Positions 1 to 64,000 of a DNA stretch of 64,000 bases are shown here, one piece after another. Source of the stretch: Candidatus Omnitrophota bacterium (lineage in GTDB: Bacteria; Omnitrophota; Gorgyraeia; Zapsychrales; JANLHA01); NCBI GenBank assembly GCA_029560465.1, contig JAKQKX010000082.1, forward strand, positions 4,947 through 68,946, in the 5' to 3' direction. The notes beneath the pieces are model-generated. The model saw nothing but the letters and a program-made list of their open reading frames with translations, searched no databases and was not told where the DNA came from. A program made the translations under genes and the position numbers. Positions within the stretch are counted from its first letter, which is position 1. Each line of letters begins with the position of its first letter.

Positions 1-762
1 AATGGTAAAGTCCTCCACCCCATGCAAAAACATATTCATGCGAGCGATCGTTGAGGTGGTAAGGTTCTTCTCTTGGCCAAAAATTTTGAGCGTCCGGTAA
101 TCCTGCTTCTTTTCTTTCAAATGGTTAATACATTCCAAAAGCATGCCGCCGGTGCCGCAGGCCGGGTCGTAAATAGACTCACCGGGCTTGGCATCTATAA
201 TCCGTCCCATTAGATTGACTACGGAACGCGGCGTATAAAACTCCCCCGCTTTCTTATTCGTTAAATCAGCGAAATGCTTGATCAAATATTCATACGCCTG
301 ACCAAGAATATCCGGTTCAATGTGGCCGTTAGCCAGATAGTATTGAGAGAAATGTTCAATGAGATTAATGAGAAGCTCGTCCGAAAGCCGGTCTTTATTC
401 GTCCACTGGGCGTCGCCAAAGATGCCGTAAAGAAACTTCTGGTTCGCCTTCTCAACCTCACGGAACGCGTATTGAAGCGCTTGACCGACATTCTTTGTAA
501 CCTGCCGCACATCATTCCAGTGACAGTTCTCCGGAATTATGAACCGGTGAAATTCCGGCAAACTCGCGTATTCCACATCGCCGCCCGACTCTTCTAAGGC
601 TTGTTTGTATTCGTCGTCATACACGTCTGAAATGCGCTTGAAGAACAAAAGCGGGAATATATAAACCTTGAAGTCGGCCGCGTCTACCGGGCCTTTTAGG
701 ATCCATGCGGCTTTGGAAAGATATTGCTCGAGTTGTGAAAGGGTTATTTTTCCGTTATTCAT
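1..762 (-). CDS. hsdM: Type I restriction-modification N6-adenine DNA methyltransferase subunit HsdM. N-terminal ~254 aa only; the C-terminus runs off the window start.
   Basis: My translation of the minus strand from the ATG at 760-762 reads MNNGKITLSQLEQYL...EFYTPRSVVNLM...DPACGTGGMLLE...NMFLHGVEDFTI with no stops down to nt 1. It contains the SAM-binding DPACGTGG motif and an HsdM-like N-domain. The start ATG overlaps the RadC stop (ATGA). Confidence 0.8.
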   Translation of the reverse strand, partial: MNNGKITLSQLEQYLSKAAWILKGPVDAADFKVYIFPLLFFKRISDVYDDEYKQALEESGGDVEYASLPEFHRFIIPENCHWNDVRQVTKNVGQALQYAFREVEKANQKFLYGIFGDAQWTNKDRLSDELLINLIEHFSQYYLANGHIEPDILGQAYEYLIKHFADLTNKKAGEFYTPRSVVNLMGRIIDAKPGESIYDPACGTGGMLLECINHLKEKKQDYRTLKIFGQEKNLTTSTIARMNMFLHGVEDFTI

Positions 763-1457
763 AACCCTCCCTGATCGGCAAAGCTGAAATGCTTATCGCC
801 TGCGATAATAATGTGATCCAAAAGCTTTATATCCAAGAGCTTCCCTGCATTGGACAAGTCCTGAGTGAATTTCCTGTCTTGTGCGCTTGGAGAACATTCC
901 GAGCTGGGATGGTTATGAACACAGACAATTGACTTGGCGAACTTCTGCAACGCGGCGTGGATTATTTCACGGACAATAGGAAATGCCTGATCAACGGTGC
1001 CGACCGCGGTATCAATGATGTCGATAATACGGTTATTGCTATCAAGATAAACAACCTTAAAAACCTCTGTCTTAAGGTCGCGAAGCTGAGGCATGACGAT
1101 ATCCACAACATCCTTGGCAGAGGCAATCTTCTGCTTCCCGGTGGACACATCGTCCTGTCGATAGCGCCGCCCGATTTCAAGCGCGGCCTGAATATGGGCA
1201 ATCTTGGCCCCGCCTAAACCCTTAAACTCTTTCCAGTCCCGGGCGTCGGTATGGGCCATGTTTCGGAATGTGCCGAATTTCTTTAAGATCTTGCGGGCGA
1301 GGTCAATGGCGCTGGTGCCAGCAGTACCGGTGCGAAGCAGAATGGCCAGAAGCTCTGAATTACTCAAAGCCCCTGCGCCCTTCTTGAGGAGTTTCTCTCT
1401 CGGCCTGTCATCCTCCGGCCAAGACTTTATGCCTGTAACTTTCTTTTCCTTCACCAT
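759..1457 (-). CDS. RadC-like JAB-domain protein
   Basis: 232 aa. The N-terminal region shows the RadC consensus (RPREKLL..GAGALSNSELLAILL). The C-terminal JAB/MPN metalloprotease-like motif HNHPS is present. Confidence 0.8.
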   Translation of the reverse strand: MVKEKKVTGIKSWPEDDRPREKLLKKGAGALSNSELLAILLRTGTAGTSAIDLARKILKKFGTFRNMAHTDARDWKEFKGLGGAKIAHIQAALEIGRRYRQDDVSTGKQKIASAKDVVDIVMPQLRDLKTEVFKVVYLDSNNRIIDIIDTAVGTVDQAFPIVREIIHAALQKFAKSIVCVHNHPSSECSPSAQDRKFTQDLSNAGKLLDIKLLDHIIIAGDKHFSFADQGGL

Positions 1458-1495
1458 TCTTCTCTTCTCTCGAATTAACCCGCAATTAAACTATC

Positions 1496-2023
1496 CTACG
1501 GAAGCGCAAAAGCGCGGCACTTAATGCGAATCTCTTTAAGCTCCTTCAGCACTGCCGTCAAGTCAAACGATTCACCGCGAAACGTCAAAGTCTGCGTCAA
1601 AGGATCATACGCCCTATGATGATTGCTAGGAAAATTTCTCTTCATTGACTTGAATGAATCTATTGCCAAGTCGCTGTAGACAGCCGAAGATTTCCCCTTA
1701 AACCATTTTTCTATTCGATCGTCATAGTGTTCGAAATGATTGCGGAATTTGCGATCAGAAAGAAGATTCCCTTCGTCGACTTTAAGCAACTCCCGCAATC
1801 TTTTGCCTCGTACCGCGTATTTCTTTTCCTGTGGCCATAAAATCTTCGATACGTTTCCAGTAGCCACGAGAATCGATTGAATTGAACTCCAAACTTCAAT
1901 CTGATCGAAATTTTTTGTGATCGCCGATAAACGTTTAGCCGCCAATTCTGCAATCTTTGACTGCAACACAATCTCGCCTATAAAAACCATCTCAGCAAGG
2001 GCTTTTTGTGGCCTATTATCCAT
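1496..2023 (-). CDS. Hypothetical protein with a possible HEPN-like Rx4H motif
   Basis: 175-aa ORF that is co-oriented and tightly spaced with its neighbours. The sequence LSDRKFRNHFEHYDDR contains R-x4-H, matching the HEPN nuclease Rx4-6H signature. The composition (K/E/L-rich) looks helical. No other family was recognised. Confidence 0.45.
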   Translation of the reverse strand: MDNRPQKALAEMVFIGEIVLQSKIAELAAKRLSAITKNFDQIEVWSSIQSILVATGNVSKILWPQEKKYAVRGKRLRELLKVDEGNLLSDRKFRNHFEHYDDRIEKWFKGKSSAVYSDLAIDSFKSMKRNFPSNHHRAYDPLTQTLTFRGESFDLTAVLKELKEIRIKCRAFALP

Positions 2024-2070
2024 CGTTCACTTCCTCAATTCATCTAAACTTCCGGCTACCGGATGGCCTT

Positions 2071-2760
2071 TCATAACTGATTCGGCAATCCGCCGTATAA
2101 GTCCTTTGATAATTCCGATTGCCAATATTCTTTGGTATCAATATCCATAATCGTCAGTTTGCCCGACCACCCAGCGCCGGTGTCCAGATCCCACACGTTG
2201 CAAACATGAATCGGCTCAAGCGTTCTATAAATCTCCGTTGTCGTATGGCCGATAAAAATATCATCGTATTTTGTGATCTGCGCTTCACGTCTATAATTAG
2301 CCGCTTCCCATGCGTCTTTTAATAAATCCCTATCCCACACAAGCACCTGAGCACTATTTTGTTCCAATGGCAAATCCGGCACAAAACCGGCATGAACGAA
2401 AAGCTTATTCCTGACTTCCAACCAAAGATGTCCACTTTTTAGGAAGTCAATATGCGTCTGCGGCATAGGCCCACCGTTATACGACGCCATCGTCCGGTCA
2501 CCACCTTGACTTGTCCATATCTCCGGCTTATCGCCTCGCAAGGCCCAGTCGAGCGCCCACATGTCATGATTGCCAATGATCAGATCGCAGTGCTTGATCT
2601 TTAATAACTCGTCGATACACTGCCTGACTTCCGGATACCCATCGCAAACATCACCCATCACGATCAGGCGGTCTTTCTTATAATCGAACTTTGAGCGCTC
2701 AAAGCACTGCATCATCGCCTTGTAGGCGCCGTGGATGTCCCCGATGGCGAAGGTTCTCAT
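2071..2760 (-). CDS. Calcineurin-like metallophosphoesterase (Ser/Thr phosphatase / ApaH-like)
   Basis: The motifs GDIHG, GDVCDG and GNHD occur in the canonical order of the PPP-family metallophosphatase signature. The stop overlaps the start of the upstream gene by 4 nt. Confidence 0.75.
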   Translation of the reverse strand: MRTFAIGDIHGAYKAMMQCFERSKFDYKKDRLIVMGDVCDGYPEVRQCIDELLKIKHCDLIIGNHDMWALDWALRGDKPEIWTSQGGDRTMASYNGGPMPQTHIDFLKSGHLWLEVRNKLFVHAGFVPDLPLEQNSAQVLVWDRDLLKDAWEAANYRREAQITKYDDIFIGHTTTEIYRTLEPIHVCNVWDLDTGAGWSGKLTIMDIDTKEYWQSELSKDLYGGLPNQL

Positions 2761-3548
2761 TCCTCAATCCTTCGCCGAATATCTCCAAACTTCTCAAACG
2801 CGTCTTCTCTCACATTCGCGACATAAGCGTCCGGGCCGTTTTCCTGCTCAACAAATAAAGGCCCCTTTGAGTCAACACTGGCAAAATACTCTTTGAGATT
2901 CTCTTTGACCTGTTTGCCTTCTTTCAGTTTTTTGATAAGGCCGACCACATCGTCGCAAAGCTGTGCCTTTGTCGGGCTGAATCTGATCATATAATAAACG
3001 TAATAAAGGTCTTTCCTGAGCTTAGCTTTGTTTTCCCGATCGACAAACGTCAGCAGTTTATGGAAAACAAACATCGATTCTGTCGGTATCTGGATACTCT
3101 TGCCGTTCATTTTCACCGGCATGACAGAGCCAAGTAACAAACTGAAATGCTGGATTTCATTGATCTTGATCTCTTGGCCAACGATCTTATTGATGACTTT
3201 CCGGGAAACCTTGGGGTCGGTGATAAATTCAACTTCCGCTTTGGCATCACCGGAGGCATCTTTTACAATAGGCACAAAGGGAATCAGTCTGTCCATTGAA
3301 GCGTGGCGCTCTCCGTATCCCAAACGTTGCACCCGGGAAGCAACAGTATCCTTCCCTTTAAAGTCATGATCACCAACGCCGAAATCGATGTCTCCAGTAG
3401 TCACTGCCATATTGGGGACGTCTTTCCACATGTGTTTGGCATAGATGTACGGTACCCAACCGCCAACCAGAACAAGATACGGCAAAAAATCAGCCAGATC
3501 GTCTATAACTTTGATGAGGAGCTTTTCTCCCGGGAATTCTTTAGGCAA
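2757..3548 (-). CDS. Pol-beta-fold nucleotidyltransferase (AbiEii-like, putative toxin component)
   Basis: 263 aa. The sequence VLVGGWVPY (hGG) followed by TGDIDFGV ([DE]h[DE]h) matches the minimal NTase active-site pattern. It overlaps the upstream wHTH gene by 8 nt. Confidence 0.55.
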   Translation of the reverse strand: MPKEFPGEKLLIKVIDDLADFLPYLVLVGGWVPYIYAKHMWKDVPNMAVTTGDIDFGVGDHDFKGKDTVASRVQRLGYGERHASMDRLIPFVPIVKDASGDAKAEVEFITDPKVSRKVINKIVGQEIKINEIQHFSLLLGSVMPVKMNGKSIQIPTESMFVFHKLLTFVDRENKAKLRKDLYYVYYMIRFSPTKAQLCDDVVGLIKKLKEGKQVKENLKEYFASVDSKGPLFVEQENGPDAYVANVREDAFEKFGDIRRRIEE

Positions 3549-4236
3549 TTGATTTTCCTTCCTCTTTTAATGTCTTGAATAAATACTCGGCATGATCACG
3601 GCCTCTCTGCGGAAAATGGTAGAGGTCCAAATAAAGCTGGAGATTCGAAACAACATTGTATCCTTTGATCACTTGGGTATTGAAAAATGTGGCGCTTTTA
3701 TAATACGGGTTTATTAAATAAAAATTACCGCCCGTCTTTAATTCCTTCAGATCAAGCACCTGCCGCAAGTCCAATGAAGCGCTTTTGAAATTCTTTACCG
3801 GCAGGTAACAATATATTGTCTGCGTGTTCACGTAGCTGGTAATGAGATTGGCCCCGGTATGAAGCGCCAGGGCGTATTGATTGGGCTCTTTCTTCCCTGC
3901 AAAATATTCCTTTAGCCGGGGAAGAATATCCTCTCGGGTTGAGTAATAAAGATGGGCCTCGTTAAGCTCAAACTTATAGACTTTGAGCCACTCCTCAAGA
4001 AGCTCTTCTTTGTTTTGCAATATGCTATGCGCGAGCCTGCCAGAACGGACTCCTCCGACAAACCCCTTGGCGCGAAGTTCTGATAGCACTTTTGCCGCGC
4101 GCGCGCGGCCCACGCCAAATTCTTTCTCGAAATCCCTAGCGACCCATTTCCTATCGGGTTGAGATAGCATGGCGCGAATGATTATGTTCGCCTTATCTCC
4201 TAAAAGTATTTTCATCGTAGTAACTCCTTCGTACAA
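3541..4236 (-). CDS. AbiEi-like winged-helix regulator (putative antitoxin/regulator of the NTase operon)
   Basis: 231 aa. The N-terminal segment ARDFEKEFGVGRARAAKVLSELRAKGFV looks wHTH-like. It is the first gene of the operon and sits downstream of the repeat-rich promoter. Confidence 0.5.
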   Translation of the reverse strand: MYEGVTTMKILLGDKANIIIRAMLSQPDRKWVARDFEKEFGVGRARAAKVLSELRAKGFVGGVRSGRLAHSILQNKEELLEEWLKVYKFELNEAHLYYSTREDILPRLKEYFAGKKEPNQYALALHTGANLITSYVNTQTIYCYLPVKNFKSASLDLRQVLDLKELKTGGNFYLINPYYKSATFFNTQVIKGYNVVSNLQLYLDLYHFPQRGRDHAEYLFKTLKEEGKSIA

Positions 4237-4272
4237 TCCATTACTTGACTATCTGTTAAGCCAAGGCATATT

Positions 4273-4332
4273 AAATGTCCACTTTTCCTAAATGTCCACT
4301 ATTTAGTGGACATTTCCAATTAGTGGACATTT
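4273..4332. promoter_or_regulatory. Four-copy 11-bp operator array (AAATGTCCACT x2 direct, then AGTGGACATTT x2 inverted) upstream of the wHTH gene
   Basis: The four copies are exact, at 4273-4283, 4290-4300, 4305-4315 and 4322-4332. They lie 37-97 bp upstream of the start codon at 4236. Confidence 0.6.
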
Positions 4333-4562
4333 TACCATGATGCACCTGAGAGTCAAGAGAAATATCTGATGCAGGTCAGTAAAATTATGCCCATCCATGT
4401 CCATCAAAATGCCCTTTTTGAGCCCTCCCGGACGCCTGCAGGATACCCCTAAAATCGCCTGTTTTCCGACGCTGGGAGCTTATTTTGGCCGAGGTGACCA
4501 CTTATGCCCAAACCCCAAAAGTGATGGACATGGACATCGATTTTTTTGACCACTATCACTGG

Positions 4563-4672
4563 CTCCTTGCGCCTCGCCCGACCTGCTCCCCCACCCGGCT
4601 TCCAAGGACCCATGGCGCCTGCCAGCATAAAAAATCCCTATGGCCACGCCTCTCCGGCTCTACCATAGGGAC
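4563..4672. repeat. Conserved ~105-bp element, copy A. It carries a hairpin plus T-run that would act as a terminator on the minus strand.
   Basis: I aligned 4563-4672 to 11452-11554 by eye. Shared blocks are CTCCTGCGCCTCGCCCGACC, CCGGCTTCCAAGGACCC and AGCATAAAAAATCCCTATG...CCATAGGGA. The hairpin TCCCTATGG/CCATAGGGA is followed by T6 on the minus strand. Confidence 0.6.
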
Positions 4673-4947
4673 TTGAGTTGCTAAAGCGAGCTGATCCTTA
4701 CAACGCCCCGATTACCGCCTCCGCCAAGCGCGTCATCGCATTACTATAAATCTGCCACTGGCCAGCCGAAGGTGCGCAAAAGGATACGTAGCTTCTTCGG
4801 ACTTTTTTCTGTATTTTCTGCTCTGTTTCCGCTTGTTTTATCCATTTTAGCCCTTCGTCATAGCAAAGCTTCCACGGCCGGCTAGGCCCTTACCTTTAAA
4901 ATTTATGAGTGAAATACGGAATGACCAAAATATACAACTAGTTAAAT

Positions 4948-5832
4948 CTATTGTTTTATTCTGCCTAATTTTTGCATAATTAAATCCCCAAGTTGGTTCG
5001 GGCTCTTAAATTGTAAATCCACATAACAAATTGTCGGACGTAATCCGGGGAGTTCAGTCTTGTCAAAGCGCGCGGGCAAGATATACTCCCCTTTTTCTTC
5101 TAATTCTAAGGCTTTGGCTAAGGCACTTCCTCGCTCATGGCTCGGCCAAATCTTTTCCTTATAATGCTTGGAAATAAACATAACGCAATATCGAGCGTCG
5201 CCTCTGAATACTTTGTCTAAATGCTCAACCAAATCTTTTCCCCAGAGAGTGGCTTCTTCATACTTATCATAGAAGAAACGAATATTTTTTTTCTTTAAAT
5301 AGGCGGCAACTTTCTCGACATAATCCCTATCTTCTCCTGCGAATGAAAGCGCCACTTCATAGGCATTTTCACCCGGCATATTTTCTTTGTTCTCGCCGAT
5401 TCTTTTTGCCTTGTATATGCCTCTGCCAGATATCTGGGAATCTATATCAAGCCTATATCCATCCGGCTCCAAGTATTTGTTTAGCTCATCAACAACTTGT
5501 TTTACCTCACTCGCATCACGCTCTCGCAAGACAACAGGATGGACTACCTGTTCAATAAATTTTAAGAAGATAGTTTCGGGACATTCAAATAGTTTTAAAT
5601 AATTGGATAAGAGAAAATCTTCATCCCAGTCACTATTATTAATCATGTGTTGCCAGATGTCGCCTTCTGCATTTTCAAATCTGCCATCGGTGGAAGGCAT
5701 TGAGGACAAATCCCATACCCTTTTCAGGAAACCGACAAGGTCTAATTTACCGTAAAAAGGTTTACCTCTTACAAGTAGATAATCAATAATATCTCGTCGG
5801 GTTAATTCTGTAATAATCATTTCAAAAATCAT
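4948..5832 (-). CDS. TIR-domain protein with an unrecognised ~150-aa N-terminal domain
   Basis: The C-terminal half reads EVALSFAGEDRDYVEKVAAYLKKKNIRFFYD...CVMFISKHYKEKIWPSHE. This is the bacterial TIR pattern (SFAGEDR, an FxSxxY box, and a conserved Glu). Confidence 0.7.
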   Translation of the reverse strand: MIFEMIITELTRRDIIDYLLVRGKPFYGKLDLVGFLKRVWDLSSMPSTDGRFENAEGDIWQHMINNSDWDEDFLLSNYLKLFECPETIFLKFIEQVVHPVVLRERDASEVKQVVDELNKYLEPDGYRLDIDSQISGRGIYKAKRIGENKENMPGENAYEVALSFAGEDRDYVEKVAAYLKKKNIRFFYDKYEEATLWGKDLVEHLDKVFRGDARYCVMFISKHYKEKIWPSHERGSALAKALELEEKGEYILPARFDKTELPGLRPTICYVDLQFKSPNQLGDLIMQKLGRIKQ

Positions 5833-5897
5833 TTCTTTAGGCTTTTGTTATTTCAGCCCAATCCTTGCAAATAAGTACCGTCTGATTCAAAACTGTT

Positions 5898-6794
5898 TCA
5901 GTATCTTTTTGCTGTTAGTCTGGCGGGTAGCCATATTTTGTTCAGTAAACCCAGTGTTTTATCTATATCAAAACTTTTCTGCTCATCAATTGTCAGGACA
6001 GGGAACAGCTCATCAGAAAGCCGGGATTTCATTTCCTTTATTTCTTTGTCTTTTCTTCCAAGATTCACCCGGTAATTCTTTAAATCAGTTGAAAAGCCGT
6101 CCTCTTCAAGCTTTCGCTTGAAAAGTGATAGCAATTCCTTGCTTTTAAAATCAAACCCGCTTTTAAGTAAATAGCCCAAATCATAAAAATCCCGCGATGC
6201 AATAGTCTGCCTTGTTGATGCCGCCCGGAGCTTCTCAGCGACAAGCTCATTAATCGAAAGGCACGTTATCTTGCCGGCATCAAACAATTCTTCTTTTGTG
6301 AATGGGTGCAAGAATTTATGGTTGATTTTCCTGGTTGTAAAACTAAGCATAGGATTAAACCGAAGCCCGATTTCAAGCTTGATGGATTCTTTTTTGCCAA
6401 GAACCACTGAATCATAGTCAAGGTAATAGATGTATTGGGTGGATTCGTTATGTCCTGCGCTATCCAGATTCCCGACGCTCATTGCCAGTTTCTGTAATAG
6501 CGGCTGTAATGATTTCTTTATCGGTTCGATTGCTTTTTTTCGAATTGCGCGCGTTGCCTCATCTACAGGCAGTTTTAATGTAAAGTCCAAGTCCTCGCTT
6601 AAGCGGTAATATGAATAATAAACCTTGCTTAGTGCAGTGCCGCCCTTGAATACGAGGTCTGGGCTAAGCTCATTTATTTTTGAAAGAACTATGGTTATGT
6701 AATAATCTTTTTCAAGAAGCCGCAAGGGAAACCCTGTCTGGGCTGATGTCCTTTCAAGAATTTTTAAAAATTCAGATTTATTCTCATGAAGCAT
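5898..6794 (-). CDS. AbiEii/AbiGii-family nucleotidyltransferase toxin (DUF1814)
   Basis: FKGGTALSKVY followed by SEDLDF is the DUF1814 NTase signature. The gene overlaps the upstream AbiEi gene. Confidence 0.75.
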   Translation of the reverse strand: MLHENKSEFLKILERTSAQTGFPLRLLEKDYYITIVLSKINELSPDLVFKGGTALSKVYYSYYRLSEDLDFTLKLPVDEATRAIRKKAIEPIKKSLQPLLQKLAMSVGNLDSAGHNESTQYIYYLDYDSVVLGKKESIKLEIGLRFNPMLSFTTRKINHKFLHPFTKEELFDAGKITCLSINELVAEKLRAASTRQTIASRDFYDLGYLLKSGFDFKSKELLSLFKRKLEEDGFSTDLKNYRVNLGRKDKEIKEMKSRLSDELFPVLTIDEQKSFDIDKTLGLLNKIWLPARLTAKRY

Positions 6795-7593
6795 TTTCTA
6801 TGACCATCCATTTTTTGTTTATACTGCCTTTTCTTGACTGCGAAGGATAAATGTTAATCAGGGATGTCTTTTTGACTGCTTTTAATAGCGGGCTTAACAT
6901 GCCATCACTGACCCTGCATTCTTCAAGGGCAATGCCGATTCTTTTAATGAGTGCTGTATTGGAAGATTTAACCGCGTATTTAATAAGCCTTGCAATATCT
7001 GTCTTTTTTCCCATGACATCGGATTTCAATATCTCAAACGCTTTCTTTAATCCTCCGACTGGCTCGGAAAAATAAAACAGGTCAATCAGTGTTTTTTCCC
7101 TGTCGCTGACAATAACATCAGTGTCTTTTATTTTTATCGTTTCAAAACCATAAAGGCGTTTTGGGGCAATCTTAATCATCTTGAAGCGCATGTTGCTGAC
7201 AACCTTTTCTTTTTGAGTGGAAGTGTTCAGGATATACATTGTCTGGAAAAGCTGGTCAGTAAAGCCGTAGTAGTTGTACATTGTTGAATAGCCGATATAA
7301 TAATTTTTCTTTGGGAAAAAAAGCGGCGGGATTAGGAATTCATTGATGTTGCTCCCGGCAGGGCCTGCTTCCAAAGGTGAATACAAATAGACGCCATTCT
7401 TGATTTTTTTAAGAATGCCTTTTTTGGAAAGACGGTAAAGCGTCTTTGCCCGTATTGACTTGAGATAGCCAAATAACTTGTCAAACTCTTCCTGAGTGAT
7501 TACCGTCACTTTCTCATAGGAGAGCCTTGATATGACTTCCTGCTCTCTCGGATTCAAGTATTGCATTGTATTGTTCTTTATCATTTTGCCCAT
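6784..7593 (-). CDS. AbiEi-family antitoxin / transcriptional regulator
   Basis: 269 aa with an N-terminal wHTH. It is the first gene of the pair and overlaps the AbiEii start by 11 nt. Confidence 0.65.
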   Translation of the reverse strand: MGKMIKNNTMQYLNPREQEVISRLSYEKVTVITQEEFDKLFGYLKSIRAKTLYRLSKKGILKKIKNGVYLYSPLEAGPAGSNINEFLIPPLFFPKKNYYIGYSTMYNYYGFTDQLFQTMYILNTSTQKEKVVSNMRFKMIKIAPKRLYGFETIKIKDTDVIVSDREKTLIDLFYFSEPVGGLKKAFEILKSDVMGKKTDIARLIKYAVKSSNTALIKRIGIALEECRVSDGMLSPLLKAVKKTSLINIYPSQSRKGSINKKWMVIENAS

Positions 7594-7838
7594 AAATGGA
7601 AATGCTAGGAATTTACATACAATATAAATCTTATGGTTTTATTGCTGTTTGTCAATATATTTCAGCATGTTATGCGATAACTCCCCATCTCAGCAATCCG
7701 CTTCAAGACCCCTTCCATAATACGCCTGTAGCGCGCGCATCAATACCCTTTTCGTCACAACTTTTTTTCTGAATAAATTCCGTAAATTCCGGGGACACAC
7801 AACTAAACCTTATTTAGTGTGGGTGAGTAAATTATTCT

Positions 7839-8483
7839 TCAATTATCCGATGTAAGCAATCTTCGGCGATAATCATCCGCCGCGTCCTGCCGGTCACGCC
7901 GGTACTTGTAGACTTCATCACTAATCCTTGACGCCTCGCGTTGCGCATCCATCACAGCACGATGCTGTGCCTGCCATCCGGCGTCTGGCGCCATCATCAT
8001 TTGTTGTTGGCCTTGGGGCTGTTGAGCCTGGTTCTGTTCCTGGTACGGAGTAAACGCGAAAGCAATTAAGATAACTCCAAGAGCCATGACGACAATGGTC
8101 CCGGATGCAACATAAACCGAATTCTTGGGATTCTTGCGGACATAGGCACCCAAAGGCGAAAGCTTTCCCCTCCACGGACGATAGACAGCCGTAGAAAAAC
8201 GATAGGCTTTTTCTTCAAGCGGAGTCAGTCCCACCGGTATCTCATCGCCGGGAAGCGGCGGAGGCGTTGCTTTATCTCCGGGCAAAGGCGGCGGCTGAAT
8301 ACGGCTTTTGAATAATCCCGCCAATTCCTGAATCTCTACGGCCGGTTTCCAATTATTCATTCCCTCGCACCATGCGAGCATTTGGGAAGTAATCAGGCCT
8401 TCCGTAATATTTTTTTCGATGGCCTCCTGGTCAAACGGGCCGATTTTCTGATTGTCCTTGCCAAAATAATAAACTTTGCCCAT
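7839..8483 (-). CDS. DUF4339 (GYF-like) domain membrane protein with PPLPGD repeats
   Basis: KVYYFG..GPF......GLI....LAW.EGM..WKPA matches the DUF4339 pattern. PPPLPGD is repeated and one TM helix is present. I chose the start at MGKVYY because AGGAG lies upstream of it. Confidence 0.5.
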   Translation of the reverse strand: MGKVYYFGKDNQKIGPFDQEAIEKNITEGLITSQMLAWCEGMNNWKPAVEIQELAGLFKSRIQPPPLPGDKATPPPLPGDEIPVGLTPLEEKAYRFSTAVYRPWRGKLSPLGAYVRKNPKNSVYVASGTIVVMALGVILIAFAFTPYQEQNQAQQPQGQQQMMMAPDAGWQAQHRAVMDAQREASRISDEVYKYRRDRQDAADDYRRRLLTSDN

Positions 8484-8755
8484 GTCTTCTTCTCCTTTTT
8501 TGTCGCTTCCTAAAGTTCCAGAGACGCACAACCATACCTTATTTAGCTTGGGTTACGGCGCGCATCCCCCTCATTCAAAAAACACTCCTTGTTTTTTCAC
8601 CGTAGATCATTTGTTTGCCATCTAGTAAACTCCTTAAATAAATCGACTATACGATCCAACCGTCAGCCAAAACTTTTCAAATAAATCTTTTTAATCATAA
8701 TGGGTAATTATCGTTCAAGAAAGTTTTGTAGTATAAAATTTTTGGACTGCATTGA

Positions 8756-10465
8756 TTATCCAATTATTTCTTTAATATAAGGCCCTAAATCCATATCTTT
8801 ATACGAAGTCCCTGCCCGCACAACAGGGTATAAGACTTCCTCGACATCTGTCATGACTTCAAGCAGACAGGGGCCCGAGGATTTCATAAATAAGTCAAGC
8901 CCTTCGGACAACTCGCTACGGGAAGTAATTCTTTTTGAGAATTTGTACTGGCAGTGTTTAGCCAACTCAGAAAAATTCACATCAGATTTTCTTTCAGTGG
9001 CAGAGTGCCTTTTTCCATAGGACACATCTTCAAGATTCCTTACCATGCCATCACTTCGGTTGTTAAGAAGAAGTATTTTAATCGGCAAGTCAAGTGAACC
9101 GATTGTATGCAATTCCCCCATATTCATTCTGAAACTGCCATCCCCATCAATAACGATGACAGTCGCGTCAGGATTTGCGTAATATGCGCCTATCGCGCTC
9201 GGCATCCCAAAACCCATAGTGCCAAAACTTCCGGGTGTAAGAAATGACTTTGGCTTGCTCATCCGCAGATATTGAGCCGCTAAAAGTTGATGATTGCCTA
9301 CGCCTGTTGCAATTATTGTGTTGTTATCTACAAACGTGCTCATAAGGTCGAGCACTTCCGCCTGATGAATCAATTTTCCGTCCCGGCAATAATTCAACGG
9401 CCATGTTTTTTTCAGCTGGACTGCATATTGAATCCAATCATCAATGGCTATTCTTATATTCTTGCGCTTTGCATAATCAGTCAAATCATTAAGAGCACTG
9501 GCGGCATCACCAATAAAAGAAAAATCAGGGTTACGCTCATTTCTTATTTGATGGACTTTCTGGGTATTAATATCTATATAGGCAATTTTAGCTTCAATAG
9601 CAAACCCCACCTTTTCCGCTACACGGTCATCCCAGCGAACGCCAACAGCAAAAAAGAAATCATTTTTCTGGATTATTTTATTAGCGTAAGGCGTTCCAAA
9701 CATGCCTAATAACCCTAAAGAAGATGGCGCGTTTTCGTCAACAACTCCTTTGGCCATTAAGGTATTAACAGAAGGGATATTAAAAAGAGAATTAAATTTG
9801 CGTATGGCATCGCTTCCATCTTTTGAATTAAGGCCTCCGCCTAAATATAATAATGGGCGTTTTGCTTCTGTCAGTAGTTTAAAGAAATGCTCGCACTGTT
9901 TTTCGGAGAAATGCCATTCATTGCTATACACTGTTTTAAACCTATCAAGATTGTTGCCAGCGTATTTGTTAATACTCTGTTGAAGATTGATTGGAATATC
10001 AATAACAACTGGCCCGGGCTTTCCCGATTTTGCCAAGAAATAGGCGTCTTTAATAACGGACTCAATATTGTCGATGCTGTCCACAAGAACAACCTTCTTG
10101 GCAGTAGGCCCGAAGACTGCGGATACGTCAATATGCTGAAATGAGTCAGTCCCAATTTTATGCTCGGGAACCTGCCCGGCGATTACAATCAATGGAATAC
10201 TGTCAGCAAAAGAATCAGCTACAGCAGTTAAAGTGTTGGTAATAGCAGGCCCGGAAGTCACGATAGCGACTCCGACGCTGTCGCTTGCCCGGGAATAACC
10301 GGCGGCGCTAAAAGCAGAAGACTGCTCGTTGGAGTTAACAACAATCTGAATAGAACTTTTCCCCAGCTCATCCATTACCGGAAGTATAGCTGCTCCCGTA
10401 TATCCAAAGATGTGTTTTATCCCGAGGTCTTCCAGGCTTTTAACTAAAATTTCTGCGCCGTTCAT
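8756..10465 (-). CDS. Thiamine-pyrophosphate-dependent enzyme, acetolactate synthase large-subunit-like
   Basis: GAEILVKSLEDLGIKHIFGYTGAAILPVMDEL is a TPP_enzyme_N start. The later region GDGSFRMNMGELHT resembles the TPP-binding GDG..N motif. I chose the start at MNGAEIL because an AAGGAG RBS precedes it. Confidence 0.7.
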   Translation of the reverse strand: MNGAEILVKSLEDLGIKHIFGYTGAAILPVMDELGKSSIQIVVNSNEQSSAFSAAGYSRASDSVGVAIVTSGPAITNTLTAVADSFADSIPLIVIAGQVPEHKIGTDSFQHIDVSAVFGPTAKKVVLVDSIDNIESVIKDAYFLAKSGKPGPVVIDIPINLQQSINKYAGNNLDRFKTVYSNEWHFSEKQCEHFFKLLTEAKRPLLYLGGGLNSKDGSDAIRKFNSLFNIPSVNTLMAKGVVDENAPSSLGLLGMFGTPYANKIIQKNDFFFAVGVRWDDRVAEKVGFAIEAKIAYIDINTQKVHQIRNERNPDFSFIGDAASALNDLTDYAKRKNIRIAIDDWIQYAVQLKKTWPLNYCRDGKLIHQAEVLDLMSTFVDNNTIIATGVGNHQLLAAQYLRMSKPKSFLTPGSFGTMGFGMPSAIGAYYANPDATVIVIDGDGSFRMNMGELHTIGSLDLPIKILLLNNRSDGMVRNLEDVSYGKRHSATERKSDVNFSELAKHCQYKFSKRITSRSELSEGLDLFMKSSGPCLLEVMTDVEEVLYPVVRAGTSYKDMDLGPYIKEIIG

Positions 10466-10537
10466 TGAATGCTCCTTCTTAATGAGTCCATTCGATAATT
10501 TTGATATTTTGTCCAATTTTTTTAATGATGGATTCTT

Positions 10538-10738
10538 TCATGTTTGGGCAAGCAAAACCAATAGGATTTCAAACTCAGATGGGCTCAGATAACCAAGCGT
10601 TGAATGATCCCGTTTACGGTTCTCCCAAAACTTCTCGGATTCATCTTTATCTCCTGTGTGGTCCATTTCATTGCTAAAGGGGCACAATACGTTTATTTTT
10701 GCCTGAGCCTCATCAACCTTACTTAAAATCTTTTTCAT
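10538..10738 (-). pseudogene. IS3-family transposase C-terminal remnant
   Basis: FWENRKRDHSTLGYLSPSEFE matches the extreme C-terminus of IS3 OrfB (rve) proteins (…YN..RRHS.LGYLSP.EFE). The upstream catalytic domain is absent. Confidence 0.6.
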
Positions 10739-10776
10739 ATGACCGCCACCTTACTGGCTTAAGAGTCAAGAAATTG

Positions 10777-11376
10777 CTACGAATTCAATTGTTTAAATAT
10801 TTCACCTATCCAAGCCGGGGCATAACGAATATCGTTTATAAGCTGTTTTTTATCCTCGGCTGATAACTTTTTTTTAAGCGAATTAATAATCTTCTCGTCA
10901 ATATTTCTTTGTTTCATGTAACGGAAAGCCTGAATAACCAAGCCGCTCACACGCCCGGCAGTCGCCATATTCTTTGGTGATGTCTTCTTAAACTTAATTT
11001 GCCAGTTGCCAACTTGAACCGCCCGGGTAGAGCCATTTGTTAATAAAACAATCTTTGCCGGTACTTGATCAGACAACCCCAGCAAGTTGGCCGCGTATGC
11101 TCCTGAAGGCTGAATCTTAAGATTATCTTTTTCAGCAAGCGCGGCGGTAACACGCTCAACGCTCGGCGGCGTTTCTTCAAAATCCGGATGTTTTCGTGGA
11201 TAATCATAAAGTCCACGCGCTAATCTGCGGATATCTCCAGATCGAACCAGTCGGCTCAACGCCTGATCTACAGCGGCACGATTGCCAAGATCAAGAAAAT
11301 GGCTTGGGGCAAATACCCATCCCTTTTTCTTGCCGATAATCCGGCGAAGGATTTTACTCTCAATGGATTCTGTCAT
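10777..11376 (-). CDS. AbiEi_4 / DUF6088-type antitoxin-like protein (orphan)
   Basis: 199 aa with WVFAPSHFLDLG..AVDQALSRLVRSGDIRRLARGLYDYP at the N-terminus, which is the DUF6088 pattern. No cognate NTase lies downstream; an IS remnant sits there instead. Confidence 0.55.
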   Translation of the reverse strand: MTESIESKILRRIIGKKKGWVFAPSHFLDLGNRAAVDQALSRLVRSGDIRRLARGLYDYPRKHPDFEETPPSVERVTAALAEKDNLKIQPSGAYAANLLGLSDQVPAKIVLLTNGSTRAVQVGNWQIKFKKTSPKNMATAGRVSGLVIQAFRYMKQRNIDEKIINSLKKKLSAEDKKQLINDIRYAPAWIGEIFKQLNS

Positions 11377-11451
11377 ATTTATCTCTTTTTATAGTCAGAA
11401 ATAATATATTGCACTTCTGACAGAAAGTAAAGCTGTTTTTAAGCTCCTGCG

Positions 11452-11554
11452 CCTCGCCCGACCCTCACCCCACACCGGCTTCCAAGGACCCGTAGCCATA
11501 TCTAGGAGCATAAAAAATCCCTATGACCGCACGTCTCGATACGACCATAGGGAT
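11452..11554. repeat. Conserved ~105-bp element, copy B, 10 bp downstream of the bla stop on the minus strand
   Basis: Same alignment as copy A. The hairpin ATCCCTATGACC...GGTCATAGGGAT plus T6 reads as a terminator on the minus strand. Confidence 0.6.
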
Positions 11555-11563
11555 GACTGATTA

Positions 11564-12355
11564 TTACAAAAGGTTTTGTGACTTAAAGATATTCTCTATG
11601 ATCGTCCTGGCAGTCTTGCCCGAGGGATTCTCGCCTCCGGCAATATTGCAGGCAAAAACGTAGGTCGTGCCGTCATGCTCCAAGAAGCCCACAAACCAGC
11701 CCAAATTCCATTTCCCGTCAGGCCCTGTGCCGGAGCCGGTTTTGCCGTAAAGCGTTCCTTTGGTGGTCTTCTCTACCCGCATGATATCGCGTAGTAGCAC
11801 AATATTCTTTTCAGAAAACGGAAGCTTGCCATCCAAAAGCTTGTTTAAAAGAGCGACCTGTTCATCCGCGCTGATCTTGATAGATGTGGTTTCAGGGCGC
11901 GGAAGCCAGAAGATATCGATCCCGGCAGAAATATCCTGTGAGCCATAGCTGATCTTTCCAATATACTCCTTCATCCGGGCTTCACCGATCTGCTGTGCTA
12001 AGAGCTGGTATGCGGGGACGGCCGACACCCTAAACGCTTCGCGGAGCGTTAAATCCTGATTCCATCCCTCTATGTCACGCTTCACCCCATCCCATTTATA
12101 CCACGATTCATCAGCGCCCTTTATGAGCCCAAGCTCAAGCCCGATGAGCGTATTGTAGATCTTGAATGTCGAGCACGGCGAAAGACGCCGGGCGCTAAGC
12201 TTCGGATCCGCATTGACAACCTCGCCGTTTGCCCGGTTATAAATCACCAGAGCCGCGTCATACCCCTGCAAAAAAGCTTGATCGATTTCCTGAGCAAAGG
12301 AAACCGGCCCCATAAACAAAAAACAGATGCAAAATACGGTTTTATTTATACGCAT
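11564..12355 (-). CDS. Class D (OXA-type) beta-lactamase
   Basis: An N-terminal signal peptide is followed by the STFK active-site motif, an SAV (SxV) motif, YGKTGSG (KTG), and W..G (WFVGF). Confidence 0.8.
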   Translation of the reverse strand: MRINKTVFCICFLFMGPVSFAQEIDQAFLQGYDAALVIYNRANGEVVNADPKLSARRLSPCSTFKIYNTLIGLELGLIKGADESWYKWDGVKRDIEGWNQDLTLREAFRVSAVPAYQLLAQQIGEARMKEYIGKISYGSQDISAGIDIFWLPRPETTSIKISADEQVALLNKLLDGKLPFSEKNIVLLRDIMRVEKTTKGTLYGKTGSGTGPDGKWNLGWFVGFLEHDGTTYVFACNIAGGENPSGKTARTIIENIFKSQNLL

Positions 12356-12364
12356 AAACCCTCT

Positions 12365-13129
12365 TTACTTTTCCGCTACAACAAGCATCTCAAAATCCCC
12401 TGTCGTCAGCTTGTCGTTCCTTGAGTACGCCCCGAGCTTGGCGCCGAAAATATCGATTTTTTTATACCCCAGTGTCTTTAACAGCCATGTGAGTTCACTT
12501 GGCACATAGTAGCGCTCGTTACAGGTTAATTCCTTTTTTGTCCCCGCATCGTCCTCGAACACGACGGTATTGTGGTCCCGGAACGTCATCAGATCGAAAG
12601 AACAATTTTTACACGCTGAATTGCCTTCTTGGGCCGCGGACTCATAAAATTCTTTGACGGAATGAAAAAGCGGAAATAACCCGTTCAATGTCGTGAATAT
12701 AAACTTGCCCTTATCTTTTAACGCCTTTGTCGCGTTCTTCAATATTTCGTAATTCATCTCATCCGTTTCCATCAAAGAAAAACCGCCCTCACAGAGCATG
12801 ATCGCCAGATCGAATGCGTCTTCAAAAGGAAGGTTGCGTGCGTCATGTTTCTGAAAATCGATTGTCACCCCTGCCTCTTTGGCTTTTTCCTTTGCCCTTG
12901 CAAGCTGTGAGTCGGACAAATCCACGCCAGTCACGTTATTATACCCCCTTTTCGTCAGTTCGAGCGAATGACGGCCGGTGCCGCAACCGATATCGATGAT
13001 CTTTAAGGACTTATCGCGGCCGATTTCAGCTTCAATAAAATCGCATTCGCCCACAGTCCCCTGAACAAAGCATTCCTTATCGTATTTGCGGGCGTAATTC
13101 TCAAATAATGATTCGTACCATTGTTTCAT
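12365..13129 (-). CDS. Class I SAM-dependent methyltransferase
   Basis: DIGCGTGRHS is a SAM-binding motif I. Confidence 0.7.
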   Translation of the reverse strand: MKQWYESLFENYARKYDKECFVQGTVGECDFIEAEIGRDKSLKIIDIGCGTGRHSLELTKRGYNNVTGVDLSDSQLARAKEKAKEAGVTIDFQKHDARNLPFEDAFDLAIMLCEGGFSLMETDEMNYEILKNATKALKDKGKFIFTTLNGLFPLFHSVKEFYESAAQEGNSACKNCSFDLMTFRDHNTVVFEDDAGTKKELTCNERYYVPSELTWLLKTLGYKKIDIFGAKLGAYSRNDKLTTGDFEMLVVAEK

Positions 13130-13400
13130 TTGAATTCCTTTCAGGCTATTAGCCTATGCCTCTATTCGAATATCGCCTCGGCCAAGATTGTCATCGTCTT
13201 GCTGCAATCCTGCCACCGGCCAACCGTAGGTGGATATGTACACGCGTTTTTGTAGTTCGTTATTTTTCCTTAGGTTATGCATCTATATTTTTTATATTTA
13301 TCTCCAAATGGGGATGAATGATTATGGTTTTTGTTAACTTTTAGTCTCCCGCATTGATACTTCCGACCAAAGCCCTGAGCAATATAGGATTTGCATACAA

Positions 13401-14159
13401 TTATTTGAAGGGTAAAAGGAGCATGCCGCCTACATGTTGCCACTTTGCTTTTTTAAATGTTCCGATCCCATATGTTACCGATTTAATATCAGGTCGAGTC
13501 ACAAAACTTTTAAATAAACGATCCCAAAAAGAAAAGATAGTCCCGTAGTTTGAATTTGTTTCACCCCATATTTCCGAATGGTGAATTCGATGCATCCGAG
13601 GCATAACGAAGAAATAATTTAAGAGATTATCCATTTTCTCTGAAAAAGCGATATTACTGTGGTGAAAAAGAATAACTGGCACCATGACCGTGTTATAAAT
13701 AGCCAGGAAAGTAAAATCAAGCCCCAAAAGGCCCAATACAATCAAATTCAGACAATACGAAAAGATTATTTCAAGGGGATGAAACCGTACGGCTGTGGTG
13801 GAATCCATATTGGGGTCAGTGTGATGCATTCGATGGAAACGCCAAAGAAAATAAACTTCATGGTTGAGACGATGCCAGAAGTACATCCACAAATCGAACA
13901 GAATAATGCCGATCAGAATTTTAAAAACATTATGATTCATGGATGATAAAATACCAGCAAATTCCTTGCTGAACCATTTTAGCCATAAAGCAAAATAGGT
14001 GATACCGGCCAGGATAATCATTCGATTGATTGCGGCTATCCCTAAATTGTTCAGGGAGTGTTTGATCCTATATCCGGGATTTTTAAAAAAAGGGAAAAGA
14101 TATTCCAGGGTAAAAATAAGGATGAACGAAATTAAAGCGATTGTTGAATCACGGCTCAT
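13401..14159 (-). CDS. Fatty acid hydroxylase / sterol desaturase superfamily membrane protein
   Basis: Histidine boxes HRLNH, HRMHH and HRIHH are embedded in a polytopic membrane protein. Confidence 0.7.
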   Translation of the reverse strand: MSRDSTIALISFILIFTLEYLFPFFKNPGYRIKHSLNNLGIAAINRMIILAGITYFALWLKWFSKEFAGILSSMNHNVFKILIGIILFDLWMYFWHRLNHEVYFLWRFHRMHHTDPNMDSTTAVRFHPLEIIFSYCLNLIVLGLLGLDFTFLAIYNTVMVPVILFHHSNIAFSEKMDNLLNYFFVMPRMHRIHHSEIWGETNSNYGTIFSFWDRLFKSFVTRPDIKSVTYGIGTFKKAKWQHVGGMLLLPFK

Positions 14160-14916
14160 TTAAACTCCAATCGTAAAACGTATATTTGATTCTCCACCTG
14201 GCCGCATCTTGGGAAAGGGGCGTCCCTTCTTCTTCAGACAGATAGCGGGCAATCCAACGTAAAACCGCTTCAGGCTTTCTTCCAAAATCTTCCTTAAACC
14301 ATCCGAAAATGGGCGAAATGTTTGCTATTTTAGTTTCAAAATTAAATGAATTCTTCTTCTTTTGAGCAAGAAATATTCTGCCTTGACTATCGAGCTGCTG
14401 ATCCAGTTTCTCGGCTTCATAGGCTTCATTTCTTAGGGGCGGGCAGCCTTTAGCAGCGCAGACAATGGCAAAGTGAATGCGGGGGTCTTTAAAAATGGGC
14501 CGCATAATTTTATGTTCAATATCGCTTAAAGAGGTTTTCTTGCCGTTAATGGTAACGATTTTTTTATCCCAAACGGTTGATTTAAGGACCATGCCCATCG
14601 CTAACCCGCCGGAGTGTAATTCATTGATGCTTTTTAGCGGATAATTATCACAAATGATCTTTAGCGTCCAGGCATTGTAAGCATTAATCCAAAAAGCAAG
14701 CTTCTCCTTCTCTGACTTAAGTGCATCGGGATTAACGTTAACAAGTTGGTCCAGATAATGCGCAAAATGAATATTTTTACATAAGGACTTATAGTCAACG
14801 GTTCCTTCAACGACGTGTTCATTGAGCGCGGCCGTAAAGAGATGGTGATTACTTTTGGCAAAAGATTGGCTTGTCGACAGAATAAGAAAAATCATTAAAC
14901 CAATTAATCGCTTCAT
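14149..14916 (-). CDS. DUF547 domain protein (secreted)
   Basis: A signal peptide is present. FWINAYNA and HFAIVCAAKGCPPL match the DUF547 pattern. Confidence 0.6.
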   Translation of the reverse strand: MKRLIGLMIFLILSTSQSFAKSNHHLFTAALNEHVVEGTVDYKSLCKNIHFAHYLDQLVNVNPDALKSEKEKLAFWINAYNAWTLKIICDNYPLKSINELHSGGLAMGMVLKSTVWDKKIVTINGKKTSLSDIEHKIMRPIFKDPRIHFAIVCAAKGCPPLRNEAYEAEKLDQQLDSQGRIFLAQKKKNSFNFETKIANISPIFGWFKEDFGRKPEAVLRWIARYLSEEEGTPLSQDAARWRIKYTFYDWSLNEP

Positions 14917-15584
14917 CTTATATACTCCTTCGCCAGTTTCCCGGGAGAAACGCCAGCCAGATATTTTAGGATCAAAATCCCGTTTCTGATTTGCTGTCTT
15001 ATTGGGCCATTTTTCTTAAATTTTCTTGCTGAAGTGATAACTTTTGCGGGAAAAGAATGGATTCTTGTTTTCTTACGTGCTTGGCGCAAGAAATCCACGT
15101 CCTCAAAAAGCGGCCATTCCGGAAAACCGCCCAGCTCATCAAAGAAATTGCGCCTAACGACAATACACTGATCGCCAAAACGCGTAAGGAGTGAATCGAA
15201 GCGCGTTAAATATCCGCATAATTTTAAAAACCAATTATCGCTATCGAAACGCAGACGAAAAGTGCCGATCTGGATTTTGGAATCAGAAAAAATATTATTT
15301 AAAACCACAAAGGCCTCATGAGGCAAACAAGTATCGGCATGCAGAAAAATCAATATGCTTCCCTTTGCATTCTTTGCCCCGCAATTGCACTGTATGCCTC
15401 TCCCAGGTTGAGAAAGGACAACTTGCGCCCCCGCTTTCTCGGCTATCCGTGCTGTTTGGTCGCCGCTGCCCCCATCAGCAACAATGATCTGGACAGAAGA
15501 ATTAAAAGTCCGTATCCTGTCAATGCAACCTGCAATATTTTCCGCTTCATTTAAAGTCGGAATTATGACGGAATAATCAGGCAT
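14913..15584 (-). CDS. Family 2 glycosyltransferase (TIGR04283-like)
   Basis: YSVIIPTLNEAENI is followed by DGGSGDQT and a DxD-type FLHADT motif. Confidence 0.65.
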   Translation of the reverse strand: MPDYSVIIPTLNEAENIAGCIDRIRTFNSSVQIIVADGGSGDQTARIAEKAGAQVVLSQPGRGIQCNCGAKNAKGSILIFLHADTCLPHEAFVVLNNIFSDSKIQIGTFRLRFDSDNWFLKLCGYLTRFDSLLTRFGDQCIVVRRNFFDELGGFPEWPLFEDVDFLRQARKKTRIHSFPAKVITSARKFKKNGPIRQQIRNGILILKYLAGVSPGKLAKEYIR

Positions 15585-15617
15585 TGTTTCAATAAATTAA
15601 ATTGGTATAATGAATAT

Positions 15618-16415
15618 ATGAAAAGGTTAATGTTTTGTGCTTTTGTCATTTTCTTCGGCTCAGCGGTGTGTGCTGATACGGTTACTGAAATTTTTCCTTA
15701 TCAAAAAGAAACAGACAGTGTCATCTTTATTGATAAAAAGACTAAAGAAAAACGTTCCGAATTAACCTACACGCTTAAAAAAACACTATCGCCAGGCGAA
15801 GCGGCTTTTGATTTTTATCGTACGGGTAAAGGCAAATGCGATAAATACCAGGATATTACTTGGGAAACCACGGCCCGGCTCAAAGAAAAAGAAGGTTTTC
15901 TATACTTATTGAATTCCTCTTGCGTTGCCAAAGACCCGCGAGGGAACATAATTCTTCGATACGAAAAACAATTTGATTATGACAACCGGCTTATTACTTG
16001 GCGGCAGCTTGATGCTGACGGCAAAATCGAGAAAGAAGCGCGCTATCCTATCAAAGGCAAGACCACGGATGATGTAACGCTTGTTTACTTTCTAAGAACG
16101 TATGTCGCCAACCGAAACACGCCCGGTTATCAAACCTATTATTTCCTTTCTAACGAACCGAAATTATATAAAGTCAATATCAGAGTTTTGGGTAATGAAA
16201 CGCTCGACCTTCCCATCGGGACCAAGAAAGCGATCAAGTTAAAGCTGACCGGTGACATGGGGATCGTTGATGACATACTCGATAAATATGTGCCGCATAC
16301 CTATGTCTGGTACGAAGATGCCCCGCCCCACGAATGGCTGCAGTATGAAGGCCTGGAAACCAGCATGCAATCCGCCAACGTTATTGCGTATGTGAGAGAG
16401 CGCTCTCGCAAATAA
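15618..16415 (+). CDS. DUF3108-like secreted protein
   Basis: A signal peptide is present. This is the only clearly plus-strand gene in this stretch. The family call rests on overall pattern memory only. Confidence 0.4.
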   Translation: MKRLMFCAFVIFFGSAVCADTVTEIFPYQKETDSVIFIDKKTKEKRSELTYTLKKTLSPGEAAFDFYRTGKGKCDKYQDITWETTARLKEKEGFLYLLNSSCVAKDPRGNIILRYEKQFDYDNRLITWRQLDADGKIEKEARYPIKGKTTDDVTLVYFLRTYVANRNTPGYQTYYFLSNEPKLYKVNIRVLGNETLDLPIGTKKAIKLKLTGDMGIVDDILDKYVPHTYVWYEDAPPHEWLQYEGLETSMQSANVIAYVRERSRK

Positions 16416-17442
16416 CGGAGCTGTCGGAATCAGCATTTTTCTTCCCGTCTTCGCTATAAAACACCGACGGCCCTGAAAGCACCTTCCACTCGGCCTCCTC
16501 AAGCAATCTGCGGCAATCCCCCACGCTCATCCCACGGGCTTCCTTAGTTTCCTTTTTGGTGTCACGCGGATTGGAGCCCACTTCCGCCCAGAATAGATTA
16601 GCGCCGGCTGCGGCACCGATAACATTCGGCTCATGTGTGCAGTTGCCAGGGATGTTATATCCCAATGCTAACCGCACCACGGCAAGGATATGCGCCATAC
16701 GAGCTTCGCTAACCAATCCGTATTCAGAAAGCTTCGTGTTTGGAATAGGAATTCTGCGCGCAGCCCCGCTGAAGACTGGACGTGCTTCGCGAGTGATAAT
16801 CGTCTTTTCAACTAACTCATCAATGGTGTGTTCATTACCAACAGGTTCAAGACAGGTTCCTAATAAAAGTCCTGCTTCACGGGCATTAGAAAATGTTTCC
16901 AGGCGTTTTTCGGGTCGAAGGCGGGAATCCCGGCCTTCTCCGAGGCGAAGCGCATGGTAGACGCCACAAAATCCGGCTGCCTTAATCCGTTTTGCCTCCT
17001 CGAGAGTGAAATCGCCGACATTCGCAACGAGCTTTGTTTCAGTCCGCAATGCTTTGCGCACCTCCAGCCCGGTTTCAAGAAATTTAGTGAACGGATAATC
17101 TGCGGTGCTCATCAAGAAAACAGCATTGGCTCCATCTGCCTCAAATCCTTTAGCGCGCTCAATGACTTCGCTTAAAGGCAATTCGCTTTTTTCCTTAAAG
17201 ACCCCGCTTGAGGCCGCAAAAGCGCAGAATAAACAGTTTTTGGGACACGGCGCGATATTTAAACCAATCTGCGCATGCACTTCAGCGAGATTCTCGGAAG
17301 CTATTTTACTCTTACGATAAGACGCGACTTGTATCAAAGCTGCCTCATCAGAAAAAAGCGGCACCTTGAATAATTCAGCAATTTCTTCAGAGTTTAGATC
17401 CTCATCTCCCATTGATTTCTTTATTAAATCATTGATATCCAT
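16381..17442 (-). CDS. Radical SAM protein, BioB/HydE/PylB-like
   Basis: CPKNCLFCAF is a CxxxCxxC motif. The length is about 350 aa. The C-terminus is not Cys-rich. Confidence 0.65.
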   Translation of the reverse strand: MDINDLIKKSMGDEDLNSEEIAELFKVPLFSDEAALIQVASYRKSKIASENLAEVHAQIGLNIAPCPKNCLFCAFAASSGVFKEKSELPLSEVIERAKGFEADGANAVFLMSTADYPFTKFLETGLEVRKALRTETKLVANVGDFTLEEAKRIKAAGFCGVYHALRLGEGRDSRLRPEKRLETFSNAREAGLLLGTCLEPVGNEHTIDELVEKTIITREARPVFSGAARRIPIPNTKLSEYGLVSEARMAHILAVVRLALGYNIPGNCTHEPNVIGAAAGANLFWAEVGSNPRDTKKETKEARGMSVGDCRRLLEEAEWKVLSGPSVFYSEDGKKNADSDSSVICESALSHTQ

Positions 17443-17487
17443 CTATCCTCCCATTTTTTGAATCGAACGATAATTATGGTATTTAAT

Positions 17488-17850
17488 TTACTCTTTTTTT
17501 CCAAATATCTGCGTCACAGTTTGAACCAGGTTTCCTTTATCAAATAATGGTTGCTTATGATTGAACTGAAAGAACATTTCTTCGTTAATCATAATGATCG
17601 GCGGATGCCAAGCCCCGCGCTTTAAACAATACCAGGCATTATCCAGCCAGGGTTTGATCTCGAAAATAACATTCTTACCCTCGAATTCTTTCTCAACAAG
17701 AGCGCGCAAGGTATGCGTCGTTAAGTCGCATTCTTCGCAACTGGATTTGATCTTAAAAGGCCCCCACGAACCCGCCCACTTATATTGAGTTATGATGACT
17801 GGATTATTTGAAACATTTTCCATGTAGAAATCTCCTGGTATGTTGGGCAA
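17488..17850 (-). CDS. Hypothetical small protein with a CEEC (CxxC) motif, possibly thioredoxin-fold
   Basis: 120-aa ORF. The true start may be the internal MENVSN. Confidence 0.35.
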   Translation of the reverse strand: MPNIPGDFYMENVSNNPVIITQYKWAGSWGPFKIKSSCEECDLTTHTLRALVEKEFEGKNVIFEIKPWLDNAWYCLKRGAWHPPIIMINEEMFFQFNHKQPLFDKGNLVQTVTQIFGKKE

Positions 17851-18469
17851 AATTTTTGTTTGTCTTTAATAATGTCCTAAGCGCTTTAAGGTCTTCGTAT
17901 TGGTCTATGTCACGCCATGGTTTTAACAAATACACTTTTTGATCAGCCTCCTTTGCTTTTCGCAGGCTTTCCGCAAGCACGCGTGATGTGCTCCATTGTA
18001 TTCCCAGGAAGATATTTCGCATAGATTTTTTTAGAGCCACCAGATAATATCCTCCGTCCCTTGCCGGGCCAAAAACTACATCATGCTTCGAAAGTTTTCT
18101 AAAGGCAGTCTCAATATACTCAGGAGGAAGATCGGGCGCATCGGATCCGACGATAACGGTTTTGGTGGATCCTTGATTCTTTGCGAACACAAACGCCGCA
18201 TAAAGTCTTTGTCCTAAAGAAGCACCTTTCTGCTTATAAAAAATGTAGTCTGCGGCAATCCTTTTCAAATAAACAGGATTCCCTTCAGAGTGATACGCCA
18301 TAATTTTATGGACGTTTTTATATTTGTTGATTAGCTCAACGGTGTCTTTAAGGAATGCCTTGTAAAGACCCACAGCTCTCTCTGGGGAAAGATCGTTGTT
18401 CAGGCGGGTTTTGACCTTGCCGCGTTGAGGCTCTTTAGCGAATACAATTATGAAACGTTTGTCTCTCAT
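17804..18469 (-). CDS. DUF2064 / TIGR04282-like glycosyltransferase-associated protein
   Basis: RFIIVFAKEP..GKVKTRL is followed by GSDAPDL and DGGYYL, as seen in DUF2064. I chose the start at MRDKRF, adjacent to the upstream gene's stop. Confidence 0.6.
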   Translation of the reverse strand: MRDKRFIIVFAKEPQRGKVKTRLNNDLSPERAVGLYKAFLKDTVELINKYKNVHKIMAYHSEGNPVYLKRIAADYIFYKQKGASLGQRLYAAFVFAKNQGSTKTVIVGSDAPDLPPEYIETAFRKLSKHDVVFGPARDGGYYLVALKKSMRNIFLGIQWSTSRVLAESLRKAKEADQKVYLLKPWRDIDQYEDLKALRTLLKTNKNFAQHTRRFLHGKCFK

Positions 18470-18470
18470 C

Positions 18471-19397
18471 TTAATTGTTTCTTGGCGGCCGGTAAGCAAC
18501 TGGATTTCCTGAGAAATGATAACCGTCCTCAAAGGCCTTACGCTCTAGCTTTTCCAACGCCTCGATGAAATTCTTTTTGCCGAGGTTGCTGTCCGGGACT
18601 GCGACGTCCGCGATTTTGTACCCGAATTGTTTGCGGTAATGGGCGTAGTGTTTGGTCATGACCGCCTGGATACGGTTTAACTGCGACGGCCGGCGGACCA
18701 GGTCAAGCGCCTGACGGCGCCAAGCGCTTATGAATGGCTGATCAATTTTTCCCGGAGCATTGGCCAAAGCCACCCCGATCGCGTTTGCTGTCGGAATATC
18801 GATTTCCTGGCAGATGAATTTCAGGGCATGCCAAATATCATACAATTCTTTTTTGACGTGAATCTCCTGCCGCCTCAGCCAGGCATAAGCATGTAACCGA
18901 CGGCGCCAGTCCCACCATTTCCAGGGGCTCTCGATATCAAGCGCTGGGATCAAGAAATAATCTTCCTTTAATAGCATGGCGCCAAAAACACCGGGAGGTT
19001 TGCCCAAGCGCTTATCTTTAAGGGTCGTACGATAGACACCGCATGTTGGACTGCCCTCCATAAAAGCAAAAGCCTCAACATCCGCCCTCTTGAGCGCGTC
19101 CAGGCAAACACGCACACCCTCTCGAATATTTTCCGAAACATCTCGCCCTCTTCGGTTTTTGACCTTGGCCGCGCCATTCCAATAATCATCTCCGTTGCCG
19201 CTGACCAAACGAACCGGGTCTCTGCCCACACCCAAACCGCTCATCACCTCCGGGCAAATCGGTGTCCAGATATAGTCGCTCTGGGCCCGGCCTAAAGCGC
19301 TCACGCGGTCCCACCCCTTGTGATCCCAACGGACCTTGGCGCCAAAATTACAGGCGCTGATCCCGATCCGAATTTTATCAGTTAGAATATACTTCAT
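18471..19397 (-). CDS. DUF523 + DUF1722 fusion protein
   Basis: The N-terminal IGISACNFG..VRWDHKG..CPEV pattern is typical of DUF523. The C-terminal half is helical and DUF1722-like. Confidence 0.5.
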   Translation of the reverse strand: MKYILTDKIRIGISACNFGAKVRWDHKGWDRVSALGRAQSDYIWTPICPEVMSGLGVGRDPVRLVSGNGDDYWNGAAKVKNRRGRDVSENIREGVRVCLDALKRADVEAFAFMEGSPTCGVYRTTLKDKRLGKPPGVFGAMLLKEDYFLIPALDIESPWKWWDWRRRLHAYAWLRRQEIHVKKELYDIWHALKFICQEIDIPTANAIGVALANAPGKIDQPFISAWRRQALDLVRRPSQLNRIQAVMTKHYAHYRKQFGYKIADVAVPDSNLGKKNFIEALEKLERKAFEDGYHFSGNPVAYRPPRNN

Positions 19398-19400
19398 GGA

Positions 19401-19589
19401 TTATTCCACTGCGATTTTGACTTTGACCTGATATTCAGCGAGCTTCCCGCCGCGCACTGAGCCTCGGTGTTCGACCACTTCAAAGAAATGAACGATGTGT
19501 CCGGCGCGAATAATTTCTTCAACGGCAGCTTTGACCGCTTCTGTGTAACCGTCCGGGGAGCCTCCGATAACTTCAAGCATCTTTAACAT
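19401..19589 (-). CDS. Dodecin-family flavin-binding protein
   Basis: 62 aa, MLKMLEVIGGSPDGYTEAVKAAVEEI...YQVKVKIAVE. A GGAGGGGGAAAAG sequence immediately upstream serves as the RBS. Confidence 0.6.
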   Translation of the reverse strand: MLKMLEVIGGSPDGYTEAVKAAVEEIIRAGHIVHFFEVVEHRGSVRGGKLAEYQVKVKIAVE

Positions 19590-19621
19590 CTTTTCCCCCT
19601 CCTTCAAAAATAAAACAAAAA

Positions 19622-20050
19622 TTAATTTAAGAAAATTAATACGCAGTTTAGAATCACAGCGAAACTTACCCACAGAATATACGGAACGAGTAATGCTGCG
19701 GCCCATTTTGATAACGGAAAAAATTCAATAATCGTCCAGATGATGGCTGAGCAAAGTATCGCTATTATCACAAAACCCCCGATGATAGAATGAGCGCCAA
19801 AAAAGATGACGGACCACAGGCTGTTCAGCACTCATTGAACAATAAATACGCCGAGAGCTTTTTTTACCCCTGGGGCATGAAGTCCTTTTGTCTAAACAAG
19901 AAACAGGTCAACACCCATAGACGTGTAAAGAATTATCCACACCGGAGCGAAAACCCAATTGGGCGGGTTAAAGCCGGTTTGTTAATAAACGCATACCATT
20001 CCGGGATTGCTGGACGAAAGCACTCCCCTCTGTCAAAATCAAACTATAAA
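19622..20050 (-). pseudogene. TspO/MBR tryptophan-rich sensory protein, disrupted by at least two frameshifts
   Basis: TspO segments (EWYAFINKPALTRP / PNWVFAPVWIILYTSMGV / LNSLWSVIFF...LLVPYILWVSFAVILN) lie in three different minus-strand frames. The upper boundary is approximate. Confidence 0.65.
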
Positions 20051-20126
20051 TGATCCGGTTTCTGGGGAATATTATACTCCTTTGCTGATTATTTCAACAA
20101 GGGGGTATAGACTTATTCGTGATTCT

Positions 20127-20606
20127 TTAGGACATATCTGTTAATAGGGATTCTAAATCCTCCTCGTGTTCAACTTCATCTTTTAGTATTTCTAAAATAA
20201 CATGGTAGGTGATAGGGTCTTTATCCTTCACAAACTCAAGTAGTTTTTTATATGTTTCAATCGCACATTGTTCGCCGTTAATATTTTGTTTTAACAACGC
20301 TTTTGTGCTTGGGTCGCTGGGCTCCGCGTACCCGCAATTCGTTTCTTTTAATAGATCTTCTGGCTTTAATAGCGGAGTTCCACCCAATGTTATAATCCTT
20401 TCCGCAAGCATCTGAGCGTGTTTCAATTCTTCGTTGGCGTGTTCTTCCAGCTCTCCAGCCACAATCCCCCGCATCCTGCCAGAGGCGACTTTAGCCCCCA
20501 CCCAATACTGATAATAGGCGAGCCACTCATCAGCATAAGCTTTGTTGAGCACGGTCACTAATTCTTCAACATTCACACCTACAATCGCTTTCCCTTTTGT
20601 GCCCAT
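20127..20606 (-). CDS. Ferritin-like diiron protein (bacterioferritin/Dps/rubrerythrin superfamily)
   Basis: Helical, with the motif ELEEHANEELKHAQ and a later EVEHEEDLE segment, which are ferritin-like metal ligands. A GGAGG RBS precedes MGTKGK. Confidence 0.55.
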   Translation of the reverse strand: MGTKGKAIVGVNVEELVTVLNKAYADEWLAYYQYWVGAKVASGRMRGIVAGELEEHANEELKHAQMLAERIITLGGTPLLKPEDLLKETNCGYAEPSDPSTKALLKQNINGEQCAIETYKKLLEFVKDKDPITYHVILEILKDEVEHEEDLESLLTDMS

Positions 20607-20646
20607 AATCTTTTCTCCTTCCACTGGGATCAATATTATTGATACC

Positions 20647-21339
20647 CTATTTTAATTTAAGTGTTTTAAAACAGATAAACCAATCCAGACATTTAATCCC
20701 TTCTTTTTGAGCGCCTTCAACCCGCTCTTTTGCGGTTCCGCAGCTTCCCGGAGGAGGGACAATCACATCTTCCCCTGGCTGCCAATCGGCGGGAGTAGCG
20801 ACATTATGGGTATCCACCGTCTGCATGGATATGAGCAATCGTTTGATTTCCTGAAAATTACGGCCGGTTGATAATGGATAATACATAAGCGCCCTTACTT
20901 TAGCCTTTGGATCAATAAAGAACACGGCTCTTACAGCACTCACGTTGCTCTCGCAGGGTTGAATCATACCAAACTTCTTCGCGACATCCATTGTGAGATC
21001 CGCAATCACCGGGAAATTTACTTCAACATTTTTCATGCCTTTGTATTCAATTTTTTCTTTAATAGTCCTCAGCCACGCGATATGACTGTAATGACTGTCT
21101 ATGGAAAGGCCAATCAGTTTACAATTCAACGCCGCAAACTCTTTTTCCATAGAAGCAAATGTTATGAATTCAGTCGTACATACGGGTGTAAAATCAGCCG
21201 GATGGCTGAATAAAATAACCCACTTGCCCTCATAGTCTTCAGGAAATTTAATATGCCCTTGTGTCGTATCTGCCTCAAATGACGGGGCAACATCCCCTAT
21301 CACCGGCATGTGTGTTTTCTCGCAGCAATTTTGTTCCAT
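20647..21339 (-). CDS. Peroxiredoxin (1-Cys/Prx6-like)
   Basis: FTPVCTTE is the peroxidatic-Cys motif. An AAGGAGG RBS is present. Confidence 0.8.
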   Translation of the reverse strand: MEQNCCEKTHMPVIGDVAPSFEADTTQGHIKFPEDYEGKWVILFSHPADFTPVCTTEFITFASMEKEFAALNCKLIGLSIDSHYSHIAWLRTIKEKIEYKGMKNVEVNFPVIADLTMDVAKKFGMIQPCESNVSAVRAVFFIDPKAKVRALMYYPLSTGRNFQEIKRLLISMQTVDTHNVATPADWQPGEDVIVPPPGSCGTAKERVEGAQKEGIKCLDWFICFKTLKLK

Positions 21340-21577
21340 TTTGTTTTCCTCCTTTTTGAATTTTTGATTACCTTTATTGATTTCTGTTGGCAGACCGGGT
21401 TATAAACGCTAAATGAAAAACCGCCCATAAGCGTTTGGGGAATGATTCATGCTCCATTCCCGGCAAATTCAGCAGAGTTCTCTCCCAACCTCACTAAAGA
21501 ACGTACGGATAATTATATTTAATTTTTACCTAGGTGTATGTCCTTTTTGAGGTCTTTGATTGCGGCTTTATACTAAA

Positions 21578-21592
21578 TAGTAATCATTACTA
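21578..21592. promoter_or_regulatory. Fur/PerR-box-like 7-1-7 palindrome TAGTAATCATTACTA
   Basis: The inverted repeat is near-perfect. It lies between the perR-like gene and the prx-ferritin operon, upstream of prx. Confidence 0.45.
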
Positions 21593-21611
21593 ATATAGGG
21601 ATAAAAAAATA

Positions 21612-22052
21612 TTACTTGTCTTTACATTTAGAACAAATTCCTTCTAATACCACTCTTTTACTGGTAACTGTTCCATGTTTCTGCACTTCATCAGGCACCG
21701 AAATATCATTATAAGAGTCGTTTTCAAAATCAAAAATTGTGTGGCATTTAATACATCTGAAATGGTGGTGTTGATGTAGATTTGGTTCGAAACGTTTTTG
21801 TTCACCATAACCTTCCACAAGACCAATAATACCGATTTCAGTAAATGAAAGAAGCGTTCGATAAACTGTATCAAAAGAGATATTCGTTAAGTTTTTACGT
21901 GTTCTTTTGTATAGGGCATCAGCAGTAGGATGGTCTTTGGCTTTAATGAGCTCCTCATAGATTACCTTCCTTTGAGGAGTAATCTTTAAACCATGCTCAG
22001 CGCATTTATCATAAAACAATTGTGTTAAATTTTGTTTTTCTTCTAAGTTCAT
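21612..22052 (-). CDS. Fur-family transcriptional regulator (PerR-like)
   Basis: A helix-turn-helix N-terminus is followed by HHHF.C..C and CxxC metal sites. It sits adjacent to the peroxiredoxin gene. Confidence 0.75.
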   Translation of the reverse strand: MNLEEKQNLTQLFYDKCAEHGLKITPQRKVIYEELIKAKDHPTADALYKRTRKNLTNISFDTVYRTLLSFTEIGIIGLVEGYGEQKRFEPNLHQHHHFRCIKCHTIFDFENDSYNDISVPDEVQKHGTVTSKRVVLEGICSKCKDK

Positions 22053-22289
22053 CCTGTTACTATATCGTAATGGTTCTTATTTGTCAATGACTATTTAAGC
22101 CTGTTGGCGTTTATTATCCTTTATACCAAACTATTTTAAAAAAGCGCTTGTGATTCTAATACATCTTCGAGCAACCTTGCCGGGAGGTTCGGGTTTTCCC
22201 CAAGAAAAGCCCTAACGGCCCAAGCGGATGCTTGGGGATGGATAAAAAGCATTTTCTTAAAAATGTGGCACGGCAATTAAGAGATAATT

Positions 22290-23756
22290 TTAAATATGCT
22301 TTTCGCCTTTCACTGCGCCTGCTTCCCATTTCCCAACCCCGGCCATGACATCTTTAAAACACAATTTTGCTAACTCATCAAAATTGCTTTCAAGGATGCG
22401 CTGAATACGCCCCGGCTTTGAATAGAATTCCCGCATACCCCAAGCACCAAGCCTCCCAAGATCTTCAATGCTTAAATGTTCGGTTGGAACCACGGGATGA
22501 AGAAAATCCCACTTCAACATGTCTAAATTTTCTGGATCAATCCACCCCCGTTTTATACCATCCGCCCAAATAGGCGATCCTGGAGGCGGAGTAAGATAGC
22601 CTACCCACATAACATCCGGATCAACTTGATCGGCAAATTCAAAACGCTTTTTAATGATCGCTTCAGTGTCATAATCGAACCCGATCATGATGTCTCCAAC
22701 AATGGCGATGTCATTCCTTCGTAGGATCTCGATGGTTTTAAATATTTGGTCAACCGTGATCCCTTTATCAAGTTTGCGCAACTCGTCATCGCTGGCCACT
22801 TCAATCCCAAAGACAGCCATAAATAAACCTGCCTTTTTCATCAAAGGAATGTCTTTTTCCATTCTTACCCAGTCACTTGCACACCCTAAGCTTACCCATT
22901 TCATCTGAAGATTACGCTTTATTTTCTCTTCACAAAATTCCCTCACGCGTTTTCCATTAAGATTAAAGTTGTCTTCTTGGATCACCACAACCTTGGTCCC
23001 AAATTTCTTTTCCAGCAGTTCAATCTCATCGATAACCTTTAAGGCCGACTTAAAGCGCCAAAGTTTAAAATGGTTAAGCGCCCGGGGATCATGCTCGCTC
23101 CATTCATAACAAAAAGTACAGCCGTGCGTGCATCCGCGGGAAGTTACGATTTCCGCAAACGGTTTCCAATAAGTATGCCCGACATATTTATCCATCGGGA
23201 AAAGATCATAGGCAGGCAAAGGAAGGATGTCTAAATTCTTAATAAGATCACGAATCGGGCCGAAAACAACCGAACCGTTATGCCGCGAGGATAACCCGGG
23301 GATATCGCTAAAATCTGTTTTCCCTTTGTTTAATGCTTCCATTAAATCATTAAAGGTAATTTCACCTTCACCCATAACAACAAAATCAATGGCGGAATCC
23401 TTTTGCAGTGTTTCCTTGCCGAAGAATGAATACCACAATCCGCCAACAACAATTTTTGTCTTGGGAAGAATTTTCTTTACGGCTTGGGCCGTATCATTAA
23501 AATATTTCTGAACGGCGAATCCTCCATAGGAATGCAAAACATCACCTAACACAACCACTTCAGGATTTTTCGCTTTGACCTGCTCAAGCATAGCGTCAAA
23601 GGGGATATTGAGCGCCTTGCAATCCAAAACTTCCGGTTGAATTGTCCCTTTTTCTCGGGCATACGCTGCCCAACTGGCATGCATTTGATTAGGTGCCACA
23701 TGATGGCCATGTGTTGCCCAAGAGCCTAATTGTGGTGTCAAAAAAAGTGTTTTCAT
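22290..23756 (-). CDS. Cobalamin-binding (class B) radical SAM protein
   Basis: A B12-binding-like N-domain is followed by CTHGCTFC. Confidence 0.7.
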   Translation of the reverse strand: MKTLFLTPQLGSWATHGHHVAPNQMHASWAAYAREKGTIQPEVLDCKALNIPFDAMLEQVKAKNPEVVVLGDVLHSYGGFAVQKYFNDTAQAVKKILPKTKIVVGGLWYSFFGKETLQKDSAIDFVVMGEGEITFNDLMEALNKGKTDFSDIPGLSSRHNGSVVFGPIRDLIKNLDILPLPAYDLFPMDKYVGHTYWKPFAEIVTSRGCTHGCTFCYEWSEHDPRALNHFKLWRFKSALKVIDEIELLEKKFGTKVVVIQEDNFNLNGKRVREFCEEKIKRNLQMKWVSLGCASDWVRMEKDIPLMKKAGLFMAVFGIEVASDDELRKLDKGITVDQIFKTIEILRRNDIAIVGDIMIGFDYDTEAIIKKRFEFADQVDPDVMWVGYLTPPPGSPIWADGIKRGWIDPENLDMLKWDFLHPVVPTEHLSIEDLGRLGAWGMREFYSKPGRIQRILESNFDELAKLCFKDVMAGVGKWEAGAVKGEKHI

Positions 23757-23765
23757 GTCTCTCTC

Positions 23766-24347
23766 CTATTTTAATATTCCTTTTGACCAAATATCCATAA
23801 CGGTTTCCAGCGCCTGCTGAAAACTTACTCCCTCCTGCTGTAAAACCTCAGGGTCAATAATATTATTGACCGCGCCCAAATACGCTCTTACTGCTAATGC
23901 CGGATTAACATCACGGAATTTTCTTTTTTTAATGCCGGCACCAACAAGTTTTTCTAAATCCATGACTTTCCCCGCGCGAAAATCAACAAACTCCTGCCAT
24001 AATTCCGGCAGTTCAATCTGAATATCTTTTAAGAAATGTTCAAACCATGGTGTTAATTCCTGTTGCAAAAAAAGGATATTAAGTGAAATAATCTTTAACG
24101 GATCTTTCTCTGTCTTCTCGATTTTAAGCTGATAATCATTGATCTTATTTTTTATTCTCACGACCAAGCCCTTGGCGATATCTATTTTGCTTGGGAAATG
24201 CAGGTAAATTGTGTTTTTACTCATTCGAAGATCACCGGCGATTTCATCCATGGTAACCTTGTGATACCCAAAACGGACCATGCGGGCTTGTGAGGCATTT
24301 AAGATTTTATCAATAACGGGATTAGGCGGTTTCATCATAAATTTCAA
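23766..24347 (-). CDS. TetR-family transcriptional regulator
   Basis: HKVTMDEIAGDLRMSKNTIYLHFPSK is a TetR HTH. Confidence 0.75.
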   Translation of the reverse strand: MKFMMKPPNPVIDKILNASQARMVRFGYHKVTMDEIAGDLRMSKNTIYLHFPSKIDIAKGLVVRIKNKINDYQLKIEKTEKDPLKIISLNILFLQQELTPWFEHFLKDIQIELPELWQEFVDFRAGKVMDLEKLVGAGIKKRKFRDVNPALAVRAYLGAVNNIIDPEVLQQEGVSFQQALETVMDIWSKGILK

Positions 24348-24511
24348 TAATACTTGATCAGTATTTATAGTATCTTAACAAAAGAAACCTCGCTGTCAAC
24401 AAAAAAGCCCCTGAGCAAACGTGGGGCTTTCCCGAGAAAATTATTCTGTTAAACGATTTACTTGTCGTTAATTTTTTGTCCCCAGCGGATCTTCCTTCTT
24501 TTTTAATTTGC

Positions 24512-25054
24512 TTATTTAAAGAATAGCCGGAATTTATTTGTTAAGCTTTGCAAATAGCCTTTTTGAAATTCTATAAAATACGCTTTGCTCCAAAATACCG
24601 GATGATGAGTCGCTACGATCACCTGACAACCCGTTTTAACAAGAGCATTAAGACCTTTTCGAATTTTCATTACTCCCTCAAGGTCATGTCCGTTTTCCGG
24701 CTCATCAAGAATAAAACAATCCCCCTTTTGAGGATGATACAATCGTAATACATCCCGCATCGTTTCCCCATGCGATGAAAACAAGGCACGCGTTCGGATA
24801 ACGGTACCCCGCAATCCCTTGAAATATTTATAAGCCCGATGCGGATTCATGATCTCCCCGTTAAAATAATGGTAGACAGGCTTCGGATGTCCTTTCCTCT
24901 CGCAGTCCCGGCATTTATAAATTGCCTGCAACAAGGAACTTTTGCCGGAACCGTTAGGCCCGACAATCACATTATATCCGGGCTTAAAATGAATTATTTC
25001 TCGCCCGCTTATTCTGCCTGTATGTCGAAAACATAAGCGTATTTCCTGCAGCAT
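24512..25054 (-). CDS. Minimal ABC-like P-loop ATPase (180 aa)
   Basis: Walker A is GPNGSGKS and Walker B is CFILDEPENGHD. The signature is degenerate (SSHGE). Confidence 0.55.
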   Translation of the reverse strand: MLQEIRLCFRHTGRISGREIIHFKPGYNVIVGPNGSGKSSLLQAIYKCRDCERKGHPKPVYHYFNGEIMNPHRAYKYFKGLRGTVIRTRALFSSHGETMRDVLRLYHPQKGDCFILDEPENGHDLEGVMKIRKGLNALVKTGCQVIVATHHPVFWSKAYFIEFQKGYLQSLTNKFRLFFK

Positions 25055-25072
25055 GTGGCTGAACCTTTCATT

Positions 25073-26734
25073 TTATAAGGACAATCCGATAAGCCCCGGA
25101 TTAACCAAAAGAATGATCCCTAACAAAATCATGATAATACCGCCGATGAATTTGATAACCTCCATCTGCCTTTGATTGATTTGTTTTGCCCGGAAAGTAT
25201 AAATAAAGATAAAGGTGATCACCAAAAGCGGAATCACATAAATGATATTATAATACGCTAAATACAAATAATAAGAAACCGTCTTTTCCAACCCTTTCCC
25301 CGACAGGATGCTCGTATAAATAAGGGGGAAACCTGCTGTGCATGGCAATTCAACCAAAGACGAAAGAGTGGCCAGGCCGATGGATGACGCCAACAGCATA
25401 GGAAAAGAGCCTTTTTGAATGACCTCTTTCATGGCCTGAATTTTCCTCATCAACGGGCCTTTATGTTGTTCTTGAATAGTCAGAGAAATCCCTTGTTTAA
25501 AAAAGAACAGCTCTTTGCAATTGATAAAGCCGGCCACTAACGCGATGAGGGCGATCCCGATTCTTAGCGGCGAAACAAACCCTATATATTGAAAAACATT
25601 CAGCCATGCCGCCATAAAAAGAAAATAAAAAATAAAGCACATCCCGACAAAACTAATCCCTACGACATAAAGACGCATCCGCGCCTGAGAGGTTGATATT
25701 AAAAGCGTTAGCAAGCAGGTCAGCACGAACATATTGCACGGATTAAAACTATCAGCCGCAGCAATCAATAAAGTAAAGATAGGTAACGGCAAGCGGTAGC
25801 CTGCGGATTCCAAAAAATTCGGTGAAATATTCTTGGCAAAAAAGAAAAACGAGGCTATCGCCAAGAACGAAATCGATGCAATAACAATATCTCTCATCCG
25901 GGACCGCAGTTCAAATTTTACAGGCATCCCCTTTTTTACTTTCCGGATACTGACTTTGAAGAAGGATAACGCGAGAAGCAGAACAGTCAGGGAAATTAAT
26001 AATCCCAAGAAACCATATTCAACAGACCTGCTTTCTTTCGGTTTTAATACCGCAGGCGAGCCGTTCCATTGTAAGCGCCAACCCCCAACCATAACGGCAT
26101 GTTGAAAAATAATTTTATCCTGTGAAATTTCAAACGAAATGGGCTTTACTTTAGTAAAATTAACGTCCTGTAAAGCCTCGGAGATATCTTCCGCCATAAT
26201 CAATTTTTTTAACGTTTTATCATCGCCGTTTTCGCCCTTAATAAACACCCGGTTTTTTGTCCATATATTCACGTGTCCCGGCAATTTCGTAATATCTAAT
26301 TCATTAAAACTGACGGATGTGCCGTCTTCTTTGGGGAAATCGTTGGAGTTAATGCTCAGAATTTCTTCACTGGCTTTTAAGACGTTGAACCGCCCTATGA
26401 AAGTTTTATTTTTATTAATTATAAAAAATGGCACACCGACTCTTCCGGCGGGCAAATAATTCCTAAAATAAGCATCTGTAGTCTTTTGATTGGCTTTCTG
26501 TGAACGATAAATCTCATATTCAAAGATGACTAAATTCGGATTAGCTGTCACTGCGTTTACAAACAACGCAGGATCAGTTATGGCGCAATTACCGCAACCG
26601 ATGCCCGTTATATATACAGCACAGGCAACCTTTTTATTAAGAGCCGTTTCCGCCGATGCCAAGCCTCCGGCAATAAGTACACCTAAAAAAATCCATAAAT
26701 TTATTTTATGGCAAATGGAAAAGGACATTTTCAT
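25073..26734 (-). CDS. Fused thioredoxin-like domain + DsbD/CcdA-type thiol-disulfide transporter membrane domain
   Basis: After a signal/TM segment, GIGCGNC provides a CxxC. The membrane half carries NPCNMF and ELPCTAGFP cysteines, as in CcdA/DsbD. Confidence 0.55.
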   Translation of the reverse strand: MKMSFSICHKINLWIFLGVLIAGGLASAETALNKKVACAVYITGIGCGNCAITDPALFVNAVTANPNLVIFEYEIYRSQKANQKTTDAYFRNYLPAGRVGVPFFIINKNKTFIGRFNVLKASEEILSINSNDFPKEDGTSVSFNELDITKLPGHVNIWTKNRVFIKGENGDDKTLKKLIMAEDISEALQDVNFTKVKPISFEISQDKIIFQHAVMVGGWRLQWNGSPAVLKPKESRSVEYGFLGLLISLTVLLLALSFFKVSIRKVKKGMPVKFELRSRMRDIVIASISFLAIASFFFFAKNISPNFLESAGYRLPLPIFTLLIAAADSFNPCNMFVLTCLLTLLISTSQARMRLYVVGISFVGMCFIFYFLFMAAWLNVFQYIGFVSPLRIGIALIALVAGFINCKELFFFKQGISLTIQEQHKGPLMRKIQAMKEVIQKGSFPMLLASSIGLATLSSLVELPCTAGFPLIYTSILSGKGLEKTVSYYLYLAYYNIIYVIPLLVITFIFIYTFRAKQINQRQMEVIKFIGGIIMILLGIILLVNPGLIGLSL

Positions 26735-26772
26735 AATACCTTTACGCTCCTTTCTCTAAAAACTAAACAATT

Positions 26773-27642
26773 TCAATTCCTGATTTTTTTGAGAAATATA
26801 TCCCCTACCATTGATCCGGAATGTCGGGCGATTACAGGGCACTTTACTTTCAGCAGAAAATAAACCTCTCGACTACAATCGCTTAGGGCTTCATAGTTAC
26901 CCTGGCCTTTGCTGATGATCAAATCTGCCTCCTTAAAATCTTTCAGGAATTCACTCGAGCAGTATTTCAAAATCGTTCCTGGAGCATCGACACCGCTAGA
27001 TATAACTTGAGCAACCTCATTTATCCCACACAAAATTGCATCTTCCATAAGGGCATCATTAATCGTGGGCTTATCCCGAACCACAAAAATAATTTTCCAA
27101 TTGTCGCAAAGTTCCTCAATCAAAACCCGGTCAAAAACAATTTCGCCGGCATTATCCGCTAAATAAAGAACTGTTTTCGCCGTGCCCAAATCCTTCCGGA
27201 AATCCTCATACTCAAAAATTCCTTTCTTTCCTGGAGTAAAATCATCCTGAAATAATTTTTCGATCTCTTCTTCAATATTAAGCGTGCTTTTTGCTGCATA
27301 ATCGATAATATTGCCCGCAATAGCAATCTCAACGGCGGTTAGCAATCGGTCATTTGACTGGGCCACTTTTTCTTTAAGTTTGGGGTAAAGCTTCATGGCC
27401 CGGCGATTACTTTGGTCTTTGATCCCCTTATAGAAATCTTGCTCGCCGAATCTTTTCCTGAAAAGCTGGTGCATCTCCCGCGCCATCTCGGGAGGCGTTA
27501 ACCCCAAAGAAAATTTAGGAATTAATCTAGCCACTTCATCCATTATTTCTTTATGGATAAGTTCATTCCCGGTGAATAATTTTCCCATCTCAAGCGCCTG
27601 TTTAAAAAAGCACGGGATGCATTCTACAAATGTTCTCATCAT
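26773..27642 (-). CDS. DUF89 (ARMT1-like damage-control phosphatase) family protein
   Basis: The N-terminal ECIPCF motif and the overall length fit DUF89. Confidence 0.55.
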   Translation of the reverse strand: MMRTFVECIPCFFKQALEMGKLFTGNELIHKEIMDEVARLIPKFSLGLTPPEMAREMHQLFRKRFGEQDFYKGIKDQSNRRAMKLYPKLKEKVAQSNDRLLTAVEIAIAGNIIDYAAKSTLNIEEEIEKLFQDDFTPGKKGIFEYEDFRKDLGTAKTVLYLADNAGEIVFDRVLIEELCDNWKIIFVVRDKPTINDALMEDAILCGINEVAQVISSGVDAPGTILKYCSSEFLKDFKEADLIISKGQGNYEALSDCSREVYFLLKVKCPVIARHSGSMVGDIFLKKIRN

Positions 27643-27769
27643 TATTCCTTATTTTTAAATAGCCGCAAAGCCAGCTTATTCCTGAACTTCATCTGAAAAA
27701 GCTGATCATTATCTTTCTCCAGCAAATCATCCAATTTCATCACCGATGAAATACGAAACACTATTGTAT

Positions 27770-28198
27770 TTATAAAATTAAGTTAAGAGTTGTTCTGATG
27801 GTTAACGCAACCATAATCATGATTAAAGTTGCTTTCAACATATCTTTTATTCCCAACTCCCGCGTTAAAACCATATATGTGGCAATACATGGAAAATAAA
27901 CCGCCAATATTATTGACCCGATAACAAGTTGTTTTGTCGTCAGGTTAAGCGGGCCTAACATCCCAACGGCGATGTCTTTTCTTAAAAAACCCATGATGAG
28001 CGCAGAAATCGCTTCTTTCGGAAGACCCCATAAACCGGATAATAGGGGTGCAAAAATTATGGCCAAAAATTCGATAATCTTTAAGGTGTAGAAAATATTC
28101 ACGACCAGAACCCCTAATAAAACAAAGGGCAAGGCATGAATATTTTCCCATGGAATTAAAGTCGTCGGGACAGGCATACAAATCATACCCATATACAT
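27770..28198 (-). CDS. Membrane protein, nucleoside-recognition/Gate-domain-like (FeoB C-terminal-like)
   Basis: 142 aa with 4 TM helices. The call rests on pattern similarity only. Confidence 0.35.
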   Translation of the reverse strand: MYMGMICMPVPTTLIPWENIHALPFVLLGVLVVNIFYTLKIIEFLAIIFAPLLSGLWGLPKEAISALIMGFLRKDIAVGMLGPLNLTTKQLVIGSIILAVYFPCIATYMVLTRELGIKDMLKATLIMIMVALTIRTTLNLIL

Positions 28199-28275
28199 TC
28201 CAACCGTGTGTCAAAAGTACCACAGAACGCCGATGCGGCTTATTGGAGGCCCCGATAACGGCTACTTTTATCCCT

Positions 28276-28920
28276 TTACTCCTTTAAAGCGCTAATGACA
28301 ACAAACGAACCCTTGCCATAACCATTTTTTATCGGTTCAATATCTTTAATTTTCCTCAAATCTTTAAAAATAGTCTGATTAAACTCAAATTTTTTAAATC
28401 CCGCATTTTTTAAATAAAACACAACCTCGTCAATGGAATAAAAGGTCGCAAGCTTATAAAATTCGTTTTCATTTTTATGTTTTTGGTAAATTTCCCCAAC
28501 AGGACTATTTTTGTCAATAAATCCGATTACCAAATGGCTGTTTGGTTTCAGGATCCGATATGTTTCCCTAAATGCTTTATTTATATCATCAAAAAAACAA
28601 ATCATTGTGACCATTAAAACAAAATCAAATTGAAAATCATTAAAAGGAAGATATTCTCCACTTGCATCAATAACTTTTATCCCACGCGCTTTTGCTAGCA
28701 TTCTCATTTTAGGAGAAGGCTCAACACCAAAACTAATTCCCAATGGCCCGGCAAAACGGCCGCTTCCTACTCCAACTTCAAGGCCGTTTCCTTGTTGAGG
28801 TAACAGCCCCTTGACAGCCTGAAGCTCTGACTGATAAACCCAATAGTTTTTTTCAAACCAGCCCTCATACTGATCCGCATATTCTTCAAATGGCTGAATT
28901 TTCATTCTGCCGCCCCCCAA
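28276..28920 (-). CDS. Class I SAM-dependent methyltransferase
   Basis: LEVGVGSGRF is motif I. Confidence 0.65.
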   Translation of the reverse strand: MGGGRMKIQPFEEYADQYEGWFEKNYWVYQSELQAVKGLLPQQGNGLEVGVGSGRFAGPLGISFGVEPSPKMRMLAKARGIKVIDASGEYLPFNDFQFDFVLMVTMICFFDDINKAFRETYRILKPNSHLVIGFIDKNSPVGEIYQKHKNENEFYKLATFYSIDEVVFYLKNAGFKKFEFNQTIFKDLRKIKDIEPIKNGYGKGSFVVISALKE

Positions 28921-29006
28921 TTTGTCACGTCAATACTGACAGAACCCGTTTGAGTACCCAGGGGAACAATGCTAATTCCCATAATCGGCATTTTAATTAC
29001 TTCTGT

Positions 29007-29621
29007 TTAACTTTTTTTGACAAATAACAAGGGAAACACAATATCGCTCACGCAACAGGGCAACCAAACAGCTAAAAAAAGAAAAACAAAAACACCTACA
29101 TACATCAGCCAGTTCAACGGGGCCCCGATTGCCATAATCATATGAAACAAGGATGCCCATGTGCTCAACAAAACATGCACGGCATGCGGAAACTTTGTCG
29201 ATGGTCTAAAATAAGCGATCGCGATCCCCAAAATTGCCAACGGATTAACTAACCACCATTTTTCAATGAATCCAATATGTATTTCTCTGTTAGGCATATT
29301 CAACATCACTTCACCTAAGTAAGGAATTATTGAATCACTTATAGTGGCGATGCCCACAGATCCGACATATCCAATGACAAGCAGGACCCCAATAGTACAT
29401 TCTTTTCTCTGATGACTACACATATAAAATTCATACATCGAAGCCGTTACAAGGGCACTTAAAATGACATGCAGGGGATGCAGGACATAAAAAATATTAA
29501 AAGAAATATTTTGAGGAAGTCGTTGCAGGAAGACAACGATGATAATTCCGGTAAAGGCCCCTAAAATGGTAAAAGGCGCATGAATTTTAAGTTCCCGAAA
29601 GATTTGATTAACTTTTTTCAT
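29007..29621 (-). CDS. Hypothetical polytopic membrane protein
   Basis: 204 aa, about 6 TM helices. Confidence 0.4.
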   Translation of the reverse strand: MKKVNQIFRELKIHAPFTILGAFTGIIIVVFLQRLPQNISFNIFYVLHPLHVILSALVTASMYEFYMCSHQRKECTIGVLLVIGYVGSVGIATISDSIIPYLGEVMLNMPNREIHIGFIEKWWLVNPLAILGIAIAYFRPSTKFPHAVHVLLSTWASLFHMIMAIGAPLNWLMYVGVFVFLFLAVWLPCCVSDIVFPLLFVKKS

Positions 29622-29650
29622 TTAATTGTTCCCCTGAACAGTTTTTATAT

Positions 29651-30228
29651 TTAAACAAATATTTTTTCAAAGGCCCTTTTTATTATCTTTCTGTGGACTA
29701 AAAATGGAATATACGGGATACTATTTCGATGGAAAAATTTTGCATCCTTCAGCTCATCGCTTATGCAGATGTTTTCGTTAGAAACCTCGACCGCGTAACC
29801 TATAACGATTATAGATTCATAAATCTTTGTTTTCCGAAGGTAAACGCCTGCCAACCCCTTTATTGTCCCTTTTAGCCCCGTCTCTTCTTTCAATTCCCTC
29901 AAGCAGGCTGACTCTGGACTCTCATTCGATTCAATAAATCCTCCGGGTAAAGCCCATTTATTCTTCCCAGGCTCCCGATTTCTTTTCCCAACCAGGATAG
30001 GATTTTTCCTTCGGTATTTATAACCGCGCAAACGGCAACTGATAAAGGATTTCGATAGTCTATCCAACCACATTTTCGGCAAACTAATTTTTTCCCGTTT
30101 TCAACTATCCCGGGGACTAATTCACCTTTACATAAAGGGCAGAATTTAAAGGTTCGTTTCATTATTAATTTTCCAAATCCCGTTATGCGCATTTTTATTG
30201 TAAATGTTCTTATCAATGTGCCGCGCAT
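29651..30228 (-). pseudogene. NUDIX hydrolase with N-terminal zinc ribbon, interrupted by a frameshift near 30000-30020
   Basis: The N-terminal frame reads CPLCKG..CRKCGW...NPLSVAVCAVINTEGKIL. The downstream frame reads LVGKRNREPGKNKWALPGGFIESNESPESACLRELKEETGL, which is the Nudix box. The two frames overlap. Confidence 0.6.
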
Positions 30229-30292
30229 GAATTTTCTTTATCCCCGCATGTTTTAATTTTCTGAACAAAGTCAAATAATCGATAATTAATTT

Positions 30293-30496
30293 TCAATCAA
30301 TGGCTTGTTTTATCGCTTCTTTGATGACATTTTTTCGGGGCTCCCCAGCTTCTGGGGGAAAATGATACAAATGTTTTGCCAAGGGACAATACACGACCGA
30401 AGGTCCTGTTATATTAATGATTTTACCGTTTGAGACGCTGATAAACGTCCTCAAATACCCAAAGACATGAATATGCTTATTTAAAGAATTCATCAT
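30293..30496 (-). CDS. Hypothetical small protein
   Basis: 67-aa ORF that is co-oriented with, and 5 nt downstream of, the MinD-like gene. Confidence 0.3.
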   Translation of the reverse strand: MMNSLNKHIHVFGYLRTFISVSNGKIINITGPSVVYCPLAKHLYHFPPEAGEPRKNVIKEAIKQAID

Positions 30497-30500
30497 GTCC

Positions 30501-31352
30501 TCAATCCTGGACTTTTTTCCAAATATTTCTTAACTCCTGGCTTAACGTGCCATTCGCGTACTCAACGATGCTTTTCCCTTCAACCATGGCTTCCACAACT
30601 TTTTTATCAAATCCTAACTTACCGATCAAAGGTACTGTTCTTTTCTGGCACATACTCTCGATCTGATCCGTCATAGATAAATTGAGATCGTACTTATTAA
30701 CAATAAGTTTTACCGGCGTTTTAAAATGTTGCGCGACATCCATAACCCTCTCTGCGTCGTGAAGCCCGGAAAGCGTCGGCTCCGTCACGACCACCGCGCA
30801 ATCAACACCCGATAAGGAGGCGATGACCGGACAGCCAATCCCCGGAGGCCCGTCGATAATAACATAATCTAACTGTTGCTGTTCTGCCAATTCTTTAGCC
30901 ACTTGACGTATTTTTGCTACCAATTTTCCGGAATTCTCTTCTGCGATACCAAGCTTGGCATGGATAAACGGGCCATATTGGGTATCTGACAAGAACCATT
31001 CCCCGGATGTATTCTCTTCCATCCTTATAGCATTGCAGGGACAAACACGGCTGCACAAAGCACAGCCCTCGCAAGAAAATTCCTCAATACGATAATTCGA
31101 AGTAATGGCATCATAACGGCACACGGCAAGACATCTCCCGCACCCCTGACAGGCATTTTTATTAATGACAGCTCTTTTCCCGCTTTTAAATTCATGCCGC
31201 TCTTTAATAATGGGGTGGAGTAATAAATGCAAATCTGCTGCGTCAACATCGCAATCGACCATGACTTTTTTATTGACTAAGGCGGCCAGAGACGCCGTGA
31301 CAACTGTCTTTCCGGTCCCCCCTTTCCCGCTGATAACGAGTATTTGTTTCAT
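30501..31352 (-). CDS. MinD/ParA-superfamily P-loop ATPase with inserted 2x[4Fe-4S] ferredoxin domain
   Basis: The Walker A is GKGGTGKT. The inserted segment CQGCGRCLAVC...CEGCALCSRVCP supplies the ferredoxin cysteines. Confidence 0.75.
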   Translation of the reverse strand: MKQILVISGKGGTGKTVVTASLAALVNKKVMVDCDVDAADLHLLLHPIIKERHEFKSGKRAVINKNACQGCGRCLAVCRYDAITSNYRIEEFSCEGCALCSRVCPCNAIRMEENTSGEWFLSDTQYGPFIHAKLGIAEENSGKLVAKIRQVAKELAEQQQLDYVIIDGPPGIGCPVIASLSGVDCAVVVTEPTLSGLHDAERVMDVAQHFKTPVKLIVNKYDLNLSMTDQIESMCQKRTVPLIGKLGFDKKVVEAMVEGKSIVEYANGTLSQELRNIWKKVQD

Positions 31353-31677
31353 CGTATTTCCTGTTCGAAATTTTTAAAAAGCGACAAGTCGTTCCTTTAA
31401 AATATTGTGCCTATTTATTTTTCAAAAAAGAAGCATCCCTCTGCAACCACGCAAATAATAAGTAAATATACAGGGTTTAACTTAATGCCGCTAAAGCAAG
31501 TAAATAAGGATGGAAATCATAAAAATTTCATTTAGCCATTAGATGAACTGCCCGCACAAAAAAATAAGAACTACGACTATAATGGCGCTTAAGAATTCCT
31601 AACGGAATCTTAATTACAATGCGGGAAAAGAATGGCACCCAAAATCCTATATAATCTTATAACTAACACATGTAGCC

Positions 31678-33027
31678 CTACTGTTTGTTTAAGGCATCCT
31701 GCGCTGCCATGATAATCGGATACATCGTTGGCGCGCTTGTTAAATACGGATGAGTCGCTACTTGTAATGTTTCCAATTCCGTTAAAGACATGCGTTTCTG
31801 GATGGCAATGCCGATGACATTAATTAATTGAGCGCAGGAAATCCCGCAGCTAATCTGCCCCCCTAAAATTATCCCCGACTGTTTAGAAAAAATTAATTTG
31901 ACCTTGCCTTGAGAAGCTCCCGGCAGCGAAGCGGGATGTTTATCAACACCATCAACACTTCCGACCATAATTTCAAACCCTTCTTCACGGGCGGTTTTTT
32001 CTGTTAACCCTGCGGAACCTAATACCAAACCGTCAATATATGTGGAATAAATAGCAATCGTCCCTTTGTTTTCCCTGACAACTTTTATCTGATAAAGGTT
32101 AGCGCCCGCGATTCTTGCTTCGGCGGTCGCCGTTGATGCCAGCATAACCGGGATAGCCTTTCGGGTATAAAAGTCTCTTTTACAGGAGCAATCGCCTATC
32201 GCGAAAATGTCTTTGTCGCCTGTGGTCCGCATATATTCATCAACGAGGATACCTTTACACTGCCCTATTTCCAGACCGGCACCTGTCGCTAATTCAACAT
32301 TGGGTTTGGAACCCACGCCCAGGATTATTCCGTCGAAATCCTGTTCTTCCCCGTTCGAAAACCGTACCCGCTCAACTTTATCCACACCAATAATTTCATC
32401 AACTCGTGTATTTGTTAATACCCGAACACCATTCTTTTTTAACTTAATTTCCGCCATCGCAGAAAATTCTTCATCAAAAGAATTAGCCAGCAAATGCGGC
32501 AACATTTCTACGAGGGAAACTTTTATTCCGTTTAATTTAGACAATTCATCGGCGAATTCCACACCGATAAAACCACCTCCGATAACTAAAACATTCTTAC
32601 ATTGTTTTACTTTATTTATAATATTTTTTAAATATCCAAGATCTTTATATATGGAATATACACCTTGCTTCTCAATCCCCTTAATCGGCAAGACAATCGG
32701 TGTTGAGCCGACAGCTAGAATTAATTTTTCATAATAATATTTATCTTGATTGACCGTCTCGACAACTTTATTTTTTCTGTCAATTTTAAGGGCTTTATCT
32801 ACAACAATCTTGACATTATTTTTTTCTAGTGACGCCATCCCCAACTTGTTTTCTTCGGGGTTATTTAAACTCGCGAACATGTAGGGAATCCCGCAAGGGA
32901 TCACTCCGTCGGCAATATCTTTCATCAATAACACGTTTTTGGAAGGATAATATTCTTTAACAGTTAGTGCGCTGACGACCCCCGCCGGCCCTCCGCCGAC
33001 AATAAGAACATCAATTTTGTTTCCCAT
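31678..33027 (-). CDS. FAD-dependent pyridine nucleotide-disulfide oxidoreductase (NADH oxidase/CoA-disulfide reductase-like)
   Basis: VLIVGGGPAGV and VLVIGGGFIGVE are Rossmann motifs. GDC is present. Confidence 0.75.
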   Translation of the reverse strand: MGNKIDVLIVGGGPAGVVSALTVKEYYPSKNVLLMKDIADGVIPCGIPYMFASLNNPEENKLGMASLEKNNVKIVVDKALKIDRKNKVVETVNQDKYYYEKLILAVGSTPIVLPIKGIEKQGVYSIYKDLGYLKNIINKVKQCKNVLVIGGGFIGVEFADELSKLNGIKVSLVEMLPHLLANSFDEEFSAMAEIKLKKNGVRVLTNTRVDEIIGVDKVERVRFSNGEEQDFDGIILGVGSKPNVELATGAGLEIGQCKGILVDEYMRTTGDKDIFAIGDCSCKRDFYTRKAIPVMLASTATAEARIAGANLYQIKVVRENKGTIAIYSTYIDGLVLGSAGLTEKTAREEGFEIMVGSVDGVDKHPASLPGASQGKVKLIFSKQSGIILGGQISCGISCAQLINVIGIAIQKRMSLTELETLQVATHPYLTSAPTMYPIIMAAQDALNKQ

Positions 33028-33055
33028 TGGCTAACCTTTCTTTTTGTTGTTGCCT

Positions 33056-33928
33056 TTAGAGTTTGTAAGTTTGGCAAATATGCTCAAACAGCCGAACAAA
33101 TTTTTCTTTATAGGAAGGATCTTCCTGGACAATCGGAATTCCCGTTGAATACAAAACCGCGATTTTTTTGCTGAAAGGGATCCTCATTAAGATCGGAATC
33201 CCTTCCCTTTCACAGTATTTTTCTACGCCTGAATCGCCCAAGTCCGCCCTATTAATAACGACTCCAAATGGAATTTGTAATTTGCGTAACACTTCAACCG
33301 CCAGGATCAAATCATTCAATCCAAAAGGCGTGGGTTCCGTGACCAGGATGCAATAATCACTTCCTTTGACCGTAGTTATAACAGGACATGAAGTCCCGGG
33401 AGGGGCATCAATAATGACTGTTTTCGTTGGATTAATATGTTGTTTAACCTGCCGAATAAGCGGCGGGGACATGGCTTCTCCGATATTAAGACGGCCGTGA
33501 ATAAATTGGATATCATAGCTCTGCCCGATTCCTATCCGGCCGATCTCCTTATCAACTTCTTTAATAGCCCCTTGCGGACAAAGCAGACGACACGCTCCGC
33601 AGCCATGGCATAAATTTTGGAAAAGTAACCAGTGCCCTTTTTTATCGTCTTTGGCAGGAAATACTGCAAGCGCGTTATAAGCGCATACATCACGGCACTG
33701 GCCACAATAATTACATTTACCCTCATCCACTTCCGGTATGGGGATATAAGCTTTTTTCTCTTCCGAGATGATAGGTTTTAAAAATAAATGAGCGTTGGGC
33801 TCTTCCACATCACAGTCGAGGAATTGAACATCCTTGAGTGAAAGCGCGAAATTCACGGCCACCGTAGTTTTCCCGGTGCCGCCTTTCCCGCTAGCAATGG
33901 AAATAATCATTTTTTTGCCTTTTAACAT
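33056..33928 (-). CDS. MinD/ParA-superfamily P-loop ATPase with inserted 4Fe-4S ferredoxin domain (paralog)
   Basis: The Walker A is GKGGTGKT. The inserted segment CNYCGQCRDVC...CHGCGACRLLCP supplies the ferredoxin cysteines. Confidence 0.75.
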   Translation of the reverse strand: MLKGKKMIISIASGKGGTGKTTVAVNFALSLKDVQFLDCDVEEPNAHLFLKPIISEEKKAYIPIPEVDEGKCNYCGQCRDVCAYNALAVFPAKDDKKGHWLLFQNLCHGCGACRLLCPQGAIKEVDKEIGRIGIGQSYDIQFIHGRLNIGEAMSPPLIRQVKQHINPTKTVIIDAPPGTSCPVITTVKGSDYCILVTEPTPFGLNDLILAVEVLRKLQIPFGVVINRADLGDSGVEKYCEREGIPILMRIPFSKKIAVLYSTGIPIVQEDPSYKEKFVRLFEHICQTYKL

Positions 33929-34142
33929 GTCGAACGATAATTATTTTCTGAATTTAGTTTTGGAATTTTCTATGTTACACAATAACCAAAGTAAAGGTAA
34001 AACGACTTTTGCAAATTCCAATTGCAAGAATTCTTTTCAAAAATAGGCAGGGACTTATTAAGAATAAAAATTTTTTCTTGTTTTTAATCGTAATTAAATA
34101 TTGTTTCTAATTCTTCAGAATCCCTTTATCCAAAATATTTCT

Positions 34143-34310
34143 TTATTCCCTTCGCATTTCAGTACCGCATTTAGGGCATTTCATAGAAGAACATGGCGAT
34201 CCGGCCTGATGGGGGACCTTTGTCCCGCAGCTCAGGCAGATACAGTTACCGCGTGGCCCCGCGCCTTGGCGATTTCCACCCATTCCGCCTTGACCCTGTC
34301 CGTTAGGCAT
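34143..34310 (-). CDS. Small zinc-ribbon protein (55 aa)
   Basis: My translation is MPNGQGQGGMGGNRQGAGPRGNCICLSCGTKVPHQAGSPCSSMKCPKCGTEMRRE, giving CxC..C...C..CPKC. The plus-strand ORF listed over this interval is probably spurious. Confidence 0.45.
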   Translation of the reverse strand: MPNGQGQGGMGGNRQGAGPRGNCICLSCGTKVPHQAGSPCSSMKCPKCGTEMRRE

Positions 34311-34323
34311 TTAAACTCCTCCT

Positions 34324-34497
34324 TTATGTGGGAAGCGATAACGCTTCGCTGGGACATTCATTAACACATGCACAGCATTCTATGCAGGCATCGCTAATAG
34401 ACGCCTTGCTGTTTTCAACTTTTATTGCATCAACAGGACAAATATCCTTGCAGGTGCCGCAACCGTCACATTTATTTATATCCACGTTTACTGCCAT
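34324..34497 (-). CDS. 2x[4Fe-4S] ferredoxin (57 aa)
   Basis: MAVNVDINKCDGCGTCKDICP...CIECCACVNECP gives two CxxCxxCxxxCP motifs. Confidence 0.7.
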   Translation of the reverse strand: MAVNVDINKCDGCGTCKDICPVDAIKVENSKASISDACIECCACVNECPSEALSLPT

Positions 34498-34531
34498 CAC
34501 GACTCCTTGATATTTATTTCTAAAATAATTA

Positions 34532-34966
34532 TTAATTTTTATAATATGAAATGCCTCGATGAAGAAACTGCGACTCAACTCTTCCCGGGTTAAAATATTT
34601 CGCGCAGGATTCCTGCGCTTTTTGTTCGTCAAAATCTTTACAACAATAAACATCAATGGAAATAAAATTCTTCTGGCTCAAGGTATGAATAACTACCGAG
34701 CTTTCAATTAAAGGCACCCATCCGGAAAGGCCGGCCTTATCGGGAAATTTTTTTTCGTCACTGCGAAAAATGCTCGGAGGCGCCTGTTTTTCCATTTTAA
34801 GCTCCTCCACAATAGTGTCGAGAAATCGATAACACAAATCCAAATCGTCGCAGGCACCTGGTTTACAATCATAAAAATCTAAAAGGAGCTCGTAACCAAA
34901 AGCTTTTTCTCTAATTTTGAAACCAGATTCCGCTTCTTTTGTGTCTGGAGTTTTTAATGCTGCCAT
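34532..34966 (-). CDS. S-adenosylmethionine decarboxylase-family (SpeH-like) pyruvoyl proenzyme
   Basis: GYELLLDFYDC is followed by GWVPLIESSVVIHT and IDVYCC, matching small AdoMetDC proenzymes with the cleavage Ser in ESS. Confidence 0.55.
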   Translation of the reverse strand: MAALKTPDTKEAESGFKIREKAFGYELLLDFYDCKPGACDDLDLCYRFLDTIVEELKMEKQAPPSIFRSDEKKFPDKAGLSGWVPLIESSVVIHTLSQKNFISIDVYCCKDFDEQKAQESCAKYFNPGRVESQFLHRGISYYKN

Positions 34967-34983
34967 CTTTTCCCCTTTTTGTG

Positions 34984-35352
34984 TTATCGATTAAACCCGG
35001 ACTTTTTTGCAGCATCGGGTGCATCAGCTTTTTTAAGCTTCCCGTTTTTAAAATTTTCAATTGTTTCAGCAGCGGTCCCTGAAGCGCCAATATAAATATC
35101 AATTCCTGCGGCTTGCAGCGTCTGAAAAGCATTCGGCCCGACGTGCCCGGTCACAACGGCTTTGACGCCTACCGTTGCCATTAACTGCCCTGCCTGAATT
35201 CCCGCGCCACCACTGGCATTAGCGCTCACATTGTCTTTTATCTCAAATTCTAAAGTTTCCGTGTCGACAAACAAAAAATATTTACATCGGCCAAAGCGCG
35301 GATCTACTTTTGAATCAAGATTCCCGCCTTCTGAAGTAACACATATTTTCAT
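34984..35352 (-). CDS. NifB/NifX/NafY-type FeMo-cofactor-binding domain protein
   Basis: MKICVTSEGGNLDSKVDPRFGRCKYFLFVD is followed by GAGIQA and VVTGHVGPNAFQ. Confidence 0.65.
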   Translation of the reverse strand: MKICVTSEGGNLDSKVDPRFGRCKYFLFVDTETLEFEIKDNVSANASGGAGIQAGQLMATVGVKAVVTGHVGPNAFQTLQAAGIDIYIGASGTAAETIENFKNGKLKKADAPDAAKKSGFNR

Positions 35353-35366
35353 AATTCCGGACCTCC

Positions 35367-35765
35367 TTAATGGTCGCACTCCTCTTTATGGGGGTGATCA
35401 CATTCGTCTTTTTCCAGCCCATAACCTTTGCCGGCACCGGGGTTGCAAAGGCTTTCACCGCCTTCTAAGGTGTCTTGTTGAAGTTGATCAATGACAGTAT
35501 CTATCTTCCCACTGATCCCCAGAATCGTTTTAATATTGTATCCATCAAAAAATGATGTTGCCCGCATACCCATGCCCCCGGCGATGATGCAACTTACTCC
35601 TTTTTGATGTAAAAATTCAGGGATAGCGCCCGGTTGGTGCCCCGGATTCGCGACCGGTGTCCTCTTAATAACTTTGCCGTTTTCAACGTCGACAAGAGTA
35701 AAAGAAGGACATCTGCCAAAATGAGCAGACACAAATTCTCCATCTGTAGAAATAGCGACCCGCAT
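35367..35765 (-). CDS. NifB/NifX/NafY-type domain protein (paralog) with a C-terminal Cys/His-rich tail
   Basis: MRVAISTDGEFVSAHFGRCPSFTLVDV is followed by a CIIAGGMG segment. The tail reads ECDHPHKEECDH. Confidence 0.6.
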   Translation of the reverse strand: MRVAISTDGEFVSAHFGRCPSFTLVDVENGKVIKRTPVANPGHQPGAIPEFLHQKGVSCIIAGGMGMRATSFFDGYNIKTILGISGKIDTVIDQLQQDTLEGGESLCNPGAGKGYGLEKDECDHPHKEECDH

Positions 35766-35834
35766 TTAAACTCCTTTTTCAAAATAAACTGGAGAGGGAA
35801 TAAATTTTATTTTTATTCCCCCTCGCGATAACGT

Positions 35835-36227
35835 TTACGCATCCTTCTCTATGTTGGCTTTTTCTAAAGTCTCAATACGAATTTGGATATCCTCAAGTTG
35901 CTTCTTTAAAAAGTCAGCTTGATTCTTTAAGAGATATGCTTCCTGTTTAGGCGTCATCTCAGACGTGTAGGGATATGCTCCGCCAAAAGCCGGCATCTCC
36001 ATTGAGGCTCCTTGCCAACCAGGAAGGCCGGTAGCATAAAACCAATTCCTGCGACCTCTGCCACCGCCGCGGCCCAAAGATCCTCTGCCTTGGCCCAAAG
36101 CACCTCTTCCAGGCAGGGGATTCGTATAACCGGGCATAGAATATCCGGCGCAGAAACCGGCTCCTCTTCCTGTCATCGGGCCTGTCCCCACAGGTCCAGT
36201 ATCATCTCCTCGTGGCATATCAAACAC
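35835..36227 (-). CDS. DUF5320-like Gly/Arg-rich protein
   Basis: MPRGDDTGPVGTGPMTGRGAGFCAGY is a DUF5320-type N-terminus. The C-terminal region is a coiled coil. Confidence 0.5.
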   Translation of the reverse strand: MFDMPRGDDTGPVGTGPMTGRGAGFCAGYSMPGYTNPLPGRGALGQGRGSLGRGGGRGRRNWFYATGLPGWQGASMEMPAFGGAYPYTSEMTPKQEAYLLKNQADFLKKQLEDIQIRIETLEKANIEKDA

Positions 36228-36413
36228 CCCCTTTCGTTTCCCTTCATCAATTTCAGCAGTTGTTGAATTTAATTTAACGACACAATATCCAAGCCCCTTT
36301 CCGCTTAACGATCTTTTTCCAAAGGGGCCTGTCCGTCAAAACCTGGCATGGACATCACCTCCCATTTATAATAATGGAAATCATTCCCATGATTGGCAAA
36401 AAAAATATAAACC

Positions 36414-36884
36414 TTATCTCTTAGCACATATTTTACATAGACCATAAAACTGAATTAGGTGATTAGTTATTTTAAATTCATATTTTTGACAAAGACCTTT
36501 TTCCGTTTCATTAAGCAATTTTACCTCTTCATCAATAAAATCCGTGTAGTCAATAACACGTTTACAACTAGTGCATATCAAATGATGGTGGTGCTGTGCT
36601 CCTTTAGGCCCTTCAGCCAATTCATAACGTGCTCTTTTGTCTCCGAAATCAAACTTGAAAATAAGACCTAAATTAGCCAATACATCTAATGTCCGATAAA
36701 TAGTTGTTAATCCGATGTTGGGGTATTTCGGATGCAGCTTCATGTAAATATCTTCAGCACTCAAATGGCCTTCGGATTTAGATAAAATATCAAGAATCGC
36801 CTCTCGTCCGGAAGTCAGTCGGTATCCACAACCCCTAAATTTTATATTCCACCATCCATGTCTGCGGCAGTTATTTTTTACCAT
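36414..36884 (-). CDS. Fur-family metalloregulator
   Basis: An HTH is followed by HHHHLIC..C and CxxC metal sites. Confidence 0.7.
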   Translation of the reverse strand: MVKNNCRRHGWWNIKFRGCGYRLTSGREAILDILSKSEGHLSAEDIYMKLHPKYPNIGLTTIYRTLDVLANLGLIFKFDFGDKRARYELAEGPKGAQHHHHLICTSCKRVIDYTDFIDEEVKLLNETEKGLCQKYEFKITNHLIQFYGLCKICAKR

Positions 36885-37278
36885 ACATTATCCTATATGA
36901 AAATGGTTTCCATTAGCAAATATATGTTATAAAACAACACTTGTCAACAATTTTTTACATTAATTAAGGGTCAATGTGGCCGGAGGTATGCCAAAGTGGG
37001 TTGAAACTCTTTGAAAAAGAAGGTCAGACGTCTCCTGAAACAGGGTTCTCAAAGACTCTATTTTTAAAAAGGAGGAAGAATCCACGACGCATGCAGGAAA
37101 CTGATAACAAGACAATACTCCGGGAGTCTGTGCGGCTTTGCGACAGATCCTGTAAAATTTAAGGTCTCGACGAGACGTTAACGTTGGTTTATCGGTTGAG
37201 ATGGACCACGGCCAGTGCTTTGGACATTGAGCCCGGCAACTCCCCTTGTAGCTACACCTCAAGGCTTGGGGTCCCTTT

Positions 37279-38736
37279 TCAATCTCCCGTGTGGTCAAGC
37301 CTTAAGATTCTCCACTCAATCCAATCCAGCGGCACCCGGCCTCTATATGTGCGAACACTCGTCAGAATACGTTCAGGGTTCCCCAGCGTTTCCAAGGGTA
37401 TCCTTATAGTTATTTCACGTGATTTTCGGTCAACCTCAATGATCTCGGCCTTTAGCGATTTCCCCTGGTCATACACCCGGTAGGATTCAGTTTTTAACAG
37501 CACGTGCAACTTCGGCATATTGGAAAAAGGAGAATCTGCTCGATAGCCGAAAACGTACAAGGAAGCCGTTATCTTACTGTCAATAGGCCTCGATAGGCGC
37601 AAGGTAAAAACGAGAGTTTTATTTTCAAGAGAGAGGAATTCTTCTTCTATTCCAACAAAATCCACCCGTTCTTCTTCAATAAGTTCTTCGGGGAGTTCAT
37701 TAAGGTAATCTTGGGCATGCTGAACCAGGCTATTTTTTATCCCTCTTTCCTTTAAGAGTATCTGGGGAAAATCGCCGTATAATTCATTGCGGCGCAGAAA
37801 AGAAAGAAGATATTTCGAATTAGATATATATTGGGAACGATGTGCCATGATCGCGTTCCTATTATTCTCGATCTCTTGCGTTGTCAAATCAACGACGCTC
37901 CAGCGAATCTCTTTATTGAGAGCAGCAGGCGGCATAAGTGCGGCTTGCGGCTTATAGCCCTTTAGTTTGGGCCAATTTTTAAAATGGATCAGGTAAGGAT
38001 ATAAGGTTGGTTTAATTTCATCCTCAAGTTCCCATAGAGCAATCTGAGTAAAAAGATACAAAGCCCTGTGGTCCGGGTTATGATCGGCAGGATGGGACAA
38101 GAACACCTTGGTCGGGTTGAATTCACGCAGAATATTCTTCAGGTCTTTGACTATTTCATCGCCTTTATAAGGCGCTCCTGGCCTAAAGGCATTTGAGTAA
38201 GGGACCGCGTTGACCCGGGAGAGCATACTTTTAGCCGCTGGCCGGTCATCCCCCCAATGTCTGCGCCAGAGCGTCAGTGTCCGGAAGTCCGGATACCCCA
38301 AAAAAATCATTTGTTGCGGTGTCAGCCCCAAAAATTTCCCCGCATGAAGAGCTTCCTCGCGACGAGTCTCTCCCATGATTCGGACTGCTTTAGGTTTGAT
38401 GACAGGGTGTTTCCGGTAAACTAAAAAAGACCATTGGTTGTTATCTCCATAAGTCAGGAAAACCACCTTGAGAGGCAATTTCATGCTCAAGGATTTTTGA
38501 ATGATACCACCGCAACCCAAGACTTCATCATCGGGATGAGGAGCTAAGATTATGATGCGGTCATCCGGGGTTAATGAGATCTCCGGTGAAGTTAACTCCT
38601 GTTTGTTTTCTTGCGCGGTCGCGGCAAACGGCAAAAGGAAATTTAGAGAAAGGATAGGGAGGAATATCCCTGTCAGTAATATCCACCGATAATTAAAGTT
38701 TTTTCCCAAAGACATACGAAGTGACCTCGCCGGCAA
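37279..38736 (-). CDS. PIG-L/LmbE-family deacetylase with signal peptide and C-terminal extension
   Basis: ILAPHPDDEVLGCGG is the LmbE motif. Confidence 0.65.
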   Translation of the reverse strand: MPARSLRMSLGKNFNYRWILLTGIFLPILSLNFLLPFAATAQENKQELTSPEISLTPDDRIIILAPHPDDEVLGCGGIIQKSLSMKLPLKVVFLTYGDNNQWSFLVYRKHPVIKPKAVRIMGETRREEALHAGKFLGLTPQQMIFLGYPDFRTLTLWRRHWGDDRPAAKSMLSRVNAVPYSNAFRPGAPYKGDEIVKDLKNILREFNPTKVFLSHPADHNPDHRALYLFTQIALWELEDEIKPTLYPYLIHFKNWPKLKGYKPQAALMPPAALNKEIRWSVVDLTTQEIENNRNAIMAHRSQYISNSKYLLSFLRRNELYGDFPQILLKERGIKNSLVQHAQDYLNELPEELIEEERVDFVGIEEEFLSLENKTLVFTLRLSRPIDSKITASLYVFGYRADSPFSNMPKLHVLLKTESYRVYDQGKSLKAEIIEVDRKSREITIRIPLETLGNPERILTSVRTYRGRVPLDWIEWRILRLDHTGD

Positions 38737-39334
38737 TAACAGATTTTAAATAAGATCGTTTTCGGGCGTATAAGATATCGAATCCCATTTTCAGAAAGAA
38801 ATTTTTTGCTTTTTCTGAGAACGTGCTGAGCTGGACACCTTTTATCTGCTGCTGTTTCAAAAAGTTGATGTAAACTTCTATCAGCCGTCCGCCGATATCC
38901 TGTCCGCGGCAGCTTTTATCTATGTTGATGTGTAGCGTTGCCGGGAATTCCTTAGAATAATCGGGGACCAAAAATTCGCCCTTGAAGAAACCCAAAACAC
39001 ACCGGAAGAAAAAATTTAAATTTGTTTTATTTAAAAAGGCCTTCCTGTAAAACACCTTGACCAGCAAGGATGGAAGGATCCTTCTTTTGATGATGCGTTT
39101 CATGCGCGGGATATGAATTGAACCGATTAAATACCCGACAACTTTGGAGCCGTCCGTGGCCACAAAGCATGAATGCGGTTCAAAATCCGTGAAATATAAA
39201 GACAAAAAATCAGCTAAGAGCTCATCGTCTTTGAAAATCAGCCCGCGATCTGACTCCAGGAAGGCCGTCTCACAGCACAGCCGCCGGACGTCCGCCCTAT
39301 CCTGGATAGAAAATTTTCGAATATTATACGTCAT
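38693..39334 (-). CDS. GNAT-family N-acetyltransferase
   Basis: The central region shows an acetyl-CoA-binding pattern (Q/RxxGxG/A-like: CRGQDIGGRLIE). Confidence 0.55.
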   Translation of the reverse strand: MTYNIRKFSIQDRADVRRLCCETAFLESDRGLIFKDDELLADFLSLYFTDFEPHSCFVATDGSKVVGYLIGSIHIPRMKRIIKRRILPSLLVKVFYRKAFLNKTNLNFFFRCVLGFFKGEFLVPDYSKEFPATLHINIDKSCRGQDIGGRLIEVYINFLKQQQIKGVQLSTFSEKAKNFFLKMGFDILYARKRSYLKSVIAGEVTSYVFGKKL

Positions 39335-39397
39335 GATTTCTGGAGAACGGTTACAATCCTTTGCGATGTTTCCAGAACCAGGCTGCGGTAGCGTTGG

Positions 39398-40186
39398 TTA
39401 ATTGATAAAAACATCCCCGCGCAAGGTCCCGAATTTTGTAAAACATATGTGTGACGTCATTAAAATTGTCAGCAGAACACTGAACAGAGTACTCACGACA
39501 ATAGCGATCATGATCATCAACTGATATTTGATGGCGACTTCGGGGGTGGCTCCACCGAGAATAACACCCGTCATCATCCCGGGAAGGGCCACGATTCCGA
39601 TCGTCGCCATAGACGCGAGTGTCGGTTTAAGCGCGAGCCGGACACTTTCCTGTATATAAGGGCGGGCGGCTTCGCTTTGGGTTGCCCCGAGCGAAAGCAC
39701 ATAGAGGTATTTTTTTGTGTCTTTCCTGATGCTCCTGTAGAAAGTGTCTATGCCTACAATGTTGCCTCTTAAGGAATTCCCCAGAAGCATCCCCCCTAGC
39801 ACAATCAGGTACCGGGCGTCAAAGACGTCGTTTATCCTGATGACAAAGAAATTAAGATAAAAAAGTATTGAAAGAGTTGTCAGCGCAAACGAGGCAAACA
39901 CCGGCAAGAAAATTTTTCCCGGTTTCATGGCGGAGCCTCGGATGGCTGAAAAGACCGCGACAAGGATCATGATAACAAGCCAGGCTAAGTTCAAGACGGC
40001 ATTATTCCAGAAGAAAAGGTATTTTAGGAACACGCCGATCAGGAGCAGTTGAACCGACATCCTCGCCACAGAACTTAACAGGGGTTTGATAACACCAAGG
40101 TTATAAGCACGGCTCAAGATGACAGGGAGAGCGAGCAAGAGAAAAACCAAAGATAAGGCGGGCAAGGAAATATTTATTGTTTCCAT
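39398..40186 (-). CDS. fetB: ABC-type iron-export permease, FetB/YbbM (UPF0014) family
   Basis: 262-aa polytopic protein that overlaps the FetA-like ATPase gene. Confidence 0.55.
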   Translation of the reverse strand: METINISLPALSLVFLLLALPVILSRAYNLGVIKPLLSSVARMSVQLLLIGVFLKYLFFWNNAVLNLAWLVIMILVAVFSAIRGSAMKPGKIFLPVFASFALTTLSILFYLNFFVIRINDVFDARYLIVLGGMLLGNSLRGNIVGIDTFYRSIRKDTKKYLYVLSLGATQSEAARPYIQESVRLALKPTLASMATIGIVALPGMMTGVILGGATPEVAIKYQLMIMIAIVVSTLFSVLLTILMTSHICFTKFGTLRGDVFIN

Positions 40187-40833
40187 TCTGTGGCCTCCAG
40201 GTCAAAGACCCGTACGGAAGGGCTGTCCAGCCAGACAGGATCATGGGATATGCTAAGAACTGTCCAGTCAGCGCGCCCTGTGAAAAAAGTTGCCACTTTC
40301 CTTTTTAGATTTTTGTCCAGCGCGGAAGTGGCTTCATCCAGGAAGAAGACATCTCTTTTAAGCAGAACGGAGACAAGGAGCGCGGCTCTTTGTCTCTCCC
40401 CGCCCGATAAATCGGAGGCGCCCTTCTCCAGCGTGTCCGGGCTTAATTCGAAGAAATCCAGCAGTTCTTTGATCGTTTTATTGCTGAAATCCAAAGAACG
40501 ATTGGCCTCGAACCCGGACACAAGCGCGAACCAATCCGCGATTTTATAATTCCCGATACTGACGTCCTGATCGACGAACGCAACCTTCCGGCGGATGTCC
40601 CACACGCTGTCCTCGTTGAGCGGGAGCCGGTCAAAAAGCACATGACCGCTTTGCGGCAGGATAAATCCAAGGGCGAGAGCGAAAAGTGAAGATTTGCCGA
40701 GCCCTGAGGTGCCCCGGATAACGACTTTTTCTCCTCGCCGAATGCCCAAGGAAAAATTTTTAAAAATTGTTTTAAAGCCGAAATTCAAACTTATTTGTTT
40801 ATATTCGATCATGTTAAAATTCCGTATTCCCAA
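40174..40833 (-). CDS. fetA: ABC transporter ATP-binding protein, FetA/YbbL-like
   Basis: Walker A is GTSGLGKSS, the signature is LSGGERQR and Walker B is FFLDEATSALD. Confidence 0.6.
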   Translation of the reverse strand: MGIRNFNMIEYKQISLNFGFKTIFKNFSLGIRRGEKVVIRGTSGLGKSSLFALALGFILPQSGHVLFDRLPLNEDSVWDIRRKVAFVDQDVSIGNYKIADWFALVSGFEANRSLDFSNKTIKELLDFFELSPDTLEKGASDLSGGERQRAALLVSVLLKRDVFFLDEATSALDKNLKRKVATFFTGRADWTVLSISHDPVWLDSPSVRVFDLEATEWKQ

Positions 40834-40866
40834 CCCCTGATGATAAGCAAGATCATTTAAGGCGTT

Positions 40867-41694
40867 TTACGCTCTTAGAGCGTAATAATATCCTTTTTTT
40901 GTTGTAATTTCAACCGGAGAACCGAACAGCTTGCTGATATTCCCACTCGTCAAAACAGAGTCCTTGGCTCCGTCTTGATAAAGTTTCCCTCCCTTCATCA
41001 GGATGACCCGTTTGATCTCGGGGATGATATCGGAAAGGTTTTGGGTCACCAGAATCACGCTCGTCCCCGATTTTGTAATTTTCCGTATCATGTCAGTGAA
41101 TTTATACATAGCATGAAGGTCAAGGTTGTTGGTGGGTTCGTCCAGGATCAGCGCCTTCGGGGCGTGGACCAAAGCCCTGGCGATTAAGAAACGCCGTGCT
41201 TCGCCTGAAGACATTTCATTCATATTCCTGTGCTGCAGGGGCCTGATCTCCAGAAAGTCAATGGCTTCTTGGGCCTTTTTCTTCATCTTGGGAGTCAGGC
41301 GTTCCTTATATAATCCTATACTGCTGAAAAAACCGGACAGGACAACGTCGAGGCCCGAGGTGTCTCTGGTGCAGGCGGCTTGAAGGTCATTGGAAACAAT
41401 CCCCAGTAACTTTCTTAGTTCAAAGACATTCCACTGATCCTGCCCCCATATCCAGAAGGAACAGCTTTTATCCGCATGGATGGGATAATATTCCTTGGTG
41501 ATGACTTTGATCAATGACGATTTGCCGGCGCCATTGGGCCCCAAGATGGCCATGTTATCTCCTTCATAAATCTTAAGCGACAGGGAATCGAGGACCTTCC
41601 TCCCTCCTTTAACAACCGTCAGGCGGTTAAACTCTAATAAAGGCGGTTTTTCGTTTTTCATGCGTGTTTTTTTTGTCCCGTTTATTTGATCCAA
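40867..41694 (-). CDS. ABC transporter ATP-binding protein
   Basis: Walker A is GPNGAGKSS, the signature is SSGEARR and Walker B is LILDEPTNNLD. Confidence 0.7.
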   Translation of the reverse strand: MDQINGTKKTRMKNEKPPLLEFNRLTVVKGGRKVLDSLSLKIYEGDNMAILGPNGAGKSSLIKVITKEYYPIHADKSCSFWIWGQDQWNVFELRKLLGIVSNDLQAACTRDTSGLDVVLSGFFSSIGLYKERLTPKMKKKAQEAIDFLEIRPLQHRNMNEMSSGEARRFLIARALVHAPKALILDEPTNNLDLHAMYKFTDMIRKITKSGTSVILVTQNLSDIIPEIKRVILMKGGKLYQDGAKDSVLTSGNISKLFGSPVEITTKKGYYYALRA

Positions 41695-41700
41695 GGGCCT

Positions 41701-43158
41701 TTAATGTCCGTGCCCGCGTGCTTTGTCAACCAGATGGTCGGTCAGGCGCAGCCACTCCAGGAGGAGTTTTTTGAGCTCGACAATATGGATGATCTTGTTG
41801 AACTTATTGACGTCAACCGTGTTGACCGCGTCGATATAATCGTTCAGGGAAATTTTTCCGAATGAATAATTCCGCGTTTCGTCCGTTAAAACGGCTTCGG
41901 ATAATTTGATTTTCTCGTCTGTCAGGCGGATGAGCTCTTTTTCCCGCGATATCTTTAAGTGCAGGTTCCTTAAGTCCGTGTATAATTCCAGATATTTGTT
42001 CTGGTGGGTCAGCCGGGTTTTTTGCAGGTCAATCTCGGCGGTTTTATGTTCCGCGCGGTCCTTCTGGCCCGGGAAGGGCCATTCCAGGGACACCCCGGCG
42101 TAAACCATATTATCTTCGTCTTTGATCCCCCATCGGGTCCCTTCCACGGTATAGCCAAGGAGCAGGTTTGTCGAGGGCAGAAGGTCATCTGCGTTTTTCT
42201 TGACATCAAGGGTGCTTTTTTCTTCTAACAGCTTGAGGATCGCATATGTCCGGCTAGAGGTGGTAAATTGCCTGTACCCTTCCTCAAAATCTACTTCGAA
42301 ATCATGGAATCCGGAGGGGTCCTGAGGGACCCATTCAATCTTGTCATCAGCGCGTATGGCGGTTATAACAAGATTCGTGTGATTGTTATAGGCTTCTTTC
42401 AATGAAATCATGTTTTCTTCTTTGGCGATAACAAGCAGCTGGACCTTGTTAACGTCGACAGGGAGGGCGATCTTACTGGCGGCCCTACGGTTCATATTAT
42501 CCAGCAACTGTTTGTTCTGCTCATAAGAGGATTTCCCTATCTTCAGGTTTTCATAGGCCGAATACCAATTATAGTAGATGTTAATAAGGCTGGCCAGATA
42601 ATCCTCATAGGCTTCGGTAATTTGATAGCGGATGACATCGATCTCAATGCCCGTGATTTTATCCTGCAGCCGGGTGGCGTGGCCGAACGCGTTTTCCGCA
42701 ATCGGCTGGGAGATCAGGAAATCCATCCGGGATTTCTCCGTCGTCGAACTGACAGACGGGATATTTTCATACGACACGGAAACATGCGTGCCGCTCCCGG
42801 GAAAAAGCTTGTCCAGGCCCACTGCCACTTCAGGGTCCTCCCTTTTTTGGTTCAGAATAAAATCATATTGCCCTTTGACAGACAAAATAATATCCCGTCC
42901 CGGCAGAAGCAAATCCCTGCGGTACTGGAGTTTTAATTCATCAATCAGTATCTGCTCAAAGACGGTGTCATTCTTGCTGGCAAGCCGGATAAAATCCCCG
43001 ATGGTTAACACCCTGGCCTCAGGGCTTTCTAAATCCGCCGTTGTCGCCATGCCGGGGCCGGCGGCCGAACCGCCCCCAGAGAAGCCAAGCAGGCATCCCG
43101 CCAGGAACAGGGCAGTGACAGCCCGGGTTATTCTTAAATCAGAAATTATTTTTTTCAT
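41701..43158 (-). CDS. TolC-family outer membrane efflux protein
   Basis: A signal peptide with a lipobox-like GC is present. The OEP repeat architecture is visible. The gene overlaps the RND gene by 4 nt. Confidence 0.65.
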   Translation of the reverse strand: MKKIISDLRITRAVTALFLAGCLLGFSGGGSAAGPGMATTADLESPEARVLTIGDFIRLASKNDTVFEQILIDELKLQYRRDLLLPGRDIILSVKGQYDFILNQKREDPEVAVGLDKLFPGSGTHVSVSYENIPSVSSTTEKSRMDFLISQPIAENAFGHATRLQDKITGIEIDVIRYQITEAYEDYLASLINIYYNWYSAYENLKIGKSSYEQNKQLLDNMNRRAASKIALPVDVNKVQLLVIAKEENMISLKEAYNNHTNLVITAIRADDKIEWVPQDPSGFHDFEVDFEEGYRQFTTSSRTYAILKLLEEKSTLDVKKNADDLLPSTNLLLGYTVEGTRWGIKDEDNMVYAGVSLEWPFPGQKDRAEHKTAEIDLQKTRLTHQNKYLELYTDLRNLHLKISREKELIRLTDEKIKLSEAVLTDETRNYSFGKISLNDYIDAVNTVDVNKFNKIIHIVELKKLLLEWLRLTDHLVDKARGHGH

Positions 43159-46100
43159 TTTAAAAACCCCAGGGCTGATTTGAGCATGACCCTGCTTTCC
43201 TGCATAAAACTATAAATACAAGGGACCAGCAGAAGAGTGATGAACGTTCCGAAGCATAATCCCCAGGCCATCGCGAGCATCATGTCCGCGAGCATTGCGT
43301 CGTAACCGGCCACGCCGTAGGCGGTGGGGAACAGCCCGGCCACCGTTGTTAAGGTTGTCAGGAGCACCGCGCGCAGACGGGTCTGGGCGGTCCGGCTTAT
43401 CAGGGTGTTTATTTCGGAAGAATTCATGCATTTGATTTTCGCGAATTCTTCATCCAGCCTGGAAAGCATAATGATGGAGTCGTTGATGACAACCCCCGCC
43501 AGCCCCAAAGCCCCGATGGCGGCGAAAAAGCCGAAAAGAATTTTGCCGTGGAACCAGAAAGCTAAAATAATCCCCACCAGGCCGAAGGGAATCGCCAGCA
43601 TGATAATCAGCGGTCTGGTCAATGAATTAAATAGAGTCGCTAAAACTGAAAAAATCAGAAAAAGGACCAGGATAATCCCTTTGCGCAGGTCCCCTTGCGA
43701 TTCGCGTGTGTCCTGGATTTCACCGATAAAAGCGATGGTTGTTGAAGGATGGTCAGCCGTGACATGAGGAAAGACATTATTTTCAAGATTGACGGCGATT
43801 TCCAGAGGGGTTAAGCCTGTTTTAGGCTTGATGTCCGCGTAAACGGTGGTGGTGCGTTTCCGGTCACGGCGGGAAATGGAAATCGGCGTCGTGGTCTGCT
43901 GGACGTTGACTAGGTCCCCCAAAGGTACGAGGTAATTGTTGCGGTTCTCAACGGGCACTTTGAGGATGTCGTTGATATCCTTTTTGGCTTCATCAATGAT
44001 TGACAGCCTCACGTCGATTTCCTCGTCGCCTTTGGGCAATTCATACAGGACCGTGCCCTCCAGGGCGGCGCGGAAAGCGTTTGATATATCCCCGGCGCTT
44101 ATATCGAGCCGTTTGATCCTTTCTCTCTTAAGATCGATTTTATATTCCGGGATTGGCATAGGCCGCTCGATGTCGACATTGATCAGGGCCTGGTGCATTT
44201 TCATGAGTTCAGCGAGTTTGTGGGCGGCCTGCTCCCTCAGGCCGTCGTCGTTTTCCTGAACGATAATTTCAATCGCGCTGCCGCTTGATTGGCCCCAGCG
44301 GCTTTTCTGGATGGTCATCTCCTTGAGGCCTTTGATTTTGTCGATGTCTTTTTTCCACAGGGCGATCAGCTGGTCAGCCGACTGGGCCCTTTTTTCCTTG
44401 GGGACAATTTCAATGACCGCCCGGAAACGGTTTTCTTCAACCCCGCTTCCACGCCGGCTGCGGGCGATTTCGGTCCTCACGCCGATGACTTCCCTGCCCA
44501 AGAACGGCTTGATGATCTCTTCGATCTCGCGCGTTAAGGCGGCGGTGTCATAACGGTCATAGTCGTCGAGCGCTTCGCCGCTGACCATCACCTCCCTCGT
44601 TTCTTCGTTCGGGAACATGACGAATTTCATTTTCTGGGTCATGATCAACCACGACATTCCCAAAAGGAGAATGAATATTGATAGGACCACCATTTTATAC
44701 GGCAAGATTTTAACAAGGAGGCCGCCGTAAGCATCCTCGACTTTCTCGAACCAGTGCGCGCGGGTCTCGGCGATCGTGTGCTTCTTCCTTCGCCAATAAT
44801 TATTAAGGTGCGGGATTTCAAAATGCATGTGTCCCGGTAAAATAATTAACGCTTCCAGCAAGCTTGAACCCAGCATCAAAAAAATAATGGGCGGGATGAA
44901 CCGGTTGATCTGCCCAAAGCGGCCGGTGAAGAAAAACAGGGGGACAAAGGCGATACAGGTCGTCATGACGCTGGCCATGACCGGCAAGAAAACACTGGCC
45001 GTCCCTTTGACCGCCGCATCGTGCGAGCTCATCCCCTGCGCGCGGAGCCGCGCGATATTCTCGGTCACGACAATCGCGTCATCAACCACCATCCCCATGA
45101 CGATAATGACCGCGGCCAGCGTGATGTTGTTGATAGAATAATCCAGTAAAAAGGCGGCTAACAACGTGAAGCAGATCGTGAAAGGGATTCCCATGGCGAC
45201 CCAGAAACCCGATTTTTTGTCCAGGAACAAGAAAAGGAAAAACAGGATCAGGAAAAAACCGATCGAGCCGTTGACGGCGATGATGGACAGGCGGTTGCGC
45301 AGGTCGGTTGCCTCATCATCCATCACAGTGATCGCGACCGGGCTGTTTTGAAGGAAGTTCCTTTGGAAACGTTCGATTTCACGCAAGACAGCCGAGATGG
45401 AATTCAAGATGCCGTAAGACGTGTTTTTGACGACGTTGAGGATAACGGCTTCATGGCCGTTGACTTTGATGATTTCCTTCTTGGTGTTGAACCCGGATTG
45501 CAATTGAGCAATGTCTTTTAACGGGATCGCTTTGCCCTCAAATCCGGCTTGAATAATCAAATGATCGAGTTTCTCGATTGTGTCCAGCTGGGAATTCAAG
45601 GTGACCTTGGGTTCATTTTTGGTTTCAATGTTCCCGGCCGGTTGGCGCACATGATTGTCTTTCACCGTGTGCATGACCTGGCTGATGGGAATTTCATATT
45701 CGATCAATTTGGCCGGGTCCACTTTGATCTGGATTTCTTCCTGCAGGTAGCCGGACTTATTGAAACTGTTGATCTGCGGAAGATTCAGCAACTGGTTTTC
45801 CAGGGCGTGCGCGTATTCCTGGAGGAGTTTGCGGTCAGCCGTGTCCATGAGGTGTTTCCCCGTGTGGTAGAGGGCGACGTCCATGATGGCCATCTTAGCG
45901 GTCTTAAAGACACGCACGGTCGGGTCATCCCGCACGTCATCCGGCAAATCAACATCGAGGACCGCGTTGCGGATTTCGGTGATCACTTCATCCTTGTCAG
46001 GATAATCCTTCTCGATCTCAACAGTTATATTGGTTGTCCCTTCGGTGGCGCTGCTGGTGACGCGGTATACGCCGTCAATGCCCTGAATTTCGTCCTCGAT

Positions 46101-46304
46101 AGGCTTGGTGACGAAATGCTCGACTTCTTCGGCTGTCGCGCCGGGATAGCTGGCGGAAATGCGCACGCGGTCAAAAGTGACATCGGGCATTTCTTCTTTC
46201 TTGATGTTCTGCCAGCTGAGTATCCCGCCTATGATGACGGTCAGAAAGATAAGATTCGTCAGAAGGTGGCGACGAATGAAATATTGTATGAGTTTTTCAA
46301 GCAT
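43155..46304 (-). CDS. RND efflux transporter permease (AcrB/HAE1-like)
   Basis: 1049 aa with 12 TM helices and two large periplasmic loops. The N-terminus is typical of AcrB. Confidence 0.8.
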   Translation of the reverse strand: MLEKLIQYFIRRHLLTNLIFLTVIIGGILSWQNIKKEEMPDVTFDRVRISASYPGATAEEVEHFVTKPIEDEIQGIDGVYRVTSSATEGTTNITVEIEKDYPDKDEVITEIRNAVLDVDLPDDVRDDPTVRVFKTAKMAIMDVALYHTGKHLMDTADRKLLQEYAHALENQLLNLPQINSFNKSGYLQEEIQIKVDPAKLIEYEIPISQVMHTVKDNHVRQPAGNIETKNEPKVTLNSQLDTIEKLDHLIIQAGFEGKAIPLKDIAQLQSGFNTKKEIIKVNGHEAVILNVVKNTSYGILNSISAVLREIERFQRNFLQNSPVAITVMDDEATDLRNRLSIIAVNGSIGFFLILFFLFLFLDKKSGFWVAMGIPFTICFTLLAAFLLDYSINNITLAAVIIVMGMVVDDAIVVTENIARLRAQGMSSHDAAVKGTASVFLPVMASVMTTCIAFVPLFFFTGRFGQINRFIPPIIFLMLGSSLLEALIILPGHMHFEIPHLNNYWRRKKHTIAETRAHWFEKVEDAYGGLLVKILPYKMVVLSIFILLLGMSWLIMTQKMKFVMFPNEETREVMVSGEALDDYDRYDTAALTREIEEIIKPFLGREVIGVRTEIARSRRGSGVEENRFRAVIEIVPKEKRAQSADQLIALWKKDIDKIKGLKEMTIQKSRWGQSSGSAIEIIVQENDDGLREQAAHKLAELMKMHQALINVDIERPMPIPEYKIDLKRERIKRLDISAGDISNAFRAALEGTVLYELPKGDEEIDVRLSIIDEAKKDINDILKVPVENRNNYLVPLGDLVNVQQTTTPISISRRDRKRTTTVYADIKPKTGLTPLEIAVNLENNVFPHVTADHPSTTIAFIGEIQDTRESQGDLRKGIILVLFLIFSVLATLFNSLTRPLIIMLAIPFGLVGIILAFWFHGKILFGFFAAIGALGLAGVVINDSIIMLSRLDEEFAKIKCMNSSEINTLISRTAQTRLRAVLLTTLTTVAGLFPTAYGVAGYDAMLADMMLAMAWGLCFGTFITLLLVPCIYSFMQESRVMLKSALGFLK

Positions 46305-46391
46305 AAACCATCAATATGTGTTAAGACGTGTTTTATCAAGATCCAATTTTACAGTTTTTTCTCTTCCAGAAAGGCAAGCTTTGCCCGGCCT

Positions 46392-48053
46392 TTATGATTC
46401 CAGGAGTTTCGCGGTCACGAATTTTTTATACATCCGGCGGTCGAACCCCCCTGTTATAACCCCTTCTTTATCGGTCACGGGCAGAAAACCCAATCGGCAA
46501 TTGTCCATGTAGTTTTTGGCCTCCCATAAACTGGTCTCCAGGAAGACCGCGTGGGGGAACCGTTCTTTCAAATCGGCGGCTAACAGCAGCGGGTTGGCTT
46601 TTTCAAACAAAAGGGAATTCTTTATGCCGTCAATATTAATCACGCCGCTTAATTTCCCCTGCCTGTCCACGACGGGATATTGCGTGTAAGGGCTTTGGGC
46701 GAAAATTTCCAGGATCTCTTGAGCCGGTGTGTTCTCATGAATGAGCGGGTAATGGGTGTCCATGAGTTCCCGGACTGATGTGGCGCGCACGATGTCTTCT
46801 TCCGTGATGTTTTTGCCGGCTTCCTTGGCTTTCACGACCGCGTATCTCACGCAGGGCGGCCCGAGCAGCTGCACGACAAAAGTTGTCATCGTAATGATGA
46901 CAATCACCATGTTGCCCATGTCCTTGTCCAGAGACTGCGCAGCCACCAGGGAAAGCCCTATGGCCACACCGGCCTGGCTGAACAGGCATAACGGCAAGTA
47001 TTTCCTGACGACCGTGCCCGCGCGGGATATTTGGGCGCCCCAGTAGGCCCCGACCATTTTTCCTCCTGTCCGCCCCAGCAGATAAAGGACAAACACAAGA
47101 GACATGATGGGGGTGAAGGCTTGCAGGTTCAGCCGGGCGCCCACCATCACGAAAAATAAGATAAAGATCGGCGGGCTGAAATCCTGAATGATGCTGAATA
47201 CCTGCTTGCTCATCGCAGAGAGACGGTTGGCGACAATCATCCCCAGCGTCATCGCGGCCAGGAGCATGCTGACGTTGACCGCCATGGAAAAGCCGAGCAC
47301 GAATAAAACCATGCCGATGAGAAAGACGAGCATCCTCTCTTTCTGCTGGTAATGGTTGATGATCGTGACAAGGACCCATCCTGAAACGCTTCCCAAAATA
47401 AATGCGCCGCCGATTTCATAAAGGGGCTGAAAAAAAGCAGCGAAGGAAGCGTTTTGCGAAGTCCCTATCAGGTGAGTCACGACACTTGACGCGACCGCGA
47501 ACAGAATGATCGCCAGGACGTCATCTAACGCCACGATGCCGAAAACCATTGTCGTTAGAGGGCCTTTTGCTTTATATTCCCATAAAACATCCGTGGTGGC
47601 GGCTGGGGCCGTCGCCGAAGAAATAGCCCCTAAAAGCAAAGCCAGAGACCAGACCATCTTCGTGTCCTTGAAGAACAAAGTGCCGATCCCGCCGATCAGC
47701 AAAGTCACCAGGACAAAGGCGAACAGCCCTTCAAAAAGCAGGATAATCATGAATTGTTTTCCGTACTTTTTTAATGTTTCCCGGTTCAGTTCCCCGCCGA
47801 TCATGAAACCGATCAGCCCCAGGGCGAAATAACTGAAGGGCATGAGGGTCTGGAGCATTGGCGCATTAATGACCCCGATAACGCTTGGCCCCAACAGAAA
47901 GCCGATGAGGATATAACCCACTACCTGGGGGACCTTGATTTTTTGGAACAGACGGCCTCCGATTGTCCCGCCGAATAAGGCCAGGCCGAGCACAAGCAGC
48001 ATGTTCAGATGAAAATGGGAAATGTTGGTGATCAGAGAATTGAATTTTTCCAT
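46392..48053 (-). CDS. Cation:proton antiporter (CPA2/Kef-type) with C-terminal CBS pair
   Basis: A Na+/H+ exchanger-like TM domain is followed by a CBS-like region. Confidence 0.65.
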   Translation of the reverse strand: MEKFNSLITNISHFHLNMLLVLGLALFGGTIGGRLFQKIKVPQVVGYILIGFLLGPSVIGVINAPMLQTLMPFSYFALGLIGFMIGGELNRETLKKYGKQFMIILLFEGLFAFVLVTLLIGGIGTLFFKDTKMVWSLALLLGAISSATAPAATTDVLWEYKAKGPLTTMVFGIVALDDVLAIILFAVASSVVTHLIGTSQNASFAAFFQPLYEIGGAFILGSVSGWVLVTIINHYQQKERMLVFLIGMVLFVLGFSMAVNVSMLLAAMTLGMIVANRLSAMSKQVFSIIQDFSPPIFILFFVMVGARLNLQAFTPIMSLVFVLYLLGRTGGKMVGAYWGAQISRAGTVVRKYLPLCLFSQAGVAIGLSLVAAQSLDKDMGNMVIVIITMTTFVVQLLGPPCVRYAVVKAKEAGKNITEEDIVRATSVRELMDTHYPLIHENTPAQEILEIFAQSPYTQYPVVDRQGKLSGVINIDGIKNSLLFEKANPLLLAADLKERFPHAVFLETSLWEAKNYMDNCRLGFLPVTDKEGVITGGFDRRMYKKFVTAKLLES

Positions 48054-48143
48054 AAGTATTCCCGGTTTATCCTTTCATAAAACAGCATAAATTATTCCCG
48101 GGGGTCGTCCCTTCTTCAACTCCCCAGAGGGTTTCCATAGGGG

Positions 48144-48887
48144 TTAATCGCGTTTGCTGAACTCAAAAATTCCTATCAGTAACATAACAGACGCAAAGAT
48201 TATAAGAAATAAAAAATCGATCATTAAAGGGAATGTTTGTATCCCCAAAGTGGCCCACCGCAGGAGGTCAACCCCGTACGTTAAGGGGTTGATCAGGACA
48301 ATACAATTGACCCAAGGAGGAAGGTTGTCTAGGGGGAAGACCGCGCCGCTTAAAAAAAACATGGGCATAATAATGAAATTAGATATGACACCAAATCCCT
48401 CAAAAGAAGTCATCCGCGCGGCGATAACAATCCCCAGGCTGGTGCAGACAAACGCGATCAGGAACATAAACGGTAAAAGCAAGGAAAGCTGGGCCACGGA
48501 AATATTTATTTTTATAAGCGGGGCGAACGCCATGACGAACAGGCCTTCAATAAACGCGACCGTTGAGCCGCTTAAGGCTTTCCCTATGACGATTGAGCTG
48601 CGCGGTATGGGGGCCACCAGGATTTCGCGAAGAAAACCAAATTCCCTGTCCCAGATGATACTGATGGTTGATATCATGGCCGCGAAAATGAGGTTCATGG
48701 CGATAATCCCGGGGAAAATAAAGTGGGGGTAAGAAACCCCAGGGACATGAAAAGAGGCCTTTAATCCCGTGCCCATGATCAGCAGCCACATCACGGGCCT
48801 GGAGATAGAGCCTAAAAGCCTCACCTTATCACGGAAATGACGGGTAATATCTCTTATCCAGATCATCCGTATCGCGGCACAATCCAT
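48144..48887 (-). CDS. ABC-2 type transporter permease
   Basis: 247 aa with 6 TM helices. It lies immediately downstream of the ABC ATPase. Confidence 0.65.
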   Translation of the reverse strand: MDCAAIRMIWIRDITRHFRDKVRLLGSISRPVMWLLIMGTGLKASFHVPGVSYPHFIFPGIIAMNLIFAAMISTISIIWDREFGFLREILVAPIPRSSIVIGKALSGSTVAFIEGLFVMAFAPLIKINISVAQLSLLLPFMFLIAFVCTSLGIVIAARMTSFEGFGVISNFIIMPMFFLSGAVFPLDNLPPWVNCIVLINPLTYGVDLLRWATLGIQTFPLMIDFLFLIIFASVMLLIGIFEFSKRD

Positions 48888-48889
48888 AA

Positions 48890-49690
48890 TTACCTCAATT
48901 TCTGCCTGGCTCGGAAAAATGTCCCTAGCGATTCTTTCCCGTTGGCTTCTTCTTCCCTGATCCCCCGGCCTGTCACATTCAGGAAGACTTCATTCAAAGA
49001 AGACACGTTATATTTATTTTTTAAGCTGTCCGGAGTGTCCAAGTCAACGATTTTACCGTGATCCATGATTCCGACTCTTTGGCATATTTCCGCTTCGTCC
49101 ATGTAATGCGTCGTTAGAAAAACGGTGATTTTTTCTTTCCGTGCGAGATTTAATATATAATCCCAAATGTACTGTCTTGTTTGCGGGTCGAGCCCTGTGG
49201 TGGGCTCATCTAAAAATAGGATCTTGGGGCTGTGCATCAGGCCCCGGGCGATTTCCAACCTGCGCTTCATGCCTCCTGAAAACGTGCGCACCACAGAATC
49301 CCTTTTGGGGCATAATCCGACCATATTTAACACCTCATCAATGCGTGTTTTTCTTCTCCTAGAGGTGATATGATAAATCATCCCGTGAAAATTTAAGTTC
49401 TCATAAGCCGTGAGCCGTTCATCAAGGCTGGGATCCTGAAAAATAATCCCGATAGACTTTCGAACGTCTGTAGGGGAATCCGTGACATTAAAACCATTCA
49501 CGTCCGCCCTGCCGCTGGTTGGGACCATAAGGGTGCACAGGATGTTAATGGTCGTTGTTTTCCCGGCGCCGTTTGGACCTAAAAAACCGAATAATTCCCC
49601 TTTCTTAACATCAAACGAGATCCCGTCCACGGCCCGAACGCCACTGAAATGTTTTGATAAATTTTTGACGCTTATGGTTATTTCATTCAT
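48890..49690 (-). CDS. ABC transporter ATP-binding protein (DrrA-like)
   Basis: Walker A is GPNGAGKTT, the signature is FSGGMKRR and Walker B is LFLDEPTTGLD. Confidence 0.75.
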   Translation of the reverse strand: MNEITISVKNLSKHFSGVRAVDGISFDVKKGELFGFLGPNGAGKTTTINILCTLMVPTSGRADVNGFNVTDSPTDVRKSIGIIFQDPSLDERLTAYENLNFHGMIYHITSRRRKTRIDEVLNMVGLCPKRDSVVRTFSGGMKRRLEIARGLMHSPKILFLDEPTTGLDPQTRQYIWDYILNLARKEKITVFLTTHYMDEAEICQRVGIMDHGKIVDLDTPDSLKNKYNVSSLNEVFLNVTGRGIREEEANGKESLGTFFRARQKLR

Positions 49691-49789
49691 ATATTGTTCA
49701 TCTATTCATATGCTGGATTTATATCCTGCGGGAAGGAGCGGGGTCACCCCTAGTGATGGCGATAAGGATCCAATTCATGAACAGATTCT

Positions 49790-49924
49790 TTATCCCTTAT
49801 TTTCGCATTTATTGCACAGCTCAGGGTTCTTGGCGGAAATTCGCACACCGAAAATTCTTGAGGCGATCAGGCGGTATAAAAATCCTTCCAGGGGGACTTT
49901 GCATTTTTTACATTTCTTAGTCAT
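49790..49924 (-). CDS. Small Cys-rich hypothetical protein (44 aa)
   Basis: My translation is MTKKCKKCKVPLEGFLYRLIASRIFGVRISAKNPELCNKCENKG, giving CxxC...CxxC. Confidence 0.3.
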   Translation of the reverse strand: MTKKCKKCKVPLEGFLYRLIASRIFGVRISAKNPELCNKCENKG

Positions 49925-49950
49925 AGCGTTTTCTCCTCAATAACTGATTT

Positions 49951-51453
49951 TTATCTTTTCCGGCCCAGGATGGAGCCTAACACCCCGCGGACAATTTGAC
50001 GGCCGAGAGAACTTCCAATGGAGCGCATGGTGCTTTTGGCGAAAGCGGTCCCAAGGGTATCCCTGGGGCGGCCAGGGCTTCGACACTGGGCCGGTTTCTG
50101 GCCGCGGGGTTGCGGCAGTCGGTACTTTTGCTGCCGCGGGGCGGGGAGCTGTGGCGACTGAGCGGCTTTTTGTGCCGTCCGTTTCTTTATCACTTCAAAC
50201 GCTGATTCCCGATCAACAGTTTTTTCATAGTTGCCGAAATGAATCGAGTTCTTAATAATTTCCTGCCGTTCATCGGGCATGATAGTGCCCAGGCGGCCCT
50301 GGGGCGGGCACACGAAAGCTCGCTCAACAACCGCCGGAGTCCCGTTTTCTTCCAAGAAAGAGATGAGGGCTTCTCCTACTCCCAGTTCAGTGATCACTTT
50401 TTCAATGATAAGTTGAGGATTAGCGCGAAACGTCTGTGCCATCATTTTAACCGCTTTTTGTTCCTGAGGCGTAAAGGCCCGTAAGGCATGCTGCACGCGG
50501 TTGCCTAATTGGGCCAAAACTTTATCCGGAATATCTTTCGGGTTCTGAGTGACAAAATAAACGCCGACTCCTTTAGAACGGATCAGCCTCACGACTTGTT
50601 CGATCTTATCCATTAAAACCGGCGGGGCTTCCTCAAAAAGGAGATGCGCTTCATCAAAAAAGAAAACCATTTTAGGCTTATCCAAATCTCCCACTTCCGG
50701 CAGGCATTCAAAGAGTTCCGCCAGAAGCCAAAGCAGAAAAGTGACATAGACTTTGGGCCGGTTAATCAGTTGATCCGCCGTTAGAATATTAATGACGCCT
50801 CTGCCATCCGAATGCGTTTGGATGAGGTCAAAAATATCCAGCATCGGTTCGCCGAAAAATTGATCTCCGGCCTGGGTCTCCAATTCCAACACCCCGCGCT
50901 GGATGGCGCCGATGGACGCTTTAGAAATATTCCCATATTCCGTGGTGAATGCCGAAGCGTTATCACCCACATACTGAACAATGGCGCGTAAATCTTTCAG
51001 GTCTAAAAGCAACAACCCGTTGTCATCGGCAATCTTAAAAATTAAAGTCAAGACTCCGGTCTGCACTTCATTGAGATTAAAAAGCCGGCCGATAAGAAAC
51101 GGCCCCATATCGGAAACCGTCGCCCGTACCGGATGGCCGTTTTTCCCGAAAACATCCCAAAAAGCCACAGGATATTCCCGGAAAGAATGCTCGGAAAGAT
51201 TGATGAGTTTAACCCGGTCCAGAATTTTTTGCTTCTCGCTTCCCTTCTGGCTGATTCCTGATAAGTCCCCTTTTACATCAGAGAGAAACACGGGAATGCC
51301 ATTTTCGCTTAGGCTTTCGGCGATTCTTTGTAAGGTAACGGTCTTGCCTGTCCCCGTAGCCCCGGCAATCAAACCATGGCGGTTCGCCATGTGCGGAAGC
51401 AAATAAAATTCCGCATTCTGCAAATTTTTAGCAATCAGCATCGGTTTTTTCAT
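49951..51453 (-). CDS. HerA-like / DUF853 (YjgR-type) P-loop ATPase
   Basis: Walker A is GATGTGKT. The Walker B region is [10 protein letters not shown]. The C-terminal region is a basic tail. Confidence 0.65.
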
Positions 51454-51477
51454 TTCCGAGGACCCTTCTTCATGTTT

Positions 51478-52125
51478 TTATTTCGGCATGTTCTTGATAA
51501 AGGCATCAGCCTCGGCAATGGAGGTATTCATCCTCTCGATCAACTGCTCAATCTGGGATTGAATGCTTATCGCCTCCCCTTTCAAAGAACCAATCGCTGC
51601 CGCATTCAGGTTGTGCTTGAGATACAGCACATGGTCTTTGAGCTGCGTAAGCACGGGCTTCATGGACTCCTCTGAGGCACGCACAGCCTTTAATAATTGC
51701 GAATAACGGGATTTGGTTTCCGTGAGATTGCGTTTACTGTCGGCGGCAAAAGTCGGGTTACTGTATTGTTTAATCTCTTTTTCCCACTCGCTGAACATGG
51801 ATCCTGCTATGTTCTCCATGTTTTGAATACGGTTATGCACGACATCGGATTGGGACGCGGCGTCATCGTAGGCGGCTTTAAATTTGTTATACATATCTTC
51901 CAACCTGTCTCCTTGAAAACCGTATAACTCCTTCAGTTGAGTCATCGCATCCTTGAATTCTTGCTGCGCTTTTTGTTCGTCCTTACGCAGGGAAGTAACA
52001 GCTTTTGTTAGAAGCTGGCGTTTCTCATAACCAAACACTTTCTCCATTGTCGTGTTATAGACCGTTTGACACCCTGACGACAGTATCCCTAAAAGAAGAA
52101 AAAGCCACAGCATTTTTTGTCTCAT
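51478..52125 (-). CDS. DUF2959-like lipoprotein
   Basis: A signal peptide with a GC lipobox is followed by a helical region. Confidence 0.4.
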   Translation of the reverse strand: MRQKMLWLFLLLGILSSGCQTVYNTTMEKVFGYEKRQLLTKAVTSLRKDEQKAQQEFKDAMTQLKELYGFQGDRLEDMYNKFKAAYDDAASQSDVVHNRIQNMENIAGSMFSEWEKEIKQYSNPTFAADSKRNLTETKSRYSQLLKAVRASEESMKPVLTQLKDHVLYLKHNLNAAAIGSLKGEAISIQSQIEQLIERMNTSIAEADAFIKNMPK

Positions 52126-52419
52126 TTTTAAAAAAGCCTTTCTATGGTATGTCTGAATTTTGTATTAAATGGCATCAGTCATGATTGATTGTCCATCCGG
52201 CGTCTACTGTGCAGGAACACTTATCAATTATCGCTATTTGCGAGTGATTTTTCCATAATTATTTATATTAACAATAAATATCCGCTTTTTGCTGACTCTG
52301 CATCGTCGGGACCAATCCTTCGGCCACTGGCAAATTGCCATATAGTGCTTTTCATTTATTTTAATTATTGTATATTAATAATAAACACTTTTAACGTTGA
52401 TAAATGAGGGCAAATCATC

Positions 52420-53259
52420 ATGAGTAAGCAATGTCCGTTATGCCACGCGGAAAACATAAAAGAATCTTTTGAAAAAAATTTAATTTTCTATTACCGTTGC
52501 CCATCATGCCGTTTTTTGTTTTCCGGCCAGGATCAAAATCCGAATTTGGAGAATACGGCCATCGAACACTATGAACCTGCCTATGTCCGTTATCTGGAAG
52601 ATTCTCCCGAAGACGAGATTAATTTCAGCAAGACACTGGCATGGATTGAACAATTTAAGCCTTTAAATGGCCTGCGCGTGCTTGACGTCGGCACAGGCAC
52701 GGGAAAGTTTGTGCGTTATCTTAGGCGGAACTCGGTTGACGCTTTTGGACTCGAGCCTTCTGTGGCTTTATTTAACCGGTATCTTGCCCGGGAGCCGTTC
52801 TTTTTTCTGACTGACCTTCAGGGATTGCCTTCGGCAACTTCCCCGGAGCTTAAATATGACGCGGTCATTATCTCCGATGTGATCGAGCATGTCCGGGACC
52901 CGCACCCCTTCTTTTCCGGCCTGGACCGCGTTTTAAAGCCAGGAGCGGTCGTGTACATCTGCACGCCGAATGCGGGCAGTTCCCTGGCGCGTCTCTGCGG
53001 GAAAAATTGGCATTATATCAACAAATATCATTTTTCATTTTTTTCCCGCGAAACATTACAGGGCATCACGGCGCAATATGGGTTAAAAGAATTAGGTTTC
53101 ACGCATTGCGCACGTTTTAGGTCCATCGGGTATATCTTTCAGTATTTCGCTGACTTCGTGGCCGGCGACAGCAAATTCCGTATCCCCGCTTCGTGGTACC
53201 AGCGTGGCCTCCCCCTGAATCTGCACGATTTAATGCAGGTGATCTACCAACACGCTTAA
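52420..53259 (+). CDS. Class I SAM-dependent methyltransferase with N-terminal zinc ribbon
   Basis: CPLCHA...CPSCRF gives two CxxC pairs, and LDVGTGTGKF is motif I. Confidence 0.7.
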   Translation: MSKQCPLCHAENIKESFEKNLIFYYRCPSCRFLFSGQDQNPNLENTAIEHYEPAYVRYLEDSPEDEINFSKTLAWIEQFKPLNGLRVLDVGTGTGKFVRYLRRNSVDAFGLEPSVALFNRYLAREPFFFLTDLQGLPSATSPELKYDAVIISDVIEHVRDPHPFFSGLDRVLKPGAVVYICTPNAGSSLARLCGKNWHYINKYHFSFFSRETLQGITAQYGLKELGFTHCARFRSIGYIFQYFADFVAGDSKFRIPASWYQRGLPLNLHDLMQVIYQHA

Positions 53260-55148
53260 AAATTTTGTCCCCGTCCCATCCGTTTCATTCTCTGGTGCCA
53301 GGCGATGAGGATGAGCAGGTTCCATATTTGCTTGGCGTTGTTCGTCGTCCCGGCGAAATGTTCGTCGCACATTTGCAGGGCCGCCTGGTGATTCAGGCCG
53401 GCCTCGCGGATATTTTCGGCGGTCAGAATATCACGGATTAGGCCTTTAAAATCATTTTTGATCCAGAGCGCCAAAGGGACAAAAAACGGGCGTTTCTTGC
53501 CCCGGATGATGCGTTGAGGAAGATAGGGGCGCATCCCTTGCCTCAGGATGAATTTCGGTTTTAATTTATAGGGCCAGGGTATACTGTTGACGCACGCGAT
53601 AAAATCATCATCCAGATACGGCATTTTAAATTGCAAGCGCGTGCCTTGCCCCACGGCGTTTAATTTCATAAGCCAACGCTCGCTTAAAATTTTAATATAA
53701 GCCGTTAAAACCTGGTTGACGAATGTGCGGGCATGGGCGTGCTGCTGCGATTCCAGCACTTCTTGATAGACCTCCGCGCCGTCTAAGCACAGACGCGCGC
53801 GCATGTCCTCCGGGTATAAGGGATTTTGATATGGAGGCGGGAATGGGCCCCACCAGGCTGCGTCACGCAGGGCGGGTGGATACCCGACGCCGCCGAGAAA
53901 CTGCTTGAAGCGGGCATCAAACGCGCAGTAGCGATAGGATACCGGCAGAAAACGTATTGCCGCCTCGAAATATTTTCTAAACAATTCCGGAACGCGCGCG
54001 TAGATCTCGGTGATCCGGTGGGCAAGGAATGACGGGTACCCCATGAAAAGCTCGTCCGGGCCGTCCCCCAGAAAGACATCATCCACGAGATTCTCGGCTA
54101 CCGGTGACAGGACCCCCCCGCAAATAATATCGTCATCGGAAAACGGGTCATCCACCTTTTCGATCCAATTTTTCAGAAACGCAAGGGCTTTCTGCGGGGT
54201 GAATAAGATTTCGTGGTGCTGGGTTTGAAAGAAGGACGCGACGAGCCCGGCTCGGGACGCCTCATTGAACGATTTCTCGTCAAATACAGCGGTAAATGTC
54301 TGCACGCGTGTCTCCGGACTGATGTGCTTGAGAACCGCCGCTAGGGAGCTTGAGTCAAGCCCGCCGCTTAAAAACAATCCAACCCGGGAACCGGCTGATA
54401 AGCGCCGTTTCGTGCTTTGACACAGGGACTGGAAGACGTTTTGGCCATGCCACGCCTCTTGCTTGCGGGGGGGGGCTTCCTGTTCTTGAAATTGAATATC
54501 CCAGTAGGCCCTCAAGCCCGTTATGTTTTGCTCGAAACAGAGGAAGGTCCCGGAAGCCAGGCGATGAACCCCTTCTAAAAGGGTATTCGGGCTAGGGACA
54601 AACCCGTAGGCAAAATATTTCGGCAAGACGGGCAGATGCAGCGGCGGCAGGAGTCCGGATATCTTAATGATGGTTTCCATGTCTTCGGAAAAAAATAAAC
54701 ACCCCTTATGTTGGGAATAATAAATTTTCCTAGGGTGGAGTTTCCCGTTGAGCAAGTAGAAAGTGCGCTGGTGGATGTCTCGCAGCGCCATGGAAAAATC
54801 CCCGTTTAACCGGGTGAAACAATGGTGATTGAATTTCTGAAACAGGCGCGTTATTAACCAAGCCGCGTCTTCAGCCGCGGGAACGCGATCTTCTTCCGGC
54901 AAAAGTATCAGGAGTTCTTTATGGTTGTAAAGGCTGCCGTTGAACAAAACAGAATATCCCGGGATTTCGGCCCCCTCCCCTTTTTTTCCTGCGGATGGTC
55001 GCGGGGCAAAACCCATAAACAGCCCATCCGTGGAGCTGTTGAGAAGACAGGGTTGGCCCGCAGGAACGGCGAGCCTTTTGAGACGATGTATGATGTCTGG
55101 AGAGAGTGGCCGCTCCCAGGAAACGGCTCCGTAAAAGCCGGGCATCAT
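53256..55148 (-). CDS. Asparagine synthetase B-like amidotransferase (N-terminal nucleophile Cys absent)
   Basis: The PP-loop motif is SGGLDSSS. The protein starts MMPGFYG rather than MCG. Confidence 0.7.
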   Translation of the reverse strand: MMPGFYGAVSWERPLSPDIIHRLKRLAVPAGQPCLLNSSTDGLFMGFAPRPSAGKKGEGAEIPGYSVLFNGSLYNHKELLILLPEEDRVPAAEDAAWLITRLFQKFNHHCFTRLNGDFSMALRDIHQRTFYLLNGKLHPRKIYYSQHKGCLFFSEDMETIIKISGLLPPLHLPVLPKYFAYGFVPSPNTLLEGVHRLASGTFLCFEQNITGLRAYWDIQFQEQEAPPRKQEAWHGQNVFQSLCQSTKRRLSAGSRVGLFLSGGLDSSSLAAVLKHISPETRVQTFTAVFDEKSFNEASRAGLVASFFQTQHHEILFTPQKALAFLKNWIEKVDDPFSDDDIICGGVLSPVAENLVDDVFLGDGPDELFMGYPSFLAHRITEIYARVPELFRKYFEAAIRFLPVSYRYCAFDARFKQFLGGVGYPPALRDAAWWGPFPPPYQNPLYPEDMRARLCLDGAEVYQEVLESQQHAHARTFVNQVLTAYIKILSERWLMKLNAVGQGTRLQFKMPYLDDDFIACVNSIPWPYKLKPKFILRQGMRPYLPQRIIRGKKRPFFVPLALWIKNDFKGLIRDILTAENIREAGLNHQAALQMCDEHFAGTTNNAKQIWNLLILIAWHQRMKRMGRGQNF

Positions 55149-56599
55149 AGGCGCTCCTTATGGCTTGAAACGTGTTTCTCTTTTGAGAGCAGAAAGCAAA
55201 GCACTTCCATAATCATTTTGAAACTCCAGGTCCAGTTGAACAGATAAAAAAGCGAGTAATTTTTAATATGGGCCAAAAGAAACGCCGGCCTGAAAAAAAA
55301 TTGCCGGTAAAATCTTTTTTGAAAAATTTTTAATTCCTGATCCGTTAAGCGGCTGACATTGATAATCGGCCGGAGATAATGGTGTGGAGCGGCGGACGGC
55401 TTGAGGGACGTGCTATAACGTTGATAATCCTGCGAGCCGGGATAAAGCGTAAAGTTGTGCACTTTGATGAAATCCGGCTGCAACTGAAAAGCGAGCCTGA
55501 TGCTTTCATCCACGTCCGCACGGGTTTCCTGGGGATTCCCCACCATAAACAGCGCGCAGGTCGCGATGCCTTCGGCCCGTGCGTTCTGGAAGGTTTCCTT
55601 TGCTTGCGAATTCCAGTTGCTCTCGTGTCTGCTCTTATGCAACAGCCGGATAATCCCTTCTGCCCCGGATTCAACACCGAAAAGGATTAAAACGCATCCG
55701 GCTTGTTTCATATCATGAAGCAAACCAGGGGTCACCTCGTCAATCCGGGCATGACAGGCCCAGTGGATATTCAATCTTTTTTTACGAAGTTCGGCGCAGA
55801 TTGAACGCACGTGTTCAGGGTTTCCCGTGAAATCATCATCTTCGAATGAAATGATGTTGACCCCCAGGTTCTGCAAACTTTCAATTTCTTTGACGACGTG
55901 GCCGGCCGACCGCAACCGGAGGCTTTTCCCGAAACTTTTTCTGACTGAAGGCGAGCAGAAGGAACAGCCGTGCCGGCACCCCCGCGAAGTGGAGATGTAA
56001 CCCGGCAATATTTTTTTAGGAAGGCGTAAAGGGTACCTGTAGGGGTAGCTTCTTAAATCCTCTTTGGTCCAGCTCGGGAAAGGCAGCTTATCAAGTTCAG
56101 AAACCAGGCACACATCCTTGTTGACGGCGGGCGCGTCATGATACGGAAGAACGTTGCCCCCCCCGGTTTTATGAACATGGATCATGAGACGGCTCAATTC
56201 CAGTTCAAATTCCCCTCGCAAGATCACGTCAAAAACGTCTCTGGCGGCTGAATAAAACGGGTAGCGTTCACTAACATCAGACCCCACGGCGATGATCAGC
56301 AAGCCCTTATGCCGTTCCCGCATGTTTTGGCATAAAGTCAGCCCCCTTTCACTGGCTGGAGAAGCGATCTCAACGCATACTGTTTGGGCCGGCCATTGCG
56401 CGATAATATTTAAGATGCTTCGATCCGGAACGGAGGCGACAAGGCTGTCAATGATCCGGACTTTAAAATGGCCGCTTTGCTCCAGCAAGGCTTGCGCGTA
56501 TTTCAACGCCAGTGGCGGCGGGTAATGCAACGGATGGTCGATTTTTTTCCTTTGCGCGTACCCGGCGCGGATTAACAGGATATGATGGTTCATATTCAT
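55145..56599 (-). CDS. Cobalamin-binding (class B) radical SAM protein
   Basis: The N-terminal domain is B12-binding-like, followed by CRHGCSFC. Confidence 0.7.
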   Translation of the reverse strand: MNMNHHILLIRAGYAQRKKIDHPLHYPPPLALKYAQALLEQSGHFKVRIIDSLVASVPDRSILNIIAQWPAQTVCVEIASPASERGLTLCQNMRERHKGLLIIAVGSDVSERYPFYSAARDVFDVILRGEFELELSRLMIHVHKTGGGNVLPYHDAPAVNKDVCLVSELDKLPFPSWTKEDLRSYPYRYPLRLPKKILPGYISTSRGCRHGCSFCSPSVRKSFGKSLRLRSAGHVVKEIESLQNLGVNIISFEDDDFTGNPEHVRSICAELRKKRLNIHWACHARIDEVTPGLLHDMKQAGCVLILFGVESGAEGIIRLLHKSRHESNWNSQAKETFQNARAEGIATCALFMVGNPQETRADVDESIRLAFQLQPDFIKVHNFTLYPGSQDYQRYSTSLKPSAAPHHYLRPIINVSRLTDQELKIFQKRFYRQFFFRPAFLLAHIKNYSLFYLFNWTWSFKMIMEVLCFLLSKEKHVSSHKERL

Positions 56600-56605
56600 A
56601 AAGGC

Positions 56606-58261
56606 CTAGCTGGTCCTGGGTTTTCGTGGGGTCGCTGCGCACGTCCGCCGGCCCAAATGCCGTTCCCATTGACGGCCAACAACCGCCGCCGTCAGCGGGA
56701 TGAGCGGCAGGACATACCTGGGCAAGTTGTACGTGCTGATAAAAACAAGGGCAAAATAAACCAAGCTTATAAATGAGTAAAATTTTTCTGTCCGGTCGTT
56801 CCCAAAAACAAAAAAAGCCGGGAACAGAAGTGCGGTCCCTGCCAAAGTCCACCTGAGGAATTGCACGCTTTGATGGAAGGCCGGCGAAGGGCTGTACACG
56901 ACTTCCATCGGGTATATCCGTGATAATAACGAAAAATGATCAAACCGGTTAAAATGTTCGATTAATAGGCATTTGACATACACGCCGGAATCGCCGGTCA
57001 TCACGCCGGCCAGGAAAATGAAAGACAATAAGCTTAAGACGATGCCTCCATATTGGAAGAAAAGCCTTTGGGCCTCCCTTCTCCTTTCTTTTAAGAAAAT
57101 GAACAAGGCGCAGATACTCAATAGGATAAAGAGAATCCCATAGAACCTTGTCATGGTCGTGCTCGCAGCGAACAGCAGAAAAACAGCGTTATTTTTTCTT
57201 AAAAGGAAGATATAGGCCAAGAGGATTTGCCATATAAAAAAATGTTCTATAGAAATAAAAATAGCGGGTTCTTTTAAGACAACGAACAAATACGCGAGCA
57301 TGAGCCCCGCACAGGTTAAAAAGCGTATTTTGGATTGGGGCGGATGCCCTTGAGCCATCACGGCGCTGAACATCATGACAATGAAACTAAGGGACAGCAG
57401 TGACAATGCGGCAAGGTTTTCTCCAAAAAGCAGCGTGGCAAATACGGAAACGTAAGGATACAGCGGGGGGTCCGTAAAAACATACCCGAATTTGTTGGAG
57501 TATTCCAGGTCCCAATAGGGCAGGAGATGGGTCCTGAGGCTGTTGGCCAGGCCGAAAACTTCAAGGGCATCTGACTGCTGGCCAAGCGGGATCGCCAGGA
57601 TCATGTCTTTGTCGTATTGATATGCGACGGGCGCCCCATTGAGGATGACTGGGCGGAAGGTTAGCCCAAACAGGACAGCCACCAGGATCAAACCGCAATA
57701 CGGGGTGGCGTGTTTCAAGGAGAGGATCAATTTTTTGTTAGGATATTGTTTTTGACCGTGCCTTTTACGGGATAACGAGACCAGTTCAAACACGGTAGAA
57801 AGCATCAGGAGGCCCAAAAAGTTGATCCTGTCCAGGCCGGTGGCGGGCCGTATGATTTTATAAATCGTGGTCACGAGAATACAAATGAGAATGCTCGAGA
57901 GGAAGGAAACCCCCAGGAAGACAGGCAAGTCGTTTTGCAACCTTCTGAAATGCAGGGAGAAAATCCATCCCGGAATCACATAAAGCATCAGAAACCCGGC
58001 TCCGAATACCAGGAAACTGATTGTGGTCGCGGCCGCGTTACCCTTATGGGGGCTGAAAATATGGACCTCCTGAAATCCGCAATGATAAAACAGACTCAGC
58101 AGGTATGTCCCCAGGAGATATATTCCGATGGCCAAACCCGCAGCGCCTGTGACGCATCTGATATTTTGGATTTCAATCCGCAGATTGCGAATTTTTATCG
58201 GTATTGTTGATTTCATGGCATTAAAACACGGTTTTGTTTCATTATTAAATTTTTTGATCAC
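56606..58261 (-). CDS. Polytopic membrane protein, possibly GT-C-fold glycosyltransferase
   Basis: 551 aa with at least 12 TM helices. It is adjacent to a GT39-like gene. Confidence 0.4.
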   Translation of the reverse strand: MIKKFNNETKPCFNAMKSTIPIKIRNLRIEIQNIRCVTGAAGLAIGIYLLGTYLLSLFYHCGFQEVHIFSPHKGNAAATTISFLVFGAGFLMLYVIPGWIFSLHFRRLQNDLPVFLGVSFLSSILICILVTTIYKIIRPATGLDRINFLGLLMLSTVFELVSLSRKRHGQKQYPNKKLILSLKHATPYCGLILVAVLFGLTFRPVILNGAPVAYQYDKDMILAIPLGQQSDALEVFGLANSLRTHLLPYWDLEYSNKFGYVFTDPPLYPYVSVFATLLFGENLAALSLLSLSFIVMMFSAVMAQGHPPQSKIRFLTCAGLMLAYLFVVLKEPAIFISIEHFFIWQILLAYIFLLRKNNAVFLLFAASTTMTRFYGILFILLSICALFIFLKERRREAQRLFFQYGGIVLSLLSFIFLAGVMTGDSGVYVKCLLIEHFNRFDHFSLLSRIYPMEVVYSPSPAFHQSVQFLRWTLAGTALLFPAFFVFGNDRTEKFYSFISLVYFALVFISTYNLPRYVLPLIPLTAAVVGRQWERHLGRRTCAATPRKPRTS

Positions 58262-59591
58262 GACAGTGGCTTTCTTCCGGGAAGTGTTCCAGAAGATATC
58301 TCCGGACCTTTTGCGCCATCAGGATATCCCCATCTTGCCGGTATTGCTGCTCCGTCAGGCACAGCGCGCGCACTTTCAACCCCGGGTTCGGGACCCAGCC
58401 GTTCGCCGGAAACGATATAAAAGAAAAAGCGTTCAGGATAAAATAAAAAATCAGGAACGGCACCCCATAACGGGCCCGGGGAAAACGTTCCAAGAATTCT
58501 GCAAGCATCGCAGATCCCAGGATAAGCCCCGGCAGGACTAAAACAATGGCCCACCAGAAATTATCCAGGTGGAAATGATACCCCCCCCCTGTCCTGGGCC
58601 GCACAAGCGAAAAAAACAGGAAATTAGAATAAAAGATCCAGATTAATAAATTTAATAAATTATTTTTAGTATTACGGAACAAGAAATAGACGGCTCCCCC
58701 AAGGCAGATCAGGCCCAGGACCCAGTTGAAAAAAGGATATTCAATCGAGCAAATTTTGAATATGTAGTCACTGGCGAACTCAGGCAAATTAAAGACAAAT
58801 ATTTCTCCGAGGAAAAGGGCCGCGGGAACCAGGCTGATGGAAAAGAATTCGGCCCGGCTGCTCTTGACCGAATAGTCCACCCAAGCGTGTTGGACATTCC
58901 AGAGCACATATGGGGACACGCATAAGAAGATAAGAATATGCAAGATAAGAAAATCGTTCATGGAGAACCGTTTGGGGTTTGCGGGATCGATAAAAAGGTA
59001 ATACAGGATAATGGGCCAGAGCGTTATGATGTTTAATTTCACCAGGAGCCCCAGCCCCATGGAAAACCCGGCTCCCCAAAGGTAAAACTTCCCCCGGCTG
59101 ATACGCGCTTGCCCGGCGAAAAATAAGATGCAGACAATGAAAAATAACAATATCCCGTCCGGTTTTAGCAAACGGGAAAATCCTATGAAAAATTGGCTGA
59201 ACGCCGCGAAAAAAAGCGCCCACTGGGCTGTTGGGGTGTTCACGTGTTTTTTAACAAGCAGGTACAGGACCCCTAATGTTAAAGTCCCGAACAAGACCCC
59301 AGGGAAACGCATCGCGAGGGTATTCTCCCCTCCCGCCGATAAACTCCATTGGAGTAAGTACTGGACCAATGGGGGATTGTGAGTCAGCTCACTGCCGGCC
59401 GGCATTGATGTTGCCCCGCTGAAGGATGGCACACTTCTTAATATCTCTTCTTCATCCAGGACGCGCGGAACCGTTGTGGATCCATAAAGCCGCAGTAAAA
59501 ATCCTGAAGTGAGGCAGAGGATCAGAATCGTCCGTTCAGAGTTGTTTTTTATCCGTTTCATGGATGATAAAAATTTTTTTGTAAAATCCAT
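58245..59591 (-). CDS. GT39/ArnT-like (PMT family) membrane glycosyltransferase
   Basis: The N-terminal section looks like the PMT_2 family (RLYGSTTVP...RFPGVLFGTLTL). Confidence 0.55.
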   Translation of the reverse strand: MDFTKKFLSSMKRIKNNSERTILILCLTSGFLLRLYGSTTVPRVLDEEEILRSVPSFSGATSMPAGSELTHNPPLVQYLLQWSLSAGGENTLAMRFPGVLFGTLTLGVLYLLVKKHVNTPTAQWALFFAAFSQFFIGFSRLLKPDGILLFFIVCILFFAGQARISRGKFYLWGAGFSMGLGLLVKLNIITLWPIILYYLFIDPANPKRFSMNDFLILHILIFLCVSPYVLWNVQHAWVDYSVKSSRAEFFSISLVPAALFLGEIFVFNLPEFASDYIFKICSIEYPFFNWVLGLICLGGAVYFLFRNTKNNLLNLLIWIFYSNFLFFSLVRPRTGGGYHFHLDNFWWAIVLVLPGLILGSAMLAEFLERFPRARYGVPFLIFYFILNAFSFISFPANGWVPNPGLKVRALCLTEQQYRQDGDILMAQKVRRYLLEHFPEESHCRDQKI

Positions 59592-59616
59592 GTCTGGCTT
59601 CTGCCCCGTTATGGTT

Positions 59617-60621
59617 TTAACGCCCGCCGGCCCGTTTTAGCATATTCATGGCCCCAGAAAAATTAAAGGATGCCGCTAAGTTCATCTCCACGGTAGAGGC
59701 GCACCAGCAGTCACAGCACGGGCTCACCCTCATCTGGGTGACGGCTTTCTTGACTCCGACCTGGCGGATATCCGCGTTTTGGGACTGTTTCGATTTCGAA
59801 AGGAACTGGCGGCTGCAATTTGTCATTAACCCGTCCGGTTCGATGCGGAAATGCACTTTCCCGGCCGAACACGCAATGGCGGTCGGCTTGGGCCAGCGCG
59901 CGAGGTGGTCTAACCCGGCGAGTGAATTTAAAATATGCGGGTTGCCCTTTCTTTTCGCGGTTATGATTTTATGGATGGCCGCCTGATAATCTTCCGGTAT
60001 CGGGGCGAGCGGGTTTTCTTTCTTGCTTTCCAGGAGACAGAGAGAAACAGGTTGAAACGCGACTTTGACGTTATACTGCCGGGCGGTCTTAAGGATATCG
60101 TCAACGTGCCCGGTATTCATTCTTGTCAATACGGTATTGAACGCCGGCACACAACCCTCCCGTATCAGGGATTCTACGGCCTTCAGGACAAGGTCGTGCG
60201 TGCCGCGGCCGCGGATGGCGTCATGAATCGCTTGCGGGCCGTCAAAACTTAAAGTGATGCGGTCCGCTTTTTTGAGCACTGGTATCCGCGTTTGCGCGAT
60301 AAGCCCATTGGTGTTAATCGATACATAGATTTTTCTCCGTGCGGCATGGTCCAGGATCTCTCCCAAATCAGGGCGTAATAATGGCTCGCCGCCTGTTAAA
60401 GATATTACCGCCGTGCCCATGGTCGCCAGGTCATCCATGATGGCCATGATTTCCTGAAGGCGGAGTTCCTGCTCATGCGGGTATGACCAGTTTTCGCAAT
60501 ACTGACACCGGGCGTTGCATTGATATGTGATAGCCCAGCTGACGACGATCGGGATATTCTGCCTATAAATTTGGGCGCGCAGGAAATTTTTCGCTATGGA
60601 AATGATTGTGCTTTTATTCAT
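59617..60621 (-). CDS. Radical SAM protein with C-terminal SPASM/twitch-like Cys cluster
   Basis: CNARCQYC is followed by C-terminal cysteines (CSAG..C...CCDCWC). Confidence 0.65.
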   Translation of the reverse strand: MNKSTIISIAKNFLRAQIYRQNIPIVVSWAITYQCNARCQYCENWSYPHEQELRLQEIMAIMDDLATMGTAVISLTGGEPLLRPDLGEILDHAARRKIYVSINTNGLIAQTRIPVLKKADRITLSFDGPQAIHDAIRGRGTHDLVLKAVESLIREGCVPAFNTVLTRMNTGHVDDILKTARQYNVKVAFQPVSLCLLESKKENPLAPIPEDYQAAIHKIITAKRKGNPHILNSLAGLDHLARWPKPTAIACSAGKVHFRIEPDGLMTNCSRQFLSKSKQSQNADIRQVGVKKAVTQMRVSPCCDCWCASTVEMNLAASFNFSGAMNMLKRAGGR

Positions 60622-62128
60622 AACGGGGCGCCCCGGGTCGCAGCAGCTCTTTTCTTATTTTTATAAGTTCACGGTATATCCCAGGATTCAAAACATAAAA
60701 AACAAAATAACGGCGGGCATGATCCCAGAGGAAAGACGGCCGCAATAGGAATTTTTTATAAAACAAAAATTGGGCGGATTTAAACTCCTGGTCTTCCATA
60801 TGACTGGGGTTAATCCTGGGGACGCTGTAATGATATAATTCCGAAGAATGATTGTCTGGGAATTTTTCCCGGAACGTCGTGTAATACCGGGACCCTGGAA
60901 ACGGCGTGAAATACGCCACCTGAATAATGTCAGGATTGAGCCCCCGCACAAAATGAATGTCATTTTTCAAATCTTCATACGTCTCTCCGGGACAGCCGAC
61001 CATGAAGAGGCACACAGCGCCGATGCCCTGCGCCTGGGTTAGAGCCACCGCCTTTCGGGTTTTCTCCGGCCATGAATCAGGGGCTGAAGTTTTCCCGATG
61101 GCGTTCAGGATGTCCCTACTTACGGTTTCCACGCCATAACGCAATAACAGGCAACCGCTTTCCCGCATCAGGCGTAACAGCGGCTCGTCAACCTCATCAA
61201 CCCGCGCGTGCGCGATCCAGTGGATTTTTAACGCGCGGCGCAGAATCTCTTCACAGATGGACTGGACATGAGCCCGGGAATTGGTGAAATTGTCATCGTC
61301 AAAGCTGATCACGTTCGCGCCCATGTTTAAAAGGTGTTCGATCTCATCCGCCACGTTCGTGGCCGAGCGCAGGCGGATCTCGGCCCCATAGCTTTCCCGC
61401 ATGATTTGAGAACAAAAAATGCACCGGTGTGGGCATCCGCGGCTGCTTAAGAGGTGTCCCCAGACGATGTGTTGGGCCAGTTTTAGCGGATAGACAAAAT
61501 GGTAGCCCTGGAGTTCTTCCGGATTATACGGGGGGAACGGCAGGGCGTCCAGGTCGCGGACAATCCAGGGGTGACTCACGTTTGCGGGGTTTTCATAGAA
61601 GTGTTTCAGGTCTCCGGAGGAATGCCCCGCGGCAAATTTTTGGATAATATCCACGACCGCCTGCTCCGCTTCGCCGGCCAGGACAATATGGAATTGGGGG
61701 TATTTCGCCCTGAAGGCCTCTGCGTCGGCGCTTGGGGCCTGGCCGATGGCAATAAATATAATGGCCCCATCCCGTGCAGCGCAAAGGTCCCGGGAGAATG
61801 TCCCGGTCACGGTTTCATTGAGGGACGACACGTCAAAAATAACGGCGCGTGGGTTGCTCCGACTCCAGAGCTCCTGGATCCCGGCCAGGGTTATGTCGGA
61901 AATATGCTGGTCGACCAGGGTTACTGAAAACCGAGCCTCCTTTTTGAGGCTGGCTTCCACATATTTCAGGATGTACGGGGGCCGGTGCCCGATAGGATGA
62001 TTCGAATGCCTGTAAACGTCGGGAACGAGCCGCAACAACATAATCCCGCATGGAGGATCATATCTGGATGATGGCGTGGTTAAGTTCATGTTTTTGGGAT
62101 TAAGCAAAACGTTGGCATTCTTTTTCAA
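60614..62128 (-). CDS. Cobalamin-binding (class B) radical SAM protein
   Basis: The N-terminal domain is B12-binding-like, followed by SSRGCPHRCIFCSQ. Confidence 0.7.
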   Translation of the reverse strand: MKKNANVLLNPKNMNLTTPSSRYDPPCGIMLLRLVPDVYRHSNHPIGHRPPYILKYVEASLKKEARFSVTLVDQHISDITLAGIQELWSRSNPRAVIFDVSSLNETVTGTFSRDLCAARDGAIIFIAIGQAPSADAEAFRAKYPQFHIVLAGEAEQAVVDIIQKFAAGHSSGDLKHFYENPANVSHPWIVRDLDALPFPPYNPEELQGYHFVYPLKLAQHIVWGHLLSSRGCPHRCIFCSQIMRESYGAEIRLRSATNVADEIEHLLNMGANVISFDDDNFTNSRAHVQSICEEILRRALKIHWIAHARVDEVDEPLLRLMRESGCLLLRYGVETVSRDILNAIGKTSAPDSWPEKTRKAVALTQAQGIGAVCLFMVGCPGETYEDLKNDIHFVRGLNPDIIQVAYFTPFPGSRYYTTFREKFPDNHSSELYHYSVPRINPSHMEDQEFKSAQFLFYKKFLLRPSFLWDHARRYFVFYVLNPGIYRELIKIRKELLRPGAPRYE

Positions 62129-63344
62129 AAATTTCCGCTATAAAATTTATTTCTGTTTCATTTAAATGATGATAAACCGGGAGAATCAGGATCATGTCCG
62201 CAATCCGTTCGGCTTGGGGACAGTGTTTCAGGGCATCCCTGAAAATCTTTAAACGGTTGCAGTTGTAAGTATCAAGGGTTTTCGTGCTGATCCCGTGCTG
62301 AAGTAATTTTTTTATTAAAACAGGCCGCCGGGGAACCAAGATCGGGTAATTCCAGTAGGTGTGTTCCCCTTCCGGCGCGGTCTGGGGGATCTGGACTCCC
62401 GGGATTTGGTGAAACCGGGCGTTGAAAATCCTGGCGTTCCAGAGTCTCCTCTGCTGGATCTGCTCGCTGACCGTAAATTTATGGATTCCCACCGCAGCCT
62501 GAAAATTTGTGTATTTATGGCGCGGGACAGCTTTCAGGGGGCGATCTTTTTCTTCGATGAAATAATCCATCAGGTCAAGGCCGGCCCAAAAACAGAGGAA
62601 CTGAACCGGGAAGACCAAGAGCCCATAAAAAAGGCCTGAGCTCATCACCAGCATGGCCGTGTTTTTAAGAAGATCGGCCATGGCGCTCGTCCAAGAGGGG
62701 CACCGCATTTCCTGTTCATAAATACGCGTCAGCCTGGCATAGAGTTCTTCGTCGTTCGTCAGGATCATCCCTCCGCCGAAGGTGGGGATGTCTTTTGTAG
62801 CCCCGAGGCTGAAACAGGACACGTCTCCCCATGTGCCGACGTACCGGGATTGATAGCGTGTCTCCCAGGCGTTGGCGCAATCTTCAATGACAAACAGGTT
62901 ATGCTTCCGGGCCAGGGCCAGGATCGCGTCCATGGGACAGGCGTTTCCAAACAGGTGAACGGCGACAATGGCTTTGGTTTTGGGGGTAATGTTGGGTTCG
63001 ATCAGGCGTTCATCCATGTGCAGGGTCTGGCTGTTAATATCAATAAAGACCGGCTTGATGCCCTTGCATTGTAATATTTTTGGAAAAGCCGGCATGTTAA
63101 AAGCCGGGAGAATCACTTCGTCCCCGCTTTTAATATCCAAAGCGTCCAGGATGAGCGCGAAAGCGGAGCGGCATGACCCGGTGGCCAAAGCGTGCTTTAT
63201 GCCATAGACTCCGGCAAAACGGGCTTCAAATTCTTTTATGTACGCTCCCGTCAGAAAACGTTTTGTCCCGGCTAAACAAATAGTACGCCAGAGGTCGTGA
63301 AGCGTGTTGCTGGATTTTTGGCGGGGGATCGGTTTAAATATCAT
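62100..63344 (-). CDS. DegT/DnrJ/EryC1/StrS-family PLP-dependent sugar aminotransferase
   Basis: SLGATKDIPTFGGGMILTN is the PLP-lysine region, and the overall DegT pattern is present. Confidence 0.7.
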   Translation of the reverse strand: MIFKPIPRQKSSNTLHDLWRTICLAGTKRFLTGAYIKEFEARFAGVYGIKHALATGSCRSAFALILDALDIKSGDEVILPAFNMPAFPKILQCKGIKPVFIDINSQTLHMDERLIEPNITPKTKAIVAVHLFGNACPMDAILALARKHNLFVIEDCANAWETRYQSRYVGTWGDVSCFSLGATKDIPTFGGGMILTNDEELYARLTRIYEQEMRCPSWTSAMADLLKNTAMLVMSSGLFYGLLVFPVQFLCFWAGLDLMDYFIEEKDRPLKAVPRHKYTNFQAAVGIHKFTVSEQIQQRRLWNARIFNARFHQIPGVQIPQTAPEGEHTYWNYPILVPRRPVLIKKLLQHGISTKTLDTYNCNRLKIFRDALKHCPQAERIADMILILPVYHHLNETEINFIAEIFEKECQRFA

Positions 63345-63364
63345 GTTTTATGGGCGGTAAGTTA

Positions 63365-64000
63365 TTATTTTTTATTAAGCGTATAATTCCCGCATTCCCG
63401 GCATTTCCGGACTTGTGTATCAGGGTTCTCATTAAAGGCTTCGAAGCCGTTTTCCGGCAGGGAGTAATCCTCCTGTTTCCATAACATATCAACGAGCGCA
63501 AGGACCTTACGTTTTAATTCCAGGAATGAACCGATTTTTAGTAAATGGTTCCATAAGAAACGGGGCCTCGCGTAATAAGAAATATAAGCCCAACGGGTCA
63601 GTTGATCGACCTCCTGGTTTGTCAGTTCGGTCCAAGGGCGGGGCAATTCCCTGTCTGTTTCTTTCCCAAGGATCCATTCCCGCCAATAGTCTTTTTGTTC
63701 TTTAGCCACCAGATCTTTCCAAAGCGGGGTCAAGGGCTTGGCCAGGCATTTGGAAAACTGCACGTAATCCAGGTCGAGTTTTTTAGCGAACGCGACCGTT
63801 TCCCTGACCGTTTCCCGGGTGTCTCCCGGCGCGCCAATCAAAAAGAAACCCAAAGTCCGGATTCCCAGAGAGGAACAGGCGGCAATAGTGTCCCGGACAT
63901 TTTGCAGGGAGACCTCTTTATGAACCCTGTCTAAGATATCCTGGCACCCGGACTCCAAGCCGAAATAAATCCTCCGGCAACCCGCCTGCTTCATGGCAGA
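63365..64000 (-). CDS. Cobalamin-binding radical SAM protein, C-terminal part only (the start lies beyond the window end)
   Basis: The ORF is open to the window edge. The C-terminal region is like those of the other class B rSAM paralogs (…YFGLESG…). Confidence 0.55.
   Translation of the reverse strand, partial: SAMKQAGCRRIYFGLESGCQDILDRVHKEVSLQNVRDTIAACSSLGIRTLGFFLIGAPGDTRETVRETVAFAKKLDLDYVQFSKCLAKPLTPLWKDLVAKEQKDYWREWILGKETDRELPRPWTELTNQEVDQLTRWAYISYYARPRFLWNHLLKIGSFLELKRKVLALVDMLWKQEDYSLPENGFEAFNENPDTQVRKCRECGNYTLNKK

Follow-up and report, generated by a model that had tools for sequence, protein, structure and literature searches.

The gene analyzed here, part of a DNA stretch of 64,000 nucleotides that we refer to as the window, probably encodes an abortive-infection type of protein that unites sensor and effector in one self-contained polypeptide, in which an N-terminal AbiJ-NTD3 domain is followed by a TIR effector predicted to act as an NADase (Table 1). 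The sequence-only reading had offered two possibilities, a three-gene system with the neighbouring AbiE pair or a separate single-gene TIR defence, and our data point to the second. The two-domain unit is conserved across many bacterial and archaeal phyla without a conserved neighbour, the catalytic Glu and the cyclisation Trp are kept, and defence genes are found near its homologues. For annotation, the locus can now be described as a candidate defence gene of the AbiJ-NTD3–TIR type that stands alone, with an independent AbiE pair next to it.

Table 1. Positions in the window of the AbiJ-NTD3–TIR gene, its domains and predicted key residues, and the adjoining AbiE genes.
Feature	Coordinates	Strand	Remark
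AbiJ-NTD3–TIR ORF	4948..5832	minus	294 aa from first ATG; ORF list
AbiJ_NTD3 domain (PF18860), aa 7-157	5362..5814	minus	Pfam
TIR domain (Pfam TIR_2, PF13676), aa 160-275	5008..5355	minus	presumed NAD+-cleaving effector
Trp229 codon TGG	5146..5148	minus	aligns with AbTir alpha-C W204
Glu233 codon GAG, predicted catalytic glutamate	5134..5136	minus	read from sequence and alignment
Intergenic spacer, abiEii stop to first TIR-ORF ATG	5833..5897	minus	65 bp
abiEii	5898..6794	minus	Pfam E=2e-30; PADLOC AbiEii E=7e-39
abiEi	6784..7593	minus	PADLOC AbiEi E=1.5e-48

The open reading frame is intact, and the motifs first quoted from it are real: in its translation, SFAGEDR occupies aa 163-169 and FISKHY...SHE contains E233. 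Translation probably begins at the ATG at 5820, which gives a protein of 290 aa, since nearly all homologues in the family alignment begin at the position of Met5, as does the 290-aa gene call of an identical metagenome protein (P0001). The product matches 2405 database proteins at E<=1e-3. The best 120 of these 2405 matches show 56-100% identity, all carry PF18860 and PF13676, and they cover 84-99% of the query (97-99% in nearly all cases), with a two-domain unit of about 285 aa. Leaving the identical copy aside, the closest database relatives of the window protein are 64-70% identical to it. On sequence grounds, the ORF is far beyond what chance would produce.

A decayed or inactive remnant lacking any present function would be consistent with three features of the locus: neither ATG is preceded by a recognisable ribosome-binding site, the protein has two small insertions relative to its homologues (RE at 103-104 and LE near 244-245), and a 700-bp non-coding stretch lies downstream of the gene. 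However, the full-length ORF has kept all residues that are invariant in the family alignment (SFAGE-R, FYD, LWGK, W229xxxE233 and EYxLPxRFD), the catalytic Glu included, and an identical copy is present in an independent assembly; we therefore consider decay scarcely credible. Six-frame translation of the downstream gap (4237-4947) and tblastn with all homologue neighbours revealed no decayed partner gene there.

The assignment of the C-terminal half to the TIR domains was borne out by Pfam, which matched TIR_2 with E=4.3e-18 (66.4 bits vs. a cutoff of 28). Foldseek comparison with the PDB returned BtpA/TcpB, PdTIR, BtTir and AbTir at E ~1e-5 and TM(target) ~0.7, the TIR part of the full-length AF2 model being of moderate confidence (pLDDT 55-89), and a profile search of PDB sequences also recovered BtTir (9e-8) and AbTir (2e-7). 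Glu233 aligns with the Glu of the AbTir '...WTNYEL' and BtTir '...WTEYEL' segments and with the BtpA glutamate, a position equivalent to the catalytic glutamates AbTir E208 and SARM1 E642. It is invariant both in the family (38 of 38 members) and in relatives sharing the TIR only (45 of 45). Four residues ahead of it, Trp229 is nearly invariant in the family alignment. In AbTir, E208 is catalytic, the E208A mutant being inactive, W204 is required for ADP-ribose cyclisation, and activity depends on TIR self-association (AbTir mutagenesis paper). From its sequence, the window TIR can thus reasonably be taken for an NADase or a signal generator. AbTir, BtTir, BtpA/TcpB and PdTIR resemble it in their SxxxED beta-A motif, alpha-C Trp and catalytic Glu, but their sequence identity to it is only about 20%. 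They are virulence or standalone NADases with coiled-coil N-terminal regions, whereas the window TIR is preceded by NTD3.

The N-terminal segment of some 150 aa had been described as matching nothing. This did not hold: Pfam identified it as AbiJ_NTD3 (PF18860) with E=9.8e-53 (178.4 bits vs. a cutoff of 32.5, over profile positions 2-150 of 167), a domain that is functionally uncharacterised yet classified. It is made up of six helices and then a C-terminal beta-hairpin, and is presumed to be a sensor or regulatory module. No solved structural relative of NTD3 came out of the Foldseek comparison of the full-length model with the PDB, where essentially TIR matches alone were returned, and viral structures gave no match with E<0.1. 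The definition of AbiJ-NTD3, an alpha+beta domain of roughly 140 aa, goes back to Anantharaman, Makarova, Burroughs, Koonin and Aravind (2013, Biol Direct 8:15; PMC3710099), who listed TIR fusions for AbiJ-NTD2, -NTD3 and -NTD5 and proposed that these N-terminal domains bind viral targets and/or restrain the C-terminal toxin in the manner of an antitoxin. The architecture of their AbiJ-NTD3–TIR fusions, PF18860 plus PF13676, is identical to that of the window protein, which is set apart by its two small insertions and by nothing in its domain order. By its domains, the window gene is a member of this known, computationally described NTD3–TIR family, which has thousands of bacterial and archaeal database members, and in itself the gene adds no new principle.

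What NTD3 is joined to elsewhere is informative about the role of the TIR. Among the 150 nearest cluster representatives, its partners are TIR_2 (31), Abi_C HEPN (24), protein kinase (6), CAP12-type TIR (3), SEFIR (2), AAA_21 ABC ATPase (2) and, once each, SIR2_2 and a DpnII-MboI REase; a Shedu SduA–NTD3 fusion was also found, on plasmids. This range of fusions (HEPN, kinase, SIR2, nucleases) fits the sensor/antitoxin hypothesis of Anantharaman et al. 2013 and, because NTD3 is otherwise fused to direct toxins, suggests that the C-terminal domain is the effector in our protein as well. AbiJ/Abi_C proteins (HEPN RNases) similarly combine an N-terminal module and a C-terminal toxin in one polypeptide, and 510 of 2,815 Abi_C proteins carry AbiJ-NTD3, while the Abi_C protein SadR of S. 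aureus has an Sdh5-type N-terminal domain, not NTD3 (PMC13590631). The window protein differs from them in its effector, a TIR whose predicted target is NAD+ rather than RNA, and it has no Pfam match to Abi_C at E<=0.01.

We propose the following scheme. In the uninfected cell, NTD3 would hold the C-terminal TIR inactive by autoinhibition, and would respond when an infection cue appears. This cue is more likely to be a conserved ligand, a nucleic-acid feature or a host state than a fast-evolving phage protein, because a set of polar residues, comprising S47, D49, R51, D58, H62, D68 and H98, is kept in every NTD3 regardless of the effector fused to it. Upon activation, the TIR domains would be expected to associate into an oligomer, the TIR active site being built from two TIR domains. 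The assembled TIR would then cleave NAD+ through Glu233 and would probably yield a cyclic ADP-ribose isomer as a second product, since Trp229 is present. The resulting loss of NAD+ would be toxic, so that phage release would be forestalled by arrest or death of the infected cell; the anti-phage phenotype that we predict would follow from this last step.

A direct sensor of phage proteins would not usually be as strongly conserved as NTD3 is. We tentatively suggest, as an idea to be held with some doubt, that NTD3 does not bind variable phage proteins at all but is a universal small-molecule, nucleic-acid or metal-dependent sensor, or a small enzyme, through which one conserved infection signal gates many suicide effectors. 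If true, it would constitute a CARF/SAVED-like 'common input module' for these effectors. NTD3 is common to AbiJ/HEPN, kinase, SIR2 and Shedu-type effectors; the cue that it senses would therefore explain the activation of the whole set of one-protein defences. In the literature, we found survey mentions only, and no experimental work, for the NTD3–TIR family or for any NTD3 domain.

The distribution of the TIR gene is patchy and spans bacteria and archaea, with homologues in Zixibacteria, Acidobacteriota, Bacillota, Planctomycetia, Methanoperedens, Methanocellales, Methanolobus and Micrarchaeota, and its neighbourhoods are variable. When 106 flanking genes from 27 genomes were scanned against Pfam, no conserved partner gene emerged, the commonest family being HNH_2, in 4. 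Two candidate partners were discarded: the HNH_2 protein (262 aa) is downstream in only 2-3 of the 27 genomes, and an Mrr- or DUF1780-type nuclease is downstream in two other genomes, which is too rare; both are absent here. Defence genes occur in these flanks, where Shedu SduA, Hachiman/DISARM/BREX-type helicases, HNH and Mrr nucleases, HepT/MNT, the S subunit of a type I R-M system and a DUF4145 HEPN protein were seen; their enrichment was judged qualitatively. No full-length match to well-studied plasmid or phage homologues was found.

Several homologues lie beside housekeeping genes, such as the one for methylmalonyl-CoA mutase in Zixibacteria, which could mean that the protein is not mainly anti-phage. 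It might be a fused toxin–antitoxin-like module for addiction or stress, or a TIR with another substrate, acting for instance in the decapping of NAD-capped RNA, with NTD3 serving for regulation or targeting. According to PMC10937652, TIR proteins such as AbTir are able to strip nicotinamide from NAD-capped RNA, a very conserved NTD3 would fit a house-keeping ligand, and an antitoxin-like function of the N-terminal domain was also raised by Anantharaman et al. (PMC3710099). On the other hand, the patchy distribution in bacteria and archaea and the shifting gene neighbourhoods speak against such a reading, all other NTD3 partners are typical effectors of conflict systems, and the gene lies here in a cluster of AbiE-like modules. 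We consider a principally non-phage role unlikely.

The retention of Trp229, the counterpart of the AbTir cyclisation residue, also raises the question of whether the product of the TIR, rather than the loss of NAD+, is what matters. In a Thoeris-like arrangement, the TIR, triggered by NTD3, would make a cADPR-isomer messenger for an effector encoded elsewhere, and its own depletion of NAD+ would not be the killing step. AbTir and BtTir, the nearest solved relatives, do make 2'cADPR, and there is a weak match to a ThsB model (E=0.0018). This match is nevertheless far below those to single-protein TIR models (PDC-S66, 8e-16; retron-TIR, 4e-12), no ThsA-like gene (SIR2-SLOG or Macro) was seen among the neighbours within the window, and a conserved partner is absent across the 27 related genomes. 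In addition, the other NTD3 fusions are to direct toxins (HEPN, SIR2, nucleases). Taken with these observations, a messenger-producing TIR seems distinctly improbable, and we favour the single-protein sensor–effector.

Thoeris (ThsA plus ThsB) resembles the window gene as a TIR-based anti-phage immunity in which the TIR may make cADPR isomers, but the window protein combines the sensor and the TIR, its probable effector, in one chain; the match to the ThsB1 model is marginal, and the related loci, like the window, have no ThsA-like neighbour. As regards CBASS and Pycsar, the protein contains no SAVED, STING or cNMP-binding domain and has no CAP12-PCTIR_TIR match, and no cyclase gene was detected among its neighbours in the window. 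Nor does it have the reverse transcriptase domain of retron/RT-TIR systems: the PADLOC model RT-TIR_XII covers only aa 147-254, and NCBIfam NF042941, for which the TIR part alone aligns, scores 45.5 bits vs. a cutoff of 600. Two further PADLOC models each match one half of the protein. PDC-S66, a single-gene model, aligns to the TIR half (aa 145-253, E=8e-16) over its positions 136-239 of 282, leaving its N-terminal 135 positions unaligned, and is thus not matched at full length. PDC-M01A aligns to the NTD3 half (aa 17-143, E=7e-15), but spans 639 positions, differs in its C-terminus and does not account for the whole window protein. For both PDC-S66 and PDC-M01A, the literature yielded labels in genome surveys only and no functional work.

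Upstream of the TIR gene, and co-oriented with it, are abiEi and abiEii, a type IV toxin–antitoxin/abortive-infection pair whose two genes overlap by 11 nt. The TIR gene had been placed 65 bp below this pair, which is correct for the first ATG; measured from the probable start at 5820, the gap is 77 bp. If the three genes formed one system, the TIR protein might, for example, be controlled by AbiEi or nucleotidylated by AbiEii, or it might serve the operon as a second toxin. Consistent with such a system, the genes are co-oriented across a gap of 65-77 bp that has no consensus terminator or promoter, all three have a similarly low GC content (0.39-0.40 vs. 0.45 for the window), and the arrangement is repeated in a 100%-identical metagenome contig (L090). 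This contig, however, comes from the same organism and is hence not independent evidence.

In related loci, the association was not seen. AbiEi/AbiEii adjoined full-length TIR homologues in 0 of 27 genomes: no AbiE family was found by Pfam scan among the 106 genes flanking the homologues in these genomes, and when the ORFs of 80 related genome loci were all searched by phmmer with the two AbiE proteins of the window, no AbiE was detected near full-length homologues. The four closest metagenome homologues (64-69% identity) likewise lack AbiE beside them. In the reverse direction, not one of the 44 loci with AbiEii relatives (57-76% identity) carried the TIR gene, even though AbiEi was still attached in about 38 of them; at least 500 bp of downstream sequence was available in about 34 of the 44. 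The TIR gene and AbiE are thus independent in both directions, and the lack of co-occurrence either way leads us to reject the three-gene system, which is very improbable. AbiE resembles the TIR gene as a physical neighbour with the same orientation and a similar GC content, but the two are not found together elsewhere, and the TIR protein has no AbiE domain. The closest homologue, P0002, is preceded by a 298-aa protein equal in length to AbiEii, but the two turned out to be unrelated (BLASTP E=0.2, no Pfam match).

The adjacency to abiE appears to be coincidental, a case of defence-gene clustering in a low-GC block of about 2.65 kb, and provides at most for co-transcription with abiE in this genome alone. 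Promoter and terminator scanning of the 65-bp spacer detected neither a consensus terminator nor a sigma-70-like promoter, and read-through from the abiE promoter into the TIR gene is possible for this reason. No Rfam families or tRNAs were detected across the whole window. The best promoter-like site on the minus strand is upstream of abiEi, at 7655..7628 (10/12 matches). Such a spacer, together with the shared low GC content, leaves room for local co-expression with AbiE.

The gene downstream of the AbiE pair is an intact open reading frame whose product joins an N-terminal AbiJ_NTD3 module (NTD3) to a C-terminal TIR_2 domain (see table). The sequence-only reading had assigned the C-terminal half to the bacterial TIR domains, and the Pfam match agrees; the motifs it quoted were found at residues 163-169 (SFAGEDR) and in the stretch FISKHY…W229-P-S-H-E233. 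The N-terminal half, said to match nothing, belongs instead to a named family. The gene is indeed co-oriented with abiEi and abiEii, with a spacer of 65 bp between abiEii and its first ATG. However, nearly all homologues start at the position of Met5, and P0001, an identical metagenome protein, was likewise called from there (290 aa), so that the ATG at 5820 is probably the real start, giving a spacer of 77 bp.

Features of the NTD3–TIR gene and its surroundings in the window
Feature	Position	Strand	Evidence or remark
NTD3–TIR ORF	4948..5832	-	intact, 294 aa
AbiJ_NTD3 (PF18860)	aa 7-157		Pfam E=9.8e-53, 178 bits vs cutoff 32.5
TIR_2 (PF13676)	aa 160-275		Pfam E=4.3e-18
AbiEii	5898..6794	-	PADLOC E=7e-39; gene overlaps abiEi by 11 nt
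AbiEi	6784..7593	-	PADLOC E=1.5e-48
175-aa protein	1496..2023	-	after metallophosphatase; without family match
ApaH/PrpA-like metallophosphatase	2071..2760	-	after NTP_transf_8 gene
NTP_transf_8 nucleotidyltransferase	2757..3548	-	overlaps metallophosphatase gene by 4 nt
AbiEi_2-like regulator	3541..4236	-	overlaps NTP_transf_8 gene by 8 nt
Repeated motifs	4260..4360		upstream of AbiEi_2-like gene
Promoter-like site	4356..4329		TTGACT-16-TAAAAT, extended TG; upstream of AbiEi_2-like gene
Region between TIR gene and next operon	4237..4947		~700 bp; GC 0.475
66-aa ORF and DUF6088/AbiEi_4 gene, region	10538..11376	-	
DUF6088/AbiEi_4 antitoxin-like gene	10777..11376	-	PADLOC AbiEi E=5e-73
263-aa ORF	11564..12355	-	Transpeptidase PF00905, E=4e-31

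A search of 5.8 billion proteins (E<=1e-3) gave 2405 matches. The best 120 of these (56-100% identity, typically 283-290 aa) all contain both PF18860 and PF13676, and named sources of homologues include Zixibacteria, Sedimentisphaerales, Methanoperedens, Methanocellales and Micrarchaeota. Scanning GTDB, with one genome per species, yielded 587 relatives. About 30 are full-length (Acidobacteriota, Bacillota, Eremiobacterota, Planctomycetia, Syntrophaceae, Ignavibacteria, Methanolobus and others), the remainder matching the TIR half only (46-64% identity). In a 38-member alignment, the invariant residues were D17, W40, S47, R51, D58, H62, D68, W69, H98 and P99 in the N-terminal domain, and S163, F164, A165, G166, E167, R169, F187, Y188, D189, L196, W197, G198, K199, R214, C216, F219, S221, E233 and the motif E249-Y-x-L-P-x-R-F-D257 in the TIR domain. 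The window protein keeps every one of them and is thus not a decayed copy; that the gene is dead is extremely improbable.

Three homologues, P0003 (396 aa), P0108 (422 aa) and P0109 (421 aa), have an additional N-terminal extension of about 110-140 aa ahead of NTD3, without annotated domain. The same TIR subtype (46-64% identical, SFAGEDR…WxxHE…EYILPxRFD) also occurs at the N- or C-terminus of other proteins, at the related genome loci L032–L080. Their other halves have no Pfam match, except for single cases with Response_reg, PilZ or DUF3117, and constitute a reservoir of uncharacterised partner domains for this subtype.

The sequence-only reading had left a choice between a three-gene system with AbiE and a separate single-gene TIR defence, and our data favour the latter. 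Searching the related genome loci by phmmer with the window AbiEi and AbiEii revealed neither near the full-length TIR homologues. Among 106 genes flanking 27 of these homologues (two per side), a Pfam scan detected no AbiE family and no conserved neighbour, the commonest being HNH_2 (4 genes). Nor did AbiE adjoin the closest metagenome homologues (64-69% identity). The Methanoperedens homologue adjoins a DUF2254 protein and a 246-aa protein without Pfam match, and genes for McrB-like AAA_5 and RRXRR/HNH proteins lie further upstream; in Zixibacteria the neighbour is methylmalonyl-CoA mutase, and one contig has a HepT/MNT pair further upstream. Another has two neighbours without Pfam match and a type I restriction-modification specificity subunit further upstream, and yet another adjoins a DUF4145 HEPN protein. 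The arrangement recurs only in L090, a metagenome contig of 3.2 kb with 100% identity to the window. Starting from AbiE instead, we examined 44 metagenome loci with AbiEii relatives (57-76% identity), about 38 of which have AbiEi adjacent; the NTD3–TIR gene was detected in none of the 44, although downstream sequence extends for 500 bp or more at about 34. This lack of co-occurrence from either side indicates that AbiEi–AbiEii is a self-contained pair and NTD3–TIR a self-contained gene, the two-domain unit being kept in the best 120 homologues. A three-gene system is very improbable. It is possible that the genes are co-transcribed and were jointly acquired in this genome: no consensus terminator or promoter was found in the abiEii–TIR spacer, and GC is 0.39-0.40 in all three genes, lower than in the window overall (0.452) and the flanks (0.475/0.508).

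The TIR half resembles solved bacterial NADases. An AlphaFold model of the window protein (mean pLDDT 77.8) matched essentially TIR domains alone in a Foldseek search of the PDB, the top matches being BtpA/TcpB, PdTIR, BtTir and AbTir (E ~1e-5, target TM ~0.7). The family profile matched the PDB sequences of BtTir (9e-8), AbTir (2e-7) and BtpA (3e-7), with the family motif W-t-n-H-E-R aligned to W-T-N-Y-E-L of AbTir. [quoted passage not shown] By this alignment, the counterparts of W204 and E208 in the window protein are W229 and E233; E233 is invariant in 38/38 family members and in 45/45 relatives having this TIR subtype only. The sequence is thus fully consistent with a TIR that actively cleaves NAD+ and may also cyclise ADP-ribose. 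A non-defence role or another substrate, as in NAD-RNA decapping, is unlikely. Thoeris-like signalling to an unlinked effector is quite unlikely, as a ThsA-like partner was found neither among the neighbours in the window nor at the related loci.

The N-terminal module was defined in 2013 as an alpha+beta domain, some 140 aa long, on AbiJ-type HEPN proteins, by authors who explicitly described TIR fusions to AbiJ-NTD2, -NTD3 and -NTD5 and proposed that these domains bind viral components and/or are in-cis antitoxins of the C-terminal toxin (Anantharaman et al., PMC3710099). Since this architecture was published then and is in Pfam, the window protein belongs to an already known, computationally defined kind, and it agrees with the AbiJ_NTD3–TIR fusion family in every testable respect. 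It differs from AbiJ in lacking Abi_C, from Thoeris in lacking ThsA, from CBASS/Pycsar effectors in lacking a nucleotide sensor and a cyclase, and from retron-TIR in lacking an RT. The PADLOC candidate-defence models PDC-S66 and PDC-M01A match the TIR half alone and the NTD3 half alone, respectively; we found no studies of either candidate in the literature.

NTD3 is reused widely. A 2026 survey placed it on 510/2,815 Abi_C proteins (PMC13590631). Our filter-free HMMER search with residues 1-150 against 1.84 billion cluster representatives (E<=1e-3) matched 1328 clusters. In the best 150 of these, Pfam detected NTD3 in all and, besides it, TIR_2 (31), Abi_C/HEPN (24), TIR (12), protein kinase (6), CAP12-type TIR (3), SEFIR (2), AAA_21/ABC ATPase (2), DUF559 (2), SIR2_2 (1), DpnII-MboI (1) and DUF4062 (1). 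Plasmid-borne NTD3 is also joined to Shedu SduA nucleases, Abi_C proteins and kinases. Predicted alone by AlphaFold (pLDDT 91.5, pTM 0.86), the module consists of six helices with a beta-hairpin at the C-terminus. Its polar residues R12, D17, S47, D49, R51, D58, H62, D68, H98, N118 and D124 are conserved to at least 85% in 17 TIR-fused and 80 non-TIR-fused representatives alike, suggesting that NTD3 probably has the same molecular role whatever the effector. This conservation argues against a rapidly evolving binder of phage proteins and for action through a ligand or interaction that is itself conserved. We propose that the single polypeptide would be both sensor and effector, with NTD3 keeping the TIR domain inactive until an infection cue acts at its conserved pocket, so that the protein is released or oligomerises. 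TIR domains in pairs would then cleave NAD+ via E233, probably also producing a cADPR isomer since W229 is present, and NAD+ depletion would abort the infection. The interest of the case lies in NTD3 rather than in the window gene: the module is widespread, strongly conserved, without structural relative and would gate many effectors, making its ligand and mechanism the central question.

The neighbours of NTD3–TIR genes, judged qualitatively, support a defence-island lifestyle. They include PADLOC matches to Shedu SduA (3), HNH endonuclease effectors (4) and Hachiman, DISARM and BREX helicases (2 each), and the nuclease genes HNH_2, Mrr_cat and DUF1780 lie directly 3' of the gene in a few genomes. 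HNH_2 homologues of 262-264 aa (related genome loci L002:10878-11666, L008:7985-8773 and L019:12369-13163) lie directly downstream in one Bacillota and one Syntrophaceae genome and two genes downstream in one Terriglobia genome. They also match the PADLOC 'SAVED_HNH'/endonuclease-effector and PDC-M68A models, and the combination may represent a two-gene variant specific to some lineages.

Within its first 12 kb, the window also contains RadC, an orphan DUF6088/AbiEi_4 gene and a second AbiE-like pair, AbiEi_2-like + NTP_transf_8. The latter could be part of a four-gene operon (1496..4236, minus strand), upstream of which repeated copies of the motifs ATGTCCACT / AGTGGACAT and the promoter-like site probably form an autoregulatory operator. 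No AbiEii-type toxin adjoins the DUF6088/AbiEi_4 gene; downstream is only a 66-aa ORF ending ...RKRDHSTLGYLSPSEFE, which resembles the C-terminal end of an IS3-type transposase. The toxin partner may therefore have been lost. The region separating the TIR gene from the next operon, higher in GC than the TIR/AbiE block, has no ORF above 63 aa, no Rfam match and no detectable coding remnant. Across the 64 kb, neither tRNA genes nor Rfam matches at gathering threshold were found, and nearly all ORFs of 150 aa or more are on the minus strand. One of 263 aa, with a signal-peptide-like N-terminus and S-T-F-K and K-T-G motifs, appears to be a homologue of class D (OXA-type) beta-lactamases.

Follow-up and report, generated by a model that had tools for sequence, protein, structure and literature searches.

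The eight-gene operon described here, from an uncultured Candidatus Omnitrophota bacterium, is rare, conserved and undescribed. Its enzymes, four of them radical enzymes, probably assemble an unusual amino sugar on a lipid carrier in the membrane, from which the sugar would then be attached to the cell envelope. Omnitrophota are ultra-small, largely uncultured bacteria, and the presence of an OEP/TolC gene inside the 64-kb window (the whole 64,000-nt stretch of DNA that was analysed) indicates a diderm envelope. Glycosylation by a GT2 glycosyltransferase, a flippase and a GT-C transferase acting on a lipid carrier is well understood, and the known tailoring of lipid-linked sugars is hydrolytic or redox.

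Layout, boundaries and conservation

Eight co-oriented ORFs fill positions 53256 to 64000 on the minus strand (Table 1) and are tightly packed: four junctions are overlaps (4, 17, 8 and 29 nt) and three are gaps (6, 25 and 20 nt). They encode three paralogous class-B radical SAM enzymes, a DegT aminotransferase, a 334-aa radical SAM enzyme, a PMT_2 GT-C transferase, a 551-aa membrane protein and an AsnB homologue. The ORF calls and Pfam assignments bear out the operon proposed in the first-pass annotation, which had counted at least nine genes in the window and was off by one; the total becomes nine with a HEAT-repeat gene upstream. The annotation also had the operon running past the window end and called for the contig to be extended to its start. 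Paralogue A, which is cut by the window edge, does run on, and on the source contig (L001) its full length is 501 aa (L001 8475-9980, with the start at a window-equivalent position of ~64870). Upstream of it lie a 175-nt gap, the HEAT-repeat gene and then divergent genes, and the operon therefore ends only ~0.9 kb outside the window, or ~2.2 kb if the HEAT gene is counted. The operon probably starts with paralogue A, and it finishes with the AsnB homologue.

Table 1. Genes of the operon and the convergent neighbour, in window coordinates
Feature	Position	Strand	Assignment (E value)
Class-I SAM methyltransferase, convergent, N-terminal Cys4 zinc ribbon (CxxC...CxxC)	52420..53259	+	Pfam Methyltransf_23 4.8e-26
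Putative AsnB-like ATP-dependent amide synthetase, dead glutaminase domain	53256..55148	-	Pfam Asn_synthase 1.7e-58 (199 bits) + GATase_7
Class-B radical SAM paralogue C, 484 aa	55145..56599	-	Pfam Radical_SAM 7e-20; B12-binding 6.7e-5 (sub-threshold)
551-aa polytopic membrane protein, GT-C fold	56606..58261	-	No Pfam family; fold match
PMT_2 GT-C glycosyltransferase (ArnT/PMT-like, GT39/GT83-type)	58245..59591	-	Pfam PMT_2 1.4e-21; PMT 2e-10
334-aa radical SAM enzyme, twitch-like/partial SPASM Cys set	59617..60621	-	Pfam Radical_SAM 2e-25
Class-B radical SAM paralogue B, 504 aa	60614..62128	-	Pfam Radical_SAM 1.7e-16; B12-binding 4e-5 (sub-threshold)
DegT/DnrJ/EryC1-family PLP aminotransferase, hydrophobic helical insertion	62100..63344	-	Pfam DegT 1.7e-76
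Class-B radical SAM paralogue A, C-terminal 211 codons	63365..64000	-	Pfam Radical_SAM

Three further MAG loci, with 46-63% identity, keep the gene order, which removes the earlier reservation that the genes might not be syntenic elsewhere. A looser version of the gene set occurs in ~10 loci together with ArnC-like GT2, flippase-like and nucleotide-sugar genes. Across the 10 loci with a member of the GT-C family of the 551-aa protein, the 334-aa radical SAM enzyme is the most tightly linked gene (9 loci), followed by class-B radical SAM enzymes (8 loci, 25 copies), GT2 and PMT_2 (6 each), DegT (5) and YfhO, flippase-like and AsnB genes (4 each). A minimal cassette at locus L015 runs from the GT-C gene through a radical SAM/SPASM gene to a GT2 gene, with overlapping genes and housekeeping neighbours.

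On the source contig, an ArnC-like GT2, a flippase-like LPG_synthase_TM protein and a YfhO-family GT-C are encoded 7 kb upstream of the operon, with the latter two adjacent. The GT2 and flippase-like genes of this genome are outside the operon, with divergent genes between, while in relatives the ArnC-like GT2 is inside the cluster. ArnC accounts for all of the three best solved relatives of the GT2 (L001 573-1289), with GtrB and DPMS following; its score against the ArnC model NF007986 is 52.3 bits, with a cut-off of 529, and it weakly matches the HpnB model. No nucleotide-sugar synthesis gene is found in this operon; related loci encode an NTP_transferase-GT2 fusion, an epimerase/dehydratase, GalT-like proteins and UDP-galactopyranose mutase, as well as an LPS-type heptosyltransferase of family GT9. 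None of the operon genes reaches any curated NCBIfam cut-off, we found no description of the operon in the literature searched, and the sequence sources carry generic names only, while identical database proteins bear the Candidatus Omnitrophota label; the possibility raised at the outset that this is a known antibiotic or O-antigen cluster did not materialise.

The encoded enzymes

All three large radical SAM paralogues have the CxxxCxxC motif (CPHRCIFC in paralogue B). Their class-B architecture is assigned because they align over their full length to the HpnJ and BchE models, from aa 28-47 onward, since the B12-binding Pfam matches of paralogues B and C reach 23-24 bits against a gathering score of 32.1; for paralogue A, PF02310 and PF04055 are on record on the source contig. 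By sequence, they are class-B radical SAM enzymes with the CxxxCxxC core and an N-terminal B12-binding-type Rossmann domain, as first annotated. Cobalamin binding has no diagnostic sequence motif, and the three paralogues are putative cobalamin enzymes. The start of paralogue B is uncertain, with a TTG codon giving 504 aa and other gene callers giving 475 or 448 aa. The paralogues are mutually 27-35% identical and each constitutes a separate orthogroup at the same gene position in loci L001, L007, L008 and L012, and we propose that they diverged anciently. In NCBIfam, HpnJ ranks first or second for each of them, at 158 bits for A, 124 for B (BchE, 130 bits) and 132 for C, against an HpnJ cut-off of 577.6. 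The matches to the HpnJ, BchE, PhpK and AprD4 families are all far under the cut-offs and point to different chemistries, with ring contraction and oxidative cyclisation having been proposed for HpnJ and BchE. The only solved relative found, and the closest to paralogue C, is AprD4 (6fd2, E 5e-15, 58 bits), which bears the NCBIfam name diol-dehydratase and has a B12-like domain without cobalamin. The multiple C-methylations predicted in the first-pass annotation are therefore only one option, and these best matches suggest others.

The 334-aa radical SAM enzyme had been described as a SPASM protein from which amidation could be predicted. C35, C39 and C42 are invariant, as are C251, C269 and C305, and 14 of 16 sequences also have C302 and C307. 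The C terminus thus has five cysteines only, compared to the seven of the SPASM motif that binds two auxiliary clusters, and Pfam SPASM (PF13186) has no match in the protein. We therefore reject a full SPASM enzyme, and the term twitch-like or partial SPASM suits the sequence better; a prediction of amidation would not follow from a SPASM enzyme either. Its solved relatives are SkfB, PqqE, BlsE and CteB, with BtrN absent among them in phmmer searches, and the database holds only 19 matches at E<=1e-20. Against the HpnH model it scores 69 bits (cut-off, 225).

The DegT assignment stands, with PF01041 at 258 bits and a PLP-binding Lys184 that is invariant in 39 sequences, which by sequence places the protein among the DegT/DnrJ/EryC1/StrS sugar aminotransferases. 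Among solved structures, perosamine synthetase comes closest (E 4e-41), with a match that spans aa 23-211 only, and glutamine:scyllo-inosose and 2-deoxy-scyllo-inosose aminotransferases are also among the solved relatives. The score against the ArnB model NF008658 is 140.7 bits, with a cut-off of 631. At aa ~212-275 the protein carries an insertion of ~45 aa that is kept in 8 of 8 locus homologues and in ~20 database homologues and is missing from generic DegT proteins. In the AF2 model (pLDDT 94.9) the insertion is confidently predicted to be helical (helices 218-234, 237-253 and 258-263), and its maximal Kyte-Doolittle value for a 19-mer is 1.83 at 238-256. The insertion marks a DegT subfamily with a conserved hydrophobic helical hairpin. 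The hairpin could be an anchor that would hold the enzyme at the membrane, or it could instead be a lid or an oligomer interface.

Two GT-C transferases had been annotated. The PMT_2 protein is one by Pfam (PF13231, 77.8 bits against a gathering score of 26.1) and has a DEEE motif after the first hydrophobic segment, with no PDB match at the sequence level. The 551-aa protein had no such sequence support and now joins it by fold: as modelled, it founds a small GT-C-fold family outside Pfam and NCBIfam, with only 117 representatives among 1.84 billion clusters. According to alignment and fold, a loop that includes short helices contains the invariant residues D231, E234, D251, E253 and D264. 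The fold matches of the protein also include non-catalytic GT-C folds of the PIG-U/GAB1 type, and it could itself be a non-catalytic subunit.

The AsnB homologue begins MMPGFYG, from a start that is fixed by the 4-nt overlap with the upstream gene, and so lacks Cys2, as the first reading had it; the homologues in L007, L008 and L012 lack it as well and have Pro or Thr there. The PP-loop is kept (SGGLDS, within a conserved LSGGLDSSS). With the loop present and the nucleophile missing, a glutamine-dependent AsnB (class II amidotransferase) was rejected. The best NCBIfam model is TIGR03108 (223 bits; cut-off, 816.9), and among solved structures the hydroxyamidotransferase 7ylz (E 5e-12) is closest. 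The convergent methyltransferase gene, also annotated earlier, is real and overlaps the stop codon of the AsnB homologue by 4 nt. The arrangement is shared with L008 and absent from L007, and the enzyme possibly performs an accessory step.

Comparison with known pathways

On balance, we lean towards an accessory envelope-glycoconjugate operon that would follow the lipid-carrier logic of Arn, Gtr and CsbB-YfhO, with radical-SAM chemistry placed between carrier loading and transfer. Several points count against this reading: the GT2 and flippase-like genes of this genome stand apart from the operon, the operon itself encodes no nucleotide-sugar synthesis, and the family matches of the class-B enzymes are weak and divergent in chemistry. 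In the Arn system (PmrHFIJKLM), the ArnB aminotransferase, the ArnC Und-P glycosyltransferase, ArnD, the ArnE/F flippase and the GT-C enzyme ArnT add L-Ara4N to lipid A. The operon is not an L-Ara4N pathway: no ArnA or ArnD domain is present here or in any fetched locus, the flippase candidate is of the LPG_synthase_TM family, and the ArnB, ArnC and ArnT equivalog scores are far under the cut-offs. Arn, in turn, has no counterpart for the four radical SAM enzymes and the amide synthetase. In contrast to ArnB, the DegT protein has a membrane-type insertion, which suggests that transamination takes place after lipid loading and not at the nucleotide-sugar stage.

The three-component systems GtrABC, CsbB-GtcA-YfhO, Francisella FlmF2-NaxD-FlmK, Bordetella LgmABC and mycobacterial PpgS-Rv3779 combine a GT2, a flippase and a GT-C, and the same module of a GT2, a small membrane protein and a GT-C recurs in the loci studied here, including a YfhO-family GT-C. 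Lipid-linked sugars are known to be tailored before flipping by deacetylation (NaxD, LgmC), deformylation (ArnD) and epimerisation (DprE1/E2), whereas the tailoring here would be radical-SAM chemistry, transamination and amide ligation. To our knowledge, and in the literature that we searched, neither radical-SAM tailoring nor transamination or amide ligation of lipid-linked sugars has been described.

An unlikely alternative is that a free membrane glycolipid head group is tailored, as by hopanoid HpnH/I/J/K/L: the GT2 would glycosylate a lipid, HpnJ-like enzymes would contract or rearrange the (amino)sugar to a cyclitol-type head group, and the product would stay a membrane lipid. The combination of a GT2, an LPG_synthase_TM-type protein (a family to which HpnL presumably belongs) and radical SAM enzymes does resemble hpnI/J/L, and the HpnJ, HpnH and HpnB matches given above point the same way. 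However, all scores are 3-8 fold under the family cut-offs, and squalene-hopene cyclase, HpnG and HpnK are found in 0 of 21 loci. As far as we know, the hopanoid pathway needs neither GT-C transferases nor a DegT enzyme, using the class-III aminotransferase HpnO, and AsnB is equally foreign to it; in the present loci, GT-C enzymes, one to three in each, are defining components, and the GT9 heptosyltransferase and nucleotide-sugar genes indicate glycan assembly. The reported low-level conservation of squalene-hopene cyclase in Omnitrophota (PMC12324291) counts in favour of the hopanoid-like alternative.

It is improbable that the product is a diffusible aminoglycoside- or aminocyclitol-like secondary metabolite, made by oxidation and transamination of the BtrN/BtrS type, deoxygenation of the AprD4 type and C-methylation of the GenK type. 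The butirosin enzymes BtrN, a twitch radical SAM dehydrogenase, and BtrS, a DegT-family aminotransferase, are nevertheless instructive: here too, a small radical SAM enzyme with one auxiliary-cluster-type Cys set neighbours a DegT, and together they would convert a hydroxyl to a ketone and then to an amine anaerobically without NAD. GenK, GenD1 (C-methylation) and AprD4 (deoxygenation) are likewise class-B-type radical SAM enzymes acting on amino sugars, and AprD4 and the scyllo-inosose aminotransferases are among the relatives found. But similarity to AprD4 is low, BtrN is not detectably similar, and three distinct paralogues share one operon with GT-C enzymes in an envelope context, membrane bound where that of butirosin is a soluble antibiotic pathway. 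2-Deoxy-scyllo-inosose or inositol-phosphate synthase is absent, the operon has no soluble GT-B glycosyltransferase and no operon-specific resistance or export gene, and polytopic GT-C transferases use lipid-linked donors at the outward side of the membrane. The membrane-type insertion of the DegT and the GT9 and polyprenyl-P GT2 genes of related loci also speak against such a metabolite.

Least probable of all is RiPP-like maturation. In that case a ribosomal peptide would be the substrate of class-B C-methyltransferases, a SPASM-type maturase and an AsnB-like cyclase of the lasso type, or the enzymes would tailor a protein that is then glycosylated by the PMT-like enzyme. In its favour, SkfB, PqqE and CteB are relatives of the 334-aa enzyme, lasso and lactam cyclases are typically AsnB homologues without the Cys, and NCBIfam matches include ApyD, rSAM_ocin_1, mycofactocin maturase and lasso cyclase. 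But these scores are far under the cut-offs, and a precursor gene would not fit into the intra-operon gaps of 6-25 nt. The two gaps upstream, of 175 nt and 290 nt, contain chance-like small ORFs only, none of them plausibly conserved, and DegT, two GT-C, GT2, flippase-like and sugar-nucleotide genes have no place in a RiPP system.

A proposed route and its significance

For the envelope-glycoconjugate reading, the analysis established how the genes are built, their domains and folds, the absence of the AsnB cysteine, the DegT insertion, paralogue orthology, synteny, rarity and taxon; the substrates, the sequence in which the steps follow, the individual reactions and the acceptor are all deduced from gene content. 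On the cytoplasmic side, the ArnC-like GT2 would charge polyprenyl phosphate with a hexose, after which the 334-aa twitch-type enzyme would oxidise a sugar hydroxyl to a ketone, a step with a precedent in BtrN; the operon encodes no NAD-dependent dehydratase or dehydrogenase. The DegT enzyme, which its hydrophobic hairpin would keep at the membrane, would turn the ketone into an amine, and the class-B paralogues would carry out one further radical step each, with C-methylation, deoxygenation or ring rearrangement as candidates. The Cys-less AsnB homologue would then adenylate a carboxylate and form an amide with ammonia or the new sugar amine. Finally, the flippase-like LPG_synthase_TM protein would carry the finished lipid-linked sugar across the membrane, and the PMT_2 enzyme and the new GT-C-fold protein would pass it to one or more periplasmic acceptors, with LPS/lipid A, glycans and surface proteins as candidates. 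The ArnB/ArnT-like logic of the first-pass annotation has gained from the GT2, flippase-like and YfhO genes upstream, the fold of the 551-aa protein, the nucleotide-sugar genes in relatives and the DegT insertion; for the sugar, the acceptor and the reactions, we infer from gene content as before.

A bolder version, which we put forward only tentatively and regard as rather doubtful, is that radical-SAM chemistry, transamination and amide ligation act directly on a polyprenyl-phosphate-linked sugar at the membrane, through the three class-B enzymes, the twitch-type enzyme, a membrane-anchored DegT and the Cys-less AsnB homologue, and that the multiply modified product (e.g., C-branched, aminated and amidated) is installed on the Omnitrophota envelope by the new GT-C family. 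If true, this would be a new branch of lipid-carrier glycosylation and would give cobalamin-type radical SAM enzymes a new class of substrates. Radical-SAM, PLP- and ATP-dependent tailoring at the lipid-linked stage would be new enzymology, and the operon supplies a new GT-C family, a hairpin DegT subfamily and three orthologous groups of class-B radical SAM enzymes. As a surface determinant, if it is one, the sugar could have a part in how Omnitrophota attach to hosts or prey.

Layout and start of the operon

The ORF and domain calls confirmed the operon proposed in the first-pass annotation, with four corrections. There are eight minus-strand ORFs in 53256-64000, with junction overlaps of 4, 17, 8 and 29 nt and gaps of 6, 25 and 20 nt, and they are listed in the table in transcription order, ending with the AsnB homologue. 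The earlier count of at least nine genes is most likely one too high, as the start is visible in L001, a contig matching the window (JGI 3300010355, 101,857 bp) whose sample series seems to come from anaerobic digesters. There, the first of three class-B (B12-domain) radical SAM genes, paralogue A, has its full length of 501 aa and is preceded by a 175-nt gap and a gene for a 389-aa HEAT-repeat protein whose N-terminus carries a hydrophobic segment. Past the HEAT gene lies a divergent pair encoding a radical SAM protein (471 aa, with weak class-B matches) and a CapK/PaaK-like adenylating enzyme (498 aa), and farther upstream are LPG_synthase_TM (flippase-like), a 238-aa GT2, WbqC and a YfhO-family GT-C. 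From this upstream structure, the operon most likely consists of eight genes and starts about 0.9 kb past the window end, at window-equivalent ~64870. The convergent methyltransferase and the divergent pair may each add a further decoration, and the divergent pair, with its adenylate-forming ligase, could be a source of an acyl group for the amino sugar.

Coordinates of the operon genes, the upstream element and other features (window positions unless a locus is named)
Feature	Position	Strand	Remarks
Radical SAM class-B paralogue A	63365-64000	-	truncated in window; Pfam/NCBIfam
DegT aminotransferase, 414 aa	62100-63344	-	Pfam 1.7e-76
Radical SAM class-B paralogue B, 504 aa	60614-62128	-	Pfam/NCBIfam
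Radical SAM, 334 aa	59617-60621	-	Pfam/NCBIfam
PMT_2 GT-C transferase, 448 aa	58245-59591	-	Pfam 1.4e-21
Membrane protein, 551 aa	56606-58261	-	no family (Pfam/NCBIfam)
Radical SAM class-B paralogue C, 484 aa	55145-56599	-	Pfam/NCBIfam
AsnB homologue, 630 aa	53256-55148	-	Asn_synthase 1.7e-58
Class-I methyltransferase with zinc ribbon	52420-53259	+	convergent; 4-nt overlap with the operon's last stop codon
TATGATACAAT	L001 8401-8411 (window-equivalent ~64934-64944, outside window); L008 3269-3279		64-85 nt upstream of first class-B gene
Divergent radical SAM and CapK/PaaK-like ligase pair	L001 3932-6840	-	outside window; kept in L008
Minimal GT-C, radical SAM/SPASM, GT2 cassette	L015 9818-13274		overlapping genes
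B12-binding radical SAM, 488 aa	22290-23756	-	B12-binding 1.7e-10, above threshold
Methyltransferase, fatty-acid hydroxylase, DUF547, GT2, DUF3108, 353-aa radical SAM	12365-17442		DUF3108 on opposite strand
Defence/toxin-antitoxin island	759-7593
MinD/ParA/NUBPL-type P-loop proteins (two)	30501-31352; 33056-33928	-	embedded 4Fe-4S ferredoxin motifs
Fur regulator	36414-36884
PIG-L/LmbE-type de-N-acetylase (485 aa) and GNAT acetyltransferase	37279-39334	-	overlapping
HerA/VirB4-like ATPase (500 aa) and DUF2959 protein	49951-52125	-	between methyltransferase and ABC-2 transporter

Within the 175-nt gap, 64 nt before the start codon of paralogue A in L001, lies the extended -10-like element TATGATACAAT. 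It is kept in L008, a relative with 74-79% identity, and no other part of this intergenic region, which has otherwise diverged, is as well conserved; on this comparison it is likely to be the operon promoter. Promoter and terminator scans gave counts not above shuffled expectation, and only this conserved element stands out. In the 21-kb source locus, no Rfam family, riboswitch or other RNA, scored as high as its gathering cut-off.

Over the 11.9 kb of window 52100-64000, L001 differs at only two positions, 54572 and 54575 (L001 18773 and 18770). Together these mismatches introduce a stop at codon 192 of the asnB-like gene in the JGI version, splitting it into ORFs of 191 and 419 aa. The cause is either an assembly error or variation within the population, in which case the last gene is inactivated in the variant. 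Several metagenome contigs encode the DegT protein, and identical proteins at NCBI carry only generic names and are assigned to Candidatus Omnitrophota MAGs. The GC content (0.47-0.53) is not distinct from that of the neighbouring 38-52 kb and does not mark the operon out as a horizontally acquired island.

The window contains several other gene groups. The HerA/VirB4-like and DUF2959 pair looks like an insertion in this lineage, since the ABC-2 genes directly follow the methyltransferase in L008. The PIG-L/LmbE-GNAT pair has no link to the operon and could be a further set of genes that handle sugar amines, and the group at 12365-17442 looks like a second small lipid- or glycan-type set. The defence island contains RadC, an NTP_transf_8 nucleotidyltransferase beside an AbiEi-type antitoxin, an AbiJ-NTD3-TIR protein and a separate AbiEii nucleotidyltransferase toxin. 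A pyridine-nucleotide disulphide oxidoreductase gene lies between the two P-loop genes.

Conservation and rarity of the gene set

The full gene order, from paralogue A to the AsnB homologue as in the table, is kept in L008 (63% identity) and, with insertions, in the relatives L007 (46% identity; the same DNA also appears as L013) and L012 (59% identity). The inserted genes encode a fourth class-B enzyme, a flippase-like protein and a second DegT, and in L007 the operon genes are followed by a fifth class-B enzyme, a GT2 and a GT9 heptosyltransferase-family gene. The first-pass annotation could have been overturned by a known cluster or a lack of synteny elsewhere. The order is kept in these three loci, no match to any operon or flanking gene exceeded a curated cut-off in an NCBIfam scan, and full-text literature searching found no description of such a system, so neither point speaks against the proposal. 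Every operon gene is annotated only generically. Papers naming Omnitrophota together with radical SAM enzymes or hopanoids were checked and were unrelated to the system.

The unannotated 551-aa membrane protein is of the GT-C fold. ArnT was its best fold match, with Foldseek concurring, and further matches included AglB, ALG9, PglB, STT3, PMTs, AftA/B/D and PimE as well as the GT-C-fold GPI-transamidase subunits PIG-U/GAB1. Residues D231, E234, D251, E253 and D264 are invariant within the motif IPLG.QSD.LE.FGLA...LPYWDLEY...TDPPLYPY. Profile comparisons of this protein with the PMT_2 protein and with another unannotated L007 membrane protein were not significant. The family is rare, with 10 word-index matches among 5.8 billion proteins, 117 profile matches (32 at E<=1e-30) among 1.84 billion cluster representatives and 8 loci among 185,579 species genomes. 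Those loci are labelled Omnitrophota or "uncultured Planctomycetales", and one "Nanoarchaeum". The last, L014 (PNOQ01000030.1, "Nanoarchaeum sp."), is a bacterial-type cluster of two DegT, PMT_2, class-B radical SAM, new GT-C and YfhO genes, and its label is probably a binning error.

When ORFs from ten loci with the new GT-C family were clustered, the most frequent partners were the 334-aa radical SAM (9/10) and class-B radical SAMs (8/10, with 25 copies). GT2 and PMT_2 were each present in six, DegT in five, YfhO, the flippase-like gene and AsnB in four each, and HEAT in three of the ten. On the complete Omnitrophota chromosome OY759724.1, the overlapping cassette of L015 contains only a new-family GT-C, a radical SAM/SPASM and a GT2, between CorA and housekeeping genes and ~80 kb from the large L007 cluster of the same genome, which suggests that these three genes form the basic working unit. 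In loci reached via distant homologues of the 334-aa enzyme, flippase-like, PMT_2, GT2, class-B radical SAM, DegT and large unannotated membrane proteins again occur in combination, in one case with UDP-galactopyranose mutase. An NTP-transferase-GT2 fusion, epimerase/dehydratases and GalT-like genes are present in other related loci.

Properties of the individual enzymes

In PDB sequence searches, the PMT_2 protein had no relative and the other queried proteins had only distant ones. The large domain of the DegT protein aligned to perosamine synthetase (E 4e-41) only over aa 23-211, and the lysine for PLP, K184, is invariant. The large domain is separated from the small one by an insertion of ~45 aa that is kept in 8/8 locus homologues (two subfamilies) and ~20 database homologues and is absent from generic DegT proteins. 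The model (pLDDT 94.9) places three helices here (218-234, 237-253 and 258-263), and the most hydrophobic 19-mer of the protein is 238-256 (Kyte-Doolittle mean 1.83). We infer that the insertion is a monotopic membrane hairpin, the alternative being a lid or oligomer interface.

The 334-aa protein, previously called a SPASM enzyme, is indeed a radical SAM protein but did not match Pfam SPASM. C35, C39, C42, C251, C269 and C305 are invariant, C302 and C307 occur in 14/16 sequences, and the solved relatives are SkfB, PqqE, the sugar decarboxylase BlsE and CteB; by its cysteine pattern it is classed as a twitch-like or partial-SPASM enzyme.

Class-B paralogues A to C are mutually 27-35% identical, and in a neighbour-joining tree each groups with the same-position gene in L001, L007, L008 and L012, marking three old, separately conserved functions. 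In the tree, the 488-aa B12-binding radical SAM, encoded far from the operon, is not orthologous to them. The best family matches of the three paralogues were HpnJ, BchE, PhpK and ApyD, all far under the cut-offs, and AprD4 was the best solved relative of paralogue C, the sole paralogue searched against PDB. The multiple C-methylations proposed earlier are therefore only one candidate chemistry.

The description of the AsnB homologue as Cys-less was borne out. Its N-terminus, fixed by a 4-nt overlap, reads MMPGFYG, and among the homologues Pro or Thr stands at the position of the nucleophile Cys, with the SGGLDS PP-loop retained. Judged from these residues, the enzyme cannot perform canonical glutamine hydrolysis and should be an ATP-dependent amide-forming enzyme with ammonia or another amine as partner. 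Beta-lactam synthetase and lasso cyclases are analogous. Among solved structures, the hydroxyamidotransferase 7ylz is closest to the AsnB homologue. For the upstream GT2, the best solved match was ArnC (three separate sequences), followed by GtrB and dolichol-phosphate mannose synthase, which places it in the polyprenyl-phosphate glycosyltransferase type.

A predicted lipid-linked tailoring pathway

The gene set matches the paradigm of lipid-carrier glycosylation (GT2 loading, flipping and GT-C transfer) with an inserted block of cytoplasmic or membrane-face tailoring enzymes. From it we infer seven steps. A hexose would be loaded on polyprenyl phosphate, the twitch-type radical SAM would turn a sugar hydroxyl into a ketone, and the membrane-anchored DegT would transaminate that ketone. 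The class-B enzymes would then perform up to three additional radical steps and the Cys-less AsnB homologue would form an amide, after which the lipid-linked sugar would be flipped across the membrane and delivered by the two GT-C enzymes to an envelope acceptor. An LPS-type acceptor is plausible given the GT9 heptosyltransferase-family genes of L007 and the related locus L009 and the window's own OEP gene.

Matches to HpnJ, HpnH and HpnB and an HpnL-type flippase-like protein suggest instead a hopanoid-like glycolipid head-group pathway. However, every score was 3-8 fold under its cut-off, the cyclase, HpnG and HpnK were found in none of the loci, and to our knowledge GT-C, DegT and AsnB are not part of that pathway. 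The AprD4 and inosose-aminotransferase relatives likewise suggest an aminoglycoside-like metabolite, but neither a cyclitol synthase nor a soluble GT is present, and the transferases are GT-C. The reading as a RiPP cluster, compatible with the many radical SAM family matches and the Cys-less AsnB, was rejected because there is no room for a precursor gene and no candidate was found.

In conclusion, there is good support for regarding the operon as a rare, conserved and previously undescribed system, all of its chemistry being predicted from the gene set. Lipid-carrier GT-C glycosylation with an amino sugar is already known as a type of system; the novelty lies in the block of radical-SAM/PLP/ATP tailoring enzymes, the additional GT-C family and the DegT with its hairpin.
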